Assembly (NCBI GenBank): GCA_018060845.1 | Contig: JAGOVG010000001.1 | Coordinates: 152,740-216,739 of the forward strand | Origin: Candidatus Woesebacteria bacterium | GTDB lineage: Bacteria > Patescibacteriota > Microgenomatia > UBA1400 > UBA12108 | Reading direction: 5' to 3' | DNA length: 64,000 bases | Shown here: positions 1-64,000 of the stretch, piece by piece | How the letters are laid out: each line of letters starts with the position of its first letter | How positions within the stretch are numbered: the stretch's first letter is position 1 | Notes under the pieces: generated by a model | Databases searched by the model: none | What the model saw: only the letters and a program-made list of their open reading frames with translations | What the model was told of the DNA's origin: nothing | Program-made: the position numbers and the translations under genes

Positions 1-197
1 TTCTTCGGTTAGATTGGTAAACTCGGCAAACGGGTTGCTCACCGAATCTTCGCTATTTAGGTCGAGGGTGGTAGTAGTAGATGGCTGGCGTGAAGAGATG
101 ATAAGGATAATAAGCAGAATGGCAGCTGAGATGCTAACTGCAGTTAGGAGGAATTTGTTGGCAAAAAGCCTTTGGGTTAGTTGATTGATCATAATGT
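1..197 (-). CDS. Hypothetical membrane-anchored protein, N-terminal fragment; the gene continues beyond the window
   Basis: Minus-strand reading from an ATG at about 197 gives MINQLTQRLFANKFLLTAVSISAAILLIILII..., an N-terminal TM helix. It is open to the window edge. Confidence 0.3.
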
Positions 198-264
198 TTT
201 TATCCCACTTCGCCATAAGGCTTCGTTAGGGATGAGGTACTATTATATTTCTTAATATCGAACC

Positions 265-3135
265 TCAAAACCCTGGTAATTTGAGTATATCAGCAGCAAT
301 GAGGCGAAGGAGTGAGACAGAGAAGATGACTAGAAGTAGTCCGGCTATTCCGGCTGAGAAAAGGTCGCGACCGGACTGTATGGCTTTTGCATCACCAGAG
401 CTTGTCATGAGACGGAAGACGCCAGTTAGCATAACAGAGAGTGAGATGGCACCTGAGATACCTATAAGGAACTGCAGGAGCGCAGTAACAAATGGCTGGT
501 AAGTGTAGGGGAGACAGCCAAGCGCTGTTGCAAGACTACCCTCACCACAGGTGATGGGTCGGAAAGCAGCTAGACCAGTGCCTGGAGTCCCGGTGGTAGG
601 AGTAGTGGGGGAGCTAGCGGGATTTGTGCTCGGCGAGGCTGCTGGAGATCTAGTTTTGAGATATTCATGAACAACAAGCGCTGTTGGGAACACGCCCGGT
701 CGTTGACCGTAGGGTTTTGGAGGGATACAGGGTGTAAAGTCACCACAGTACAACAAATACATACTTTGATGCGTCCCGTCGACCATGTTCATGGCATATG
801 GATCATCTTCGCCCTGGAACTTTCTAGGACAGCCACCATAAGGGATGGTCCCACCAGGAAAGCCGATTTGGCAGTTGCTGTTACCACCACCATTAAAGTT
901 GCTGATTGCGGTTATTAGCTCTGGAGTTGTATCTATTGTGTGACGCAAGAGCCCGTTGGCCGCTGATCTAACTGTCGCCTCGAAGCCGCCCTGTTCACCG
1001 ACTGGGCCACCGTTGGCCGCAGAGCATTTTTCGGGGTTTCCTGTCGCAGTAAAGCAGGTTGTTGCTTCTTCAAAATGATGACCTGCTAGGACTTCGCAGG
1101 GGACACCCGTTTCTTCGGATATTTTGGCGTAGGCCTCTTCGAGTTTAGGATTAAGGATCCCACCCTCAAACATAGCTGAGTTTTGAATAATACTAGTTAC
1201 ATTACTTGGCGCAGTCTTCCAATCAGAGTCAGCGAGGATAGCTTCGAATTTGTCGGGTAGACACTGGCCAGTGGTACTGGTCCCAGGAGCACCCACAGTC
1301 CTGTCGCAGCCTATTCTAGTGCCGAGCGCATACTCTTCGACAGAGGTATCTAATTGACTAGAGAACATTGGATCTGCACAGGTATAGTACCCAAAGCGAC
1401 GTCTAGCGTCGGCAGGGTTCATGGATTTGCCAGCATATAAGAGCTCTGCTTCATCATCGACCGTACTACTTAAGTCTTCGTTAAAATCCTGGACACTTTC
1501 GAGATTTGCTAGGGTGTCCCTAGTATCGTAGTAACCTTTTTGGAGTTCGCTGATTGACTGACCCATCGCTTCTGGAACAGTGTAGAGGTGATATTTAACC
1601 TGCTCAACTTCGTCGATTTTGTCACCGCCACCCCAGCCAGTAAATGCTAATTGGAGGAACCATGAAAGATTGAGTTCGGGGTAGGCTCCGCCCTTATCTT
1701 TGGTAAGAGTGGGTTGGAGCTTGTAGTTAGGACACTCGCCGTTTGGCCCTAGCTTCATGTCATCTTCGAGGTAGTCGATCCACTGAGTAAAATATTTCCA
1801 GCTAGACCAAGGGATATATTTGAGACAACCATCCTTGAGTTCGCCGTAGAGCTTTTCGTGGATAAAACTGGGAATCCCAAACTCACTACTAACACTGGCA
1901 AAGCGAGCGAGAGGATTGACCGCCACAATGTTTTTGTAAATCCGCATAGCGTCACTAAGTGGATAGGTCATAAAGAGCTGGTCTAGGGCTGCATTAAATG
2001 ATTGTGAGATAGAGGTGTCGTAGAATAAGCCGCGCCGTATACCTACCAACATTTCATCTGGTACCCAACACTTGTCGGGATTTTTGGGACAACATACATT
2101 CCAGACACAAATAGTAGGCCTGATGTACCCCTGACGAAAAGAGGGGGGATAGAGTGGGGCAGACATTAGGTTAATAAACCATTCGTCTGGCTGCACTTTA
2201 CCGGCTTCTTTGTTGATCACATTACAGATCGCTTGTTGTGTTTCGCCCAGTCCTTCGAGGAGTGCGTAGTTGCCAGGATTAATATACATATCATCTAGCA
2301 TCTCAAGCATTCCAAAAGTTGGGGCAGCCACCGCGTCTGGGAGCTCATCGGAGATCTCGAGGAGGGTCTTGGTACCTACAGTTGGAGTGTCGGGATCTAG
2401 GTCGTGATCAATGCCGACTTGGTAGCCCCAGTCTACCCATCCTAGTGGCCACTCGCCGGTCTGTGCGAGAGTTGATTTGGTTTGCTTGGCGCGTTTGACG
2501 ACTATCACTTTGCGCAGAGCGACATCACAAAAACTAGAGTTGAGATATTGCGATCCCCAAGAGATATCATTACTTGTTCCTACATTAGTAAACGCAAGTG
2601 CTTCGCTTTGCAGTTTTGGGTAGGTTGGCTTTTCAGCTGAGAAATCGGTGCCTTTGACAGTACGGCTAATACTGGGTCTTTTTTTGTAACTACATTTACC
2701 CTTGGTGACCCCACCCAGATCAGGGTTGGCTTTGGCAGTACAGCTATCGTTTGGATCAGATGTCGCATCTTTGACATATTCGCCACTGTCGCGGTTGCAG
2801 AGACCTACTGTTCCACCCTCACACCCATCGACTAATTCTTCTGTTTGGTTGTCGACTGCACAGACATAATCGCGCTCATCACCACCTGGACAGAGCATGA
2901 GATTTTCGTATTCGCGACTACGATCACGGTTTTCGTATATTTTTAAAAAAGGAGCTCGGATGTATTTGTAGAGCGGAAAAAAAATCTCAAAGTGATACTC
3001 TTCATCAGGATTGCCCTCGACTGAAAAGGGGGCAAACGGTTCTGTTGATTCGGCACGAGCTGGAGCAATGGATAATGAGGAGTGAGCAAGGAGTAGAGCT
3101 AAGAGCGAAGTTGTGATAAGGCGCAGCAATCTCAT
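265..3135 (-). CDS. Large secreted Cys-rich protein (956 aa) with a C-terminal VirB2/TrbC-like pilin domain; putative adhesin-pilin fusion
   Basis: N-terminal signal peptide (MRLLRLITTSLLALLLAHSSLSIAPARA). About 850 aa of Cys-rich extracellular sequence. A Pro/Thr linker (PSTNPASSPTTPTTGTPGTG). The C-terminal 110 aa (ITCGEGSLATALGCLPY...TSSGDAKAIQSGRDLFSAGIAGLLLVIFSV) match the two-TM pilin core of the downstream paralogs. Confidence 0.7.
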   Translation of the reverse strand: MRLLRLITTSLLALLLAHSSLSIAPARAESTEPFAPFSVEGNPDEEYHFEIFFPLYKYIRAPFLKIYENRDRSREYENLMLCPGGDERDYVCAVDNQTEELVDGCEGGTVGLCNRDSGEYVKDATSDPNDSCTAKANPDLGGVTKGKCSYKKRPSISRTVKGTDFSAEKPTYPKLQSEALAFTNVGTSNDISWGSQYLNSSFCDVALRKVIVVKRAKQTKSTLAQTGEWPLGWVDWGYQVGIDHDLDPDTPTVGTKTLLEISDELPDAVAAPTFGMLEMLDDMYINPGNYALLEGLGETQQAICNVINKEAGKVQPDEWFINLMSAPLYPPSFRQGYIRPTICVWNVCCPKNPDKCWVPDEMLVGIRRGLFYDTSISQSFNAALDQLFMTYPLSDAMRIYKNIVAVNPLARFASVSSEFGIPSFIHEKLYGELKDGCLKYIPWSSWKYFTQWIDYLEDDMKLGPNGECPNYKLQPTLTKDKGGAYPELNLSWFLQLAFTGWGGGDKIDEVEQVKYHLYTVPEAMGQSISELQKGYYDTRDTLANLESVQDFNEDLSSTVDDEAELLYAGKSMNPADARRRFGYYTCADPMFSSQLDTSVEEYALGTRIGCDRTVGAPGTSTTGQCLPDKFEAILADSDWKTAPSNVTSIIQNSAMFEGGILNPKLEEAYAKISEETGVPCEVLAGHHFEEATTCFTATGNPEKCSAANGGPVGEQGGFEATVRSAANGLLRHTIDTTPELITAISNFNGGGNSNCQIGFPGGTIPYGGCPRKFQGEDDPYAMNMVDGTHQSMYLLYCGDFTPCIPPKPYGQRPGVFPTALVVHEYLKTRSPAASPSTNPASSPTTPTTGTPGTGLAAFRPITCGEGSLATALGCLPYTYQPFVTALLQFLIGISGAISLSVMLTGVFRLMTSSGDAKAIQSGRDLFSAGIAGLLLVIFSVSLLRLIAADILKLPGF

Positions 3136-3137
3136 GA

Positions 3138-3419
3138 TCAGAAGCCAAAGTTGAATTGAGTAACTGGTGCACCAGTGAGATTTTCGATTAAGAGTAAGAT
3201 CAGCCAGGAGACAATGGCAAGGACCAGGCCACCAACCGCATAGCCAACAGTTTGTTTGCCACCCTGCAACCCCTTAGGGTCTCCACCACTGGTTAAGATC
3301 TTAAAACCACCAACTAAGATCATGATAAAAGCTACCATGCCAATTAGTGGGATCATGGCGGATAGAACGTTGCCAAAGTAATCTGGTAGTTGGTCGAGGC
3401 GTGCGGCGTCTGAGTCCAT
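3138..3419 (-). CDS. Pilin-like small membrane protein (VirB2/TrbC-like, two TM)
   Basis: 93 aa. TM1 (LIGMVAFIMILVGGFKILTSGGDPKG), polar loop, TM2 (VGGLVLAIVSWLILLLIENL). It sits 2 nt upstream of the 956-aa gene, so the two are probably an operon. Confidence 0.6.
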   Translation of the reverse strand: MDSDAARLDQLPDYFGNVLSAMIPLIGMVAFIMILVGGFKILTSGGDPKGLQGGKQTVGYAVGGLVLAIVSWLILLLIENLTGAPVTQFNFGF

Positions 3420-3439
3420 GTCTGTAATTATAGTACAAA

Positions 3440-3470
3440 AACCCCGCTTACGCGGGGTTTATTGCAATGT
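3440..3470 (-). terminator. Rho-independent terminator (the hairpin is bidirectional) after the pilin gene 3486..3833
   Basis: Plus strand reads aaaaaCCCCGCttacGCGGGGtttatt. On the minus strand the stem CCCCGC/GCGGGG is followed by TTTTT. Confidence 0.6.
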
Positions 3471-3485
3471 TTGTAACAAAAAGTC

Positions 3486-3833
3486 TTAGTAAGCAGTTGG
3501 AGGCGTAATGTTGTCGTTGAGGATGCTGATACCAAAGAAGTATTGGATGATCAACATGACCGCCCAAGCAGAGGCTACGACTGCGAGACCAACTAGAGCT
3601 GCAGTGATGCGATCACGAGCTTCTTGGGTTTTGCCTTTGTCACCACCTGATGTAATCCATTGGATGCCACCCCAGATTAGATACATGAAGACGAGGAGAG
3701 CAGAAACGAGTAGTGCTCCCTGGACTGCACCCTTGATGAGAGTACCAATATTGGTGATTGCGACGTTGTCTGGCTTGCCAATTGAGAGGTCTGGAGCTGC
3801 TGGAGCTGCTAAGACTTTGGAAATTTCGAACAT
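3486..3833 (-). CDS. Pilin-like protein (VirB2/TrbC-like), paralog 1 of the array
   Basis: Conserved core YLIWGGIQWITSGGDKGKTQEARDRITAALVGLAVVASAWAV. Start moved to MFEISK because a strong RBS, AAAGGAGAAcatATG, sits just upstream. It has its own terminator. Confidence 0.7.
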   Translation of the reverse strand: MFEISKVLAAPAAPDLSIGKPDNVAITNIGTLIKGAVQGALLVSALLVFMYLIWGGIQWITSGGDKGKTQEARDRITAALVGLAVVASAWAVMLIIQYFFGISILNDNITPPTAY

Positions 3834-3891
3834 ATGTTCTCCTTTTATTACTTTATGATCTAAGTGTATCAATTATAGCAGGATTAGCAAG

Positions 3892-4266
3892 TTATTTGGT
3901 AATGCCAATCCCAAAGAAGTAGTCGACTAGTAAGTAGACGGCCCAAGCCGAGGCTACGATAGCTAGGCCAACTATAGCCTGGGTAATTTTGTTTCTAGCT
4001 TCTTCCAACTTTCCTTTGTCACCACCGGCCGTGATCCAGTTGATACCTCCGTAGACTAGGTACATAAAAGTGGCGAGCCCAGCTACTAGAATGACGGCCG
4101 AGAAGCTGCGGGAGACAAAAGTGCCAAGATCTTCGTTGATTGCCACGCGAGATTTGACTTGGTCATCCACATTGATGGCAAAGCTACCACCGGCGGCGAG
4201 TGCTACGGGCGTACTAGTTAAAAGTAGAAAGGTAAAAGTTGAAAGTCGGGTGAGTATTTTTTTCAT
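3892..4266 (-). CDS. Pilin-like protein (VirB2/TrbC-like), paralog 2
   Basis: Signal-peptide-like N-terminus, then YLVYGGINWITAGGDKGKLEEARNKITQAIVGLAIVASAWAV. Confidence 0.7.
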   Translation of the reverse strand: MKKILTRLSTFTFLLLTSTPVALAAGGSFAINVDDQVKSRVAINEDLGTFVSRSFSAVILVAGLATFMYLVYGGINWITAGGDKGKLEEARNKITQAIVGLAIVASAWAVYLLVDYFFGIGITK

Positions 4267-4304
4267 ATGTGGTCATTCCCGCCAATGCGGGACTTCGCTT
4301 ACGC

Positions 4305-4661
4305 TCAGCCTGCAGTGGGCCAGATAATGTTTAAGAGATCGACTCCGAGCGCTGATTCGATAAATTTGATTATGACGTAGCTTGCCGCGAGAACTGCAAG
4401 TCCAACTAAACCCTGAGTAATTTTGGCTCGACTCTCGTCAAGTTTTCCTTTGTCACCACCAGCCATAATCCAGTTGAGTCCACCCCAGAGGAAGTAAAGT
4501 AGAAAGGCGAGACCGCCTACGATAATGATGGTTTGCCAGAGCGTGGCCATGGTAATAGCAAATTGTTGAGGAGCACTATCAGGAGAGTCGCCCCCTGGCA
4601 CGGCTGTATTAGTTATCGCTGCGTGTACTTGAGTGACAAGTTGAAAGTTTGTAAAGTTCAT
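4305..4661 (-). CDS. Pilin-like protein, paralog 3
   Basis: FLWGGLNWIMAGGDKGKLDESRAKITQGLVGLAVLAASYVI. Variable N- and C-terminal tails. Confidence 0.7.
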   Translation of the reverse strand: MNFTNFQLVTQVHAAITNTAVPGGDSPDSAPQQFAITMATLWQTIIIVGGLAFLLYFLWGGLNWIMAGGDKGKLDESRAKITQGLVGLAVLAASYVIIKFIESALGVDLLNIIWPTAG

Positions 4662-4665
4662 AAAA

Positions 4666-5028
4666 TTAATTGAAGGTGATCCCCTGAATAATACTACCTG
4701 GTTCGAGGATGTTTAGACCTAGGGCAGAGCCCACGATCCAGACAATGGAGTAGGAGAGGACGATAATGATCAAACCTATGGCGCCACCCGTCATCATGCC
4801 CTTGGCTTTGTCGATCTTACCTTTGTCACCACCGGCCGTGATCCAGTTGAGGCCGCCAAGGAGGAAATAGAGGACAAAAGCAATGCCAGCAACTACGGTT
4901 AGCACAACTAGAGTATTGCTGATTAGTTTTTCAAAGGCACTAGTACTGCCCTCGATGCCACTACCAGGTTGGTATCCACCAGGAGTAGTAATCTGACTAA
5001 AGCTAGTGTCTGCCAAGATTTTTGACAT
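4666..5028 (-). CDS. Pilin-like protein, paralog 4
   Basis: FLLGGLNWITAGGDKGKIDKAKGMMTGGAIGLIIIVLSYSIV. Confidence 0.7.
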   Translation of the reverse strand: MSKILADTSFSQITTPGGYQPGSGIEGSTSAFEKLISNTLVVLTVVAGIAFVLYFLLGGLNWITAGGDKGKIDKAKGMMTGGAIGLIIIVLSYSIVWIVGSALGLNILEPGSIIQGITFN

Positions 5029-5031
5029 AAA

Positions 5032-5367
5032 TTAAAAACTCCCTGGTCCAGTAATGGTAGGAGATAAGATAGCTCCTGCATCGCCAAATAGGACAAAGGA
5101 GACAATGCCGGTAATCGCTGCTGCGCCTACCATGATGATTAAACCGAGGAGAGACATGTTGATTGAGTACATAGCAGCCTGGATCTTTTTCTCGTCCCCT
5201 CCGGCCGTGACGTAAGTAAAGCCAGAGATCATGAGATTAAAGAATGCGTACAATCCCGCTGCAACAAAAATAACGGTCACAATATTAGTGATAAAACTTG
5301 GTAACCCAGTGTTGACATCACCGTAGTTGGTTACTGGATTGTCGATGTTACCAAAGACGCTTGCCAT
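5032..5367 (-). CDS. Pilin-like protein, paralog 5 (diverged)
   Basis: Same two-TM topology. The motif is degenerated to TYVTAGGDEKKIQAAMYSINMSLLGLIIMVG. Confidence 0.6.
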   Translation of the reverse strand: MASVFGNIDNPVTNYGDVNTGLPSFITNIVTVIFVAAGLYAFFNLMISGFTYVTAGGDEKKIQAAMYSINMSLLGLIIMVGAAAITGIVSFVLFGDAGAILSPTITGPGSF

Positions 5368-5371
5368 AGAT

Positions 5372-5719
5372 TTATAGAATCTCTAGTCCGGTGACGATCT
5401 GAATAATCTGAATTATCCAGTACGAACCGAAGACTACTAATAGGCCCATTATAGCAAAAGTAATAGTTTTTTTGCCCTCTTCCATCTTGTGACTATCGCT
5501 GGCGCCACTTATCACATTAAATCCGCCGAGTACAAACATAAAAAAGAGCACTAGCCCTGCTGCGACATAGACGTTCGGGAGGATGGCGTTGATTAAGTCG
5601 CTCGCACTACCGTAGGTCGAGTCTGCGCTACTACCCTGGAAAATAAGCTTGTCACCTAAGTTAAATCCTGCCATGCCATTTATTATACCCTTTGGAGTAG
5701 AATATGGCACATGGAACAA
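5372..5719 (-). CDS. Pilin-like protein, paralog 6 (diverged)
   Basis: Two TM around the motif ISGASDSHKMEEGKKTITFAIMGLLVVFGSYWII. The real start may be the internal MAGFNLG at 5674, because 5711-5719 overlaps the divergent sigma gene. Confidence 0.55.
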   Translation of the reverse strand: MFHVPYSTPKGIINGMAGFNLGDKLIFQGSSADSTYGSASDLINAILPNVYVAAGLVLFFMFVLGGFNVISGASDSHKMEEGKKTITFAIMGLLVVFGSYWIIQIIQIVTGLEIL

Positions 5720-6250
5720 GTGATAAAGGAGATATTAAAAGGAAAAAAGGGTGCAGCAACTGTATTTTACCGAGAGTACTCACCTAAACTAAGGCGATTT
5801 TTGGTGGCTAAACTCCCGAGCGAAGCAGATGCGGAGGAGCTACTCCAAGACATATTTTTGTCTGTGTTTGACTCTCTGCCGATCTACCGGGGGGAGTGTA
5901 GCGTTATGTCATGGATTTACTCGATAGCACGACATGAGGTGGCCGACTTTTATCGCAAGCGCTACGTTCGAGAGCTGGTAGAGAAGACCAATCCTTTGTT
6001 TGAAGAGTTGATGGAGACGGTTGAGACCCCAGAAAAGGTTTTGGATAAAACTAAAAAGCGTGCTCAGTTTTTTGCGGTGTACAAAGGTCTTAATCAATCA
6101 TACCAAGATATACTGTCATACCGCTACGAATTATCTTTGTCAGTAAAAGAGATAGCGGCAAAAATGAAACTCACATTTAAGGCAACAGAGTCATTACTTT
6201 ATCGGGCGAGGACAGCTTTTGCCCTAGCTTACGAAACATATGCAGAGTGA
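5711..6250 (+). CDS. ECF-type RNA polymerase sigma factor (sigma-70 regions 2 and 4)
   Basis: Region 2-like DIFLSVFDSLPIYRGECSVMSWIYSIARHEVADFYRKR. Region 4-like LSYRYELSLSVKEIAAKMKLTFKATESLLYRARTAF. Divergent from the pilin array. Confidence 0.8.
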   Translation: MEQVIKEILKGKKGAATVFYREYSPKLRRFLVAKLPSEADAEELLQDIFLSVFDSLPIYRGECSVMSWIYSIARHEVADFYRKRYVRELVEKTNPLFEELMETVETPEKVLDKTKKRAQFFAVYKGLNQSYQDILSYRYELSLSVKEIAAKMKLTFKATESLLYRARTAFALAYETYAE

Positions 6251-6470
6251 AGCCAAATTTTTGCAAGTAATAGAAAAGAAAGCTGTGGAGGAGAGAAAAA
6301 TCCTAGATACCGAATTGATGCCAAGCTGGGCTCGGGGGGTAGGAGAGTGGTTGGTGGTGAATCCGTGGCGGGTGATGGTACCTGTTTCGGGTATTTCGTA
6401 TATATTGTTTCGGACAGCGCTTGGCACTAATTTTCGGGAGTTGATATTGGGATTGTTTGGAGGATATTAA
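6240..6470 (+). CDS. Small single-TM protein, possible anti-sigma factor
   Basis: Its start overlaps the sigma stop (ATGcagagTGA). One TM (VMVPVSGISYILF). Role inferred from position only. Confidence 0.3.
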   Translation: MQSEAKFLQVIEKKAVEERKILDTELMPSWARGVGEWLVVNPWRVMVPVSGISYILFRTALGTNFRELILGLFGGY

Positions 6471-6473
6471 TTC

Positions 6474-6535
6474 GGACAACCGGAATACTCGGAGAGACAA
6501 GATGAATCAGAATAATCAGAAAATCAGAACAGGAG
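6474..6535. repeat. CGGACAACC-family repeat, copy A (head plus a 3x 9-bp AATCAGAA tail)
   Basis: tcggacaaccggaatactcggagagacaagatgaatcagaataatcagaaaatcagaa. Matches the copies at 40511, 43801 and 63231. Confidence 0.6.
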
Positions 6536-6843
6536 GAATATTGTTGCTTGGAGTGTGGGCGAGTTATGTATGGGGGACGACTCTTGCGGGACTGGCAATC
6601 CATCCGTACCAATCAATCCGACGTATAGTGTTGGGTAAGAAAATATTGTTGCCAGTTACACTTTCACCTCTGATAGGCCTGATTGTATTGTTTGTAGCCG
6701 GCCGGATGGGGAGCTATGTTTTTACTCTAGGTAATATTGGTAGGGAACTAACGGCGCTAGTTCTGGGATCGACTCTCATTGGACTATTGATGTGGCAAGG
6801 ACTACTACTTCTGTTGGTGCTGAGGTTTTGGCGGGCGCGTTAG
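6503..6843 (+). CDS. Multi-TM membrane protein co-transcribed with the ECF sigma
   Basis: Three to four predicted TM helices (GILLLGVWASYVWGTTLAGL, LLPVTLSPLIGLIVLFVAG, LTALVLGSTLIGLLMWQGLLLLLVL). ATG at 6503. The ORF also stays open upstream through the CGGACAACC repeat. Confidence 0.4.
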
Positions 6844-7202
6844 AGGTGATCGACAATGGCGGTTTCCCCAAAGTATCCCAACTTAAGGAGGAGCTTGTCT
6901 CGTGTTAGAAAATATTGACACTTTCCTTGGGTTGCGGAGTGAAGTTGAAGATTATCTTCTAGGTCGTTGGTTGGGCCAACTAGTGCTCGCTGAAGAACGA
7001 CATTGGACAAGTTAACTATGCCCATGTTTTTTAATAATAAATCTAATTCTAGGGTAGGTATATTTGTTTTTGTTGCATAACATAAGATGTGACAAGAGAG
7101 GGGGGAGATGTAGAGTTTGTGTTCTGCAAGTTCTGCTAGTTTACTAGTATCACGCTTAAATAGGTCGATTAGGATGTTGGTATCAAGATATATGTTTGCC
7201 AT
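6840..7202 (-). CDS. vapC: PIN-domain toxin (VapC-like ribonuclease)
   Basis: MANIYLDTNILIDLF... is a classic PIN N-terminus. Start set at MANIY. Confidence 0.75.
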   Translation of the reverse strand: MANIYLDTNILIDLFKRDTSKLAELAEHKLYISPLSCHILCYATKTNIPTLELDLLLKNMGIVNLSNVVLQRALVGPTNDLEDNLQLHSATQGKCQYFLTRDKLLLKLGYFGETAIVDHL

Positions 7203-7455
7203 ACTTTTTTTGGATATATTCGTCGTAGTTCTTCTTTCTTTGTGCATCAGAAATTCTGGTAGTTTTGAGGTTTTTGGTGAGTTCTAGATATTTTTTGGCG
7301 TCAAAAGGCTGAGCAGGTTTATTTTCTGGCGGGGAGATAACACCAAGCACTTGAGAGCGGTGAATTAACTGGACAGAATGACCTGCCATGAGGGCATCAA
7401 CTAGTTTAGTAGTGTTGGTTCTTAGTTGAGTAGTGGTAATGTAGTTCATATACAC
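7183..7455 (-). CDS. Phd/YefM-type antitoxin
   Basis: ITTTQLRTNTTKLVDALMAGHSVQLI is a Phd/YefM-like N-terminus. It overlaps the PIN gene by about 20 nt. Confidence 0.6.
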   Translation of the reverse strand: MYMNYITTTQLRTNTTKLVDALMAGHSVQLIHRSQVLGVISPPENKPAQPFDAKKYLELTKNLKTTRISDAQRKKNYDEYIQKKYGKHIS

Positions 7456-7460
7456 TTAAA

Positions 7461-7478
7461 TATACATTTAAATGTATA
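7461..7478. promoter_or_regulatory. Perfect 18-bp palindrome, TATACATTTAAATGTATA, just upstream of the antitoxin start; candidate autoregulatory operator
   Basis: Read directly from the sequence. It lies 6 nt upstream of the antitoxin ATG at 7455 on the minus strand. Confidence 0.5.
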
Positions 7479-7525
7479 TTTGTCAAGCGACGAATGATTA
7501 AATCAGATGATGCGACATAATTAAC

Positions 7526-7762
7526 ATGAGCGGTGAAGAATTAACTCCTGGATGGAATATTCCGAGAATCTGGAGGAATAAGCAACAAAGATATGGACTA
7601 GTGGGAGAGGTGTGTCCTCACTGTGACCATAAGATATTTCCGCCGCGTGATGTTTGTCCATACTGTGGTGATGAGGCGAGATCTACAATCCAAGCAGTTG
7701 CTCAAGACGAGACTGGTGATACTACAATAGCTCTAGCCATGAGAGTAAATGTGAGCGAATGA
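7526..7762 (+). CDS. Small zinc-ribbon protein
   Basis: CPHCDHK...CPYCGDE, i.e. CxxC-x13-CxxC. Confidence 0.45.
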   Translation: MSGEELTPGWNIPRIWRNKQQRYGLVGEVCPHCDHKIFPPRDVCPYCGDEARSTIQAVAQDETGDTTIALAMRVNVSE

Positions 7763-7791
7763 TTTCTAAGAATTAGGCGACATCTATTTTT

Positions 7792-8460
7792 ATGCAGAAT
7801 ATGGACTACAGCGTATATCAGGGGAGGCAGGTAGTACTCGTGGATGAGAATGACAATGAGTTGGGGGTTGAGGATATTCTAGTAGCTCATCAGGGAGTAG
7901 GGAAGAAGCATAGAGCTTTGTCGGTTATTTTGTATAGACGAGTTGGTGACAGAACAGAAATCCTCATGCAGAAGCGGTCGCAGGCGAAGCCAGTTTTTAA
8001 AGGTCTATGGAGCAATACCTGCTGTACTAATTTGCGTCCTGGTGATACTTATATCGAGCGTGCAGTGTCGAGGCTAAAAGAAGAGATGGGGATAGAGATA
8101 AAACCAGAAGACTTGAGAATTCTTTATCGCTTTAGCTACGAAGCACCTGATCTAACCAATCCAGTCCATTCGGCCCATTCGACTAGCTCAGGGCAGGCAA
8201 GCTCAGGATCTACGAGCTGGTGTGAGAACGAAGTGGATACAGTAATAGTAGGGATGTGGGATCCTTCGGTTCATTCGACTAGCTCAGGACAGGCAAGCTC
8301 AGGACAGGCTGGAATGAAGTTAAACCCAGATGAAGCTGAGGATGCAAAATGGATGGAGTATGGAGAGATGAAAGAGGATATGGATAAGAACCCAGATATT
8401 TATTCACCCTGGCATAAATTAATTATTAACGATCCACGATTTGTGGAGGAGGTAGTATGA
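7792..8460 (+). CDS. idi: Isopentenyl-diphosphate delta-isomerase, type 1 (Nudix fold), with an in-frame low-complexity insertion
   Basis: ILVAHQGVGKKHRALSVILYRR, LMQKRSQAKPVFKGLWSNTCC and CENEV match the type 1 family. The STSSGQASSG segment is duplicated. Confidence 0.75.
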   Translation: MQNMDYSVYQGRQVVLVDENDNELGVEDILVAHQGVGKKHRALSVILYRRVGDRTEILMQKRSQAKPVFKGLWSNTCCTNLRPGDTYIERAVSRLKEEMGIEIKPEDLRILYRFSYEAPDLTNPVHSAHSTSSGQASSGSTSWCENEVDTVIVGMWDPSVHSTSSGQASSGQAGMKLNPDEAEDAKWMEYGEMKEDMDKNPDIYSPWHKLIINDPRFVEEVV

Positions 8461-8675
8461 GCGTTAGTAGTCCAATCTTTAATCCTACTGTGGGATTTTC
8501 GGCAGAATTTCGTGAAAATCGATGGGTGGCGGTTAATGATGGAACTCAGAATGTTGAGATGCTCCCAAATGGGACACCCGTGCCAGTTTTGATTTCAGAC
8601 GAACTAGACTCAGGAACAATTAATGACGGTAGCACTGGGACTATTTTGCAAATAATTATACATAACTATAGCTAA
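8457..8675 (+). CDS. Hypothetical protein
   Basis: ORF overlapping the idi stop by 4 nt. No recognisable motif. Confidence 0.3.
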   Translation: MSVSSPIFNPTVGFSAEFRENRWVAVNDGTQNVEMLPNGTPVPVLISDELDSGTINDGSTGTILQIIIHNYS

Positions 8676-8678
8676 TCC

Positions 8679-9125
8679 ATGACACAACGATCAGAAGGTG
8701 TTGTCGGAATTGTTAGAACTAGAAAAGGCTATCTATTGTTGCCTAATGGTAAAGAAAACGATGGAAAAACCGAGCGTCATTTAGCTCATCGAACTTTTTC
8801 TCCTGTGTCTGGACTAGAAAATTTAGGAGGTAAAGTAGAGCCTGGTCAGACTCGAATAGATGCATTAAAAGCAGAATCTTGGCAGGAAGGGTGGATATCG
8901 CTATATGACCATCAAGTGAATGACGCAGGGTTTGGGGTGATAGTTGAACAGGGAGGGCGAGGAACTTTCGACGTGACTGTGTATTTTCTTGAACTTTACT
9001 GGTGGCAAATAGCAATATTAAAAATATTTAAGAGAGCTAAAGAGATTGATCCCCTCAATCTTGACTCTACAGAGATTCGTATGAGAGATTTAGTTATTCT
9101 ACAGTTAGCAGAGGACAAAATATGA
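8679..9125 (+). CDS. Hypothetical protein; Nudix similarity is weak and unproven
   Basis: GGKVEPGQTRIDALKAESWQEGW loosely resembles a Nudix box but does not fit the consensus spacing. Confidence 0.35.
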   Translation: MTQRSEGVVGIVRTRKGYLLLPNGKENDGKTERHLAHRTFSPVSGLENLGGKVEPGQTRIDALKAESWQEGWISLYDHQVNDAGFGVIVEQGGRGTFDVTVYFLELYWWQIAILKIFKRAKEIDPLNLDSTEIRMRDLVILQLAEDKI

Positions 9126-9916
9126 AGCAAATGTTAATGGTAAAACTAGGTGGTGGGGTAATAACAGACAAGAATGTGCACTATGGACTTAGAGAAGATG
9201 TGTTAACGAGATTAGCTGGGGAGATCGCTCGAGGATACGCGAAGCTTGGAGAGACTAAACTGATTATTGGCAATGGTGCGGGTAGTTTTGCACATTTTTC
9301 GGCTCATAAATACAGGACTACTGAAGGTTTTGTAGACGAGAGCTCTCGGGTCGGGATGGGGTGGGTGAGGCATGATGCAGTTAAACTTAATCAAATCGTG
9401 TTTGAACAATTATTGTTAGCTAACGTCCCTGTTTTCTCCTATTCACCCTCATCTTTTATGAGCGTGTCCAATCGGACTACTAAGCAAATTTTTACTGAGT
9501 CGATTGAGGACGGACTCAAAAATGGAATTGTTCCCTTAGTCTATGGAGATGTAGTGGTGGACGCAGCGCGTGGGTGTGATGTTTACTCGACCGAGCGAGT
9601 GTTTGATGAGCTAGCCAAGTATTTTGCTAAAGATTACCAGGTTAAAGTAATCCATGTTAGTGCGGAGGAGGGGGTATATAAAACTGGCCAGGCAAGCGTG
9701 TTTGAAGAGATCACAAGAGAAAACTTTGAGGAAGTAAAACAACATCTAGGAGGATCAAAAGGCGTGGATGTTTCTGGTGGAATGTTACACAAAGTAGAGG
9801 AGTGTCTGGAGTTAACTAAATTGGGTATTAATAGTGTAATAGTTAGTGGGATGGTGGAGGGAAGGGTCGAGGAGGTGATTAGTGGAAAGAAAACAGTTGG
9901 AACAGTTATATGCTAG
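9122..9916 (+). CDS. Isopentenyl phosphate kinase (amino-acid kinase fold)
   Basis: MVKLGGGVITDK N-terminus, about 264 aa. Sits between idi and uppS. Confidence 0.7.
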   Translation: MKQMLMVKLGGGVITDKNVHYGLREDVLTRLAGEIARGYAKLGETKLIIGNGAGSFAHFSAHKYRTTEGFVDESSRVGMGWVRHDAVKLNQIVFEQLLLANVPVFSYSPSSFMSVSNRTTKQIFTESIEDGLKNGIVPLVYGDVVVDAARGCDVYSTERVFDELAKYFAKDYQVKVIHVSAEEGVYKTGQASVFEEITRENFEEVKQHLGGSKGVDVSGGMLHKVEECLELTKLGINSVIVSGMVEGRVEEVISGKKTVGTVIC

Positions 9917-10575
9917 ATACAAAAACGATACCAACACATATTGCGGTGATAATGGATGGAAACAGAAGGTGGGCTAAGGCAAAGGGACTACCTGCTATTG
10001 CCGGTCACGCATATGCAGTCGAGAAGACGGTCGAAGCACTGATAGAGCGAGCAGGAGAGACGGGAGTTAAACATCTTACGTTATGGGCATTTAGTACAGA
10101 GAATTGGGGGAGAGCAGAAGATGAGGTGACGGGACTGATGAATCTGTTTAGAAAAGCGATAGAGACCAAGGCGGGCCGGTTTATCGCAAAAGGGGCAAGA
10201 CTTAGATTGATCGGAGACATGAGCCGATTTAGCGAAGATATCCAGGTAGGAATGAAGCGAGTAATAGCTGAGAGCGAGAAAAATGAAAAGATCACAGTAA
10301 CATTTGCACTAAACTATGGCGGGAGAGATGAGATTAAGAGGGCGGTGCAAAAGGGTGGAGTGGATTTTGAAAACCAACTAGATACTGTAGGGATGCCTGA
10401 CCCTGACCTGATTATTAGAACAGGTGGAGATTACCGTCTATCTGGATTTTTGATGTGGCAGGCGGCGTATAGTGAACTGTATTTTACAGAGACCCTGTTC
10501 CCTGATTTTACGCCAGAGAAGTTTGATGAGGCGGTAGAGGAGTATCAGAGTAGACAGAGACGGTTTGGGAAGTAG
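9910..10575 (+). CDS. uppS: Undecaprenyl-diphosphate synthase (cis-prenyltransferase)
   Basis: HIAVIMDGNRRWAKAKGL and LWAFSTENWGR match the family. Confidence 0.85.
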   Translation: MLDTKTIPTHIAVIMDGNRRWAKAKGLPAIAGHAYAVEKTVEALIERAGETGVKHLTLWAFSTENWGRAEDEVTGLMNLFRKAIETKAGRFIAKGARLRLIGDMSRFSEDIQVGMKRVIAESEKNEKITVTFALNYGGRDEIKRAVQKGGVDFENQLDTVGMPDPDLIIRTGGDYRLSGFLMWQAAYSELYFTETLFPDFTPEKFDEAVEEYQSRQRRFGK

Positions 10576-10597
10576 TATTTTAGCTCGCCAGGTATAC

Positions 10598-10658
10598 GAT
10601 TTTGCAGTCCTCACAGCTATCTGACGTATCAGAGGAGACGCTCCGGGCTGAAAATCAT
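10598..10658. repeat. Intergenic repeat family A, copy 1
   Basis: gattttgcagtcctcacagctatctgacgtatcagaggagacgctccgggctgaaaatcat. Near-identical to 13144-13211 apart from loop length. Confidence 0.6.
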
Positions 10659-10716
10659 TCACCTGGTTCGCTATGGTCAGTAATATTTGAACTTGTGCAA
10701 ATAGTTCGTAGAAAAT

Positions 10717-11028
10717 TTACCCGACGATGTCGATCTTGAAGATAATCTGGAGGAGCTGGGCGATCCAGAAGGCTAGAAAGATAACGGCAAACCCAAATAG
10801 CGCACTAGTAATAGTTTTTTTACCTTTTTCTTGAGCTTCTTTGTCTGCCGCACCAGCGAGCATAGTAAAGCCACCTGAGACGAGCATGCCAAAGAGGATA
10901 ATCCCTGCGAGTGTTAGTAGGGTGGGGAGGATGGAGCTAATGATACTACCCACGTTACTAGTATCTACCTGGCCACCACCGAGGCCGATGGCATTCTCGT
11001 AGGCGTCGTAGTCTGCAAAATCTGCCAT
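10717..11028 (-). CDS. Pilin-like protein (VirB2/TrbC-like), second locus
   Basis: Two TM around GGFTMLAGAADKEAQEKGKKTITSALFGFAVIFLAFWI. Confidence 0.6.
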   Translation of the reverse strand: MADFADYDAYENAIGLGGGQVDTSNVGSIISSILPTLLTLAGIILFGMLVSGGFTMLAGAADKEAQEKGKKTITSALFGFAVIFLAFWIAQLLQIIFKIDIVG

Positions 11029-11036
11029 ATAATCCT

Positions 11037-11453
11037 TTAATTAAATCCTGGTAATTGAATGATATCACCTGCAATGATGCGCAGTAGTGTTACAGAGAAG
11101 ATGATAAACAGAAGTCCGGTTACGGCACTGGTAAAGAGCTCTTTACCTTTTTTGACTGCTTCAGCATTGTCGCCACCAGTCATGATCTGGACTGTTGCAA
11201 TGAGCATAATAACCAAAGAGATGGCTCCTGCCGTACCAGCAAGAAACGTAAGAAGGGAGACAGTGAAACCTTTAGTATCTACGCTTAAGCATCCTAGCGC
11301 CGTGTCGATTGCTGTATCACCGCAGCTGCCATTGGGATCGATCGCCTTGACTTGATTGGTCGAAAGTAGAAAGTAGAGGGTAGAGAGGAAGGGAGCAACT
11401 AGTCTTTGTGATAGGATGGATATATGTTTTCTGTCTGGAAAAAGCTTTTTCAT
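11037..11453 (-). CDS. Secreted Cys-motif protein with a C-terminal pilin-like domain; short homolog of the 956-aa protein's C-terminus
   Basis: NGSCGDTAIDTALGCLSV...ISLVIMLIATVQIMTGGDNAEAVKKGKELFTSAVTGLLFIIFSVTLLRIIAGDIIQLPGFN. Compare ITCGEGSLATALGCLPY...LKLPGF in the 956-aa protein. Confidence 0.6.
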   Translation of the reverse strand: MKKLFPDRKHISILSQRLVAPFLSTLYFLLSTNQVKAIDPNGSCGDTAIDTALGCLSVDTKGFTVSLLTFLAGTAGAISLVIMLIATVQIMTGGDNAEAVKKGKELFTSAVTGLLFIIFSVTLLRIIAGDIIQLPGFN

Positions 11454-13124
11454 AGCATAGTAATTGTACTGCTTCTTATCCTGACAATTGTATCACACCA
11501 GACAGCGCACGCTGAGACTCTGGAGGAGATAGAGAAGCAGCTAGCGGACCTTTCTAATCAGCTCCAGCTATCACAAGCAGCAACCACTCCACTCGAAGCC
11601 GAGGTCTCCAAGCTGCTTAAGCAGATTGGGACTATCCAGAGTCAGATCAAAGACTACGAGAGTAAAATCAAGGATTTAAGTCTAGATATTGATGAGAGGG
11701 AAGTAAAAATTAAGACCCAATATGTAGTATTGGGAGCAAAGGTTAGGGACTACTACAAAAAATCCAGGTTTTATTCCCCTCTACTGACACTACTATCCTC
11801 ACAAAGTGCGGGCGAGCTAACACGCGAACTTACGTATGCTGAGGCGACAGCGGATGAAGATAAAGAGATGATTGTCTCGATTACCAAAGAGATTATTGCT
11901 CTAGAGGATGATAAGACAAAGCTTGAATCTGACAAAGTCAGATTAGCTTCCTTACAAAAGAAGGTTGATGGTCAAAAAGCATTTTTTGAGAAAGAAATCG
12001 CGGGTGCTAAGAAGTGGCAACAAGAGCTCTCTGGCAAAATAGCGACTTTGACAGCCAAACAACAATCAATCCTTTCGGAGAAATCGGGGACATTTCAGAC
12101 TACGGTTGGAGACGTGCCTCTCGCAGATGACAAAGCATCAAGACCAGACTACAACCCAGGATTTTCACCAGCGTTTGCCGCATTTTCATTTGGAGCGCCG
12201 CACTTTAAAGGCATGAGTCAATACGGGGCATATGGCCGGGCCAAACAAGGACAGAGTTACGAGACTATATTGAAAGCTTATTATGGCAACGGTATCGAGA
12301 TTAGAGACCATAACCCAGACGCGCAGATAGTGGTCGAGGGATATGGGAGCTTTAGTTTGGAAGAATATGTAAAAAGAATCTATGAGATGCCGGGTTCATG
12401 GGGAGATGAGGGTGGGATGGAGGCACTTAAAGCGCAGGCGATAGCTGCACGCAGCTACGCACTAGCACGCGGTGGGACTATATGTGCTACTGAGGCATGT
12501 CAGGTATTTAAACCGAGTCCGAAAGGTGGGAGGTGGGAAGAAGCCGTAAATGCGACTAGAGGTAAGGTGGTATATGCAAACGGCAGTCCTTTTTCGACTT
12601 GGTATGCATCTACATCAGGAGGATACCAACTCAGCTACTCAGCTAACGGGCACTCAACTCCAGGATTTTGGGATACGCCATCAGGACAAGCTGGCTGGAC
12701 TGGCCAAGCATATGAAAAAGTGGCTGGCTCACCCTGGTTCTACAAAGCTTGGTATAAAACAAGATCAGGTGATTCGTGCGATAGATCACATCCATGGCTC
12801 AACTCCGAAGAAATGGCCGACATCTTAAACTCTTGGGTAGTTTTATTTAATGGAGGAGGGGATGCGGGGCGAGTGACCCCAGAGTCATCTTGTTGGGGAG
12901 GTAGCCCGTATAACCGAGCGGAACTCAGAGACATAGGTGGGTATAGTAGTGTCAGTGGAGTTAGCGTGAGCTACGGCAATAATGGTGTAACCGCGAACAT
13001 TACTTTTCAGACCAACAAAGGCAGCACTACTATCGCGGCAGCAGACTTTAAGAAGGCCTTTAATTTGCGAGCACCTGGTCGAATATCGATAAAGTCAAAC
13101 CTGTTTAATATTGAGAAAAAGTAG
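11424..13124 (+). CDS. SpoIID/LytB-domain protein with signal peptide and N-terminal coiled coil
   Basis: Signal peptide ending AHA. Coiled-coil-like 40-230. GMSQYGAYGRAKQGQSYETILKAYY and AQAIAARSYA match the SpoIID family. Confidence 0.7.
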   Translation: MFSVWKKLFHSIVIVLLLILTIVSHQTAHAETLEEIEKQLADLSNQLQLSQAATTPLEAEVSKLLKQIGTIQSQIKDYESKIKDLSLDIDEREVKIKTQYVVLGAKVRDYYKKSRFYSPLLTLLSSQSAGELTRELTYAEATADEDKEMIVSITKEIIALEDDKTKLESDKVRLASLQKKVDGQKAFFEKEIAGAKKWQQELSGKIATLTAKQQSILSEKSGTFQTTVGDVPLADDKASRPDYNPGFSPAFAAFSFGAPHFKGMSQYGAYGRAKQGQSYETILKAYYGNGIEIRDHNPDAQIVVEGYGSFSLEEYVKRIYEMPGSWGDEGGMEALKAQAIAARSYALARGGTICATEACQVFKPSPKGGRWEEAVNATRGKVVYANGSPFSTWYASTSGGYQLSYSANGHSTPGFWDTPSGQAGWTGQAYEKVAGSPWFYKAWYKTRSGDSCDRSHPWLNSEEMADILNSWVVLFNGGGDAGRVTPESSCWGGSPYNRAELRDIGGYSSVSGVSVSYGNNGVTANITFQTNKGSTTIAAADFKKAFNLRAPGRISIKSNLFNIEKK

Positions 13125-13143
13125 ACGCTTGTATAGCGTAAGA

Positions 13144-13211
13144 GATTTTGCAATCCTCACAGCTATCTGGCTGCTAACGCACCAGAGGAGACGCTCCGGG
13201 TTGAAAATCAT
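13144..13211. repeat. Intergenic repeat family A, copy 2
   Basis: gattttgcaatcctcacagctatctggctgctaacgcaccagaggagacgctccgggttgaaaatcat. Confidence 0.6.
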
Positions 13212-13262
13212 CTTACGCTATACCTTTTAATCAAGACGAGTTCTTTGTGATACGATATACAT

Positions 13263-13931
13263 ATGCCAGATGTGTACGTAGCACCAAAGCCTGAAGGATC
13301 AAAAATTATGGACAAGCACCCAGAACGCAAATCTGTTACACAGCTAAAGAAGATTATTGGCGCTGGTGGTGGTGACTCATTGTTTACTTCGTTTGCATCG
13401 TTTCCTACACACATCTGTTTTCAGACCCAAGAAGACGAAGAGGCAATAGTGCTCTTTATGAGACAACACTTTTTAGTAAACACTCCGTGGATTGTCCTCT
13501 CTGCGTTTATGTTGACCCTACCTTCAGTTTTTGCCTTTTTCCCGCCCTATGCAGCACTTTCAACTAGCTTCCAGTTTGTAGTATCACTCGGCTGGTATTT
13601 GTTTGTATCAGGCTATACTCTAGCCAAGTTGATGGGTTGGTTTTTTAATATTTATATCGTTACTGACGAGCGGATAGTAGACGTTGATTTTAAGAACATC
13701 TTTTTTAGAAAAGTCTCGACTGCCAAGATTGATGAGATCCAGGATATAAACGTTCTATCATCTGGATCTTTTCAAACCTTGTTTGGGTATGGGAGTGTTT
13801 TTATCCAGACTTCTGCTGAGGTGCCAGAGTTTGAGTTTATTGCGATCCCTCACCCTGACCGGGTAGGGAAAATTTTGAACCAGATGATTGATCATGAGGA
13901 GCAGGAAAAGATTGAGGGGAGGGTTAAATAG
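13263..13931 (+). CDS. Membrane protein with a bacterial PH-like domain (YdbS/YdbT-like)
   Basis: Two TM helices followed by IVTDERIVDVDF...SVFIQT. Confidence 0.5.
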   Translation: MPDVYVAPKPEGSKIMDKHPERKSVTQLKKIIGAGGGDSLFTSFASFPTHICFQTQEDEEAIVLFMRQHFLVNTPWIVLSAFMLTLPSVFAFFPPYAALSTSFQFVVSLGWYLFVSGYTLAKLMGWFFNIYIVTDERIVDVDFKNIFFRKVSTAKIDEIQDINVLSSGSFQTLFGYGSVFIQTSAEVPEFEFIAIPHPDRVGKILNQMIDHEEQEKIEGRVK

Positions 13932-13932
13932 T

Positions 13933-14163
13933 ATGGATCCAATATTATTTATGGACAACCTTAACTTGATGATGTTGGTTAAGTTTTTGTTGGTTACACT
14001 GCTTACAGTTTATGTAGTTTTTGCATTTCTAATGATGAGACAAATCACCGCAATGACAAAAGCTGTACAGATGCAAGATGACTATATTATTCGTGGCTTG
14101 GGAGCGCTGCACTTTGGGTTTGCTGTAGTAGTGTGGATACTCTCATGGCTTCCGTCGGTGTAA
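13933..14163 (+). CDS. Small two-TM membrane protein
   Basis: MDPILFMDNLNLMMLVKFLLVTLLTVYVVFAF...; in-frame ATG at 13933 used as start (directly after the upstream stop). Confidence 0.35.
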   Translation: MDPILFMDNLNLMMLVKFLLVTLLTVYVVFAFLMMRQITAMTKAVQMQDDYIIRGLGALHFGFAVVVWILSWLPSV

Positions 14164-14176
14164 AACTTGAATAACA

Positions 14177-15937
14177 ATGACAACTATAAATGCCCATAGT
14201 TTGGTAGGTAGCCCCACAAGAACCTGTTGGTCACAAGCGCAAAGTTTGAGTAATTCTGAACAATCGATCTCGTTGGTTTTGATGCTCAAAATACAAGGTG
14301 AAGAGGGAGTAGTTGAACTGTCCTCGATTGGTGGGGCAATATTTGAAAAATTTCATGAATATGGTGAGGTTACCCACACACCGCTAGAATGGCGGGACTT
14401 TGTGGACTCTGAGCTATCGGAGGTGTCCCCATCGGTCGAGCGGTCGATGATCATCGCGTGTTTGTACGAGGAGAATGTGTGGATCTTTGGGAGTGGTGAG
14501 GTCAGCGCTCAGCTATATCGTAATGAGCAGTTTGTAACTCTTACAACAGGCGAGAACTGGAGCCAAGGATTGACAGGCAAGATGCTCAATAACGACATCC
14601 TAATCCTCGGGACTAAGTGGGGGATGGAGGTAAGTCAATCTGATGGTGTTAAAGAATCTATTAGTACTGGGCTCGATAACTTTGTTGAGACATTAGCCCC
14701 CTTGATTCATCAAAAAACTGGTCAAGCCGAGATTGCTCTGTCTCTTCTAGGCTTCTCTAGTTCGGAGGTAGTTGTACCAACAGAAACTAATAGTGTAAAA
14801 GAAAAATTTCCCGAAATAGTGGTGCGGCGAATGAGGGAGGAGCCTAGACGATTTAATTTGATTGTTGGCTCTATCGTAAGTATTGGTTTAATCGTCTTAA
14901 TCATCACCGGAGCCATGGTTAGGATCGAGAAAAAAGCTAAGAGCGAGTATGAAGAGACGATCACTCGATCAACTGCGATGATTACCGAAGCAGAGAGTGT
15001 GGCGCAGAGCAACCCAGAGCGAGCCAAGATCCTACTTTCACAGAGTATAGAGCTCTTGGAGATTTATTTAGGGACTGAGCCAAAAGCAAATTACCAAAAG
15101 GAAGCGGTTGCAGCACTGTCGATCATTAAGAGCAAAGAACAGGAGATACTCAGGGTAAGGGGTATAGCACTAGAGCCTACACTTGAGCTATCCATACTCG
15201 CTGACGGACTAAAAGCAGATACCTTGGTAAATGATACTCTCGGATCGATGTATTTTTGGGACGATAGTAGTCGAAGTATTGTAGGTGTATCGACCAAGGA
15301 TCTCTCCAAAGTGAGTTTTAGTGTTGAGAATGAGCGATTTATTAGACCATTTAGCGTTATCGATAGTAAATACGTGGGTCTGGCGAGCGGTGGGGTGTGG
15401 AGTGGGAGTAAAGATGAGCAAAAAATAGTGATTCCAACTGATGAAGAATGGGGTGAAATAAGCCAGATCGCAACATTCGGGAACAATATTTATTTGTTAG
15501 ACAGAGGACAGGGAGAGATCTGGAAGTATGCGGCGACAGATGCAGGATATGGTGAACGCAAACGCTGGTTTGGGGCGGGCATAATACTAGACCTATCAAA
15601 AGTCGTGGACTGGGTGGTAGATGGCGATATTTGGCTACTAACTAGTAGTGGAAAGCTGGAGAAATACTCTCGTGGTGCGCCAGCTAAATTTGCCATGACA
15701 GGATTCCCCAGCAACAGTGACACGGGTGGATTTTTGGACCCTATTGCCGTGTCCATAGTTGATGAAAAAGTGTATGTGCTAGAGCGTGGAGCAAAGAGGG
15801 TGGTGGCACTTGATATAAGTGGTCAATACTTAGAGCAGTATGTGTCTGAGGACTTTGGGCGAGCTAGTGACATTATGGTGTATGGGGGGAAGGGGTATGT
15901 GCTCGTGGATAATGTGGTGAAAGAGTGGGGACTGTAG
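14177..15937 (+). CDS. Hypothetical membrane-anchored protein (586 aa) with a central TM and a C-terminal repeat or beta-propeller-like region
   Basis: TM at LIVGSIVSIGLIVLIITGAMV. Repeated YLLDRG/YVLERG strands near the C-terminus. Confidence 0.45.
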   Translation: MTTINAHSLVGSPTRTCWSQAQSLSNSEQSISLVLMLKIQGEEGVVELSSIGGAIFEKFHEYGEVTHTPLEWRDFVDSELSEVSPSVERSMIIACLYEENVWIFGSGEVSAQLYRNEQFVTLTTGENWSQGLTGKMLNNDILILGTKWGMEVSQSDGVKESISTGLDNFVETLAPLIHQKTGQAEIALSLLGFSSSEVVVPTETNSVKEKFPEIVVRRMREEPRRFNLIVGSIVSIGLIVLIITGAMVRIEKKAKSEYEETITRSTAMITEAESVAQSNPERAKILLSQSIELLEIYLGTEPKANYQKEAVAALSIIKSKEQEILRVRGIALEPTLELSILADGLKADTLVNDTLGSMYFWDDSSRSIVGVSTKDLSKVSFSVENERFIRPFSVIDSKYVGLASGGVWSGSKDEQKIVIPTDEEWGEISQIATFGNNIYLLDRGQGEIWKYAATDAGYGERKRWFGAGIILDLSKVVDWVVDGDIWLLTSSGKLEKYSRGAPAKFAMTGFPSNSDTGGFLDPIAVSIVDEKVYVLERGAKRVVALDISGQYLEQYVSEDFGRASDIMVYGGKGYVLVDNVVKEWGL

Positions 15938-16091
15938 GGATATTTAATCTGGAATGCAATTTATTGCTCCGGATTGCGCGTCAGTCAGGAAAAATCTCCT
16001 CAATTGCTAGCGCGCTTCGTCGATTTTTCTTTATCAGATGCTCGTATGTCGCCTAAATTGATCCCAGATTAGCATGAGGTAGAATATAAAT

Positions 16092-16523
16092 ATGATTGTA
16101 AATAAATTGGCCAGAAGAGACTACGACATTACTGACACGTGGGTGGCAGGGGTGGTTTTGACGGGCGCGGAGGTTAAGAGCTTGCGTGGGGAGCGAGGTA
16201 GCGTGCGCGAAGCATACGTCAAACTAATTGGTGGCGAACTATTCTTGGTTGGGGCTGATATCCCCATGTATGGACACTACTCGGGACAGACGTACGATGC
16301 CAAGCGGTCTCGCAAACTACTTTTAAAAGCCCACGAGATCGGCAAAATAGTGCAAAAAATAGAGGGAAAAAACCTGACATTGGTCCCGATGCGATTATTT
16401 TTTAAGGGCAGGTGGGCCAAGTGCGAGATAGGGCTTGGTAAGGGTAAAAAGGAGTGGGAAAAGAGAGCGGACATTAAGAAGAGGGACGTAGAGCGAGAGA
16501 TGGCAAAGGCGCTAAAAAACTAA
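16092..16523 (+). CDS. smpB: SsrA-binding protein SmpB
   Basis: ITDTWVAGVVLTGAEVKSLRG...AYVKL..GELFLVGADI matches the family. Confidence 0.85.
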   Translation: MIVNKLARRDYDITDTWVAGVVLTGAEVKSLRGERGSVREAYVKLIGGELFLVGADIPMYGHYSGQTYDAKRSRKLLLKAHEIGKIVQKIEGKNLTLVPMRLFFKGRWAKCEIGLGKGKKEWEKRADIKKRDVEREMAKALKN

Positions 16524-16756
16524 ACCAAGCGTTTGTTACGAAACGCAAATCCAGAGTGGGTTTTAAGATATTTTTCAAAATTTAAAGCTAGTATTTTAGA
16601 TACGAACGAAGAGTAATATATGAGCTTGATCGGACGCAACTTGCGAGTTTGGGGAACATTACCTAACATATGATCATTGATTCTAGTCTTTAGATCAGAC
16701 GAGAATCCTGTGTAATAAGTATTATCTGAGAGTTGAAGAATGTAGGTGTAGAACAT
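16520..16756 (-). CDS. GIY-YIG nuclease family protein (YhbQ/UPF0213-like)
   Basis: FYTYILQLSDNTYYTGFSSDLKTRINDHMLG...TRKLRPIKLIYYSSF. Confidence 0.6.
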   Translation of the reverse strand: MFYTYILQLSDNTYYTGFSSDLKTRINDHMLGNVPQTRKLRPIKLIYYSSFVSKILALNFEKYLKTHSGFAFRNKRLV

Positions 16757-17339
16757 TAGTGTAATTATAGCCCCACTCCGCATAAAGCTTCGCTAGGGAC
16801 ACACTTCGCCTGACATATAGAATCATGTTCCATGAATTAGTTTTGTGTGTGGCCGTGCCACTGCGTAGCTCCGTAGGAGCGAAGTGTGGAGACGGAGGGC
16901 AGTGAGCCCTCGTCCGGAGCGAGTTTTTAACACCATCTACATACATAGATAAATTTATTTTTTAACCTCTCAACTATTAGGTATTTATCAGACCAAGATA
17001 GTTTTGAGGGTAGTCGTTTATATGGCCACGCCTGACTAGGGCGGGGTTATGGCTCATGTTTGTTTCCACCTACACCATTGCCATGAGCGACTCGGGTGTA
17101 AATGTCCTGGTTAAGCTCTATTACCCGCGAGGGTGTAGTTACCAAACAAGGAAGCAATAGCGCGATCTGCACTCTCTAAGAGAGAAACAAATTTACTATA
17201 TGCTGTCTGTGCAGTTTTAGTGACAGATATTTTTTGACGCTGTTTTACGACTTCTCTCGTCAAAGTCGGTATGCAGATGTTAAAGAACTGTCGCCTCGTC
17301 AAAGCAAGACGTCCCCAATAGGCTGTATTATAGCATAGT

Positions 17340-17903
17340 ATGGCAATATTAGACTGGATATATCCGAAAAAATGCCTGGGATGTGGGGAGAGTGGTAGGT
17401 ATATTTGCCTGACCTGTCAGAGAGGGATCCAGAGGAGGGGCGAGAGCCTAAAATACACTGGAATAGTGCGAAAGACAATAAAGCAGGTTAAGTACCGTGG
17501 GAGCTACGACCTGGTGCATGAACTAGTTGAGTTGTGGGCGCCCATGAGGCCACTGGGCTTGGTTATAGTGACTAGTGTGCCCATGTGGGAGGGAAAGAAG
17601 AGAGTCAGGGGTTATAACCAAGCTGAGTTAATAGCCCGAGAAGTGGCTAGTCTATGGAGTGTGGAGTATCGTGAGCTACTAAACAGGAGTAGAGAGACTA
17701 AGCCGATGTACGGACTAGATAAACAAGCTCGTCTAGCTAATATTAGTGGGGCATTTGAAGTTAAATCACAAATCATTACAAATCAAAAAACCATTGTTTT
17801 GATTGACGATGTTTGGACGAGCGGGGCGACGATGCAGGAGTGTATGAGAGTACTCAAGCGTGCGGGATGGGAAAGGGTAATACCGATATCGCTTGCTAGC
17901 TAG
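17340..17903 (+). CDS. ComF-family phosphoribosyltransferase
   Basis: N-terminal CxxC..CxxC (CLGCGE..CLTCQ). NISGAFEV. PRTase motif IVLIDDVWTSGATM. Confidence 0.7.
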   Translation: MAILDWIYPKKCLGCGESGRYICLTCQRGIQRRGESLKYTGIVRKTIKQVKYRGSYDLVHELVELWAPMRPLGLVIVTSVPMWEGKKRVRGYNQAELIAREVASLWSVEYRELLNRSRETKPMYGLDKQARLANISGAFEVKSQIITNQKTIVLIDDVWTSGATMQECMRVLKRAGWERVIPISLAS

Positions 17904-17909
17904 AGTAAT

Positions 17910-18551
17910 TTATTCTTCGCTTGGCATGGTAGCGCCATATTTTTTGGCCATTTCTTCTAGAGCTTTCATATCGTATTCACCACTAGCGTTGGGTGAGGGG
18001 ATGGCCTTGGTCATCTCAGAGAGATCGGTGAATTTGACTGATTGAGGTGGGACGAAATCGGAGTCGGAGGCAGCTGACTTGTCGCAGTTTATGGTGTAGC
18101 CGTCTTCTTTTAGGGTGTCAAAGCCAGATTCGGAGTTAAAGTCGGGAGTTTCTGGAGTGTTTTTACTGTATTCTTTGGCGGATTCGGCCATTTTTTTGGC
18201 TTCCTCTTCGGTAGGGATTGCCATTTTGGTGCCTACTTCTTTTCCGTCTTCCCACATGTAGAGATACTTTTCGTCGTTGAGCATAAACGAAGTCATTTTG
18301 GTGGACTCGACCTGGGTAAGCATGGTTGCTTTCATCTTTTTACCTTTGATCAGGTACTCTGTTTTTTCTTCACCTTTGGTCATGGTGCAGAGAGTGGGGT
18401 TGCCTGAGGCGATAGCTGCTGCCCACTGAGTGGCCTCTTTGACTTGCTCTACAGCAGATTGGGGAGCGTCTGTTTTTTTATTGTTCATATAAAAATAGCC
18501 ACCAAAGGCTAAGAGGATAGCGACTAGTACTAAGGGGAGTGCTTTTTTCAT
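17910..18551 (-). CDS. Secreted or membrane-anchored hypothetical protein
   Basis: Signal/TM MKKALPLVLVAILLAFGGYFY, then a Lys/Glu-rich region. Confidence 0.4.
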   Translation of the reverse strand: MKKALPLVLVAILLAFGGYFYMNNKKTDAPQSAVEQVKEATQWAAAIASGNPTLCTMTKGEEKTEYLIKGKKMKATMLTQVESTKMTSFMLNDEKYLYMWEDGKEVGTKMAIPTEEEAKKMAESAKEYSKNTPETPDFNSESGFDTLKEDGYTINCDKSAASDSDFVPPQSVKFTDLSEMTKAIPSPNASGEYDMKALEEMAKKYGATMPSEE

Positions 18552-18563
18552 GAATGCCTTTCT

Positions 18564-18953
18564 TTAAACGTTAAGTTTATAGACAATTAGGACTGTGAGC
18601 ATGGTTAGGATGCCACCCCAGAACATGTCGGCGAGAGCGAGACTCCAGGTATAGCCGCGCATAACTGCGAGATTGGTTAGGTCGTAGGTAGCATATGCGG
18701 CAAACCCAAAGAGGAAGGACTGGGTGAGGAGGGTGTTGAGAGGTAGTTTGTTTGCTAGGGCTGGCATGAGGATGAGGTAGAGGAGAGTAGAGAGATAAAT
18801 TATATAAAATAAGCCGGCAGCGAGTAGATTGGGTGTAGCGGTCATAAGGTGGGGGACGACCTTTTTCATCCAAGGCGAGGCGACCTGGGTGATCCAGATA
18901 CTGTCGATAGCGAGGAATGCAACGAGGGATTGGAGCAATAACTTGATGAACAT
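18564..18953 (-). CDS. Hypothetical membrane protein
   Basis: Four hydrophobic helices, 129 aa. Confidence 0.4.
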   Translation of the reverse strand: MFIKLLLQSLVAFLAIDSIWITQVASPWMKKVVPHLMTATPNLLAAGLFYIIYLSTLLYLILMPALANKLPLNTLLTQSFLFGFAAYATYDLTNLAVMRGYTWSLALADMFWGGILTMLTVLIVYKLNV

Positions 18954-18971
18954 TAAATATACTATAGCAGA

Positions 18972-19448
18972 TTAGTATGCTCTGGGTGGGAGCTGGCGAG
19001 GACCTAGAGGTGAGAGAGTTAGCGAGCAGGCTTGGTTATAAATGAGCTCGATTTTTGAACTTAGGTCATCGATATTTATTCCTTGCGACTCAAGGCTCGT
19101 TACAACTTCTTTAATCCCTGCATCGTAGTCATTTTTGTGTTTGGTCATGATATCTTTCCAGACTATATTACTTAGTGGAGAGAGGAGTGAATGGTCGTAT
19201 GGGAGATCACCTCGTAGCATGAGGAGGGTAAGCATAGGATAGCTGATGCTGTGAGTATAGTAGGCAGTGTTATCATTGCTCATGATCTGCATGGTATGGG
19301 GATCGTATTTGACTGTGTAGAACTTGCCGCGGCTAGAGCTAAATAGTTTTAGCTCAGTATCACTCACTAGTTCATAACGTTTGTCGGCAATGGCGGTTAG
19401 AGCCTCGTAGATTTTGCTGATGTGGGGAGCGGCGTAGGGTTGAGACAT
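18972..19448 (-). CDS. Hypothetical protein
   Basis: 158-aa ORF with no recognisable motif. Confidence 0.35.
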   Translation of the reverse strand: MSQPYAAPHISKIYEALTAIADKRYELVSDTELKLFSSSRGKFYTVKYDPHTMQIMSNDNTAYYTHSISYPMLTLLMLRGDLPYDHSLLSPLSNIVWKDIMTKHKNDYDAGIKEVVTSLESQGINIDDLSSKIELIYNQACSLTLSPLGPRQLPPRAY

Positions 19449-19478
19449 AGGGATATAATAATCTAAGAAGGGATATTA

Positions 19479-19736
19479 ATGAAGAACGATAAATCCAATC
19501 TGTTACTAATAAGCGATGAAAAGAAGCGAGGGGCGGTAGAGGCGATTATTGCGTTTTATAAGCGGGAACGAGATGAAGAGATTGGAGTGATAGCAGCCGA
19601 AGAAATATTGGAGTTCGTGATCGATTTGGTAGGTAAAGACATTTTTAATAAAGGAATAGATGAGACAGTCCGACTCGTACAGGACAGGCTCTCGGGCGTG
19701 TGGATGGATGTTGAAGCAATTGTGAAGAAGGGCTAG
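19479..19736 (+). CDS. DUF2164-like small protein
   Basis: 85 aa, pattern EEILEFVIDLVGKDIFNKGIDE. Confidence 0.4.
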   Translation: MKNDKSNLLLISDEKKRGAVEAIIAFYKRERDEEIGVIAAEEILEFVIDLVGKDIFNKGIDETVRLVQDRLSGVWMDVEAIVKKG

Positions 19737-20033
19737 TTATAGATAGTGGGTATTATCCTCTGATTCCGCTGGGATCATGATGTTGAGAAATATTAGATCA
19801 GAGTTTGAGTCATTAACACCCTCGTGTACCGTACCCCTTTTGCGAAAGTAAAACTTGCCTTGTTTGTGAGTTTTGGTATTTCCGCGAAACACATACTCAA
19901 TCTCAGTCGCATCATGATAATGAGGCTTTTCGACCCCACCTGGAACCATAAAGTAGATGTAAATTGAAATAGGCTTAATATCTAGGATTTTTATAGATTT
20001 GCGGTAGGGAGTAGTAGTCATGTTTGGCTGCAC
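19737..20033 (-). CDS. Cupin-domain protein
   Basis: HYHDATEIEYVFRGN is a cupin motif 1-like sequence. Confidence 0.5.
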   Translation of the reverse strand: MQPNMTTTPYRKSIKILDIKPISIYIYFMVPGGVEKPHYHDATEIEYVFRGNTKTHKQGKFYFRKRGTVHEGVNDSNSDLIFLNIMIPAESEDNTHYL

Positions 20034-20051
20034 GATATCTAATGTAGGAAC

Positions 20052-20546
20052 CTATTTTACTGGTTTCATGAGCTCAATCCCGTACTCGTCAAAACCAAAT
20101 TTTTTGTAAAGATTTAGGGCTGGACTGTTTCTATAAAGGACTCCAAGCCCCACGTAAGTAAATCCAAGTTCTCTGGCTCGAGCTTCGGCAGTTTTAAGTA
20201 ATTCTGTAGCAATGCCTTGATTACGAAAACGACTATCGACATAAATAGAATTGATTCGGAGATATTTTTTGTAGGTGTTTTCGATTTCGTCTTCAGAACT
20301 AAACTCAATAAATCCAGATGGGACCCCTTCTGTAAAAGCAATATAGTATTCATAACTACTATTTTCCTGACTAGTTTTTACGTATTCTTGAAACATTAGC
20401 TCAGCCTGTGCTTCCGTGATATCTCGATTAGATTCGAATTCGTGTTCACCCATCTGCAAACCAAGATAAAAAAATTTGATGATATCGAAAAGTTCGGGAG
20501 TGGGGTAGGTGATTTTCTTAATAGTTGTTGCCATAAGGAGAAACAT
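20052..20546 (-). CDS. GNAT family N-acetyltransferase
   Basis: RFRNQGIATELLKTAEARARELGFTYVGLGV...LNLYKKFGF matches the acetyl-CoA binding motif. Confidence 0.75.
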   Translation of the reverse strand: MFLLMATTIKKITYPTPELFDIIKFFYLGLQMGEHEFESNRDITEAQAELMFQEYVKTSQENSSYEYYIAFTEGVPSGFIEFSSEDEIENTYKKYLRINSIYVDSRFRNQGIATELLKTAEARARELGFTYVGLGVLYRNSPALNLYKKFGFDEYGIELMKPVK

Positions 20547-20552
20547 ACTGGA

Positions 20553-20636
20553 TTTATAAGTTACCCTGGACTTTTTATAGTTTATTTATAAACTGCGGGG
20601 TACTATATACGATGTTATAACCTATCTTTCTAATGA
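20553..20636. repeat. About 85-bp leader repeat, copy 1, upstream of the GNAT gene
   Basis: ttataagttaccctggactttttatagtttatttataaactgcggggtactatatacgatgttataacctatc. About 85% identical to 21201-21280. Confidence 0.6.
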
Positions 20637-20646
20637 TGAAATTAGT

Positions 20647-21132
20647 TTAGCGAGATTGTAATACTCTATCGAGAATTGCGTGATAGTTAAACATATCATG
20701 GGAGCTACTTCTCTTGTCTATTTCTGCTTGAGTAATCATTTCTGTCGCCATCATTAGCCAAAGTGCATCAGGAATTTTGCTTTTTTCTAGTGCTTGCATT
20801 GCATTCCAGATGTCTACTTCAACAAAAGCTGTGGGTTCTATTGGTAGGTTAGTCGTGGTGAATTCTTGGAGTTTAAAATCTGGGTACCCGAGTTGTCTAG
20901 GGATAAATGTTTTAACTTTCTTTATAAACGATTTACTCACACCAGTTTCATATTTCGCAAAACTAACAGCTGCTTGAGCTGCTATTGTCCAAAAATCTCC
21001 GTCTACATATAGGAATTTTTCTGGGTTATCGTATTGTGAGTGGTCGGTAATTGGTTGATAAAATATAGAGAGACGAAAGTCTCTTCCTTGAGCGATAGGA
21101 TAGCGATGATTACAATCTACTGTATTTGTCAT
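20647..21132 (-). CDS. Hypothetical protein (161 aa), cassette-like gene
   Basis: ORF with no recognisable motif. Preceded by repeat copy 2. Confidence 0.4.
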   Translation of the reverse strand: MTNTVDCNHRYPIAQGRDFRLSIFYQPITDHSQYDNPEKFLYVDGDFWTIAAQAAVSFAKYETGVSKSFIKKVKTFIPRQLGYPDFKLQEFTTTNLPIEPTAFVEVDIWNAMQALEKSKIPDALWLMMATEMITQAEIDKRSSSHDMFNYHAILDRVLQSR

Positions 21133-21200
21133 ATTGTTCCTCCTTATGGCAGTGTGTATATTGTAGCAGGGTAGGCAAGAGAGGTTTTTTATAAATAGGT

Positions 21201-21280
21201 TATAAGTTACTCTGGTGTATTTATAGTTGATTTATAAACTGCGGAGAACTATATCCGATGTTGGAACCTATTTTTTGAAA
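21201..21280. repeat. About 85-bp leader repeat, copy 2
   Basis: ttataagttactctggtgtatttatagttgatttataaactgcggagaactatatccgatgttggaacctatttttt. Confidence 0.6.
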
Positions 21281-21804
21281 TAAATACTGCAAATCATGTC
21301 ATTTTTCCTAAATGGGCGAGAGGAAGTAATGATTGTGTAATTGGGATCTGGTGAGTGAGGAAATGTTTCAAGAATGGCAGTGATATCATCATAATGATTG
21401 ATTAACTGTTGTAAATTGTTTACCTGGAAGGGGAACCATTTTTTGAAGTTGCTTTTTTTGCGTAAATTCAAGAAAGCTCCGACAGTTGCATCTTCTGGAC
21501 ACATAAATCTTGTGTCAAAATCTCTAATCTTCAGAACATATTCTAGTCCTTGTATTCCATATAGTACGTCTACGGTACCTTTCTCCGGAATTTCTATTTG
21601 TGCAGAGACTCCTCCTTCAAAAACACTGATGATTTTGGTTTTTATTCCTGGAATAGTGGAGGCTTCTTTTGAGAATTTTTGTTCAGCATATTGATCTTGG
21701 AATGCAAGGACGACTATGACAATCGCCACTAAACCTATAAACGCGGCGAGCAGTAAAATACCAATTTTCTTAAGTATTGATTTGTATTTACCTGGTTTTT
21801 TCAT
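21271..21804 (-). CDS. Membrane-anchored hypothetical protein (177 aa)
   Basis: Start set at MKKPGKYKSILKKIGILLLAAFIGLVAIVIVV. The longer ORF would run across both tRNA genes and is rejected. Confidence 0.5.
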
Positions 21805-21805
21805 A

Positions 21806-21842
21806 GTTTGCTTGTAAACCACTCTGGGTGTTTTATAATCTG
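21806..21842. repeat. Leader repeat, copy 3 (partial), abutting the 3' end of tRNA-Ser
   Basis: ttgtaaaccactctgggtgttttataatctgcgg aligns with the 5' half of copies 1 and 2. Confidence 0.45.
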
Positions 21843-21928
21843 CGGAGACGGTGAGATTTGAACTCACGCGTGTCTTGCGACACAAGAGGTTAGCAACCTC
21901 TCGCAATGGGCCACTATGCGACGTCTCC
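21843..21928 (-). tRNA. tRNA-Ser (anticodon GCU), class II with a long variable arm
   Basis: Minus strand reads GGAGACG-tc-gca..tgc-g-AGAGG-ttGCTaa-CCTCT, a long variable arm, then GTGAG-TTCAAAT-CTCAC-CGTCTCC-g. CCA is not encoded. Confidence 0.8.
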
Positions 21929-21969
21929 TTTGATATTCTCTGAATGATTGAAATTATAGCATTGAACTG

Positions 21970-22054
21970 CGGAAGGGAAGGGATTCGAACCCTTGGTGAG
22001 TTTCCCCACGGAGGTTTAGTAAACCTCTGCACTAGGCCACTATGCGACCCCTCC
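21970..22054 (-). tRNA. Class II tRNA (Ser-like) whose anticodon loop reads ttACTaa, an apparent ACU anticodon, which is non-canonical
   Basis: Minus strand reads GGAGGGG-tc-gca..tgc-a-GAGGT-ttACTaa-ACCTC, a 16-nt variable arm, then AAGGG-TTCGAAT-CCCTT-CCCTTCC-g. Confidence 0.6.
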
Positions 22055-22081
22055 AGGCTTTTTATTTTAACACGTGAGATA

Positions 22082-22768
22082 ATGGCTTTCATGCAGACAA
22101 CCAAAATAGGTAAATACACGGTGTGGTACGAGAACTCGGAAGAGTTTAACGAGCTCAAAAGAGAGGTCTGGAGTCACCACGCATATTACCTAGAGGATCT
22201 GGACGAGCCAGAAAGAGTTGTCGATATTGGAGCACACATCGGACTCGCCACTCTTTACTTTGCCCAGATTTATCCTAGCGCCAAGATATTGGCTTATGAG
22301 CCAGATCCACAGAACTTTGAAATATTATTAAAAAACATAACAGAGAATGGCCTACTAAGTAGAGTTGAGTGTATAAACGCAGCGGTTGCACCTAAGAGTG
22401 GCAGAATCAAACTCCAAGCACCAATCTACCCAGATGAGTGGCGCAGTGGGGTGGGAATAATCCCTAAGGGATGGCGCGGCGTCCTGCATACCAAAGAGAT
22501 GGAAGTAGAGGCAGTCGGGATCGGCGAAATCCTAGAAGAGGGAGCTGACCTGATAAAGATGGATATGGAGGGCATGGAGTACGAGGTGATCACACATGGG
22601 ATATGGGATAGGGTCGAGAACTTGATAATGGAGGTCCATCCACGCGATGGTAAGCGAATAGGTGAGATAGAAAAATATCTAATTGACCAAGGCTACAAAT
22701 TAGAGAAGCGGATGGACGAGAGTAAGTATGGAGTGGGTCTGTGCACAATAGTCGCACATAAGGTATAA
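22082..22768 (+). CDS. FkbM-family SAM-dependent methyltransferase
   Basis: VVDIGAHIGLATLYFAQIYP...ILAYEPDPQNF. Start set at MAFMQTT, downstream of the tRNA genes. Confidence 0.6.
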   Translation: MAFMQTTKIGKYTVWYENSEEFNELKREVWSHHAYYLEDLDEPERVVDIGAHIGLATLYFAQIYPSAKILAYEPDPQNFEILLKNITENGLLSRVECINAAVAPKSGRIKLQAPIYPDEWRSGVGIIPKGWRGVLHTKEMEVEAVGIGEILEEGADLIKMDMEGMEYEVITHGIWDRVENLIMEVHPRDGKRIGEIEKYLIDQGYKLEKRMDESKYGVGLCTIVAHKV

Positions 22769-22774
22769 CTAGAA

Positions 22775-23188
22775 GTGATGGAGAACTTGTTTCAGCGGAT
22801 ATCAACTAAAGTGGCTGTATGGATGGGGAGTGCGGGTGCATTTGTCTGGTCGATGATGCTAGTTGCTGTGTGGGCCATAACCGGTCCCTGGTTTAATTAT
22901 TCTGATTCCTGGCAGCTAGTGATCAATACAGGTACCACTGTTGCGACATTTCTCATGGTTTTTTTGATTCAGAACACTCAAAATAGAGACGCAAAAGCTA
23001 TACATATTAAACTAGACGAACTGATCAAAGCAGAGGGTAAAGCCAGGAACGGTGTAGTTTCAGCAGAAGAGTTGTCAGAGAAAGAACTAGATCACTTGTT
23101 GGCTGAATTTCATGATATTCACGAAAAGTATGAGAAGGAAATTACTAAGAAAGGAGGTAAAAAAATTAAGGTTACATATAGTGAATAG
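22775..23188 (+). CDS. Low-affinity iron permease-like small membrane protein (PF04120-like)
   Basis: WQLVINTGTTVATFLMVFLIQNTQNRDAKAIHIKLDELI. Confidence 0.5.
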   Translation: MMENLFQRISTKVAVWMGSAGAFVWSMMLVAVWAITGPWFNYSDSWQLVINTGTTVATFLMVFLIQNTQNRDAKAIHIKLDELIKAEGKARNGVVSAEELSEKELDHLLAEFHDIHEKYEKEITKKGGKKIKVTYSE

Positions 23189-23209
23189 CCTGTAATGGAG
23201 GATTGTTGA

Positions 23210-23506
23210 ATGAGATTATCTTTTTTGTTTGATCGTGTAGAGAGTGTAGGAGATATTAAAATTAAAATTGCCCGCAAGATTGCCCTGTTAGATAAGTATT
23301 TAAAGCACGTTTCATCTGACTTACGAGCCGGAGTAGTTAAGCTATCTCGCGGAGAGCGCTGGGGTTACAAAGTTAAGGTAGACCTAAAAATCCCAGGCAA
23401 AGATGTGATCGCCGAATCACAGGAAACAGATTTACTGAGTGCCGTAGACAGTGTAATAGCAAAACTGAAGCGTGGGCTGCAGAAACGGAATAGAGGGAGA
23501 GCCTAG
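23210..23506 (+). CDS. hpf: Ribosome hibernation promoting factor (HPF/RaiA family)
   Basis: 98 aa. ...ERWGYKVKVDLKIPGKDVIAESQETDLLSAVDSVIAKLKRGLQK. Confidence 0.65.
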   Translation: MRLSFLFDRVESVGDIKIKIARKIALLDKYLKHVSSDLRAGVVKLSRGERWGYKVKVDLKIPGKDVIAESQETDLLSAVDSVIAKLKRGLQKRNRGRA

Positions 23507-24681
23507 TTGTTGCGGAGCGCCCCTAAGCGACGACTTAGGTATATAGAGGTGAGGATAAGGATGAGTGCGGATAGTTGAAAAGGTGAATTTTTGCCGATTA
23601 CAAAATATAGTTCACCTGCTAGAGCTGGTCCAATGATCCGTCCTAGAGAACTGGCTGATTGCAAAACTCCGAGAGTCTCACCGTACTCGCTTGGCTCGAT
23701 GTTTTCTGTTGCTAGGGCATTTAGAGTGGGGTTGGCGAGACTATTGCCGAGTACTATAAAAAAGTTTGCAAAAAGATGTAGTGGGAGAGAGCGAGTTAGT
23801 GATAGAAGTAAAAATCCCAACGCGAGGGTGGGGAGAGAGATGATTAAGAGTTTCTTTTCACCAAAATATGAGATAAGTCGCGGGAGTAACTGGGTTTGAG
23901 CAATAATTGAGAGGATGCCTATATAGGCAAAAATTGAGCCAACTTGTGACGGCCCCCAGTTAAAGGAGTCTTGTGCCCAGATTGCGTAGGTACCCTGCAT
24001 CCCAGCAAACCCTAGTGAGATTAAGAAAGAGACAACGATTAAAAGGCCAATAGGCTGCTTACTGAGTAGTAGGCGAAATTTGTCCCAAGTGAGTTTGGTG
24101 TTTGGCGAGCGAGTAGAGACTTTGAGGTTAACGGTTTCTTTGAGAAAGAAAACAGTCATGAGCGTAGTTATTGTGCCGATTATGGCTGCAACTAGTGCAG
24201 GGATAGCAAATCCAAATCTTGAGAGGTAGCCTCCTGTGGCAGGTCCGAGCATGAACCCTAATCCAAAGGCAGCACCTAGTAGTCCCATTCCCTTAGCTCG
24301 AGTTTTTTTATCGGTAATGTCGGCCATGTAGGCCTGCGCGATACTAATGTTCCCGCCTGTAATACCATCAATGATGCGAGATAAAAATAGTAGAGGCAGA
24401 GAGTTGGCGGTAGCTAAGAGTAAGTACCCTATGACTGACCCGATTTGAGAAATGATTAAGATTTTTTTGCGCCCATAGCGATCAGACAATCTCCCTAGTA
24501 TCGGTCCTGCTAAGAACTGAAATAGAGAATAGCTAGCTGACAGTAGTCCAATTACCAGAGGATTGGCGTTATAGTTTTCTGCTATATAGGGGAGTAAGGG
24601 GAGGATTAGTCCAAACCCTAGTAGATCGATAAATACTATGAGGAATATTGTTGTTAACCTTGAGTTGTTGTTACTTTGCAT
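23503..24681 (-). CDS. MFS transporter
   Basis: 12 TM helices. GLLSASYSLFQFLAGPILGRLSDRYGRKKIL is an MFS signature. Confidence 0.75.
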   Translation of the reverse strand: MQSNNNSRLTTIFLIVFIDLLGFGLILPLLPYIAENYNANPLVIGLLSASYSLFQFLAGPILGRLSDRYGRKKILIISQIGSVIGYLLLATANSLPLLFLSRIIDGITGGNISIAQAYMADITDKKTRAKGMGLLGAAFGLGFMLGPATGGYLSRFGFAIPALVAAIIGTITTLMTVFFLKETVNLKVSTRSPNTKLTWDKFRLLLSKQPIGLLIVVSFLISLGFAGMQGTYAIWAQDSFNWGPSQVGSIFAYIGILSIIAQTQLLPRLISYFGEKKLLIISLPTLALGFLLLSLTRSLPLHLFANFFIVLGNSLANPTLNALATENIEPSEYGETLGVLQSASSLGRIIGPALAGELYFVIGKNSPFQLSALILILTSIYLSRRLGALRNN

Positions 24682-24703
24682 ACAGTGGGATTATACTGTA
24701 GAT

Positions 24704-24979
24704 ATGAGCTGGCAACTGATATATTTTTGGAGTAAAAAAATTCATCGACTCGCGATGTGGTTCTCGATAGTTTTTGGCGTACCACTAGCGCTAAGTGGAG
24801 TCATGATCCACAAATTAATGGAGGGAGAGTTTTTCTTGATACCGTTTGATGAGCCCACTGTCAGGTTTGTTCATAATAAAGCTAGTAACCCCTTTGCACT
24901 CACGCTCGCCGTTATGATGGTCACGGGATTTTTGATGTGGCTTGTCCCTAAGATAATGAGTGCGAGAGCCAAGCGATGA
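24704..24979 (+). CDS. Small membrane hypothetical protein
   Basis: Two TM helices. Start set at MSWQLIYF to avoid overlapping the MFS start. Confidence 0.3.
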   Translation: MSWQLIYFWSKKIHRLAMWFSIVFGVPLALSGVMIHKLMEGEFFLIPFDEPTVRFVHNKASNPFALTLAVMMVTGFLMWLVPKIMSARAKR

Positions 24980-25824
24980 GTAAAACTACTCGGTTACAAC
25001 AACTGCTACTTCCGAATGACAAAATCGCGATTGCGGCGCTAGACCATAGGGGATCACTCAAAGAGAACCTGCACCCTGAAAACCCAGAAATCACTAGTGA
25101 CGCAGAGATACTAGAGTGGAAGAAGAGGATGATCGCCTTGTATAAAGATAGGGTATCAGGACTGTTGGTTGATCCAATTTATGGGAAGAAGCTGATTGAT
25201 ACATCACTCAAACCTGGTTGGATGATGTCGATGGAGAAGACAGGATATAAGGGAGGGAAAGAAGCGAGGGTGACCGAAATCCTAGAAAACTGGAGTGTGA
25301 AGCAAGCCAAAGAAATGGGTGCTTGTTCGGTCAAACTACTTTTGTACTATGACCCTGATAACTTGGAGCTAGCAAAAAAACAAAAAGAAATCGCACTAAA
25401 ACTCTCACAGGAGTGTGAGCGTGAGGGCATGGTGTTTTTGCTGGAGCCACTAAGCTATCTTGTTGAGGGCAGTCGCGAAGACGAGGTGATAAGGATTGTT
25501 AAAGACCTGGCTGACATCCCAGTCGACATCTATAAATCTGAGTATCCTGGGACTAGACGAGCATGCGAGGAGATAACTCGCCTGATCAAAGCACCGTGGG
25601 TGCTACTGTCAGCTGGGATGGAGTATTCGCAGTACAAATTAGCATTAGAGACTGCATGTCAGAGTGGAGCGTCCGGGTTTGCGGTAGGAAGAGCGCTATG
25701 GCAAGAGTTTGGGCAGTATGAGGGGGAGGCGCGAGAGCGTTACTTTAGCGAGATTGCATCGACTCGTATGGACGAACTCTTGGCGATAGTTGAGAGAGAT
25801 GGTATTAAGGTAGAACTCACATGA
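24976..25824 (+). CDS. Class I aldolase, DeoC/LacD (tagatose-bisphosphate aldolase-like) family
   Basis: The N-terminus, IAIAALDHRGSLKENL, resembles LacD's ALAFDQRGAL, and the fold looks like a TIM barrel. The substrate is uncertain. Confidence 0.5.
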   Translation: MSKTTRLQQLLLPNDKIAIAALDHRGSLKENLHPENPEITSDAEILEWKKRMIALYKDRVSGLLVDPIYGKKLIDTSLKPGWMMSMEKTGYKGGKEARVTEILENWSVKQAKEMGACSVKLLLYYDPDNLELAKKQKEIALKLSQECEREGMVFLLEPLSYLVEGSREDEVIRIVKDLADIPVDIYKSEYPGTRRACEEITRLIKAPWVLLSAGMEYSQYKLALETACQSGASGFAVGRALWQEFGQYEGEARERYFSEIASTRMDELLAIVERDGIKVELT

Positions 25825-26843
25825 ATCTAAAAAGTATCACCAAAGCTAATGTGTCAGGCCGACGCATAGTTGTACGGGTTGATTGGAATGTGACGACTGG
25901 GCGAGCTCTCCAAATAATTGATGATACGCGCATCGTTAGGACACTGCCAACGATAAAATGGTTAATGAGTAATGGGGCAAAGCAAATAACTTTGTTGTCA
26001 CACCTAGGTAAGGCAGAGGAGATGCGGAGTATAGAGCCGGTTGCTAAATACGCAGAACAACTACTCTCGGAGAATATTGCTCTTTATAAGACCATATATG
26101 AATGCAGCGCTGACAGCAATTCGCGTATCAAGATGCTAGAGAATGTGAGGTTGTGGGAGGGGGAGGATAGCAACGATGTAGACTTTTCACTGGAGTTAGC
26201 GAGTCTCGGAGAGATCTATGTGAACGAAGCATTTGGGGAGTGTCATCGAGAGAGCGCAAGTATTGTTGGGATCACCAAACATTTACCTAGTTATGCAGGA
26301 CTGTGGCTAGAAGATGAGGTAGAAGCGGTACTGAAAGTTAGGGAGAACCCTGAACACCCACTTGTGGTAGTGATGGGTGGGGCCAAAGTAGAGGACAAGT
26401 TACCTTTATTAAAACTACTCGCAGAGAGGGCAGATACCATACTGGTCGGCGGCAAGCTAGCTAATGAGCTGCAAGGTGAAAGGATAAAGTTAAGCGGTAA
26501 AGCAAAAGTATTATTACCATTAGAAGGTTCGGATATCCTAGATATAGGCGATGCGACTAGAAAGATTTTTGAAGCAGAAATAGATAAAGCCAAAACTATT
26601 GTGTGGAACGGGCCGATGGGTAGGGTAGAGGATGCGGAGTACAGAGCAGGGACAGAAGCGATATTTAATGCAATTGCGAGGAATGAGTGTGCATATACAC
26701 TAGTCGGTGGTGGTGATACGCTCTCTGCGGTTAGCCACGAGGAACAGATTAGTCGAATAGATCATGTCTCGACTGGGGGTGGGTCGATGCTAAAACTGCT
26801 AGAAAAAGGGAACTTGCCAGGTCTATCAGTGTTAGAATCATAG
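25821..26843 (+). CDS. pgk: Phosphoglycerate kinase
   Basis: VSGRRIVVRVDWNV at the N-terminus. LVGGGDTLSAV...VSTGGGSMLKLLEKGNLPGLSVL at the C-terminus. Confidence 0.8.
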   Translation: MNLKSITKANVSGRRIVVRVDWNVTTGRALQIIDDTRIVRTLPTIKWLMSNGAKQITLLSHLGKAEEMRSIEPVAKYAEQLLSENIALYKTIYECSADSNSRIKMLENVRLWEGEDSNDVDFSLELASLGEIYVNEAFGECHRESASIVGITKHLPSYAGLWLEDEVEAVLKVRENPEHPLVVVMGGAKVEDKLPLLKLLAERADTILVGGKLANELQGERIKLSGKAKVLLPLEGSDILDIGDATRKIFEAEIDKAKTIVWNGPMGRVEDAEYRAGTEAIFNAIARNECAYTLVGGGDTLSAVSHEEQISRIDHVSTGGGSMLKLLEKGNLPGLSVLES

Positions 26844-26846
26844 CGT

Positions 26847-27425
26847 ATGAAGCTATTAGTTTTTGATGTAGAGACAAAAAAAGCATTTGATGAGGTGGGT
26901 GGATATCATCCCGAAAAACTCGGAGTGAGCATCATTGGGACTTATTGGCGAGATGAGAGTATAGAGGAATATGTGGGCTACCGCGAAGGCAATTTTTCAC
27001 CATTTTGGCGAAAGCTAGAAACTGCGGATTTGGTAGTTGGTTTTAACATTATTAGTTTTGATTACGAGACGCTAAAACCGTATTACACAGGATCATTTAA
27101 ACAGTTCCCGAGTCTCGACATTATGGTCGAAATGGAGAAACATTTGGGACACAGAGTGTCCTTAGATGCAGTTGCCAAAGAGACACTAGGTGAGCAAAAG
27201 AATGGGCACGGACTCGATGCAATACGTTACTATCATGATGGAGATTGGGAATCGCTAGAGAAGTATTGTATGCAGGATGTCAAAGTGACAAAAGATATTT
27301 ATGAGTATGGGGTCGCTAATAAAGTGTTGAGATTTAAGAATAAATGGAACAACATAATTGAAGTGCCAGTCAACTTTGATAAGAGTGGGCAAGAAGAAAA
27401 AACAGTGCAGACTACACTTTTTTAA
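26847..27425 (+). CDS. DEDD-family 3'-5' exonuclease (RNase H-like fold)
   Basis: LVFDVETKKAF (Exo I), FNIISFDYE (Exo II) and YCMQDVKVT (Exo III-like). Confidence 0.55.
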   Translation: MKLLVFDVETKKAFDEVGGYHPEKLGVSIIGTYWRDESIEEYVGYREGNFSPFWRKLETADLVVGFNIISFDYETLKPYYTGSFKQFPSLDIMVEMEKHLGHRVSLDAVAKETLGEQKNGHGLDAIRYYHDGDWESLEKYCMQDVKVTKDIYEYGVANKVLRFKNKWNNIIEVPVNFDKSGQEEKTVQTTLF

Positions 27426-27496
27426 GTTAAAGTTCTTGATTTTTAATTAACTTGGATTATGATAGGTATAGTTTATTGGTAGTTGGAGGATCTTTT

Positions 27497-27901
27497 ATGT
27501 CTTCGTTTAGATTTCGGAAAAAAACAGAATACGGGCTAATGATGGTGGCCTTATTAGCTAAAGCGGGCGAAGGCAAACTAGTATCAGTTGCGAGCATGCA
27601 GGACTACGGATTACCCAGATCATTTTTGGTTAAGATTGCGCGTGATTTGATAAAAGCAAAACTAGTCGTTGCCAAAGAGGGCAGGGGTGGTGGTTACAGC
27701 CTGACACAAGACCCACAAAAGATTACTCTCAAGCATGTGGTCGAAGCGATAGAGGGGCAGGTAGCTACAGCATCATGTCTAGTGCATGGAGCTAAGAAAT
27801 GTCCGCTCGAGGGTAAGTGTCCTCACCGCAATGTCATGATCAAGCTAACTGAGCATCTAGGGTCCGTACTCTCGGAATACAAGCTGAGCGACCTAGGTTG
27901 A
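27497..27901 (+). CDS. Rrf2-family transcriptional regulator (IscR/SufR-like)
   Basis: FRFRKKTEYGLMMVALLAK...SFLVKIARDL and a Cys-containing C-terminus (C..GKCPH). Upstream of sufCB. Confidence 0.7.
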   Translation: MSSFRFRKKTEYGLMMVALLAKAGEGKLVSVASMQDYGLPRSFLVKIARDLIKAKLVVAKEGRGGGYSLTQDPQKITLKHVVEAIEGQVATASCLVHGAKKCPLEGKCPHRNVMIKLTEHLGSVLSEYKLSDLG

Positions 27902-28587
27902 GTATGAGTGAGCTACTCGAGGTCTCTGACCTCACGGGAAGTATTGGCGGAAAAAGCGTTTTAAAGAATATCTCTTTTCGGCTTAAGTCAGGATCGCTTC
28001 TTGCGATAGTGGGAGCTAATGGAGGTGGCAAGAGCAGCTTGGCACAAGTGTTAATGGGTAACCCTGATTACCAGATAGATCGTGGCAGAGTTTTGATTGA
28101 CAGGCAAGAGCTACAAGGTTTGACGGTTGATGAGCGAGCGAGGCTCGGGCTATATGTCGCCTGGCAGAACCCTATATCGATCCCCGGAGTTACAGTTTTT
28201 TCTTTGTGTAAAGCTGCGTACGAAGCAAATGGCCACACGATCAAGAAGTTGGTCGAGTTTAAAAAGTTACTCGAAGAACTGGCAGTATCGGTCGGATTGA
28301 CCACTGAACATGTTGCTCGTTTTGTAAACGATGGGTTTAGTGGGGGAGAGAAAAAGAGGCTAGAACTACTACAGCTATTGCTACTTAAACCCAAGCTTGT
28401 TGTACTCGATGAGATTGATTCTGGCTTAGATCAGGACGGGCGAGCGCTTATCGTAAAAGTTGTTAGAGAGCTAAGAGATAGTGGCGCCGGGTTGATTGTG
28501 ATATCACACTACGAACAGTTAATCAGTGAGTTAAAACCCGATGTGGTTATGGAGATGGCGAATGGACAACTACAACCTAGGGTTTAA
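27898..28587 (+). CDS. sufC: Fe-S cluster assembly ATPase SufC
   Basis: LEVSDLTGSIGGKSVLKNISF...IVGANGGGKSSLAQVLMGNPDY, plus an ABC signature and Walker B. Confidence 0.85.
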   Translation: MSMSELLEVSDLTGSIGGKSVLKNISFRLKSGSLLAIVGANGGGKSSLAQVLMGNPDYQIDRGRVLIDRQELQGLTVDERARLGLYVAWQNPISIPGVTVFSLCKAAYEANGHTIKKLVEFKKLLEELAVSVGLTTEHVARFVNDGFSGGEKKRLELLQLLLLKPKLVVLDEIDSGLDQDGRALIVKVVRELRDSGAGLIVISHYEQLISELKPDVVMEMANGQLQPRV

Positions 28588-29941
28588 AAGTAATACAGAT
28601 AAGTATCAATACATAGCTCCTCGGGGATTGTCGAGAGATATCGTGCAAGAAATATCCAAAAGAAAAGATGAGCCTGCGTGGATGCTCGACATACGCCTTG
28701 CGGCTCTTGAGCAATTTGAAAAAATGCCAATCCCCACGTGGGGAGCGGATCTAAGTAAGATTAAGTGGGAAGAGATTCATTATTACCTAAAGAGTGTGGA
28801 TAGACCATATAAGAGCTGGGACCAGGTGCCCGACGCGGTTAGGCGAGTATTTGACGAGATAGGGGTCCCGGCAGCTGAGCGAGAATACCTCGCGGGTGTG
28901 GGCGGCCAATATGATAGTGAGATGATTTATCATTCGCTCAAAACTACACTCTCCAAAAAAGGAGTGATATTTTTGTCAATGGACGAGGGGTTAAAACAAT
29001 ATCCAGAGATAGTAAAAGCGCACTTTGGCAAGGTTGTGCCTTATGGCGACAATAAGCTGGCTGCGTTAAATACGGCTGTCTGGAGCGGAGGTAGTTTTGT
29101 TTACATTCCTGAAGGAGTTAAGGTGGATCTACCACTGCAAGCCTATTTTAGAATTAACGCTGAGAACGCGGGACAGTTTGAGCGGACGCTAATAGTGGCT
29201 GAAGAGAACTCTAGTGTGCATTATGTAGAGGGTTGCTCGGCACCTGCATATTCTAGCGCTAGCTTGCATGCTGCTGTTGTTGAGGTAGTAGTTGAGCCAA
29301 CAGCCTTGGTTAGATATACGACCGTCCAGAACTGGTATAAGAATGTCTATAACCTAGTAACCAAGCGGGCGATGGTATCAACTGATGCACGGATGGAGTG
29401 GGTAGACTGTAATCTGGGTAGTTGTGTGACGATGAAGTATCCATCGTGTATATTGGCGGGCCCTCGGGCACATGGTGAGATGCTATCGATTGCAGTTGCA
29501 GGATCCGGGCAGCAATTAGATGCAGGGGCTAAGATGATACATCTAGCACCCAACACAACGAGTCGAATAGTGTCTAAGTCGATTAGTCAAAATGGCGGGA
29601 GGAGTAGTTATCGTGGGCAGGTTAAGATAACGCCTGCTGCTGTCGGATCGCGGAGTAAAGTGATATGTGATGCGCTGATTATGGATGAGCAATCCAGGTC
29701 CGATACTTATCCCAATAATCAAGTGATGACGGGGGATGCAACACTTGAGCATGAGGCGTTTGTTTCGCGGGTGGGGGCAGAACAGCTAATGTATTTGATG
29801 GGCAGAGGGCTGAGTGAAGCTGAAGCACAGACGATGATTATTAGAGGATTTTTGGAACCCATTGTGTCGGAGCTACCTCTTGAATATGCGGTAGAACTTA
29901 ATCGGCTAGTGAAGATGCAGATGGAGGGGAGCGTTGGATAA
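28562..29941 (+). CDS. sufB: Fe-S cluster assembly protein SufB
   Basis: SufBD-family C-terminus (...LMYLMGRGLSEAEAQTMIIRGFLEPIV), about 460 aa. Confidence 0.85.
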   Translation: MDNYNLGFKSNTDKYQYIAPRGLSRDIVQEISKRKDEPAWMLDIRLAALEQFEKMPIPTWGADLSKIKWEEIHYYLKSVDRPYKSWDQVPDAVRRVFDEIGVPAAEREYLAGVGGQYDSEMIYHSLKTTLSKKGVIFLSMDEGLKQYPEIVKAHFGKVVPYGDNKLAALNTAVWSGGSFVYIPEGVKVDLPLQAYFRINAENAGQFERTLIVAEENSSVHYVEGCSAPAYSSASLHAAVVEVVVEPTALVRYTTVQNWYKNVYNLVTKRAMVSTDARMEWVDCNLGSCVTMKYPSCILAGPRAHGEMLSIAVAGSGQQLDAGAKMIHLAPNTTSRIVSKSISQNGGRSSYRGQVKITPAAVGSRSKVICDALIMDEQSRSDTYPNNQVMTGDATLEHEAFVSRVGAEQLMYLMGRGLSEAEAQTMIIRGFLEPIVSELPLEYAVELNRLVKMQMEGSVG

Positions 29942-29965
29942 TATGAGTTTACTCGCTAATTTGAG

Positions 29966-30083
29966 TTCGATGTACTTCACGCAAAAAAGCGGTCTACCTG
30001 AGTCTGGTGACTCAGCTACCTCGATCTCGTCCCGCCGCGGGCGGGACTGCGATAAATTTTTTGACTGTGAAATACATCTCCAC
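29966..30083. repeat. Intergenic repeat family C, copy 1: two hairpins then a T-tract, between sufB and the SufD-like gene
   Basis: gttcgatgtacttcacgcaaaaaagcggtct-[CTGAGTCtggtGACTCAG]-cctcgatctcg-[TCCCGCCgcgGGCGGGA]-ctgcgataaattttttgactgtgaaatacatctccac. Confidence 0.65.
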
Positions 30084-30106
30084 TCTTCATGTTGCGAGAG
30101 ATTGAT

Positions 30107-30574
30107 ATGAAAAAAATTCTCAAGAGATATGACCAGCCAGGTAAGTGGGAAGTAGTAATCCCATTTGATGAGCAGGGGATAGAGCTGGAGTGGACGGGAA
30201 TAGTTGATGCAAGACTGCCTGGTGAATACAATTTAACTGTAATTACCGAGCATAGTATGGCAAAGACAAGAGGTAGAGTAACAGTGAGAGCGGTGTGTGG
30301 AGAGGAGTCGACTGTCTCGCTTAACGGGATAATACGGATCGCCAAAGAGGCCCAAGAAACTGATGACTTTTTGGAGCTTAGAGTGTTAACGCTCGGATCA
30401 AAATCACGCGCAACAGTTGAGCCTGAGCTAGAAATAGAAGCTAATAATGTCCGTGCCAGTCATGCGGCGAGTGTAGGGAAGATTGACCCAGAGCAGCTCT
30501 TGTATTTGCAAAGTCGAGGACTAAGTAAAAATGATGCACAAAAGCAGATCATAGAGGGTTGGTTAGGCGTATAA
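30107..30574 (+). CDS. Short SufD-like protein (SufBD-family C-terminal domain only)
   Basis: ...ASHAASVGKIDPEQLLYLQSRGLSKNDAQKQIIEGWL. At about 155 aa it is far shorter than a canonical SufD. Confidence 0.6.
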   Translation: MKKILKRYDQPGKWEVVIPFDEQGIELEWTGIVDARLPGEYNLTVITEHSMAKTRGRVTVRAVCGEESTVSLNGIIRIAKEAQETDDFLELRVLTLGSKSRATVEPELEIEANNVRASHAASVGKIDPEQLLYLQSRGLSKNDAQKQIIEGWLGV

Positions 30575-30585
30575 TTGGCTGCATG

Positions 30586-31806
30586 TTTGATCCAAAAGTT
30601 GTAAAAAAAGATTTCCCGATATTGTCGAGAATGGTTAATGGTAAGAGTTTGGTGTATCTAGACTCTGGTGCAACCTCGCAAAAACCCACAATGGTACTAG
30701 AGGCAGAACGCGATTACTACGAACAGCACAATGCCAATGTGCATCGTGGAGCGCATACTCTAGGGGACGAGGCGACCTCGCTCCTGGCAGAAGCGAGAGC
30801 AGCCGTTGCTGATTTTATCGGTGGCACACCCAGAGAGACCATTTTTGTTCGTAATACGACCGAAGCGATAAACTTAGTTGCCTATGGGTGGGGATTAGAT
30901 AACCTCAAAGAGGGTGATGTCATACTATCTACGGAGATGGAGCACCATTCTAACTTGGTACCATGGCAGCAGGTAGCAAAGAGGACGGGAGCGAGGGTAG
31001 AGCTCATTAAGATCACAGAAGCAGGGATATTGGACCAAGAAGACTATAAACAAAAGCTCAAACTAAAACCCAAATTAGTAGTGATAGTGCACGTGTCTAA
31101 CGCGCTAGGGACAATTAATCCCGTTCTTGAGATGACAAAGGCCGCACATAAGGTGGGTGCCTTAGTACTAGTTGACGGTGCGCAGGCAATGCCGCACATG
31201 AAGGTAGACGTAAGCGAAATAGGCTGCGATTTTTATGCGTTTTCGGGTCATAAAATGCTAGGTCCTATGGGGATCGGGGTATTGTGGGGTCGTCACGAAC
31301 TCCTTTCTGCCATGTCACCATTTTTATGTGGGGGAGGGATGATAAGCGAAGTCTATCCTGATCACTCTACCTGGGCAGATCTGCCTGACAAGTTTGAGGC
31401 AGGAACACCAAATGTAGCAGGCGCCGCTGGACTAATGGCAGCGATTAAATATCTAAATACTCTCGGCATGGAGCAGGTAAGGGAACATGACCGCCTACTC
31501 GTTTCTTATGCAATAGAGCGGATTGAGAGTATAGAGGGGATTAGGATACTCGGGAGTCGTGACAGCAATCTGCGCAGTGGGAGCGTTAGTTTTCTCTACC
31601 CAGGCGTCCATGCTCACGATGTGGCTACAATCCTAGATTCGGAGGGGGTAGCAGTTAGGTCAGGGCACCACTGTACTATGGTTTTACACAAAGCTCTAGG
31701 TATCGCCGCATCGGTTCGAGCTAGCTTTAACGTCTATACTACGAACGAAGATATCGATGCGCTAGTTACTGCCTTAGCTAAAGTACAAAAAGTATTTGGT
31801 AAATAA
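30586..31806 (+). CDS. sufS: Cysteine desulfurase SufS (class V aminotransferase)
   Basis: YLDSGATSQKP, the PLP-Lys region FSGHKMLGPMGIGVLWG, and the active Cys in RSGHHCT. Confidence 0.85.
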   Translation, partial: FDPKVVKKDFPILSRMVNGKSLVYLDSGATSQKPTMVLEAERDYYEQHNANVHRGAHTLGDEATSLLAEARAAVADFIGGTPRETIFVRNTTEAINLVAYGWGLDNLKEGDVILSTEMEHHSNLVPWQQVAKRTGARVELIKITEAGILDQEDYKQKLKLKPKLVVIVHVSNALGTINPVLEMTKAAHKVGALVLVDGAQAMPHMKVDVSEIGCDFYAFSGHKMLGPMGIGVLWGRHELLSAMSPFLCGGGMISEVYPDHSTWADLPDKFEAGTPNVAGAAGLMAAIKYLNTLGMEQVREHDRLLVSYAIERIESIEGIRILGSRDSNLRSGSVSFLYPGVHAHDVATILDSEGVAVRSGHHCTMVLHKALGIAASVRASFNVYTTNEDIDALVTALAKVQKVFGK

Positions 31807-31808
31807 AA

Positions 31809-32183
31809 ATGGATATATACCGCGAAGACGTGATGGATCATTACGAGCACCCTCGTAATCAAGGGTCCTTCGATGATACTCAGGATAAAGAGATTATTGA
31901 AGGTAGAGATAGTAATGCCTCATGTGGGGATATGGTGCAGTTTCAGCTTAGAGTTGAGGATGGCATAGTCGTAGAGGTTAAATGGAAGGGGATAGGGTGT
32001 GCGATTACGACGGCAGCAGCGAGCAAACTGTCTGAGTACCTACAAGGTCGGAATTTGAAGAAGTTGCGTGGGATGAGTGAGGATCAGTTAATTAAAGAAG
32101 CGATTGGATTTGAAGTAAACCCAGGGAGGATTAAGTGTTTGACGCTGCCTACTCGGGTAGTGTGGAAGCTTTTGCAAAATTAA
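31809..32183 (+). CDS. sufU: SufU/IscU-type Fe-S scaffold
   Basis: DHYEHPRNQG...ASCGDM...KGIGCAITTAAAS, the three conserved Cys of SufU. Confidence 0.8.
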   Translation: MDIYREDVMDHYEHPRNQGSFDDTQDKEIIEGRDSNASCGDMVQFQLRVEDGIVVEVKWKGIGCAITTAAASKLSEYLQGRNLKKLRGMSEDQLIKEAIGFEVNPGRIKCLTLPTRVVWKLLQN

Positions 32184-33207
32184 GATTGGGGAGTCGATCT
32201 AGCGAGGTGGGCTCTATAAAATCATTTCTAAGATATTGATGGTAAGCAGCGACACCGATCATGGCAGCGTTGTCAGTGATCATTTTTTTGGTGTAGGGAT
32301 AGTGCACTCTTAGACCATATTCTTTGGCTAGGTTGCGCGTAGACTCACGTAGCTCTGTGTTACTAACGACGCCACCACCCAAGAGGAGCATCTGTGGGGA
32401 ATATAAATCGATTGCACGGCGGAGCCGCTTCATTAAGTGTTTGAATACCGCCGATTGAAAGCTAGCGGCAAAGTCCTGGATAAATTCTTTTGTTAATTCT
32501 GGCTTTTCTCGTTCTAGATACTGGCGTGCAGCAGTTTTTAAACCAGAAAAACTAAAGTTAAGGTCTGGCCGTGTAGTCATGGGTTCGGGGAGGCGGACTC
32601 TCGGTGTTCCTGCTTTGGCCATCTCGGCAAGGATAGGGCCACCTGGGTAGCCGAGCATGAGCAACCGCGCTACTTTGTCATATGCTTCGCCTGCTGCATC
32701 ATCGAGAGTGGCGCCTAGGAGCTCATAATCGCCAATACCCTTCATGAGCACTAGCTCGGTGTGACCACCGGAGATCAGGAAGCCTATCGCTGGGTAGAGA
32801 GGGGAGACTAGGCCACGAGTACCATTTTTGGTTTGTGCAAAAGCACTTAGCAGGTGTCCCTCCATGTGGTTGACGGCGATTAGAGGTAGGTTGTGTTTGT
32901 TAGCTAGTACTTTGGCATAGGCAATACCCTGTTCGAGAGAAGGGGCGAGACCGGGGCCACGGGTCACGGCTATAGCATCTAATTGTCGTAAATCCTTAAT
33001 ACCAGCCTTGCGTAGGGCGAGGTCAACTACTTTTGGTAGCCATTCTTGGTGAAGCCGCTTGGCGATATCTGGCACAGTGCCACCCCAGTCGGCGTGGTAG
33101 CTGGTCTGGGTGGAGACAACGTTACTAATTACGTGGAGACCTCGGGTGACGGCGGCACAAGTGTCGTCGAGACTGGTTTCGATGCTGAGTATGGTTGGTT
33201 CTTGCAT
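32149..33207 (-). CDS. tsaD: tRNA N6-adenosine threonylcarbamoyltransferase TsaD
   Basis: ILSIETSLDDTCAAV..., HMEGHLLS and GGVVSN match the family. Confidence 0.85.
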   Translation of the reverse strand: MQEPTILSIETSLDDTCAAVTRGLHVISNVVSTQTSYHADWGGTVPDIAKRLHQEWLPKVVDLALRKAGIKDLRQLDAIAVTRGPGLAPSLEQGIAYAKVLANKHNLPLIAVNHMEGHLLSAFAQTKNGTRGLVSPLYPAIGFLISGGHTELVLMKGIGDYELLGATLDDAAGEAYDKVARLLMLGYPGGPILAEMAKAGTPRVRLPEPMTTRPDLNFSFSGLKTAARQYLEREKPELTKEFIQDFAASFQSAVFKHLMKRLRRAIDLYSPQMLLLGGGVVSNTELRESTRNLAKEYGLRVHYPYTKKMITDNAAMIGVAAYHQYLRNDFIEPTSLDRLPNLNFAKASTLPE

Positions 33208-33255
33208 AACTTGGTATTATACCTGGTTGTCATCTTGGTTTATGGTATTTTACTG

Positions 33256-33352
33256 GCGAGAATCTCGTGTCAGGTAAAAACTAAGTCGTTCGTAGAGCGC
33301 TGTCGTGGTACTCACTTGGTTAGTTTTTTACTTGATTGCTCGTACTTACGCT
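33256..33352. repeat. Intergenic repeat family B, copy 1 (about 97 bp), in the tsaD/HIT divergent region
   Basis: gcgagaatctcgtgtcaggtaaaaactaagtcgttcgtagagcgctgtcgtggtactcacttggttagttttttacttgattgctcgtacttacgctgcg. About 90% identical to 48178-48275. Confidence 0.65.
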
Positions 33353-33391
33353 GCGTAAAATCGCAACACCAATATGCTAATATCTACCTAT

Positions 33392-33763
33392 ATGTCAGAC
33401 TGTATTTTTTGTAAAGTAGTGGCAGGAGAGATCCCTTGCTACAAGATATATGAGGATGAGAAGTACTTAGCGTTTTTGGACCTATTCCCGAAAACTAGTT
33501 CTCAAATGTTGGTGATACCCAAAGTTCACACAGAGTGGGTGTGGGACGTACCAGAACTAGGAGAGTATTATGAGGTAGCCGGCAAGGTGGCTAGGCATGT
33601 TAGAGAGATCGATAATGGGGCGCCTGTTAGACAAATGGTGTTTGGTTTTCAAGTTCCACATGCACACATCCAATTACGACCTGGTAGAGACGATGACCGT
33701 GATGGATCACAAGCGAGTGCAGAAGAAATGGAGTCGTGGAGAGCTAAATATACAATGATTTAA
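33392..33763 (+). CDS. HIT-family (histidine triad) hydrolase
   Basis: MSDCIFCKVVAGEIPCYKIYEDEKYLAFLDLFPKT..., and HAHIQ in place of HxHxH. Confidence 0.7.
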   Translation: MSDCIFCKVVAGEIPCYKIYEDEKYLAFLDLFPKTSSQMLVIPKVHTEWVWDVPELGEYYEVAGKVARHVREIDNGAPVRQMVFGFQVPHAHIQLRPGRDDDRDGSQASAEEMESWRAKYTMI

Positions 33764-34848
33764 GTCCATTCAGGGTGTGAAACGGAATAGGTAATAGTAC
33801 GAGTAGAGACATCTTTTTCTTTTATTTCGATGTAAATTATTAAACAGATATCTTTGTATTCATTTAATAGATCATTTGCTTTGGCTGCCCACTCCATAGA
33901 GATAATATTTCCGGGTTTGAGGAGGGACGATATGTGGAGTGTCGACTCTAACTCAGCGCTTTCGGGCAGTCGCCAAGTATCCAGATGGTAGAACACTCCC
34001 TGGTATTTAGGCGTAGTGTATGGGTACTCGTGGAGGAGGGTATATGTAGGGGAGGCAACTGTCTCCTCGATACCAATAGCTTGGGCGATACCCTTGCTTA
34101 GCTGAGTTTTGCCGACTCCCAGATCACCTTGTAAGGCGAAGATGAGCGGATATTTGCGAGTAGCGTTGATATATTTTCCTGTCAGTTTTTTTCCTAATTC
34201 AATTGTCTCCTCAACACTCGTAGTAATAAGAGTGGTAGTTGGGGTATTGGGGAGAAAGATCTCACCCTGTCGCATGATCTCAGGCGCGTTGAGGGTGGTG
34301 TCGACTACCGTGCTGGTCGGGCGCTCCAAGAGAACCCCGGCGTCCAAAAAGAGATCTACCATCTCCTGTTTGGCAATGGTAGTATATTTTTGCCAATCTT
34401 TTAGAGAATAGGGTTCTTTTTTGCCACTCGTGTTAGCGCTAGTGGCAGTAATCGCGCTACCAAAAACCTTGATTAAGTCTAGGCAGTATTTATGATCAGG
34501 GATCCTGACGCCTAGGGTCTGGCTCGCTGATTCTAATCTCTGATCTACCACCTTTTTGGATTGAGAGATAACAGTGATAGGGCCAGGGAGAAACTGGGCA
34601 TAGAGATTATCGGCAATCGGATTGATTGATATGTATGTCTCTGCCATCGCTCTGTCTGAAACGGCAATGCTAATTTGGCGGTGCCTATCGCCTTTGTACT
34701 CTAGGAGTTTGGTAACAGCACTAGAGTTGGTTGCATCAACGGCGATGCCATAGCAGGTCTCGGTAGGGAAGATGACAAGGCCACCATCCCTCAATATTTT
34801 GATTGCGAGAGGTATTGAGTCGGGGTGGGATGTGGGGATTATTTGCAT
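33760..34848 (-). CDS. Fusion of TsaC/Sua5 (YrdC domain, N-terminal) and TsaE (P-loop ATPase, C-terminal)
   Basis: N-terminal ILRDGGLVIFPTETCYGIAVDATNSSAVTKLLEYKGDRHRQISIAV is a YrdC signature. C-terminal LQGDLGVGKTQLSKGIAQAIG...VASPTYTLLHEY...YHLDTWRL is a TsaE Walker A/SPT motif. Confidence 0.7.
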   Translation of the reverse strand: MQIIPTSHPDSIPLAIKILRDGGLVIFPTETCYGIAVDATNSSAVTKLLEYKGDRHRQISIAVSDRAMAETYISINPIADNLYAQFLPGPITVISQSKKVVDQRLESASQTLGVRIPDHKYCLDLIKVFGSAITATSANTSGKKEPYSLKDWQKYTTIAKQEMVDLFLDAGVLLERPTSTVVDTTLNAPEIMRQGEIFLPNTPTTTLITTSVEETIELGKKLTGKYINATRKYPLIFALQGDLGVGKTQLSKGIAQAIGIEETVASPTYTLLHEYPYTTPKYQGVFYHLDTWRLPESAELESTLHISSLLKPGNIISMEWAAKANDLLNEYKDICLIIYIEIKEKDVSTRTITYSVSHPEWT

Positions 34849-34874
34849 GAGAGTATTTTAGCAGGAGTATTTTT

Positions 34875-34930
34875 CTACTCGCTACCCGCTCTGCGATAAA
34901 TTTTTTGGTTGTGAGATACTCCTGCACCAC
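34875..34930. repeat. Intergenic repeat family C, copy 3 (3' half only)
   Basis: cgctacccgctctgcgataaattttttggttgtgagatactcctgcacc. Confidence 0.5.
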
Positions 34931-34943
34931 AGACTCGCTTTAA

Positions 34944-36173
34944 TTGCTCAGTCTGGGTTACTATATAGTCATGTGGAAGAGAGTTACAGCTTTTTTAATA
35001 ATATTATTTTTTGTGCTTTTGTCGGATGCTGTCTTATCTGATTGGGTGCCTGGATATCTTCAAAACACGTTAGGGTCACCGCTTGCGATGGGTCTGATGA
35101 TGGCATTATCGTCTGTGGTTGGGTTTGTGATGGACCTCATCTTCCCACAGCTACTGCGTAGTAGCGGGGTACGAAAACTCGCGGGTGGAGCGCTTCTTGG
35201 TGCCCTAATCTTTTTACTATCAATGCTATCTTCGACATGGTGGAGTTACTTAGCTATTTTGGCGATGGGGATGGCTGCTTGGGGGATCTATTACGAACTA
35301 GACTCTTTTATGACACAACAGTTTGTGGCAGGGGTCGCCCCAACGCATGAGAGATCCAGTGTGTGGGGAGTAGTGGGGGTGGTCCGCAACGCGGCGTATT
35401 TTTTGGGCCCGATTGTTGGGGGATATGTGGCATTTTATGGAGACCGTGCGGTAGTGCTGGGGGCGATGGGTGTACTAATACTCGCATACTTACTGTTCTT
35501 ATTTGTTCGATTGCCCAGAGAACATGAGATCAACCACCACGACAGCTCAATTAATCTTAAAGAAGAGATTAGTCACTGGTATAGACTTGGGATTAGAGTC
35601 TGGCCGATACTGCTCACTAGTTTTGTTGTCGGCTTAATTGATGCGACATTTTGGACTAGTGGGACAGTGCTCACTGATCGACTAGCGCAGGAGAGTAGTA
35701 TGGGTGGGATGTTTTTGTCTGCCTATATGTTCCCATTCCTCTTTGCTGGTCTTTTGGTTGCTAGGTGGGGAGTAGATGTGGGTAAGAAGAAGTGGGCAGC
35801 GAGGTTTTTGATGTTAGGTTCAATGTCACTCATGACTGTTGGTTTTGTCGACTCGGTATTCTTAATCCTGCTTGCGGTAGGACTCGCCGGGTTATTTATC
35901 GCGATGGCTTTCCCACTGATCGACTCGGTATATACAGACTTGGTAGCGAGAGCCCGCACAGGGCGAAAACACATTATTGGGATGTCATCTGCTACCTTTA
36001 GTCTGGCTTATGTGATAGGACCGATTATTTCTGGATTTGTGTCTGGGAGACTGGGGGAAGAGATGACATTTACGGCTGTTGGCGGACTAGTTACAATGGT
36101 CGCAATCTATTTGATGTGGGCGACTCCAAAAAAACTAAAATTACCCCAAGATGAGATACAATCATGGCAATGA
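34944..36173 (+). CDS. Multi-TM transporter-like membrane protein (MFS-like)
   Basis: About 12 hydrophobic helices, 409 aa. No strong signature motif. Confidence 0.5.
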   Translation: MLSLGYYIVMWKRVTAFLIILFFVLLSDAVLSDWVPGYLQNTLGSPLAMGLMMALSSVVGFVMDLIFPQLLRSSGVRKLAGGALLGALIFLLSMLSSTWWSYLAILAMGMAAWGIYYELDSFMTQQFVAGVAPTHERSSVWGVVGVVRNAAYFLGPIVGGYVAFYGDRAVVLGAMGVLILAYLLFLFVRLPREHEINHHDSSINLKEEISHWYRLGIRVWPILLTSFVVGLIDATFWTSGTVLTDRLAQESSMGGMFLSAYMFPFLFAGLLVARWGVDVGKKKWAARFLMLGSMSLMTVGFVDSVFLILLAVGLAGLFIAMAFPLIDSVYTDLVARARTGRKHIIGMSSATFSLAYVIGPIISGFVSGRLGEEMTFTAVGGLVTMVAIYLMWATPKKLKLPQDEIQSWQ

Positions 36174-36901
36174 TAATAAAAGCGAGACTAAGCGATAGAT
36201 ATTTTGTAAGCGATAATGAGCGATTTTTGCTCTTAAAATTTGAACTCGTTGAACCAAATGAAATAATTTTTGAAGCAGGTCAGTATGTATCCTTGAAGAT
36301 TAGTGACAAAGGGGAGAGGCGTAGCTACTCTATAGCTAGTACACCAGACAACAAACATGGCTTTAGTTTGCTCGCGGAGATAGTGCCGGAGGGCAAAGGA
36401 AGCAACTATCTAATGAGTCTCGTACCCGGTGACAGCGTGGAGATACTAGGGCCGATGGGTCGGTTTGTGGTCGCTCCTTCGTCGACTGTAGCCGGAGGCG
36501 GAGAAAAGAACAAGTTATTGTTCGTGGCTACTGGGTCTGGGATCGTGCCTATTTGGAGCATGATCAATGACTTACTGATAAACAAAAAAGTGTTGACACC
36601 CGTTAGGCTGCATTGGGGGATGAAGAAGGAAGAGGATCTATTCTGGATAGACAACTTGGAACGCCTGACTGAAGCGCATCCCAACTTTGTTTATGACGTC
36701 GTATTATCTAGAGGGAGTGATGAGTGGGAGTTATGTCGAGGACATGTACAAGAGTGTCTCACTAGAGATTTTGGAAACGGCGAACTATCAAAGTGGTCAG
36801 GATATGTTTGTGGAGCTAAGGAGATAGTGCTAGATATTTGTGCCAAGCTAGAGGAGCTCTCGATGCCAAGCGAAGTTATATATCATGAAAAGTTTACATA
36901 A
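36164..36901 (+). CDS. FNR-like oxidoreductase (FAD-binding and NAD(P)-binding domains)
   Basis: RRSYSIAS is the RxYS FAD motif. LLFVATGSGIVPIWSMI is the NAD(P) Rossmann segment. Confidence 0.65.
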   Translation: MAMIIKARLSDRYFVSDNERFLLLKFELVEPNEIIFEAGQYVSLKISDKGERRSYSIASTPDNKHGFSLLAEIVPEGKGSNYLMSLVPGDSVEILGPMGRFVVAPSSTVAGGGEKNKLLFVATGSGIVPIWSMINDLLINKKVLTPVRLHWGMKKEEDLFWIDNLERLTEAHPNFVYDVVLSRGSDEWELCRGHVQECLTRDFGNGELSKWSGYVCGAKEIVLDICAKLEELSMPSEVIYHEKFT

Positions 36902-37077
36902 TGGATAAAAAAATAATCTGTAAGAACTGTAATAATGGGTTTGTATGGAGCGTACAGGAACAGGATCTGTATAAACACAGAGAACTGCCCCCTCCAGATT
37001 ACTGTCCTATTTGTCGTGGTATTATAGAAGCTCGGAATAAAGATAATGCGAGGAGTAAATATGAACGACGAACCTAA
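36901..37077 (+). CDS. Small zinc-ribbon protein (58 aa); not in the supplied ORF track
   Basis: MDKKIICKNCNNGFVWSVQEQDLYKHRELPPPDYCPICRGIIEA..., i.e. CxxC-x26-CxxC. ATG overlaps the upstream stop (taATGg). Confidence 0.4.
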   Translation: MDKKIICKNCNNGFVWSVQEQDLYKHRELPPPDYCPICRGIIEARNKDNARSKYERRT

Positions 37078-37315
37078 AATAGTTAGGACGGTAGGTAAAT
37101 ACACAATCAAGGTAATTCAGAGTAAGTGTATTGCTGCTGCTAGTTGTGTTGCGATATCGCCTGACATATTTAAACTTAACGAAGCTAATCTGGTCGAGAT
37201 AATTGAAGGCGGAGTAGACGGCGAAGATAATATGCTACTAGCCGCACAATCTTGCCCCACTGGTGCGATAGAAATATACGAAGGGGACCTTAGGGTGTGG
37301 CCACCCACTGAGTAG
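37061..37315 (+). CDS. Mono-cluster [4Fe-4S]/[3Fe-4S] ferredoxin
   Basis: CIAAASC...CPTGAIE Cys pattern, about 84 aa. Confidence 0.65.
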   Translation: MNDEPKIVRTVGKYTIKVIQSKCIAAASCVAISPDIFKLNEANLVEIIEGGVDGEDNMLLAAQSCPTGAIEIYEGDLRVWPPTE

Positions 37316-37363
37316 AAAGTTAAAAGTATAAAGTAAAAAGAAGAAGATGAAAGGGAAAAGCAT

Positions 37364-37978
37364 ATGAACTTAAAAACGATGATGACATTTATGGGAGTGA
37401 CTATAGGGATACTCGTCGGGGTTGGGGCACTGCTCTGGCAGTTTGGTAGTGGGGCAGCTAAGCCCTTAGATGACGTAGCTGGCGATATGAGGCTCAAGCG
37501 AGGTGAGGGCAGTGTGGTAGTAGTTGAGTTTAGTGATTTTCAGTGTCCAGCGTGTGCATCAATCCACCAGCCACTCAAACAGGTGCTCGCAAAATTTGAA
37601 GGAAAAGTTACGTTTGTACATCGACATTTCCCACTCACGTCTATTCACAAAAATGCCTTGAGTTCATCGCAAGCAGCTGAGGCCGCTCACAACCAAGGGA
37701 AGTTCTTTGAGTATGGTGACGTCCTCTTTGCTAAACAAAGCGAGTGGGAAGGGTTAGCTAATCCAATAGACGCTTATGTGGCTTATGCCAAAGAGCTAGG
37801 TATGGACACTTCTAAATTTGAGTCAGACCTGAAGAGTAATGAGGTGGCCGAGCGAGTGAGCACTGATATGATTTATGCCAATAGAAACGCACTATCTGGA
37901 ACTCCTACATTTTTTGTTAACGGAGCCAAGGTAGACTTTACTAACCTGGAGACTAGGCTACTCGAACTAACCAAATGA
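37364..37978 (+). CDS. DsbA-family thiol:disulfide oxidoreductase (membrane-anchored)
   Basis: N-terminal TM, then VVVEFSDFQCPACA, a CPxC thioredoxin-fold motif. Confidence 0.7.
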   Translation: MNLKTMMTFMGVTIGILVGVGALLWQFGSGAAKPLDDVAGDMRLKRGEGSVVVVEFSDFQCPACASIHQPLKQVLAKFEGKVTFVHRHFPLTSIHKNALSSSQAAEAAHNQGKFFEYGDVLFAKQSEWEGLANPIDAYVAYAKELGMDTSKFESDLKSNEVAERVSTDMIYANRNALSGTPTFFVNGAKVDFTNLETRLLELTK

Positions 37979-38022
37979 TATCTTAGATATCAGTTAGTGT
38001 TATTTTTTATCAGCTTGCTAGG

Positions 38023-38052
38023 CTTGACACCAGATTACCACCAGGGTATAAC
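38023..38052 (+). promoter_or_regulatory. Near-consensus sigma-70-type promoter upstream of 38099
   Basis: TTGACA, 17 nt, TATAAC (cTTGACAccagattaccaccagggTATAACc). RBS GGAAGGGGG lies before the ATG at 38099. Confidence 0.45.
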
Positions 38053-38098
38053 CAGAGGTAGGTAACAATATTAATCTGGAAGGGGGTGAATCTACACA

Positions 38099-38296
38099 AT
38101 GGCACATTCATACACAAACAGTAAAGGTGACACTTATTATCTCCACGGTAAAAAAGTAACTCTTAAGAATGGTCGCACACAACAAATCTACTACTTCGCA
38201 CGCGACGTTCGTCCAGAGGCTCTCAATGAGGTTCCCGCCGGCTACCAAGTCGTCGAAACCAAAAGAACTGGCATGCCCGTTCTTAAAAAAGCCTAA
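38099..38296 (+). CDS. Small hypothetical protein (65 aa)
   Basis: ORF with good promoter and RBS context. No recognisable motif. Confidence 0.4.
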   Translation: MAHSYTNSKGDTYYLHGKKVTLKNGRTQQIYYFARDVRPEALNEVPAGYQVVETKRTGMPVLKKA

Positions 38297-38353
38297 ATGG
38301 TACAAAAAGCCAGTGGATACTCTAGCAATAGATTTCACTGGTTTTTTGATGGA

Positions 38354-39169
38354 TTAGAAGTCTTTGATTAGTTTTTGAATATTTTTTATGAATTTGTTTT
38401 TTGACTTGCGTGTTTTGTTGAAGAGGGTGCCTCCTAGCATAGGGTAGAGTTTTTTGGCTTGGATGTTGGTAAAGTCTTCGCCAAGTAGTTTAGACAACTC
38501 TAACCTAGCCATACGCCCGATGATGCCAACTAGGCCAAAACGTCTAATCCTACGGAAGGAGAAGGTGTAAGTAGGGTCACTTACTATCTGGATTTTGTAT
38601 CCATTACTCAGCATTGACTGGATAAAAGAGTCGCCTTCACCAAAATCAGATTTTTCGTTAAACCCTCCAGCAACTTTAAATGAAGTCTTGTTTACTACCA
38701 ATAGTGACTCTAGAATCCGAACAAACTTAAACGGTTTTTGTAAGTCAAAAAATGTGTTCACTGCATTTGCAATAGCGACATTTTGAGAAGTTTTTTTGTC
38801 TGGATCAAAATGAGTAGTCATCAACTCTACATGTTCTTTTTCCCATTGATATCTGATTCCTTGGAGGAAGTAGAGGGGTAGGCGGTTATCGGCATCAGAA
38901 AAGATCAGAACCTCAGCAGTCGCATGACTAGCACCAAGGTTTCTCTGTGTGCAGACATGTGCCCTGTGGGAGGTGAGGACAGTTAGCTTAGGCAGCTTGT
39001 CAACAAAACTATTGGCCATACTTATGGTTTTATCTTTTGAGCCACCATCAACCACGATGACCTCAAAGTCCCGGAAAGACTGCTCGCTCAGGTCACCAAG
39101 GAGTTTGGGTAGATATTTTTCCTCGTTAAGTGCAGGGATTATGATTGAGAAGAAAGGTGTTTTAGCCAT
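38354..39169 (-). CDS. Family 2 glycosyltransferase
   Basis: FSIIIPALNEEKYLPKLLGDLSEQSFRDFEVIVVDGGSKDKT and a DAD motif (IFSDADN). Confidence 0.8.
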   Translation of the reverse strand: MAKTPFFSIIIPALNEEKYLPKLLGDLSEQSFRDFEVIVVDGGSKDKTISMANSFVDKLPKLTVLTSHRAHVCTQRNLGASHATAEVLIFSDADNRLPLYFLQGIRYQWEKEHVELMTTHFDPDKKTSQNVAIANAVNTFFDLQKPFKFVRILESLLVVNKTSFKVAGGFNEKSDFGEGDSFIQSMLSNGYKIQIVSDPTYTFSFRRIRRFGLVGIIGRMARLELSKLLGEDFTNIQAKKLYPMLGGTLFNKTRKSKNKFIKNIQKLIKDF

Positions 39170-40221
39170 ATTTTTAGTTGATTAAATTGTGAGTCACTTA
39201 GTTTGAGTAGATTGTCGCCTACTCCTATTACTGGTGTCTGTATTGTATCCCAAAATTTGACAGTTTGAGGTGAGTCGAGACTAAACATGCGAACATCAGG
39301 ATCTAGGTTTAGTTTGGGTGGAAGGTCTGCTAGCAAAGTCTCTTTGAGCATGTTTACACGACTATAGTAGACAAGACGATTGATAATAGTAGGGACAAAT
39401 GGTGGTAAAGCAGTATCTTTGCTGACTCTAATGACATCGACCAATTCACTCGATTCTTTAAATGGTGCGCCACAAGCGATTGTTTCGACTTTTGGATATT
39501 CATCTTTGATATAGGATAGTAACCATGTCAGATGACCTGTTGGGACAATGGGTGAATCGTGATTTGGGTCAAAATATGGAGCATATAAGAAATCTAGTTT
39601 AATCAAATCTACTCCCCATTTTTCGACCGCTAGCTTAAGGTATTTTTTGGTATAGTTTTTGACTTCTGGTAGGTCAAAGTTAAGTAGATATCTCTGAGGG
39701 ATTAGAGACTCCCAGATTGGCATGGTTTTGAGACCTTGAACAGGTTTGTTTTTGTGTTTTACAAACCAGTCGGGGTGGGACTGGTAGAGGTCTGAGCCAC
39801 TATCTGCTAGAAATGGCGAGAACCATAACCCAGCTTTAAGTTTATATTCATGAATATCATCAATAGTTTGTTTTAAATCTGGGAATTTGGTCGGATCAGG
39901 GCTTAGCCAATCACCTCGTGTGGTCCAGCCGTCATCGATTAAGATGTGGGTAAATGACAACTCGTGTTTTTGGATCAATGAAAGAGTCTGTTTGATGATT
40001 GACTCATTAATCTTGGTGTCATGACCATACCATGAGCACCAATATATTATTTTTGATTTAATCGCTCTTCGAGACTTTAAATTACTATGATCTAGGACAG
40101 TTGTGTAGGGAGAGTAGTCCCAGCGAGGAAAACCGTGCCATGTAGGGTAGGGTGGGCTCCACGATTGCCAGCCTAGAGTTGGTTTTTGCATTTTATTAGT
40201 ATAATGTAGCTGTGATAACAA
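39139..40221 (-). CDS. Glycoside hydrolase, alpha-galactosidase/melibiase-like (GH27/36 clan)
   Basis: HILIDDGW resembles the LDDCW/IDDGW motif. A (beta/alpha)8-like pattern with KLDF. Confidence 0.45.
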   Translation of the reverse strand: MLSQLHYTNKMQKPTLGWQSWSPPYPTWHGFPRWDYSPYTTVLDHSNLKSRRAIKSKIIYWCSWYGHDTKINESIIKQTLSLIQKHELSFTHILIDDGWTTRGDWLSPDPTKFPDLKQTIDDIHEYKLKAGLWFSPFLADSGSDLYQSHPDWFVKHKNKPVQGLKTMPIWESLIPQRYLLNFDLPEVKNYTKKYLKLAVEKWGVDLIKLDFLYAPYFDPNHDSPIVPTGHLTWLLSYIKDEYPKVETIACGAPFKESSELVDVIRVSKDTALPPFVPTIINRLVYYSRVNMLKETLLADLPPKLNLDPDVRMFSLDSPQTVKFWDTIQTPVIGVGDNLLKLSDSQFNQLKIWLKHLSSQS

Positions 40222-40508
40222 AAGATATTGTAATGAATAAACTAAGAACTGTCATGGACCCAGAACTCCATATAAATATAGTGGACTTGGGGCTGATATA
40301 TGACGTGGTAATTAAGGGAAACGAGATTAGGGTGATTATGACACTGACTACTCCTGGATGTCCTCTAGCGCCTGTGATCGATAAACTAATCAAAAAGGCA
40401 CTCAGCGAACTAAAAGCGGATAGCGTGACTATTGAGCTCGTATGGGAGCCAGCATGGAGTGTTCGGAGGATGTCGGACGAGGGTAAGCTACAATTGGGGA
40501 TGATATAG
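40212..40508 (+). CDS. DUF59 / MIP18-family Fe-S assembly protein (SufT-like)
   Basis: VMDPELHINIVDLGLIYDV...TLTTPGCPLAPVI. Confidence 0.7.
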   Translation: MITKDIVMNKLRTVMDPELHINIVDLGLIYDVVIKGNEIRVIMTLTTPGCPLAPVIDKLIKKALSELKADSVTIELVWEPAWSVRRMSDEGKLQLGMI

Positions 40509-40510
40509 GT

Positions 40511-40575
40511 TGGACAACCAGAATACTCAGCGAATCGGAATGTCAGAATACCGGAATATCAGATACAATTATCAC
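40511..40575. repeat. CGGACAACC-family repeat, copy B
   Basis: ttggacaaccagaatactcagcgaatcggaatgtcagaataccggaatatcagatac. Confidence 0.6.
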
Positions 40576-40578
40576 ACT

Positions 40579-41094
40579 ATGCTAGTAATTGTTGGAAGTA
40601 CGAATCCAGTTAAAGTAGGAGCGGTCAGGGAAGCCTTTCAGTTATATTACCCAGATTGTGACGTGGTAGGTCAGCAGGTGTCCTCTGGTATTGCGGAACA
40701 ACCGATGAGTGAAGAGGAGACAGTGAAGGGTGCCACAAATCGAGCTATGGCAGCTAGTTTGCATGGTGATTTTGGAGTTGGGCTCGAGGGTGGGGTGACA
40801 ATGATAGATGGTGTTATGTTTGAGTGTGCGTGGTGTGTAGTAGTAGATAAAGATGGGCGAAAAGGGATAGGGGGAGGACTCTACTTTGAACTACCCAAAA
40901 AAGTGGCTGATAGGATCAAGGCAGGAGGAGAGCTCGGGCCTATTATGAATGAGCTAACTGGTGAAGATAATGTGAAAGAGAAGTCGGGTGCGATTGGGAT
41001 TTTTACTAAGGGCAAGTTAGATCGTAAAACTGCCTATGTTCAGCTCGTGACTTCGGCTCTTATTAAGTTTGTGAGCCCAGAGTGGTTTGTGTGA
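40579..41094 (+). CDS. YjjX/DUF84-family inosine/xanthosine triphosphatase
   Basis: MLVIVGSTNPVKVGAVREAF...SGIAEQP. The alternative TTG start at 40510 would read through the repeat. Confidence 0.6.
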   Translation: MLVIVGSTNPVKVGAVREAFQLYYPDCDVVGQQVSSGIAEQPMSEEETVKGATNRAMAASLHGDFGVGLEGGVTMIDGVMFECAWCVVVDKDGRKGIGGGLYFELPKKVADRIKAGGELGPIMNELTGEDNVKEKSGAIGIFTKGKLDRKTAYVQLVTSALIKFVSPEWFV

Positions 41095-41106
41095 TAGCAT
41101 AGAGAC

Positions 41107-41556
41107 ATGATTTATATAGGTGCTGACCACAGGGGATTTGAGTTAAAAGAGCAGTTAAAAGTCTGGTTAATTGAGCAAGGGTACGAGGTCGAGGATGTAG
41201 GCAATTTTTTGCTCGACCCTGAGGACGATTATATAGATCCTGCGATCAAGGTAGGGGAGATGGTACACGGTGGTGACGGGAGCGACTATGGAGTATTAAT
41301 CTGTGGTAGTGGTCACGGGGTGGATATGGTAGCAAACCGATTTTTGCGGGTTAGGGCAATAATTGGGTTTAACGACGAGGTGACTGTTCAGGGCAGAGAA
41401 CATGAAGATGCTAATGTGTTGGTGCTCCCGGTTAACTGGCTCACAACTGAGCAAGCGATAGAGCGTTTAAGATTATTTTTCTCAACTGATGCTAACAGTA
41501 ATGAACGCTACGTTCGAAGAAGGATGCGGATGGCCAATATGAGGGTCAATTTATGA
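41107..41556 (+). CDS. rpiB: Ribose-5-phosphate isomerase B (RpiB/LacAB family)
   Basis: MIYIGADHRGFELKEQLKVWL...GVLICGSGHGV. Confidence 0.8.
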   Translation: MIYIGADHRGFELKEQLKVWLIEQGYEVEDVGNFLLDPEDDYIDPAIKVGEMVHGGDGSDYGVLICGSGHGVDMVANRFLRVRAIIGFNDEVTVQGREHEDANVLVLPVNWLTTEQAIERLRLFFSTDANSNERYVRRRMRMANMRVNL

Positions 41557-42161
41557 TCACCCCGATTATAATGGAGTCTGATCTAGAGATAGTTAAGACT
41601 AAAATACTACAGCTTAAATCCAGTGGCGAGAAAAAAGTACATGTGGATATTGGTGACGGGTTATTTTCTGACTTACTATCAATCTCTCCAGCTGACTTGC
41701 AAGAATTAGATTTGACCAACCTGTCGATGGATTTACACTTGCTGGTTGATGACCCGACTGAATATATTGAGGAGTGTGTAGCGCTCTCTCCTACACGACT
41801 AATCTCACAAATAGAGCGAATGGGATCGCAGGTTAGATACCTCGAAGCAGTGCGAGAGTATGGCACAGATACACTAGGAGGGTTAGCGCTAAAAATAGAG
41901 ACTCCTATTGAAGAAATAGAGCCAGAAGCGCTAGAGCTCGCGAGTGCAATAATCTTACTAGAAATACCTCCGGGCACGAGTGGGTCACAATTTGATATGC
42001 GAGTACTGCCAAAAATAAAGGAATTGAGAAAAATTTATAGTGGTCAGATAATAGTGGACGGCGGCATTAATCCAGAGACATACAAGCTTGTCATGGAAGC
42101 TGGTGCTGACGAAGCTGGAGCTAATAGTAGTTATTGGAAAGGGCTTTTTAATAATGGCTAA
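41553..42161 (+). CDS. Ribulose-phosphate 3-epimerase-like (ribulose-phosphate binding barrel)
   Basis: HVDIGDGLFSDLLS resembles HxDxMDGxFVPN. IIVDGGINPET. Confidence 0.55.
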   Translation: MITPIIMESDLEIVKTKILQLKSSGEKKVHVDIGDGLFSDLLSISPADLQELDLTNLSMDLHLLVDDPTEYIEECVALSPTRLISQIERMGSQVRYLEAVREYGTDTLGGLALKIETPIEEIEPEALELASAIILLEIPPGTSGSQFDMRVLPKIKELRKIYSGQIIVDGGINPETYKLVMEAGADEAGANSSYWKGLFNNG

Positions 42162-42780
42162 GAAAAAACAGGTTAAATTTAAAAAGATCGCATTCTTTGG
42201 CGATGCTGCGGTTCTACCAGAACACCCAGCATACCAAGCTGCATTTCATGCAGCAAAAAAGTTGGCAAAACTTGGCTATGTTGTTGTAAATGGGGGTGGA
42301 CCTGGAGTAATGGATGCAGCAACGAGAGGAGCGGAGAGCGTAGATGGACAGACAGTGTCGGTCACATTCTATCCTGAGAACGCTACAGGGTTTGAGGGTA
42401 GATACCTCGCCAATAACACTGACCGAGAAGTTAAGACTAATAACTACATAGAGCGCATGTTTAAACTAATGGAAGAGTCTGACGTATTTTTACTATTTAA
42501 TGGTGGGACTGGGACGATATCGGAGCTCGGGACTGCGTGGGTTTTGGCCAAGTTATATTATGGTCATCATAAGCCATTTATCTTGGTTGGTTCTTTTTGG
42601 CGACCTGTCATTGGGGCAATTCACGAAAACCTGCTAATTGACGCGAAAGAAATGGATGTATTTAGGATAGTGGACGGGATAGATGATATTCTGCCTACCA
42701 TGAAAAAACTTGAAGACGCGCTAAACAAAGTAGATCATTCACACTGTCGTCACTGCGACGAGAGTGCATTTATGAGCTAA
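42157..42780 (+). CDS. LOG-family protein (TIGR00730, cytokinin riboside 5'-monophosphate phosphoribohydrolase-like)
   Basis: IAFFGDAA...VVNGGGPGVMDAATRGA and GGTGTISELGTAW. The N-terminus overlaps the upstream gene; start set at MAKKKQ. Confidence 0.7.
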   Translation, partial: AKKKQVKFKKIAFFGDAAVLPEHPAYQAAFHAAKKLAKLGYVVVNGGGPGVMDAATRGAESVDGQTVSVTFYPENATGFEGRYLANNTDREVKTNNYIERMFKLMEESDVFLLFNGGTGTISELGTAWVLAKLYYGHHKPFILVGSFWRPVIGAIHENLLIDAKEMDVFRIVDGIDDILPTMKKLEDALNKVDHSHCRHCDESAFMS

Positions 42781-42797
42781 GGTTTATTCTCGCAGTG

Positions 42798-42920
42798 GTT
42801 CGATGTACTTCACGCAAAAAAGCGGTCTGTCTCCGCATGGTTGCGGAGCGACCTCGATCTCGGACTTTCCCGTCCTGCGATAAATTTTTTGACAGTGAAA
42901 TACACCTGCACCAATATTGC
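42798..42920. repeat. Intergenic repeat family C, copy 2 (two hairpins with compensatory changes, then a T-tract)
   Basis: gttcgatgtacttcacgcaaaaaagcggtct-[CTCCGCAtggtTGCGGAG]-cgacctcgatctcg-[GGACtttcccGTCC]-tgcgataaattttttgacagtgaaatacacctgcacc. Confidence 0.65.
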
Positions 42921-42995
42921 TCGACTACTAACTCAACAAATAATTCATGTCACAAGACTTTTAATTCAACCAACGAGTCATGTTAGACTGAATGT

Positions 42996-43862
42996 ATGTC
43001 TGATATCGATATTAAGCGAACAGCGAATGGACTCCGTGCTGACACCCTCAAAATGGTACATGCAGCTGGAGCTGGACACATAGCGGGACCACTATCCTCG
43101 GCAGAAATCATTGCAACGCTATATTTTACTGATTTAGTAGACCTGGCCAAAGACAAGATAGTACTTTCGTGTGGCCACTACGTACCAGTGCAGTATGCGG
43201 CACTGTCGCGATTGGGATACATACCAAGGGGTGAGCTATCGAGCTTTATGCAAGCAGGTAGTAGATTGCCTGGCCACCCAGAGCGAGGGATGACACCAGG
43301 GATTGAAGTGTCGGCAGGACCGCTGGGGCAGGGCGTCTCAGTCGCAGTTGGTATGGCCTTGGGGATGAAGATGCGGCATCAGAAATCAGAGTTAAATAAT
43401 GAAAGAGAGGGGAGGGTGTACTGCATCGTGTCTGACGGAGAGATCCAAGAAGGACAGGTGTGGGAAGCATTTAACCTGGCAGTACGCAGGCAGTTAGATA
43501 ACCTAATTTTTATCTTAGACAGAAATAGAATCCAGATAGGACATTTTATTTCTGAGGTAGCTACGTACGGCAATGTCGAGGGTAGGTTTGAAGCTTTTGG
43601 GCTGCATACCCTAACAGTTGATGGGAATGATGGAGTTAGCGTTTATAGAACAATTGCGAATGTAAAAGGTGTAAAAGGATCGCCTTTCATGATTGTTGCA
43701 AATACAGTGGCAGGCAAAGGGGTGTCTTTTATGGAGAATGATCCCAAGTGGCATGATAAAGCTATTACTGATCAAGAGCTATCTGATGCACTATGTGAAC
43801 TCGGACAACCGGAAAACTCGGAGCGCCAGAAAGTCGGAACATCAGATCATCTGAACCTCTGA
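42996..43862 (+). CDS. Transketolase, N-terminal (TPP-binding) subunit of a split enzyme
   Basis: AGAGHIAGPLSSAEIIATLYF and GHP...GSLGQG-type motifs. The C-terminal tail (PENSERQKVGTSDHLNL) is encoded by the CGGACAACC repeat. Confidence 0.8.
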   Translation: MSDIDIKRTANGLRADTLKMVHAAGAGHIAGPLSSAEIIATLYFTDLVDLAKDKIVLSCGHYVPVQYAALSRLGYIPRGELSSFMQAGSRLPGHPERGMTPGIEVSAGPLGQGVSVAVGMALGMKMRHQKSELNNEREGRVYCIVSDGEIQEGQVWEAFNLAVRRQLDNLIFILDRNRIQIGHFISEVATYGNVEGRFEAFGLHTLTVDGNDGVSVYRTIANVKGVKGSPFMIVANTVAGKGVSFMENDPKWHDKAITDQELSDALCELGQPENSERQKVGTSDHLNL

Positions 43863-43908
43863 TTCTCTGGGTTACTGAATATCTGAGTGTTCTGATTGTC
43901 TGAAAGGA
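43801..43908. repeat. CGGACAACC-family repeat, copy C: head plus about seven phased ~9-10 bp TCTGAW units, spanning the tkt N/C intergenic spacer
   Basis: tcggacaaccggaaaactcggagcgccagaaagtcggaacatcagatcatctgaacctctgattctctgggttactgaatatctgagtgttctgattgtctgaaagg. Confidence 0.6.
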
Positions 43909-44883
43909 ATGAATATGTATAACAGCAAATTATTATTACCAGAGTGGAGAACGCCAACCCTCAAAGCAATTCGCAGTGGAGTAGCTGCAGGACTCGAGAG
44001 TATCGCGAGTGATGAGCGCGTGGTCGTCTTATCGGGCGACCTAGCAGAGAGCGTTAAGATCCAGGATTTTGCAGAAAAGTACCCGGAGCGATTTGTTGAA
44101 GTCGGGGTAGCAGAGCAAAACATGGCGGGGGTTGCGGCTGGGCTCTCATTTACCGGCCATATCCCGTTTATGGCGAGCTATGCTACTTTCTCACCTGGCC
44201 GTAACTGGGAACAGATCCGGGTGTCTATCGCTCTCTCAAAGGCGAACGTTAAGATAATTGGCAGCCATGCTGGTGTATCTGTAGGGGTTAACGGACCATC
44301 ACATATGGGGACTGAAGACATAGCTATTATGCGAGTGTTACCTAATATGGTGGTACTAGCTCCCGCTGATGCTAATGAGTGTGCGAGCGCAATAGCCGCG
44401 AGTTATCACCATGGTGGCCCAGTCTACATCCGGACTACTAGACCAGACACACCAGTGTTTTTGAAACCTAGAGATTTTGAGATAGGTAAAGCTTGGACCC
44501 TCCGAGAGGGGCGAGATTTAACGATTGTAGCCTGTGGGATCCAGGTTTATCAGAGTCTATTAATCGCTGAGCGATTGTCGAAGCTCGGGATAGAGTGTGA
44601 AGTAATTAATGCGAGTTCTATCAAACCAATAGATAGCGAAACTATACTCTATAGCGCTGAGCGAACTGGGCGAGTAGTAACCATCGAAGATCATCAAATA
44701 TCTGGTGGGTTAGGTGGGGCAGTAGCTGAAGTGTTGGGTGGTATTGGGGTGCCACAGCTTAGGCTCGGGATCAAGGATTCTTTTGGGATAAGTGGAAAGT
44801 GGGAAGAGGTGTATAAAGCGATGGGGATAGATCAAGTTAGCCTCGAGCAGGCTGTGATAGACTACTATCATGACAAATTATGA
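43909..44883 (+). CDS. Transketolase, C-terminal (pyrimidine-binding plus C-terminal domain) subunit
   Basis: VGVAEQNMAGVAAGLS...SYATFS...IGSHAGVSVGVNGPSHMG. Confidence 0.8.
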   Translation: MNMYNSKLLLPEWRTPTLKAIRSGVAAGLESIASDERVVVLSGDLAESVKIQDFAEKYPERFVEVGVAEQNMAGVAAGLSFTGHIPFMASYATFSPGRNWEQIRVSIALSKANVKIIGSHAGVSVGVNGPSHMGTEDIAIMRVLPNMVVLAPADANECASAIAASYHHGGPVYIRTTRPDTPVFLKPRDFEIGKAWTLREGRDLTIVACGIQVYQSLLIAERLSKLGIECEVINASSIKPIDSETILYSAERTGRVVTIEDHQISGGLGGAVAEVLGGIGVPQLRLGIKDSFGISGKWEEVYKAMGIDQVSLEQAVIDYYHDKL

Positions 44884-45823
44884 TGTGGTAACGGTCGGCG
44901 CTGCAGTACTCGATATTTTTATGCGTTCGGAGAAGTTTAAGGTAGTTCAATCCAATGACTTGCCTGGGGGAATTGCGATGTGTCAGGTGTACGGTGGCAA
45001 GATGGAGGTAGAGCAAGTAGTGATTACAACAGGGGGAGGAGCGACAAACACAGCAGTCTCTTTTGCCAGAAAAGAGCTAAAGACAGCTGTAATTGCAGAG
45101 ATGGGGAACGACCCTCAAGCACTCTTAGTTCACAAAGAGCTAGAAGAAGATGGGGTTGATACTCGCTACCTTGTGCAAGAAGCTGACGAGACGACAGCAG
45201 TGTCAGTGATTCTAATTGCTGATGATGGAGGTAGGAGTATTATGGTTCATCGCGGTGCATCGGCTATGCTGTCGAAGCGAGACATGCCCCTAGAAGATCT
45301 AGAGACTAAGTGGCTCTATATCTCATCGCTCGGCGGCAACATGGATCTACTTAAAAACCTCATCAACTGGGCTAACCTAAAAAAAATTAGAATTGCGCTA
45401 AATCCAGGTACTAAAGAGATCGAACACAGGGATAAATTGTTAAGCTTGCTCGCCAAGGTAGAAATACTTTTTGTTAATCGTGAGGAAGCGGGTAAGTTGT
45501 GGGGAATTGATTTTAGTGATGATGCTCTATGGAGCAGTCTTCAGCCACTACCTGGTGCACATGTGAGCGTGATTACTGATGGAGCACGAGGTGGCAAAGT
45601 GAGTATTGCTGGCAAAGTTCATTTTTATGAGGGTGAAAAAGTAAAGAAAGTAGTTGATACGACTGGTGCAGGCGATGCCTTTGCCTCGGGATATGTGGCA
45701 GCTGTGGTGTATGGCAAGAGTTATGAATCAGCTATCATGTGGGGCAAGAAGAATGCTACTGCGGTGCTCGGGGCTGTGGGGGCTAAAAAAGGGTTACTGA
45801 CTCTTTCGGAAATTAGTAGGTGA
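44870..45823 (+). CDS. PfkB-family carbohydrate kinase (ribokinase-like)
   Basis: VVTVGAAVLDIF near the N-terminus. DTTGAGDAFASGYVAA is the PfkB signature 2. Confidence 0.75.
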   Translation: MTNYDVVTVGAAVLDIFMRSEKFKVVQSNDLPGGIAMCQVYGGKMEVEQVVITTGGGATNTAVSFARKELKTAVIAEMGNDPQALLVHKELEEDGVDTRYLVQEADETTAVSVILIADDGGRSIMVHRGASAMLSKRDMPLEDLETKWLYISSLGGNMDLLKNLINWANLKKIRIALNPGTKEIEHRDKLLSLLAKVEILFVNREEAGKLWGIDFSDDALWSSLQPLPGAHVSVITDGARGGKVSIAGKVHFYEGEKVKKVVDTTGAGDAFASGYVAAVVYGKSYESAIMWGKKNATAVLGAVGAKKGLLTLSEISR

Positions 45824-45829
45824 TGGAAT

Positions 45830-47218
45830 ATGCAACCGGATATCATTGATCATGATAAAGATAGATCACGACAAGGCAAAGCAGAGTTTACAATAAATAA
45901 TTTGCCAGTTATTTATGAGTTCAATCAGTTAGATAGTGAGGAATTACATAGCAGTAGGAACTATACGGCTGTAGATGGAGTAGAAAATGGTTCGAGGATA
46001 TCTGATCTCAGTGTGAATGGTCATAAAGTTCCAATAGAGGGAGGTAACATTATTTTATCTTCTAATCTAGATCTCGCTATGCAAGTACCTGCTGACAATG
46101 CTTATGATCCACTCAGAGTACTTAAACAAAATCCAACCTGGGAAATACACCTTCCATGGGAAAGACTCGATTCACTTCTCAAGCTTGCCATCTTCTATCA
46201 TGAGCTTGGTCATCAACATGATCCAATAGAAGTAGAACAACCTGAGTTACCTGAGATAAATCATGATAATAATATTATTATAATCAATGGTCCTCAAGCG
46301 GCTGTAAACTCAATAATTTTCTCTGACATGGTAGTGCGTAGTGGTTTTGATGACTTAATACAAATCGTGCACACATTACACACTTTTTACAAGGACAGAT
46401 CTGAAGCTGAGTATAGGAGTGAAGCAAGAGCGAATGGTTATATGGTGCGGCTACTCAGAGAGCATTTTGGAAGTGGAAACGAAGACGTTGAGCGAGTAAT
46501 AAGCTCTGTCATTGGCGTTAATGTAATTCGGAACGTACTAAAAGGCAACCCATATAAGACAATTAGCATACCAGGCGGGAGACATATTGGAAAATGGGCG
46601 TTGGACAGGGGCTTAATGGCAATGGTTAATGAACTGGAAAATTCTAATACAATCATTCCTGAAATTAACCCAGATGGGTCTATACGCAGTTACATGAAGC
46701 CAATTGCTGAATTAAACTCAATAGAAGATCGGAAAATCGCACCAAACTTAAGGGAGCAACAACACTGGGCGTATTTAATAGGCAAAGACGACCCAGTATA
46801 TAACCCAGGTGTTAGTTTTACGCCTGATGACTCTAATATTGTGAACCTAGAAGACTATTTTCCCAAATCTGGAGATATTTTAACTATTTTTGACTCTGCT
46901 AACCGAGAGCTAGAATACATAATTGAGGATATGGGTTCACTCGATAATGAAGATCCATCGATAAAATTTAGGATTGTTTCTAATGACCCTTACCGTAGAG
47001 AGTATTCAATTACGTACGAAGCGTCAATTCATTCTTTTAACCTCAATGACTTCGATCCATACCCATATATAGTTACCCCAGACAACAAAATAACTAAGAT
47101 AAATATTCAACCTCGTCTTTACTCCCGAGATTTATTATCGAGAGCAAAGTTGCTCTTATCAGAGTTATATGAAGAAATGTTTCCTGAGGAAGACTATCTA
47201 GCTTCTTACATGGATTGA
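45830..47218 (+). CDS. Hypothetical protein with an HExxH motif (possible zinc metallopeptidase)
   Basis: FYHELGHQHDP. No other recognisable family signature. Confidence 0.4.
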   Translation: MQPDIIDHDKDRSRQGKAEFTINNLPVIYEFNQLDSEELHSSRNYTAVDGVENGSRISDLSVNGHKVPIEGGNIILSSNLDLAMQVPADNAYDPLRVLKQNPTWEIHLPWERLDSLLKLAIFYHELGHQHDPIEVEQPELPEINHDNNIIIINGPQAAVNSIIFSDMVVRSGFDDLIQIVHTLHTFYKDRSEAEYRSEARANGYMVRLLREHFGSGNEDVERVISSVIGVNVIRNVLKGNPYKTISIPGGRHIGKWALDRGLMAMVNELENSNTIIPEINPDGSIRSYMKPIAELNSIEDRKIAPNLREQQHWAYLIGKDDPVYNPGVSFTPDDSNIVNLEDYFPKSGDILTIFDSANRELEYIIEDMGSLDNEDPSIKFRIVSNDPYRREYSITYEASIHSFNLNDFDPYPYIVTPDNKITKINIQPRLYSRDLLSRAKLLLSELYEEMFPEEDYLASYMD

Positions 47219-48129
47219 CGGATTATTTTAGCGGAGTTGTGAAGGGCGGCTAGCTCGGACACTGATAGTGGGATATCTATGACCCGCTCTACTCCCCCAC
47301 GACCCAAAATACAGGGGAGTGAGAGGCTGACATTTGTTAGGCCGTATTGTCCTGTTAGCGGGGTTGATAGAGGAATAATTTTTTTACTGTCGCGCATGAT
47401 CGTTTCGACTATGTGAGTAACGGCGCTAGCGATGCCGTAGTAGGTAGCACCTTTGCCGCTAATGATTTTGTAGGCATCTTTGCGAGTCTGATCCTGTGCC
47501 CACTGGATGTGGTCGGGAGACATCTCAGGGAAGCTGAGGAGTGGTTTACCACCGATTGTTGCAGTACTCGTAGCTGCAAAACTAGAGTCACCGTGCTCAC
47601 CTAAGATGTAGGTGTGAATGCTCTTAGCACTAATTTTTACCCCCTTGCTTAGATGTAGTCTAAAACGAGCCGTGTCTAAGAGGGTGCCGCTGCCAAATAC
47701 TCTACCCTCAGCTAGTCCGGCCTTGGTGACGGCGCGATAAGTCATGATATCTACGGGGTTAGCGACCATGAGGATTAAGGTGTGAGGAGCATGTTTGACT
47801 ATGTTGGGGATGATCGAATCAACGATTGCGCAGTTGTTCTTAGCTAGGTCTAACCTAGTCTCACCTGGTTTTTGAGCGCAACCTGCGGTAAAGATCACTA
47901 GGTCGGTGCCTGCCAAATCCTCGTAATTACTGCTGGCGATAATGTTACATTTGGGGTAGAAGGGCATACCATGCTCTAAGTCAGCCTTCTCGCCCTCAGC
48001 TTTGCTTTTTTCGCGGCTAAAAAGGACTAGTTCTGTAGCTAGACCTTTGAGGAGGATGGCGTAGGCGGTGGTGATACCGACTCGACCTAGACCAACGATT
48101 GCGACTTTAAATGTTTCTTGTTTGAGCAT
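47206..48129 (-). CDS. L-lactate/malate dehydrogenase family enzyme
   Basis: KVAIVGLGRVGITTAY is the Rossmann segment. GEHGDSS is the catalytic His loop. The substrate (lactate vs malate) cannot be decided. Confidence 0.8.
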   Translation of the reverse strand: MLKQETFKVAIVGLGRVGITTAYAILLKGLATELVLFSREKSKAEGEKADLEHGMPFYPKCNIIASSNYEDLAGTDLVIFTAGCAQKPGETRLDLAKNNCAIVDSIIPNIVKHAPHTLILMVANPVDIMTYRAVTKAGLAEGRVFGSGTLLDTARFRLHLSKGVKISAKSIHTYILGEHGDSSFAATSTATIGGKPLLSFPEMSPDHIQWAQDQTRKDAYKIISGKGATYYGIASAVTHIVETIMRDSKKIIPLSTPLTGQYGLTNVSLSLPCILGRGGVERVIDIPLSVSELAALHNSAKIIRQSM

Positions 48130-48177
48130 TGATTACAGTATATCAGCTGCAGTACCAATTGGATTAACTGTTTGTTT

Positions 48178-48275
48178 GCGAGAATCTCGTATCAGGAAAA
48201 AACTAAGTCGTTCGTAGACCGCTCTCGCGATACTCACTTGGTTAGTTTTTTACTTGATTTCTCGTACTTACGCTG
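48178..48275. repeat. Intergenic repeat family B, copy 2, in the ldh/cmk divergent region
   Basis: gcgagaatctcgtatcaggaaaaaactaagtcgttcgtagaccgctctcgcgatactcacttggttagttttttacttgatttctcgtacttacgctgca. Confidence 0.65.
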
Positions 48276-48302
48276 CACAAACAATTAATCCAATGATTAC
48301 TC

Positions 48303-49037
48303 ATGTGTGGTACGATAATTAGCGTGAAGAAAACTTTTCATATCGCAATAGATGGGCCTGTGGCAGCAGGCAAGGGGACTACCGCAAAATTGGTTGCACA
48401 GAGATTGGGTTTTCTTTATGTTGATACTGGTGCAATGTATAGAGCACTAGCACTAAAGATGATTAGAGAAGGTATAACACTTACTGACGAGCTGAGCGTT
48501 GCCGCAAAACTAGCTGAGACCAACCCCCAAGTATCACTACGCGTCCCAGCTGATGAAGAGAGAGATGGTAGGCTATGTACGGTCATCCTGGACGGCGAAG
48601 ATGTGAGCTGGAAAGTGAGGACTGAGGAAGTATCTAAGGGTGTATCAGTAATTACTCAATATGCAGAGGTGCGGGATCTGATTACGCCAATGGCTCGCGC
48701 CATTGCAGAAACTAATAATGTGGTCATGGAGGGAAGAGATATTACGAGCGTGGTTTTGCCTAATGCCGACCTTAAGATATATATGGAAGCGGAGGCGATG
48801 GAGAGAGCACGGCGTAGACATCGAGAGCTCTTAATGAGAGGCGAGGATATAAGCTTAGAAATAGTTTATGCTGATTTGGTAGAACGAGACGAGCGGGACA
48901 GTAATCGGGAGATAGCGCCGCTCAAGAAGGTTCCAGGGGCCTGGATACTCGATACAACAGGCATGACAATAGATCTGGTCGCAGAAAAAATAGTTGAGAG
49001 AGTTAATGAGTTGATAAGCGGCGGACCTGTGGTATGA
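48303..49037 (+). CDS. cmk: Cytidylate kinase
   Basis: HIAIDGPVAAGKGTTAKLVAQRLGFLYVDTGAMYRA. Confidence 0.85.
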   Translation: MCGTIISVKKTFHIAIDGPVAAGKGTTAKLVAQRLGFLYVDTGAMYRALALKMIREGITLTDELSVAAKLAETNPQVSLRVPADEERDGRLCTVILDGEDVSWKVRTEEVSKGVSVITQYAEVRDLITPMARAIAETNNVVMEGRDITSVVLPNADLKIYMEAEAMERARRRHRELLMRGEDISLEIVYADLVERDERDSNREIAPLKKVPGAWILDTTGMTIDLVAEKIVERVNELISGGPVV

Positions 49038-49249
49038 GAAAAAATGATGCTGAGCTAGAGACAGCAGAACCAGAAGAAGTAAGCGAAAAAGAAGAAAAAA
49101 AAGCAAAGCGAAAAGAGGGTGCAGACAAGAGGCGTAATCAAAAGAAGAAAGACAAAATCGCTCGGTGGAGTGGTTTTATCCTACTATTGGTTGTGATTAT
49201 GGTTGGGTTTTTGATGTGGATTGCTGGAGAGATAAATACAGGTTATTAG
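49034..49249 (+). CDS. Small Lys-rich protein with a C-terminal TM
   Basis: EKEEKKAKRKEGADKRRNQKKKDK, then WSGFILLLVVIMVGFLMWIAG. Confidence 0.35.
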   Translation: MRKNDAELETAEPEEVSEKEEKKAKRKEGADKRRNQKKKDKIARWSGFILLLVVIMVGFLMWIAGEINTGY

Positions 49250-51459
49250 AGAACTTTCCCGGTTTCTGTTGAATCGCAATTTAGTTTAGGTTCTTGGCCA
49301 CGGATAAAGTATTCGTAATGCTTACTTTCGCAAGAGGCTCTGGCTCTTACAATACTATCTGGTTTGGTAAAGGGTGAGTCAGCGCGACCATCGAGCAAAC
49401 TCTGCATTGTACGACTCCAAATAGGACTAGCTCCTGTGATACCAGAGACCACGCTACTCATGGGCGAGTTGTCGTTGTTGCCGACCCAGGTCGCAACTAA
49501 ATAGTCGGGAGTGTAGCCGATTGTCCAGTTGTCGCGGAGGTTGTTGGTGGTGCCAGTTTTGACTGCCACTGTTTTGTTTTTGATATTTAAGACAGAATTG
49601 AAGCCAAAGGCAGGACTACGGGCGTTGTTGTCTGATAAAGTTTGGTTGATTTGAAAGGCGACAGTCTCAGGGATTACTTGAGACGACTCTTGAATACCTA
49701 GAACACTTAGTTGGTTTCCACTGGCATCTTGGACTCTGAGGATCGGATTAAGTGGTACCTTGGTGCCATTGTTGGCAAAGACTGAGTATGCTTGTGAGAG
49801 ATCGAGCATCGTCACTTCGCCTCCACCCAGAGTCAGAGCTAGGCCAAAACGAGAAGGGTCGTTCCAGGTATTTATACCCATTGATCTGGCTAGTTCGACC
49901 AAGTTTTCGACTCCCAAGCTATTTAAGAGCTTGATCGCAGGGATGTTGTATGAGCTACCGAGAGCCGTTTTTAGAGTTACTTTGCCATGAAAGTTCCCAT
50001 CATAGTTTTTTGGACAATAATCGCTCGTTCCCGCTTGTCTAAAACAGATTGGTGCATCTTCGATAGTACTACTCGGAGACATGCCGCGCATAAATGCTAG
50101 AGCATAAGTTAGTGGCTTGATTGAGCTACCGGGCTGTCTCTCAGAGAGAATGATGTTTACTTGACCATCATGCGTGGTGTCAAAGAAATTACGTGACCCA
50201 ACCATCGCCAATATTTCGCCGTTTTTTGGACTAATAATCAACCCAGCGCCATTGTTTACATTTAGATTATTTAGTTTGGCTAGTTCAACGTTTATTTCTT
50301 GCTGCATTTTATTTTGGAGATTGATATCGAGAGTAGTGGTCACAGTTAGTCCGCCGCGACTCAGCGTCGATTCCCCAAATTGCTTGGCGAGCAGGCTCCT
50401 GACATACATAACAAAATGGGGTGCGAGGATCTGGCTGCTACTAGCGCTTAAGTTAAGAGGTTCTGAGACAGCTTCTAGCTTCTCATTTTCGGTAATCATG
50501 TTTAGCTGTACCATACGCTCGAGCACCTGATGTTGTCTGACCTTTGACAAGTATGGGGTAGTACCAAATGGGGAGAGGGTGGTAGGTGAGACAGGGAGAC
50601 CAGTTAAGAACGCTGCTTCGGCAAGAGTTGTATCTTTGACGCTTTTACCGAGATATTGGCGCGAGGCTTCTTCGATACCGTATGCGGTACCGCCATACGG
50701 GACTTGGTTGAGATACATTTCTAAGATCTCATCTTTGGTAAACATTGACTCAGTACGCAGTGCTAAAACAACTTCTTTGAGTTTGCGAGTAATGGTTCGC
50801 TCTGAGGAGAGGAGAGTATTTTTGATTAGTTGTTGGGTAATAGTACTGCCGCCTTGAAGAGAGGAGGTACATGGTTCAAGGTTAAAGGTGCAAGAAAAAT
50901 TGTTGACAATAGCCCTAGCGATTCCTGAGAAATCAATCCCGGGATGGTTGTAAAAATTTTTGTCTTCGGCTGCGAGCGTGGCGTTAGTAATATTAGTCGG
51001 TAGCTCAGAGAGTGTGATTAATGACCTGTTTTCATCTTTGTAAATCTGGTACAACAGAGTACCATTGCGATCTAGAATTTTCGTTGAGAGTGCTGGGAGA
51101 TTGGCTTTTAACAGACTAGGGGAGGGTAGATCTTTGAGAATGAAATAGTAAAAACTAGCAACGAGTAAAAGACTCGTAGTGCCACCAATAATGAAGAGTG
51201 GTCGTATTTTTGGAAGAGTTAATTTGGGTATAGAGAGGTGGGGGAGACTTAAGCTTTTGACCTTTTTTGTCTTAACAATTTTTTTGTTTTTGTTTTTCTT
51301 GGATTTTCTGAGAGTTAGATTATGAATACTTTTTTTGATCAGTTGATATATAGCAAGGACAGTTACTAGACAGACTGTGAACAGCAAAAAGATTGGTTTA
51401 CCAATATATTCTAGTGCTTTTGCGAGGGAAAGTGGTGCTTTAATTTTCTTAGACTTCAT
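49246..51459 (-). CDS. Class A penicillin-binding protein (GT51 transglycosylase plus transpeptidase)
   Basis: N-terminal TM. LAAEDKNFYNHPGIDFSGIARA is a GT51 motif. SSIKP (SxxK) and KTGT motifs. Confidence 0.85.
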   Translation of the reverse strand: MKSKKIKAPLSLAKALEYIGKPIFLLFTVCLVTVLAIYQLIKKSIHNLTLRKSKKNKNKKIVKTKKVKSLSLPHLSIPKLTLPKIRPLFIIGGTTSLLLVASFYYFILKDLPSPSLLKANLPALSTKILDRNGTLLYQIYKDENRSLITLSELPTNITNATLAAEDKNFYNHPGIDFSGIARAIVNNFSCTFNLEPCTSSLQGGSTITQQLIKNTLLSSERTITRKLKEVVLALRTESMFTKDEILEMYLNQVPYGGTAYGIEEASRQYLGKSVKDTTLAEAAFLTGLPVSPTTLSPFGTTPYLSKVRQHQVLERMVQLNMITENEKLEAVSEPLNLSASSSQILAPHFVMYVRSLLAKQFGESTLSRGGLTVTTTLDINLQNKMQQEINVELAKLNNLNVNNGAGLIISPKNGEILAMVGSRNFFDTTHDGQVNIILSERQPGSSIKPLTYALAFMRGMSPSSTIEDAPICFRQAGTSDYCPKNYDGNFHGKVTLKTALGSSYNIPAIKLLNSLGVENLVELARSMGINTWNDPSRFGLALTLGGGEVTMLDLSQAYSVFANNGTKVPLNPILRVQDASGNQLSVLGIQESSQVIPETVAFQINQTLSDNNARSPAFGFNSVLNIKNKTVAVKTGTTNNLRDNWTIGYTPDYLVATWVGNNDNSPMSSVVSGITGASPIWSRTMQSLLDGRADSPFTKPDSIVRARASCESKHYEYFIRGQEPKLNCDSTETGKVL

Positions 51460-51514
51460 CTTAGTTGGTATTGTATCCCCCCTTGTAGCTGAGAGTCTAG
51501 GTATAACTTGTGTG

Positions 51515-52636
51515 TTAGCGGAGAGTTTTTAGGGTTGGCCAAAGCCAGGAAACATTGTTGTCATAGCCTAGAGCCCAGAGTGCAATCCCACCTAGACCAG
51601 AGGATTTGACTAGCTCTAGCTTGAGTCTAATCGAGGTTTCGTTCTCGAAATAAATCTGAGTGGGTGATCCCGACTCGGTACTGACACCATATGGGGTTAG
51701 TGAGTTGCGATCCCAGATCAGCTCTAATGTCCTGTCTTGCAACATAGACTCTATTCGTTCAAGGCTCGCTGTTACCCCTCTGCTCTCGGTTGGTGCGTAT
51801 TTACTGTCATCAACTGTGTCCCATAGAGGTATGCCTAGGAGTAGTTTGGAAGAGGGCACGCTACTCGCTAATTCACCTAGATTCTTGATAATAGAGTGCT
51901 CAAACTCACCAGAAAAATCTCGAAGAGGTGAGTTAGGACCAGCGCGCTCACTTTTGGGCATGGTGTAGTCATATGTCATGACTACAAAATAATCTACATA
52001 ACTCTCGAGCTTGGGTAGATCCCAGAGCCTTGGACGTGCGGCGGCTGAAGCATAGATGCTAACTGACAATAGCTTATCCATTTGATCAAGTTGTATATGA
52101 AGTTCTTTAATAAAGAGGGTGAAGTTGTCTCTAATAGTGGCTGTGGTAGCGCCGACTGGCTCTAGGTCAATGTTTACTCCGACGGCGTTTGCTTCTTTGA
52201 CAGTATTCACAATATTTTTAACTGCAGTTTGGCGTGAGGTGGGGGACGCGATCATGTTAACTAGTGCGTCTTCATCTTCTTGCATGAATGTTAGGATCAA
52301 GTTATTGTAAGGGGGAGCACTAAGTAGTCTTTTGTAGTTGGTATATCCTGGATCTTCTTCGCGAGCATTTACTTTTGTGTATATTTCGCCGTTCCCACGC
52401 AGATGGATTGCAAAGTATGCAAAGTGAGTAATAGTATCTAGCGACTCAGCTGATAATTTTTTCATGTTCCAGTACGGGGCAAACCCAAGAATGACGTAAT
52501 CCTTTTTGCCAGTAGGATTGTTGTCTAGGTCTATATTTGCTCCCAGTGGCGAGATGGGGATTTGGGGTGGGAGCAGGATATAGGTTGCAATCGAGCAGGT
52601 GACGACCAGAGCTACTAGAAGGAATAACTTCTTCAT
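51515..52636 (-). CDS. Secreted GH18-like (chitinase-fold) protein, possibly non-catalytic
   Basis: Signal peptide. ILGFAPYWN. GVNIDLEPV in place of DGxDxDWE, so the catalytic Glu context is altered. Confidence 0.5.
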   Translation of the reverse strand: MKKLFLLVALVVTCSIATYILLPPQIPISPLGANIDLDNNPTGKKDYVILGFAPYWNMKKLSAESLDTITHFAYFAIHLRGNGEIYTKVNAREEDPGYTNYKRLLSAPPYNNLILTFMQEDEDALVNMIASPTSRQTAVKNIVNTVKEANAVGVNIDLEPVGATTATIRDNFTLFIKELHIQLDQMDKLLSVSIYASAAARPRLWDLPKLESYVDYFVVMTYDYTMPKSERAGPNSPLRDFSGEFEHSIIKNLGELASSVPSSKLLLGIPLWDTVDDSKYAPTESRGVTASLERIESMLQDRTLELIWDRNSLTPYGVSTESGSPTQIYFENETSIRLKLELVKSSGLGGIALWALGYDNNVSWLWPTLKTLR

Positions 52637-54867
52637 GGCCCATCTACTTCGGAGTCATCACGAGGGAGGAAAAGGCCAGTGTAGGGGATGTCAATTGCCG
52701 GCTCTCGATACCCCTCTGGATATGGTCCGCAGGTTACGCAGTAGTCTCGAACAAACGGGTCGGAGGCGACAGTGTGAGCCTTTGCTTCGACGTCACCAAA
52801 CTCGCTCTCATTATGAGGGGGATGAAGAGTAGTTTTGTTTACGAACAATTCTTTTTGGACTAGCGTGCTAACGGTTGGGATTGTTCCCTCCAAGAAATAT
52901 TCGTAGCGGGTCTCGCAAGGTCGATCTGGGGTAGGGAGTGCACCAGAATCGGAGCAGACACTAGCACCCTCTATGCCACTCTCTGGTTTGGGCCAACCTG
53001 GAGTTTTTACACCTGTCAGAGCATAGCGCATAATCTTTTGCCAGATAGGAGAGGCTCCTGTGACACCACTTGCGACGTAGCTCATTGGGGAGTTATCGTT
53101 GTTGCCTACCCAGGTGGCAACTAGGAGATCCTGGGTATAGCCGATGGTCCAGTTGTCCCTGAGACTGTTGGTAGTACCCGTTTTGACTGCGACAGTTTTG
53201 CCTGGCACATTGAGGACAGAACTGGCTCCAAAGGCAGCGCTTCTGGCGTTGTTGTCGGAGAGGATATGGGAAATCAGAAATGATGTCTCGCTTGATAAAA
53301 CTCGCTCTCTAGTCGTATTCTCGGGACTGCGATCATAAAGTATCGTCCCACTACTATCTTCGACTTTGAGGAGGGGATCGAGGTCGACTCTTTCGCCCTC
53401 ATTTGCAAAGACTCCAAAAGAAGTTGCCATCTCGAGCATGGTTACTTCGCCACCACCGAGTGTTAGGGAGAGGCCATAATTCTTGGGATCGACAAAGCTT
53501 TTGATCCCCATTTTATTGGCGAACTCAATAAATGACTCGACCCCGTTTAGCGCCAAGACTTTGACTGCAGCAATATTTAGAGAGTTACCTAGTGCAAATC
53601 TAATCTGAGTTAGTCCACGGAAAGTGTTGTCGTAGTTCTTGGGACAGTATTTAGGGCTCCCAGGACTCGTAAAGCAGATAGGAGTATCGAGGAGCATGGT
53701 AGAGGGGGTGATGACACGATTCTCTATACCTAGCGCGTAGTTAATAGGCTTGATAGAACTACCGGGTTGCCTGAGACTAGTTGTAACATTGAACTTGCCG
53801 TCTATGTCTTCGCTCCAATAGTCTTTACTGCCGATCATGGCTAAGATCTCGCCTGTCCCTGGGTTTGTGACTACAGCTGCACCATTGCTAATTTTGAGGC
53901 GACCCAGATTTTTGAGTTCTGCTGAGAGAGTGGCCTCAGCTGATTCTTGCAAGTTGATGTCTAGAGTTGTTGTGACTTTGAGTCCACCCTTGGTTACTAA
54001 TTCAGTCCCATACTTATTCTCAATGATGTCTCTGACATACATAACAAAATGAGGCGCTCTGATATCGACTCCAGCACTACCATAGATTAGTTCTGTTTCT
54101 TTGGCCTTGGTCGCATCTTCGCTACTAATAAAACCCTCTTCTTGCATTCTACTAATAACCTGAGCCTGTCTTGATTTGGCTGAGTCAGGAGCACTCCAGG
54201 GTGAGAAGCGTGAGGGTGCTTGTGGTAGCCCGGCCAGGAGACTAGCTTCGGCGAGTGTTAATTCTTTGGCACTTTTGTCAAAATACCTCTTTGAGGCAGC
54301 CTCGATACCATAGGTAGTGCCACCGTAGGGGATGTGGTTAACATACATCTCAAGAATCTGATCTTTGGTGTAGAGTACTTCGGTCGCAATAGTTAGAATA
54401 GCTTCTTTGATCTTGCGACTGATGGTGCGCTCAGGGGTGAGCAAGGTCACTTTGACTAGTTGTTGGGTAATAGTGCTACCACCCTCTAGCCTTTGACCGG
54501 TCAAGGTTTTGTATAGAGCTCGCAAGATGCCACCTGTATCAAAACCGTTGTGGGTATAGAAATTCTTATCTTCGATTGCAATGGTCGCCTGAGTGACATA
54601 TTTGGGTAGCTCGCTGATTTTGATAGGAGTGCGATTTTGATCTGCGTAGATCTCATATAGTAGAGTTCCTTTTCGATCGAGTATTTTTGAGCTCACAGGG
54701 AAAGCAAGTGGGCGGGCAAGTTTGGCTGGAGAGGGGAGATCCCTAAGAAAAAGGTACAGACCGCCAAGAATCAAAGAGACTAGAACCAGCGTGACTCCGA
54801 GCTGCTTGGGAGAGAGCTTGGGTAACAATGGCTTGCTCTTAAAGAATGAAAATTTGGGTTTCCACAT
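52633..54867 (-). CDS. Class A penicillin-binding protein, second paralog
   Basis: ATIAIEDKNFYTHNGFDTGGILRALY (GT51), SSIKP and KTGT. Confidence 0.85.
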   Translation of the reverse strand: MWKPKFSFFKSKPLLPKLSPKQLGVTLVLVSLILGGLYLFLRDLPSPAKLARPLAFPVSSKILDRKGTLLYEIYADQNRTPIKISELPKYVTQATIAIEDKNFYTHNGFDTGGILRALYKTLTGQRLEGGSTITQQLVKVTLLTPERTISRKIKEAILTIATEVLYTKDQILEMYVNHIPYGGTTYGIEAASKRYFDKSAKELTLAEASLLAGLPQAPSRFSPWSAPDSAKSRQAQVISRMQEEGFISSEDATKAKETELIYGSAGVDIRAPHFVMYVRDIIENKYGTELVTKGGLKVTTTLDINLQESAEATLSAELKNLGRLKISNGAAVVTNPGTGEILAMIGSKDYWSEDIDGKFNVTTSLRQPGSSIKPINYALGIENRVITPSTMLLDTPICFTSPGSPKYCPKNYDNTFRGLTQIRFALGNSLNIAAVKVLALNGVESFIEFANKMGIKSFVDPKNYGLSLTLGGGEVTMLEMATSFGVFANEGERVDLDPLLKVEDSSGTILYDRSPENTTRERVLSSETSFLISHILSDNNARSAAFGASSVLNVPGKTVAVKTGTTNSLRDNWTIGYTQDLLVATWVGNNDNSPMSYVASGVTGASPIWQKIMRYALTGVKTPGWPKPESGIEGASVCSDSGALPTPDRPCETRYEYFLEGTIPTVSTLVQKELFVNKTTLHPPHNESEFGDVEAKAHTVASDPFVRDYCVTCGPYPEGYREPAIDIPYTGLFLPRDDSEVDGP

Positions 54868-54914
54868 AAGTATTTACCATTATACCTTGGTTAGCATGTT
54901 ATACTACTTAAACT

Positions 54915-55553
54915 ATGGATGAACACGTTCCTGAAGATGTAGTAGTCGAGCTAGAACGAGCAAAAAAAAGAGGAGTATTACTCGTCTTATCAGGTCCATC
55001 TGGCGTTGGTAAAGATAGTGTGATGCTAGAGCTACTTGAAAAATATCCCAAAACGCAGAAGCTAGTTACTACTAATAGTAGGCCAATGCGTGAGGGAGAG
55101 CAGGATGGTTTTGATTACCATTTTGTAAGCCGAGAAGAATTTGAAAAACTAATTGCTGAAGAAGCGTTTTTTGAATGGGTAGAATATAGAGGTCACTATA
55201 GAGGTGGCCAAAAGCGTCATGTACAAGAAGCGCTGGATTCTGGTCGCGATGTAATATGGCGCATAGATGTCAGAGGTGTTATGAACATCCGCGCAAAAGT
55301 TAAGGAGACATTTCCTCATTCTGCTTTTGTAATGCTTGCTGTCTCTGATCTGGATATACTGAGAAAAAGGATGGAAGAGAGGGAGAGTGAGACCCAGGGA
55401 GATCTGGAATGGAGCGTGGATATCGCTATGTGGGAACAGAGGCAGTGGCATCGTTTTGACTTTGTAGTGAATAACGAAGAAGATAAGCTCCGAGAGACAG
55501 TCGAAGCTGTTGCTGACATTGTTGAAGCAACTAGAATGAAGGTAGCTGAGTAA
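54915..55553 (+). CDS. gmk: Guanylate kinase
   Basis: VLLVLSGPSGVGKDSV...GFDYHFVSREEF. Confidence 0.85.
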   Translation: MDEHVPEDVVVELERAKKRGVLLVLSGPSGVGKDSVMLELLEKYPKTQKLVTTNSRPMREGEQDGFDYHFVSREEFEKLIAEEAFFEWVEYRGHYRGGQKRHVQEALDSGRDVIWRIDVRGVMNIRAKVKETFPHSAFVMLAVSDLDILRKRMEERESETQGDLEWSVDIAMWEQRQWHRFDFVVNNEEDKLRETVEAVADIVEATRMKVAE

Positions 55554-55595
55554 AATTGCACTAGCCTTGACCCTAGGTGTACAATACTTTTTAAC

Positions 55596-56819
55596 GTGCC
55601 AGGGATAATCAGTAAAGCATCTATTGCCCGAGCTGTTAAAGCGTCTTTTGATGAAGAAGTAGCGTTTGTTTCGACCCTGGTCAAAGCCCCAAGTCCCAAC
55701 CCATACACTCCTCAAGATAGTCCTCTGCATACCGCAGTCGAAGGTGAAGTCCCAACTTTAATCCATGACAAACTCAAAGAAATAGGTTTGTCCCCTAAAT
55801 ATGTTGGAGCTAGTCGTGAACGGATGAACGTGGTTGCAGAGTGGGGCGAAAAGAGGGGGCGGAGTGTACTCATGCTAAACGGGCACATGGACACGGCAGC
55901 GTTAGACATTCGTCAAAGTGGCGGCAGCTCATCTGGTATTGTTCGAGACGGAAAGATCTATGGACATGGTGTACTAGACATGAAGGCAACTCTCGCTGCA
56001 TATATTTATGCAGTTAAGGCATTACATAGTTTGGATATAAAACTTTCTGGCAAGCTGCTACTCGCATTTGTGGTAGATGAAGAATCGGGGGCATGTAGTA
56101 AATTAGGCACTCATCACTTACTCGAAAATGGCTGCTTACCAAAAGCATGTTTGATAGGTGAGCATGGGAGCAACTATATACGCGTCGGACAGAGAGGAAT
56201 TTATCGGTTTTTGATAAGAGTTAAAGGAACTGCAGTTCATACTGGGATGAGTGCGTGGGAGAAAAAAGAGGAGGGTAGAAATGCTGTTGTGGATATGGCC
56301 CGGGTGATTACAGCAATACAAGATTTACATATACCATTTAAAGCCTCGAAGATGTTTGAAGGTCGGAGACCTGTCTTGACATTCCCCACTCGTATAAACG
56401 GAGGCACAGGATTAAATATTGTGCCAGACGAATGTGTGGCGTATGGTGATGTACGACTGTTACCTGGCAACTCTGACTCGCAGATCAAACTCTTGATGAT
56501 CGAAAAACTATCTCCACTTGGAGTTAAGTATGAGATTGAAGACTTGTCATATGCTCCAGCAGTCGAAGTAGATCCTCACGAAGAAGTGGTTGTTAGTTTG
56601 CAAAAGGCAGCAAAGACAGTGCTTGGTCGACTGCCTGCACCAAAAGTATCAGGGCCAGCAACTGATGCGTGGATGTTTGTAAAGCGAGACATCCCAACCA
56701 TCATGGGTTTTGGACCAGATGGAGGGGGAGCGCACGAGCGTAAAGAATGGGTAGACATAGAGTCGCTTAGAGAGATTACCGAAGTGTACGCCAACTTTAT
56801 TGCCGATTATTTGGGTTAG
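55596..56819 (+). CDS. M20-family metallopeptidase (ArgE/DapE-like deacylase)
   Basis: LMLNGHMDTAAL, DMKATLAAYIYA and FVVDEESG match the family. Confidence 0.75.
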   Translation: MPGIISKASIARAVKASFDEEVAFVSTLVKAPSPNPYTPQDSPLHTAVEGEVPTLIHDKLKEIGLSPKYVGASRERMNVVAEWGEKRGRSVLMLNGHMDTAALDIRQSGGSSSGIVRDGKIYGHGVLDMKATLAAYIYAVKALHSLDIKLSGKLLLAFVVDEESGACSKLGTHHLLENGCLPKACLIGEHGSNYIRVGQRGIYRFLIRVKGTAVHTGMSAWEKKEEGRNAVVDMARVITAIQDLHIPFKASKMFEGRRPVLTFPTRINGGTGLNIVPDECVAYGDVRLLPGNSDSQIKLLMIEKLSPLGVKYEIEDLSYAPAVEVDPHEEVVVSLQKAAKTVLGRLPAPKVSGPATDAWMFVKRDIPTIMGFGPDGGGAHERKEWVDIESLREITEVYANFIADYLG

Positions 56820-56828
56820 AATAGCCTC

Positions 56829-57395
56829 ATGAAGAAGACTAACTATCTACTAGTGCTGTTTTTGTTGTTCGTAGGTTTTTGTATATTCATATTCTCGTTA
56901 TATAACGCGTCACTAGTTGGACTTAAGAGGCAACTCGGGCTGGTGGGAGGTGATCTGACTCAGAGCGTCGACGTCAATCGACTTTACCGCGCGGTGTTAG
57001 AGGTGGGTGGAGTGCCGAGCTGTGAATACTGGCGGTCTGTTGCTCCCATACCGAGATATATCTTTGCAGAGGATAATGAAAAGATGGAGCTTGGCCGCGA
57101 TCTTTCTAACCAGCGTATTAACTGCTCGATAGACTATCTCTTGTCTGGTAACACTGAGCGTGGGGTTTATTCGATGCTCAAAGCGGTGCGCTACGAATTA
57201 GCGGGTGCACAGATTATGGAGCGAACGATAAAGAGCAATCCTAGTCTGTGTGGGAAGCTACAGACTAATGCGTCGTACGGCCTGATTGAGGCATATCTGG
57301 AGTCTGTAGAGGGTAATGCGCGAGGGATAATAGAGCGTGAGTACGAAGAGCTACAACGAGTAAATCGTCAAAACCTAGAAACGTGTGGTTTGTAA
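56829..57395 (+). CDS. Membrane-anchored hypothetical protein
   Basis: N-terminal TM (YLLVLFLLFVGFCIFIFSLY). Confidence 0.4.
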   Translation: MKKTNYLLVLFLLFVGFCIFIFSLYNASLVGLKRQLGLVGGDLTQSVDVNRLYRAVLEVGGVPSCEYWRSVAPIPRYIFAEDNEKMELGRDLSNQRINCSIDYLLSGNTERGVYSMLKAVRYELAGAQIMERTIKSNPSLCGKLQTNASYGLIEAYLESVEGNARGIIEREYEELQRVNRQNLETCGL

Positions 57396-57581
57396 GATTT
57401 TGATCTAGAAGCGCTAGATTGACCAACAACTCTCGAAGTTCTAGAGTGAATGTAGGTTTAACAATTTAACGAGATATTGGATAAGGAAGTAGGGTGAAAT
57501 ACCCTCACTGTGCCGCAACGGTTAAAGTCCGGAACTTGCCAATATTCTCGCCTTATTACGCATCCTCCGCGCGAGAGGATG

Positions 57582-58889
57582 AAGGAGAGTTTTGTGGGTA
57601 GATTTTTAGAAGTATTTGATCATCAAGTTGGCGTTGAAACATTTAAGATTTCGAACGCTGATGGAACTCTCGCTGCGACTGAGTCAAACTTGCATCTTTG
57701 GTATAGCCAGGTAGCAAATAGAGATACTAAGGATGTTAATAGGTTTGGTGAGAATAAAGGCGAGAGCGAAAAGATGTTTTCCTTATGGTTGTATTACTGG
57801 ATGATAGACCACGAAAGTTTGGCAACAAATGATTTAGAGAGCAGGCTATATATTGACGGAATGACATATCTAGCAGAGAGAGTATTCGAGTTGCCTTACA
57901 ACGAACTTAAACTACATTTTACTGATGAAGAAATATATGGAGTTGGGTTTGGAGACAAAGGAGTACTGAATATCTGTCGAGACGGAGTTGACTTAAGGAG
58001 AGCAGAGCAGGAGTCTACTAATAGAGTAATGCATGAAGGATTAGGGATGTGGAACTTAGTACAACTCTTGCAGACACTTAAGGTTGGTGAAAGTGCAATG
58101 TTGATTAGTCCTCCTGATCCCGACGATCCCAATATGGGCGGGTACAACTTGATTTATTTGTACGAGAAAACTAGCGAAAATAATCTAAGAATGGGGGTTA
58201 TTACAGATAATGTGAATGACATTGAATACTGGAGAAATAATGCCAGTACTTTTTCAAGATACAGAAACGACTTTAGTCAATATGATCACAATCAATTTGT
58301 AGCACACCCATTTATTACGAAGCAGAGTTTAGTTGAAATAAAGTCGACTATTTTACATACGGATGATAAATATGTGCCTGATTGGGCGCTCGAGAAATTA
58401 CGCAAAGTCATCCCCTCAGTAAGAAAAGCTCTCTATGAAGGAAATGTAAAGCGGGCAGAAGAGCTTTTTAACGCGTTCAAAATAGCTACTACTGCCAAAC
58501 TTCTCAATAAAGATAAAGATGTAAACATGGAAAGACTTGTCGACGATATTGAGTATTTCATGGTCATCTCAGGATGGTATATCCATAATGGAGGTGATAA
58601 ATATATAAACAAAAAGACAGGATGTAGCTTAGATAGAATTAACCTGGGAGATCGAGACCTATTTAATAACCAATGGGATAGATACACTAAGTTTGACATG
58701 AATTCGGTTGGAACGGATAAACCTGAGGACGAGACATATAGTTTTGACATAAGGGGAAAATGTGTAGGTAGTTGTTTTGATGAGGTTTTAGAAGATGGAA
58801 CCAAGGTTAAACACGAAAGAGATCTCGGTCCATGTCACCTATGTAGAGAGTGTGATGCAGAGGCGAAGAAGAACTCCCAGACTAGCTAA
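57582..58889 (+). CDS. Hypothetical protein (about 435 aa)
   Basis: Long ORF. Start uncertain (57510 or the ATG at 57582, which sits inside a hairpin). C-terminal Cys cluster CHLCRECD. Confidence 0.4.
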   Translation, partial: KESFVGRFLEVFDHQVGVETFKISNADGTLAATESNLHLWYSQVANRDTKDVNRFGENKGESEKMFSLWLYYWMIDHESLATNDLESRLYIDGMTYLAERVFELPYNELKLHFTDEEIYGVGFGDKGVLNICRDGVDLRRAEQESTNRVMHEGLGMWNLVQLLQTLKVGESAMLISPPDPDDPNMGGYNLIYLYEKTSENNLRMGVITDNVNDIEYWRNNASTFSRYRNDFSQYDHNQFVAHPFITKQSLVEIKSTILHTDDKYVPDWALEKLRKVIPSVRKALYEGNVKRAEELFNAFKIATTAKLLNKDKDVNMERLVDDIEYFMVISGWYIHNGGDKYINKKTGCSLDRINLGDRDLFNNQWDRYTKFDMNSVGTDKPEDETYSFDIRGKCVGSCFDEVLEDGTKVKHERDLGPCHLCRECDAEAKKNSQTS

Positions 58890-59004
58890 AGTAATTGCCC
58901 CTATTTGATACAGTCATTGCTAGTTGACGACCCCTGCCAGTAGGGGGTACGGTAGATAGGCCCTACTATATGTAGGGTTTTGGTTCTAAAAGGAGCTACC
59001 AGAT

Positions 59005-59463
59005 ATGCAATGTCCATACTGCCATCACGAGGATACTTCCGTCCTCGAGTCGCGTATCACAGCCGAAGGTGGTGCGATGAGGCGCAGACGTGAGTGTGTT
59101 AAGTGTAGTAAGCGTTTTACCACCTACGAGCGAGCTGAGGGAGTAGATATTAGAGTGGTCAAAAAGACAGGCAAGGTAGAGGACTTTGATAGAGAGAAGC
59201 TAAAAAGAGGGGTGATGAAGGCTACCTGGAAACGTCCAGTCTCTATGGAGCAGATCGAGGCAATGGTTGACGAGATAGAAAGGATCCTTAGGCGTAAGAC
59301 TACAACTGAAGTTAGGAGTTGGGAGGTAGGTAATCTTGTGATCAATAGATTAAAAAAGATTGATCCACTGGCATATTTACTATTTGCTAGTGTGTACAGA
59401 GAATTTGAGAACTTGTCTGATTTTGAAGAAGAAATTAAAAAACTAAAGGAACCTGCCCAATGA
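59005..59463 (+). CDS. nrdR: Transcriptional repressor NrdR (zinc ribbon plus ATP cone)
   Basis: MQCPYCHHEDTSVLESR...RRRECVKCSKRFTTYE. Confidence 0.85.
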   Translation: MQCPYCHHEDTSVLESRITAEGGAMRRRRECVKCSKRFTTYERAEGVDIRVVKKTGKVEDFDREKLKRGVMKATWKRPVSMEQIEAMVDEIERILRRKTTTEVRSWEVGNLVINRLKKIDPLAYLLFASVYREFENLSDFEEEIKKLKEPAQ

Positions 59464-61481
59464 AAATCACCAAACTGAACAAAAATGCTGCTGCTATTAT
59501 GGTAAATCGCTATAGCTTGAGGGATGACTCAGGGCACCCTGTTGAGTCACCTGCAGAGATTTTGATGCGTACTGCTAGAGTAGTCGCAGAAGCCGAGAAC
59601 AACTACAGAAGCAGTGGTGACACCTCGATGGAAGTGAGAGAAAAGTTTTTTGAGATGTTATACGAGATGAGGTTTGTGCCAAATGGTCGTACTATGGCTA
59701 ACGCAGGGACTAAGTATGGCCAGCTAGCAAACTGTTTTGTATTGCCGGTTGAAGATGATCTAGGCAAAGGAACTGACTCGATATTTTCTGTGCTTCGCAA
59801 GGCTATCCTAACACTGCAAACTGGCGGGGGAGTAGGTTTTTCTTTTGGGCGGATAAGGCCGAAAGAGGCATCAATTAGCACAACCAAAGGTAAAGCAACT
59901 GGAGCTGTATCTTTTATCAAGGTGTATGACACAGCTTTTTGGGTAATCGGCCAAGGTGGGGGTAGGCGTAGTGCGGCTATGGCTGTCCTACCTGTATGGC
60001 ATCCAGACATTTACGAATTTGTGAGATGTAAAGCGACAGAGGGACAGATTACCAACTTTAATATCTCAGTTGGGATAACAGATGAGTTTATGACGGCAGT
60101 TGCCAAGGATGAGGATTTTTCACTGCGCCACCCTGAAAATGGAGAACTATATCGAATGGTTCCGGCACGAGAATTATTTGCGGAGATTGTAAAGTTTGCT
60201 CATAAAAATGGCGAACCAGGTGTACTGTTTCTTGATGCTGCCAATAGAAGTAATCCTGTTCCACATCTATACAAACTCGAGGCAACAAACCCATGTGGAG
60301 AACAGTTCTTGGGTCCATACGAAAACTGCTGTTTGGGGAGTTTGAATCTTAGAGAACATGTAAAGTTAGCAAAAAATGATAAGTTAAAAGTTAAAAGTTA
60401 TATTGTGGATTGGGAAAAGTTAGCAGAGACGGTGGAATTATCGGTTAGATTTTTGGACAATGTGGTCGATGCTAATAAATATGTCTCGGCAGTACCAGAG
60501 CTCGAAGAAGCTGCCCACAAAGTGCGCCGCATTGGTTTGTCTGTGATGGGGTTATCAGACATGATGTATATGACCAATGTTCGATATGGTTGTGATAAAG
60601 GCCAGGAGCTGGCATCACAACTCATGGAGTTTATACGCTACCACTCGATGAGAGCTTCGATAGAACTCGCTCGGGTTAGAGGACCATTCCCTGGTATAAA
60701 CGGCAGTATTTACGATCCACAAAAAGTAACCTGGACAGTACCAAAGCCAAGAGTCGTTCATAAATCTGACTTTGGAAGACCAGAACTAGATTGGAAACTA
60801 ATTACAAAAGGATTAAAGTCTAACGGGATTCGAAATGGGGCTCAGACTACAGTTGCTCCAACCGGAAGCATTGCCACTATATCAGGACTTGAGGGGTATG
60901 GATGTGAGCCAGTATTTGCATTATCTTATATCCGCCACACGAGAGAGGGTGCAGAAAAAGAAGGCAAAGAATGGCGTGAAATGTACTACGAGAGTAGTCT
61001 TTTTGAATCTGCGATGAAGCGAGAGGGCATGAGTAAAAGCCAGAGGAACCAACTGTTTGCCGAAGTAAGAGACAATGGAGGGAGTTTGAAGGGAATAAAA
61101 GGTGTACCCAAACAGATTGCTGACACTTATGTAGTGTCATCTGACCTTAGTGTCGAAGAACACGTCCGGATGCAGGCCGTGATGCAGGCATGGATTGATA
61201 ACTCGATCAGTAAGACCATTAACTTCCCCAGTACTGCGACAGTTGACGAAGTGGCAGAGGCTTATCAACTAGGCTGGAAGCTGGGACTTAAGGGCATGAC
61301 AGTCTATGTAGAGGGGTCAAGAGAGCAGGTAGTACTAGAGAAGAAGAGTGCTCCATTTGAAACAAAAGAAGACAAGCAAGTAACATCTGAGGAGCTGTGT
61401 CCAGAATGTGGAACACCCATGCGGAGAGAAGAGGGGTGTTCTACTTGCCCTAGTTGTGCGTACTCTAAATGTGATAAATAG
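59460..61481 (+). CDS. nrdJ: Class II (adenosylcobalamin-dependent) ribonucleotide reductase, paralog a (no ATP cone)
   Basis: [44 protein letters not shown] and a C-terminal CPECG...CSTCPSC zinc ribbon. Confidence 0.8.
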
Positions 61482-61490
61482 GACATTTAT

Positions 61491-63380
61491 ATGACAAAAC
61501 CAAAAATAATTGAACCAAAACTGACGAAAAATGCGCAAGAAGTAGCTAAGAAGCGTTATTTGCGGACAGATATGAATGGAGTTGTTGTTGAGACTCCGGG
61601 AGAAATGTTGTGGCGAGTAGCCTATCACATGGCCAAACCAGAAGTTGCCTGGGGGACTAATGGCATAGTGATGGAGACAGCCGCTCGGTTTTATGAGCGA
61701 ATGGCGTCTCTCAAGATGGTATGTGCTGGCAAGGCAATGTTTGAGGCGGGGAACCCTGGGGGGACCGGACAATTATCTTCTTGTTTTGTGTTGCCAATAG
61801 AGGATTCGATCGGCAAGATTTTTAAGACTTTGGGTGATGCGGCGGTTGTACATAAAAATAACGGGGGTACTGGCTTTAACTTTAGCAAAATTAGGCCACA
61901 CGGGGATAAGGTAAAGAACGTGCCGGGTGCATCATCGGGACCGGTTGATTTTATCAAGGCGTACTCGGCAGCACTGGCTCAGATTTTGCAGGGCGCAAAA
62001 AGACAGGGCGCCAACATCGCAATTTTAAATGCGAACCACCCGGACATAGAGGAGTTTATTGATCTAAAAGCACAGGACGGGACGATTAAAAACTTTAATG
62101 TGTCGGTGGGTGTAACTGACTCATTTATGGAGGCAGTGGAAGGTGACAAATATTGGAATTTGGTAAACCCAAGAAATGGAGAGGTAGTTAAGAAAATTAA
62201 GGCAAAAACACTATTTAATAAGATTGCAGAAGCTGCGTGGAGGACGGGCGACCCAGGTCTTATGTTCTTGGACAATACAGAGCGTGGCAACACTGTTCCT
62301 AATTTTGGCAAACTAGATGCCACTAATCCGTGTGGGGAGATTGCACTGTTTCCTTATGAATCATGTAACTTAACTAGTATTGATTTGGCGAGACACCTTA
62401 AGAAGAGTAAGAAGGGGTATGAGATAGACTACAAAGAGCTTGGTGAGACAGTGCGACTAGGGGTTAGATTCCTCGACAACATGATAGAAGTGAATGCGTA
62501 CCCAGTCTCTGAGATTGAGGCAACGGTTAAAAATGGTAATCGGAGGATTGGACTAGGTGTCATGGGATTTGCGCATGTACTGTACAGGATGGGGATTCCT
62601 TACAACAGTAGCGACGCAGTAAAACTAGCCAAGGAAATGTCCAAATTTATATACGAGACTGCAGCTGAAATGTCATCTGAGCTAGCTGAAGTGAGAGGAA
62701 ACTTTAACAACTGGGATCTCTCAATCTACCCTGCAAAAGGACAGCCGATGCGCAACTGCGCGGTGACGATGATTGCGCCTACTGGGACGATTTCGATCCT
62801 AGCGGACACGAGTAGTGGAATAGAGCCAGTTTTTAGTTTGGTCACGAAGCGCAGAACTTTTTATGAAGATGATAAGTCTAACCACTCAACAAAAGAGCTT
62901 CTCATGGTTGACCCTGTTTTTGAAGAATATATTGGAAAGAGAAAAGATATTCTAGAACAAGTAGCAAATGGAGATTACTCAGGACTAACTCCTTTGGAGC
63001 GAAAGTTGTTTGTCACTACACACCAGATAGAACCCGAGTGGCATGTGAAGATACAAGCGGCGTGGCAGAAGTATTTTGATAACTCGATTAGCAAGACAGT
63101 TAATTTTGGACACGAGGCGAAGGTTGAAGATGTTAAGACTGTATATATGCAGGCATGGAAGCTGGGATGTAAGGGTGTCACGATTTATCGAGACGGGAGT
63201 AAGGGAGATCAAGTTTTGAGTACTGTAAAATCGGACAACCAGAATACTCAGAGTGTCGGTGACTCAGAACAATCTGAGAGCCAAAGTGAAGAGTTGGTAT
63301 GTCCTGAGTGTGGTGGGAAGCTACACAAACAAGATGGCTGCTCAAAGTGTATTGATTGTGGATATAGCGTATGCGGATAA
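61491..63380 (+). CDS. nrdJ: Class II ribonucleotide reductase, paralog b (no ATP cone)
   Basis: SSCFVLPIEDS, NPCGEIALFPYESCNLTSIDL and a C-terminal CPECGG...CSKCIDC. Its linker carries CGGACAACC repeat copy D. Confidence 0.8.
   Translation: MTKPKIIEPKLTKNAQEVAKKRYLRTDMNGVVVETPGEMLWRVAYHMAKPEVAWGTNGIVMETAARFYERMASLKMVCAGKAMFEAGNPGGTGQLSSCFVLPIEDSIGKIFKTLGDAAVVHKNNGGTGFNFSKIRPHGDKVKNVPGASSGPVDFIKAYSAALAQILQGAKRQGANIAILNANHPDIEEFIDLKAQDGTIKNFNVSVGVTDSFMEAVEGDKYWNLVNPRNGEVVKKIKAKTLFNKIAEAAWRTGDPGLMFLDNTERGNTVPNFGKLDATNPCGEIALFPYESCNLTSIDLARHLKKSKKGYEIDYKELGETVRLGVRFLDNMIEVNAYPVSEIEATVKNGNRRIGLGVMGFAHVLYRMGIPYNSSDAVKLAKEMSKFIYETAAEMSSELAEVRGNFNNWDLSIYPAKGQPMRNCAVTMIAPTGTISILADTSSGIEPVFSLVTKRRTFYEDDKSNHSTKELLMVDPVFEEYIGKRKDILEQVANGDYSGLTPLERKLFVTTHQIEPEWHVKIQAAWQKYFDNSISKTVNFGHEAKVEDVKTVYMQAWKLGCKGVTIYRDGSKGDQVLSTVKSDNQNTQSVGDSEQSESQSEELVCPECGGKLHKQDGCSKCIDCGYSVCG
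63231..63290. repeat. CGGACAACC-family repeat, copy D, in-frame inside nrdJ paralog b
   Basis: tcggacaaccagaatactcagagtgtcggtgactcagaacaatctgagagcc, encoding SDNQNTQSVGDSEQSES. Confidence 0.6.
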
Positions 63381-64000
63381 ATAAAATTCTTAAAAGAGAT
63401 GGTAGGGAAGTGGAGTTCTCGTTGCCAAAACTATCGGATGCGATCTGGAAGGCAGGGCGAGAAACTCACGAATTTGATGAAAAAGAAGCCAAGCGCCTAG
63501 CGGAAATAACAAGTGCTCTAGTTGAGAAGTCGCTAAAAGATAAAGAGATAGTAACGGTTGAAAAAGTGCAGGATTTTGTAGAGCAAGTCCTCATGGCGGC
63601 AGGACATTATCAGACAGCAAAGGCCTACATCCTGTATCGCGCAGCGAGGAGTGAGGAGAGGCGAGTAGAGCGGATTATTGGCGTTAAGGATGATCTTGAT
63701 CTTTCCCCTAACCAACTAAAAGTGTTGCGTAATCGATATTTACTAAAAGATGAAGATGGCAGAGTGATTGAGACGCCGTCGGAAATGTTTAGAAGAGTAG
63801 CCAAGAACCTGGCAATTGTTGAAAAGACAAATAAGAGAAAGAAAATAGAAGACGATTTTTATGAGGTAATGGCTCGTTTGGAGTTTCTGCCTGCCGGTAG
63901 AACTCTCAATAATGCGGGCACTCCCCAATCACAGCTGGCTAACTGTTTTGTATTGCCTGTTGAAGATTCGATGGAGGGGATATTTGACGCGGTTAAGTGG
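63371..64000 (+). CDS. nrdJ: Class II ribonucleotide reductase, paralog c, with an N-terminal ATP cone; partial, continues past the window end
   Basis: MRINKILKRDGREVEFSLPKLSDAIWKA is an ATP cone. ...[28 protein letters not shown]. Confidence 0.7.
   Translation, partial: MRINKILKRDGREVEFSLPKLSDAIWKAGRETHEFDEKEAKRLAEITSALVEKSLKDKEIVTVEKVQDFVEQVLMAAGHYQTAKAYILYRAARSEERRVERIIGVKDDLDLSPNQLKVLRNRYLLKDEDGRVIETPSEMFRRVAKNLAIVEKTNKRKKIEDDFYEVMARLEFLPAGRTLNNAGTPQSQLANCFVLPVEDSMEGIFDAVKW

Follow-up and report, generated by a model that had tools for sequence, protein, structure and literature searches.

A predicted NrdR-controlled operon with three paralogous, possibly sub-functionalised class II ribonucleotide reductases in Candidatus Woesebacteria

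We analyzed a 64,000 nt stretch of DNA (the window) from Candidatus Woesebacteria, a source in keeping with the reduced genome assumed in the initial annotation; the related loci used for comparison belong to Microgenomates/Patescibacteria. At the 3′ end of the window lie an nrdR gene and three nrdJ genes, called paralogs A, B and C in the following:

59005..59463, + strand: nrdR, 152 aa; TIGR00244 with 186.7 bits (cut-off 124.65), PF22811 and PF03477
59460..61481, + strand: nrdJ paralog A, 673 aa; Ribonuc_red_lgN and lgC; TIGR02504 NrdJ_Z with 613.6 bits
61491..63380, + strand: nrdJ paralog B, 629 aa; Ribonuc_red_lgN and lgC; TIGR02504 NrdJ_Z with 617.5 bits
63371..64000, + strand: nrdJ paralog C, 5′ part with 210 of its 755 codons; ATP cone and lgN on this fragment; remainder past the window end (L001 11881-14148)

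The proposal that nrdR is followed by three class II ribonucleotide reductase (RNR) genes is thus borne out by the open reading frames, the Pfam/NCBIfam matches and the NrdJ_Z scores. The nrdR product is a repressor with a zinc ribbon and an ATP cone, and the last 4 nt of its gene, with the stop codon, are shared with A. B and C share 10 nt, C starting with the ATG at position 63371. The full-length C was read from the parent contig (GCA_020049755.1, JAHZTO010000034.1; L001), comprises 755 aa and reaches 724.1 bits with NrdJ_Z. Just past the window end follow maf (TIGR00172, 157.8 bits, cut-off 117.15) and cobO, an adenosyltransferase gene whose product matches the CobA/CobO/BtuR family in Pfam (PF02572) and stays under the NCBIfam equivalog cut-off (118 vs 167.75).

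Across the related loci, the median junctions measure -4 nt between nrdR and A, 9 nt between A and B, and -1 nt between B and C. The overlap between B and C is 10 nt in 11 loci, and several genomes have gaps of 300–980 nt between B and C or A and B. No promoter or terminator signals above chance were detected inside the gene cluster. We predict that nrdR, A, B, C, maf and cobO are one NrdR-controlled, co-transcribed operon. A description of such a three-nrdJ operon arrangement was not found in the searchable literature.

All three NrdJ_Z scores exceed the cut-off of 399.95; with the NrdE/NrdA model TIGR02506, A and B reach 326 bits each and C 378 bits, only the latter being above the cut-off of 341. 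A, B, C and all their orthologs share the finger loop TNPCGE. An NPCxE finger loop is the class II signature, while class I enzymes have NLCxE (PMC9669993). The finger loops and C-terminal tails within the window are located as follows:

60288..60302, + strand: finger loop NPCGE of A, with Cys279 as the predicted thiyl radical site
62325..62339, + strand: finger loop NPCGE of B, with Cys281
61398..61472, + strand: six-Cys zinc-finger/redox tail of A, CPEC-x9-CSTCPSC-x4-C
63300..63374, + strand: six-Cys zinc-finger/redox tail of B, C-terminal

The first reducing cysteine (Cys1) is located in a (N/S)CFVLP motif and the second (Cys2) in ENCCLGS, ESCNLTS or DACNLGS, 11 residues past the radical cysteine. 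Both are conserved in 16 A, 24 B and 18 C orthologs, and the alignment to Thermotoga maritima places equivalents of its C134, C322 and C333 in all three paralogs. The Cys1 region of B reads LSSCFVLPIEDS; of the motifs quoted initially, NPCGE is found in all three proteins, but ANC does not hold for B, which has SSC. All three paralog groups retain the effector-site Asp and the APTG phosphate loop, and the radical-transfer region T(I/V)Y(R/V)(D/E)GS contains a single Tyr instead of the class I Tyr-Tyr pair. In the 22-kb locus, no NrdB or NrdG-like gene was found; the analysis covered ~86 kb of the genome, and further RNR classes may be encoded elsewhere.

The zinc-ribbon ends reported for A and B are present, and the full-length C from L001 likewise ends in a six-Cys zinc ribbon. 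All three fit the pattern of CRD-type NrdJ tails, six cysteines arranged as CxxC-x9-CxxCxxC-x4/5-C (PMC5704485). By family model and motifs, A, B and C are predicted to be class II NrdJ proteins with complete cores. A split class II RNR (NrdJa+NrdJb) was considered and is ruled out, as the initial annotation had held, because each reading frame has lgN, lgC and its own tail. A check for inteins and frameshifts revealed no interruption of the three nrdJ genes (673, 629 and 755 aa); inteins do occur in A, B and C orthologs of other genomes, between NP and CGE (A, B) or between GGG and TGF (C).

Upstream of nrdR, we identified the elements of a putative regulated promoter:

58924..58929, + strand: putative -35 hexamer TTGACG, a consensus match only
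58931..58946, + strand: putative NrdR box 1, CCCCTGCCAGTAGGGG, with a degenerate centre and with C4, T11 and G13 kept
58963..58978, + strand: putative NrdR box 2, CTACTATATGTAGGGT, with 6/6 conserved positions, 16 bp after box 1

The TTGACG hexamer is kept upstream of nrdR in ~20 related loci. NrdR boxes are 16 bp long, have the conserved positions C4, A6, A8, T9, T11 and G13, and are separated by a linker of 15–16 bp (PMC13584703). Box 1 agrees with three of these six positions, the critical C4 and G13 among them, and box 2 is the sole match in the window at ≤3 mismatches. The box pair lies on the putative operon promoter and is conserved in related loci. With an NrdR protein and a predicted box pair with a 16-bp linker, the operon is a predicted member of the NrdR regulon.

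Further upstream, a cobalamin riboswitch precedes an uncharacterised gene:

57474..57545, + strand: AdoCbl-II (cobalamin) riboswitch aptamer; Rfam RF01689, 43 bits (gathering threshold 36.5), model positions 1-81 complete
57579..58889, + strand: riboswitch-linked hypothetical protein, 436 aa, with a Cys-rich C-terminus; neighbour of the RNR operon

The riboswitch lies 34 nt before the ATG of this gene and is a separate unit adjoining the operon. Cobalamin-clan riboswitches occupy the equivalent place in L004, L007, L010 and L013, and fast-evolving counterparts of the 436-aa protein are encoded at the corresponding position in L004, L010 and L013. The protein has no Pfam or NCBIfam match, its 8 homologs found are all uncharacterised, and its AF2 model (pLDDT 49.6) was unusable. 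Two features of the surroundings provide an AdoCbl context, the cobA/cobO-like gene of the operon and the adjacent cobalamin riboswitch.

The three paralogs differ in their N-termini. A and B open directly with the lgN domain, and an ATP cone is confined to the C group, in line with the initial annotation:

63383..63652, + strand: ATP cone of C, residues 5-94; PF03477 with an E-value of 2.4e-22; KRDG motif, ILKRDGREVEF

This cone had been described as NrdR-like. The domain itself is confirmed by PF03477, but its likeness to NrdR is that of a shared Pfam domain only, as BLASTP detected no direct similarity between the cones of C and NrdR.

Pairwise identities are 37% (A/B), 38% (A/C) and 46% (B/C), matching the earlier estimate of 35–45% and too low for assembly duplicates. 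The order nrdR-A-B-C-maf-cobO is found in 24 of the 31 B-containing Microgenomates species loci, the remaining 7 being cut by contig ends, and the same three genes (protein records MBP9702281, MBP9702282 and MBP9702283) recur in an independent read-level assembly (L002). Compared with the nearest genome, dN/dS is 0.015 for A and 0.031 for B; compared with other genomes, dS is saturated while amino-acid identity is still 80–97%. Between the same pairs of genomes, the three paralogs have diverged at comparable rates. All three are ancient and subject to strong purifying selection, and their retention in the whole lineage argues that the copies do different jobs.

In a neighbour-joining tree, whose backbone is unresolved, A, B and C each form their own clade with 100% bootstrap support and with orthologs down to 55–60% identity. 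At the 157 columns that 183 other NrdJ cores conserve, fixed differences number 2 in C, 11 in B and 21 in A, and they are concentrated in the apical loop and in loops 1 and 2. The version of loop 2 is fixed per paralog, that of B being ILQGAKRQGAN, and B has NGGTGF where GGGTGF is usual. The apical loops are:

59679..59690, + strand: apical phosphate-binding loop of A, P74-N-G-R77, aligned to P-N-S-P of T. maritima (PDB alignment)
61722..61733, + strand: apical loop of B, C78-A-G-K81, with G-K invariant in 24/24 orthologs
63890..63901, + strand: apical loop of C, P174-A-G-R177

This loop reads PNSP or PNTP in 130 of the nearest 150 cluster representatives. The A family has PNGR in 119/120 protein clusters, and the Chloroflexi family that is sister to A (100% bootstrap) has PNSP in 119/119. 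More distant C orthologs carry PAG[G/C] or PGG[T/C].

According to the apical-loop rule, Ser-Pro corresponds to diphosphate and Gly-Arg (P-A/S/G-G-R, positions 3-4) to triphosphate substrates (PMC8365446). The rule rests on a handful of enzymes, with PNGR and CAGK outside the assayed set. PAGR of C conforms to Gly-Arg; PNGR of A has the Gly-Arg pair but an Asn at position 2 as in the diphosphate motif, and CAGK of B departs from the rule in Lys for Arg and Cys for Pro. Under the two residues of this rule, A, B and C would all use ribonucleoside triphosphates, in which case the phosphate level cannot separate their roles. As A is sister to a uniformly PNSP family, it looks like a natural diphosphate-to-triphosphate motif swap, and a secondary gain of Gly-Arg is well supported for A only.

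From the sequence comparisons, we lean towards one NrdR-autorepressed operon encoding three co-expressed, catalytically competent and sub-functionalised AdoCbl-dependent class II reductases. The operon would supply deoxyribonucleotides via these three enzymes, with cobO making the cofactor and maf, a nucleoside-triphosphate pyrophosphatase, policing the triphosphate pool. In each enzyme, the cysteine of NPCGE would form the thiyl radical and the six-Cys tail would re-reduce the active site. The three would be sub-functionalised and not redundant: C would be a near-canonical enzyme that alone is under dATP/ATP on-off control via its ATP cone, and A and B, without this brake and with their own fixed changes in the apical loop and in loops 1 and 2, would therefore differ in the nucleotides they take and the effectors they obey. 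All three would act on ribonucleoside triphosphates, A secondarily, coming from a diphosphate-type ancestor. Among the options raised in the initial annotation, sub-functionalisation is the best supported, by the paralog-specific fixed changes in the apical loop, in loops 1 and 2 and in the ATP cone. Findings that go beyond the initial annotation are the lineage-wide conservation, the NrdR boxes, maf and cobO at the operon end, the unusual phosphate-loop motifs and the B12 riboswitch a short way upstream.

Three homodimers are not the only conceivable arrangement, and a heteromeric enzyme in which paralogs pair with each other, for instance B with C or A, is a possible if less probable one. 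Since dimeric RNRs have their specificity site at the dimer interface, pairing of different paralogs would give an asymmetric dimer with two different active sites, shared allosteric sites and the cone of C as a single switch. Such pairing is suggested by open reading frames of 1351–1600 aa with two complete NrdJ cores in related Patescibacteria. They occur in three independent genomes (L028, L036 and L043); in L078 the order is nrdR, NrdJ, double-core, cobO, and the double-core protein of P0001 has a Ham1 domain between its cores. The N-terminal cores in L028, L036 and L043 carry the B signature (NGGTGF, FEAG, ILQGxKR) and form the sister group of the B clade (99% bootstrap). Each fusion has one Cys tail, at its C-terminus, which is shared by the otherwise tail-less first core. 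These fusions of B-like cores point to heteromers and count against three independent enzymes. The 10-nt overlap of B and C in 11 loci would also fit stoichiometric co-translation, and inter-subunit electron transfer is documented for CRD-type NrdJ (PMC5704485). However, the fused partner “c2” (CGGA or SGQ loops) is no ortholog of C or A, so the link to the B-C or A-B pairs of the window is by analogy; each paralog of the window keeps a complete Cys tail and all self-sufficient features, and the 300–980 nt gaps in several genomes also speak against it. Given that relatives carry a B-like core and a second full core in one polypeptide, heteromers may form, and this option of the initial annotation has gained indirect support. 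Rather doubtful is the more far-reaching idea that the three-core NrdJ set of Microgenomates and related Patescibacteria is a mixed-dimer module that forms heterodimers (welded in some lineages), splits the nucleotide substrates and replaces part of the one-enzyme allosteric cycle, with A as a functional reversal from Ser-Pro to Gly-Arg. Attempts to engineer the change in this direction, from diphosphate to triphosphate, failed in the laboratory (PMC8365446).

Specialisation by cofactor appears improbable. It would assume that corrinoids are not synthesised and cobamides are scavenged from a host or community, with the paralogs tuned to adenosyl-cobamides with different lower ligands and not to different nucleotides. 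The locus is centred on B12 (upstream cobalamin riboswitch, CobA/CobO-type gene in the operon, three B12 enzymes), and no other reading covers all fixed differences outside the nucleotide loops, but the clearest changes affect the nucleotide-binding loops (apical loop, loops 1 and 2) and apparently not the known cofactor-contact regions, and no precedent was found. Simple redundancy, that is, three interchangeable copies raising RNR output, is very unlikely. The genes are co-transcribed in our prediction, catalytically intact and evolving at similar rates, which speaks for it; dosage duplicates are, however, normally young, similar and easily lost in reduced genomes, whereas A, B and C are 37–46% identical and form 100%-supported clades with invariant private motifs, and Beckwithbacteria-like genomes have swapped position 1 for another paralog, A2 (PNSP), with the three-core layout retained. 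Least credible are one or two pseudo-enzyme regulators or a triplication by misassembly, with nothing found in their favour. The pseudo-enzyme option, raised initially, was rejected, as the catalytic and redox cysteines, NPCGE, the effector Asp and APTG are kept in all three and dN/dS is 0.015–0.03. An assembly artefact, named at the outset as a potential refutation, fails on the same dN/dS values, the divergence of the copies, and the presence of the genes in L002 and in 24 species-level genomes.

RNRs are the only route to DNA building blocks, and normally one RNR handles all four nucleotides via an allosteric cycle. Here, a minimal genome keeps three full copies plus a cofactor-activating enzyme in one predicted operon, throughout the lineage, which raises the question why B12-auxotrophic symbionts stake their DNA synthesis wholly on scavenged B12. 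In the three paralogs, the two residues proposed to decide between diphosphate and triphosphate occur as natural variants, with PNGR lying within a diphosphate-type family. Together with the double-core fusions, the paralogs provide test cases for how phosphate specificity is set and for heterodimers of class II RNRs. The reversal in A, if true, would overturn the view that NrdJ phosphate specificity changed only once. If the copies were ordinary isoenzymes, the result would still help to annotate a conserved CPR operon.

Among solved structures, the dimeric NrdJ of T. maritima (PDB 1XJE/1XJN/3O0O) is the best match (E ~1e-107 for B). It shares with the window proteins the core, the equivalents of Cys134, Cys322, Cys333 and Asp141, NPCGE, the layout of loops 1 and 2 and a cleavable Cys-rich tail; in contrast to its single gene with P-N-S-P, the window has three paralogs with PNGR, CAGK and PAGR, and one ATP cone. 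More than one NrdJ was reported in 1108 of 24,059 GTDB genomes, and differing phosphate specificity was proposed as the reason for copy retention (Schell et al. 2021, PMC8365446). That study gives statistics and describes no operon. The three Gly-basic loops of the window belong to a minority class there (113/1108 all-NTP), PNGR of A and CAGK of B are not among the motifs listed or tested, and the Beckwithbacteria-like loci, with PNSP in A2 and two Gly-type paralogs, fit the mixed pattern.

The operon layout resembles nrdRJ of Streptomyces coelicolor, in which nrdR comes first with nrdJ in the same operon and two partly palindromic 16-bp boxes lie 15–16 bp apart at the promoter (PMC13584703); it differs in the three nrdJ genes, maf and cobO that follow nrdR and in the degenerate centre of box 1. 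Like NrdJd of Stackebrandtia nassauensis (Loderer et al. 2017, PMC5704485), A, B and C have a six-Cys C-terminal zinc finger of the kind that re-reduces the active site, but their tails are short and zinc-finger-only, lacking the long TSCPD/IscU-like part, which we found in the Chloroflexi sister family of A. Pseudomonas aeruginosa also has a class II RNR from more than one adjacent gene; there, NrdJa and NrdJb are one enzyme split into core and tail, while here each gene has a complete core and tail. Frankia and some Alphaproteobacteria have two NrdJd, only one of which bears the Cys-rich domain (PMC5704485), similar to the window in combining paralogous class II RNRs in one genome with a hint of a shared tail. 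A like asymmetry appears in the double-core fusions and in the first gene of L028, L036 and L043, which has no tail; the window, with its three tails, differs.

Over positions 56000-64000, listing of the open reading frames yielded four genes on the plus strand, named nrdR, A, B and the open frame C, the last of which runs past the window end.

59005-59463, plus strand: nrdR, 152 aa (TIGR00244, 186.7 bits, cut-off 124.65)
59460-61481, plus strand: nrdJ A, 673 aa (TIGR02504 NrdJ_Z, 613.6 bits, cut-off 399.95)
61491-63380, plus strand: nrdJ B, 629 aa (TIGR02504 NrdJ_Z, 617.5 bits, cut-off 399.95)
63371 (ATG) to beyond the window, plus strand: nrdJ C, 755 aa on the parent contig (NrdJ_Z, 724 bits)

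In the family search, the C fragment inside the window consists of an ATP cone followed by the ribonucleotide reductase (RNR) all-alpha domain. We read the full C gene on the parent contig (L001; GCA_020049755.1, JAHZTO010000034.1, 226,719 bp), identified by an exact-sequence match to B; in total, about 86 kb of genome sequence were covered. C terminates there in a six-cysteine tail as in A and B. C is followed by a gene for a Maf pyrophosphatase (TIGR00172, 157.8 bits against a cut-off of 117.15) and by one for an adenosyltransferase-like protein of the CobA/CobO/BtuR family. The genome is that of a Candidatus Woesebacteria bacterium, and the NCBI entries for the three RNRs (MBP9702281, MBP9702282 and MBP9702283) all carry the name ‘adenosylcobalamin-dependent ribonucleoside-diphosphate reductase’.

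The initial annotation had described three complete class II cores of 35-45% mutual identity, not the pieces of a split enzyme, with an ATP cone on the third alone. This observation is correct in each detail that could be checked. Pairwise identities are 37% (A/B), 38% (A/C) and 46% (B/C), all three ORFs comprise a core plus their own tail, and the cone is confined to the C group. The cone had also been called NrdR-like, which holds for the domain family common to both, but BLASTP detected no similarity to the NrdR cone. The alignment comprised 112 cores, drawn from the window and from 75 related species loci; 16 A, 24 B and 18 C orthologs entered the motif check. All three groups keep the NPCGE finger loop and both reducing cysteines, the first in xCFVLPxED and the second 11 residues after the finger-loop cysteine. 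Also conserved in each group are the effector-site Asp, the APTG phosphate loop, SKT(I/V)N and the tail CxxC-x9-CxxCxxC-x4-C. NPCxE is the class II signature, NLCxE that of class I (PMC9669993). In CRD-type NrdJ, a six-cysteine tail of this kind serves as the zinc-finger/redox shuttle (PMC5704485); the membership tests assigned each of A, B and C to this type. The best match among solved structures was T. maritima NrdJ.

A pseudo-enzyme among the paralogs, one option of the initial annotation, was rejected on the basis of these conserved catalytic residues and of dN/dS values against the nearest genome of 0.015 (A) and 0.031 (B). Synonymous sites are saturated in genome pairs further apart, where protein identity is still 80-97%. 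Compared over the same genome pairs, the three paralogs have similar divergence rates. An artefact was likewise rejected: assembly duplicates are contradicted by the low identity between the copies, by their presence in an independent read-level assembly (L002) and by an order common to 24 species loci. The split-enzyme and frameshift readings were rejected as well; the genes in the window are uninterrupted by inteins or programmed frameshifts.

Sampling of one genome per species yielded 31 loci that contain a B-type gene. In 24 of these, three cores follow one another in identical order, usually in the layout nrdR-J-J-J-maf-cobO. No counter-example was seen among the 31 loci, since the remaining seven all end at contig ends. 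The record titles refer to Microgenomates, Woesebacteria, Beckwithbacteria, Collierbacteria and ‘Patescibacteria group’; Pseudomonadales, the label of some TPA records, is obviously wrong. The genes are tightly packed, with median junctions of -4 nt (nrdR to A, overlapping in 14/14 loci), 9 nt (A to B) and -1 nt (B to C, 11 loci having an identical 10-nt overlap). In five loci (L011, L016, L018, L021 and L035), the RNR genes, overlapping elsewhere, are separated by large insertions of 300-980 nt; one guess for their content is free-standing homing endonucleases. Gaps also occur before maf or cobO in L004, L013 and L025. Beckwithbacteria-like loci have an alternative paralog type, A2, in place of A at the first position, with the three-core layout kept: the slot is conserved and its occupant exchanged. 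A2 (L017, L018, L019, L024 and L035) shows the diphosphate motif PNSP and a loop 2 of the sequence INEGSSRRVA, without the usual Gln-Gly.

In a neighbour-joining tree of 280 cores (571 columns, 100 bootstraps), A, B and C form separate clades with 100% bootstrap support each. The sister of A, again with 100%, is an Anaerolineae/Chloroflexi family that has a long TSCPD plus zinc-finger tail and the motif PNSP in 119/119 clusters. Backbone support, relevant for the deep origin of B and C, is about 0%. A recent tandem duplication was ruled out by the deep clade of each paralog and the grouping of A with the Chloroflexi family, not with B or C; the GC content of the RNR genes, equal to that of the remaining window, was also counted against it.

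The paralogs have departed from other class II enzymes to different degrees. Taking 183 other NrdJ cores as the reference, 157 alignment columns reach a conservation of 85% or more; fixed differences at these number 21 in A, 11 in B and 2 in C, and they cluster in the apical phosphate loop and in loops 1 and 2. Loop 2 reads ILQGAKRQGAN in B and VMQGGKKRGAN in C, compared to an outgroup consensus of IKQGGKRRGAN, and A has its own version. For the four-residue apical loop, P-N-S-P was reported for diphosphate reducers and P-A-G-R for triphosphate reducers, the Ser-Pro/Gly-Arg pair being decisive (Schell et al., PMC8365446). A carries P-N-G-R (16/16 loci, 119/120 protein clusters), which aligns residue for residue with P-N-S-P of T. 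maritima. B carries C-A-G-K, with Gly-Lys invariant (24/24), and C carries P-A-G-R, replaced by PAG[G/C] or PGG[T/C] in more distant C orthologs. Among the 150 cluster representatives nearest to B, which served as the query against a representative library of 1.84 billion proteins, 130 have PNSP or PNTP. Homolog searches with A and with its Chloroflexi relative returned close orthologs only and were used for motif counts.

Because of these loops, the published rule predicts that A, B and C would all be triphosphate reducers. This would fit their neighbours: Maf, encoded in the operon, is a nucleoside-triphosphate pyrophosphatase, as is Ham1, which is found fused to related cores. Since its sister family is uniformly PNSP, A very probably gained Gly-Arg secondarily within a diphosphate-type lineage; it keeps Asn at loop position 2, the residue of the diphosphate motif there. 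The Gly-type loops of B and C may be either retained or regained.

We inspected the 115 nt before nrdR for promoter elements.

58924-58929, plus strand: TTGACG, read from the sequence
58931-58946, plus strand: predicted NrdR box 1, CCCCTGCCAGTAGGGG, with the critical C4 and G13 plus T11 kept
58963-58978, plus strand: predicted NrdR box 2, CTACTATATGTAGGGT, with 6/6 conserved positions

An NrdR site comprises a pair of 16-bp, partly palindromic boxes with a spacing of 15-16 bp, in which C4, A6, A8, T9, T11 and G13 are conserved (PMC13584703); the linker here is 16 bp. The same arrangement precedes nrdR in about 20 related loci, and textbook boxes such as ACACTATAGGTAGTGT occur in more distant ones. 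Because the box pair matches the pattern and is conserved in relatives, the operon is predicted to be autorepressed by NrdR at high dATP. A scan within the cluster found promoter-like and terminator-like sites not above chance.

Two elements lie upstream of this region.

57474-57545, plus strand: AdoCbl-II cobalamin riboswitch (RF01689, 43 bits), 34 nt before the following gene
57579-58889, plus strand: gene for a 436-aa protein with a Cys-rich C-terminus, directly 5′ of nrdR

The 436-aa protein matched no family in Pfam or NCBIfam, only eight homologs were found and its AlphaFold model reached a pLDDT of 49.6, too low for a fold search. At the equivalent position, L004, L007, L010 and L013 have cobalamin-clan riboswitches, followed by fast-evolving counterpart genes. 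The protein could be a new B12-acquisition or B12-sparing factor.

On the other side, about 3-8 kb past the window end (L001 16526-21890), we observed genes for a DUF8128/TraG-like ATPase, a TrmB-like regulator, several small unannotated genes and a tyrosine integrase just past the operon; this gene set suggests that an integrated mobile element borders the RNR locus. GC skew is positive in all 2-kb bins of the window (0.04-0.28) and the cumulative skew climbs steadily, consistent with the window lying within a single replichore, the leading strand carrying most genes. A GC dip to 0.374 at 20001-22000 coincides with tRNA genes.

21969-22054 and 21842-21928, minus strand: two adjoining tRNA-Ser genes (ARAGORN)
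16884-17316, minus strand: tmRNA gene (RF00023, 87.6 bits, full length), unreported by ARAGORN

One tRNA-Ser has the usual GCT anticodon; the other was called ACT by ARAGORN, which is unusual for bacteria.

LAGLIDADG inteins interrupt orthologs of A (L006, L007, L013, L030, L032), B (L029, L030, L032, L053) and C (L019, L025, L027, L030), in L030 all three genes at once. Their insertion points are classic conserved ones: NP|CGE for A and B, GGG|TGF for C. Ahead of the +1 Cys, the A-type intein seems to terminate in ...GYVSRG, where His-Asn is usual.

When B was searched against the representative library, the top two matches were proteins of 1600 and 1351 aa with two full RNR cores each. Such double-core ORFs were located in four related loci, and the proteins P0001 and P0002 are of the same type.

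L028, 9935-14287: double-core ORF
L036, 7011-11489: double-core ORF
L043, 6856-11259: double-core ORF
L078, 6001-10056: double-core ORF

These ORFs of 1351-1600 aa combine two complete class II cores with one shared TSCPD plus zinc-finger tail, and P0001 has the Ham1 (ITPase) domain between its cores. L078, which holds one of the two top matches, has the order nrdR, NrdJ (720 aa), double-core protein (1351 aa), cobO, and in the three independent genomes L028, L036 and L043 a 600-aa NrdJ precedes a two-core ORF of 1451-1493 aa; these loci therefore also encode three cores, with the second and third joined. Near the L078 operon, a dCMP deaminase gene and two tandem nucleoside-diphosphate kinase genes (2847-3218; 14291-15517) are further nucleotide-pool genes clustered with RNRs. 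All fusion cores keep the catalytic cysteines.

We consider it most likely, at slightly better than an even chance, that the three class II RNRs of the operon are co-expressed, that each is active on its own and that they have divided regulatory and substrate roles among them. C would be the near-canonical enzyme, gated by dATP via its ATP cone, and the cone-less A and B would act with altered nucleotide-selection loops. The main rival, that the paralogs act as mixed dimers, draws on the fusions: the N-terminal core in L028, L036 and L043 has the B signature, is sister to the B clade (99%) and lacks its own Cys tail, which is Rosetta-stone evidence that B-like cores physically work with another paralog. 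However, the fused partner is an ortholog of neither C nor A, so this evidence reaches the paralogs of the window by analogy. Mixed dimers are the less likely reading here, though the leading alternative. Cobamide (cofactor) specialisation and plain redundancy were treated as minor or rejected explanations.

In the literature on RNRs, inteins and cobalamin in CPR/Patescibacteria/Microgenomates/Woesebacteria, we found no fixed Microgenomates three-core operon, PNGR or CAGK loop variants, evidence for a secondary change from Ser-Pro to Gly-Arg, or double-core RNR fusions. Genomes with several NrdJ genes have been published as a statistic (1108/24,059; PMC8365446). The head of the Woesebacteria operon is similar to the Streptomyces nrdRJ operon.
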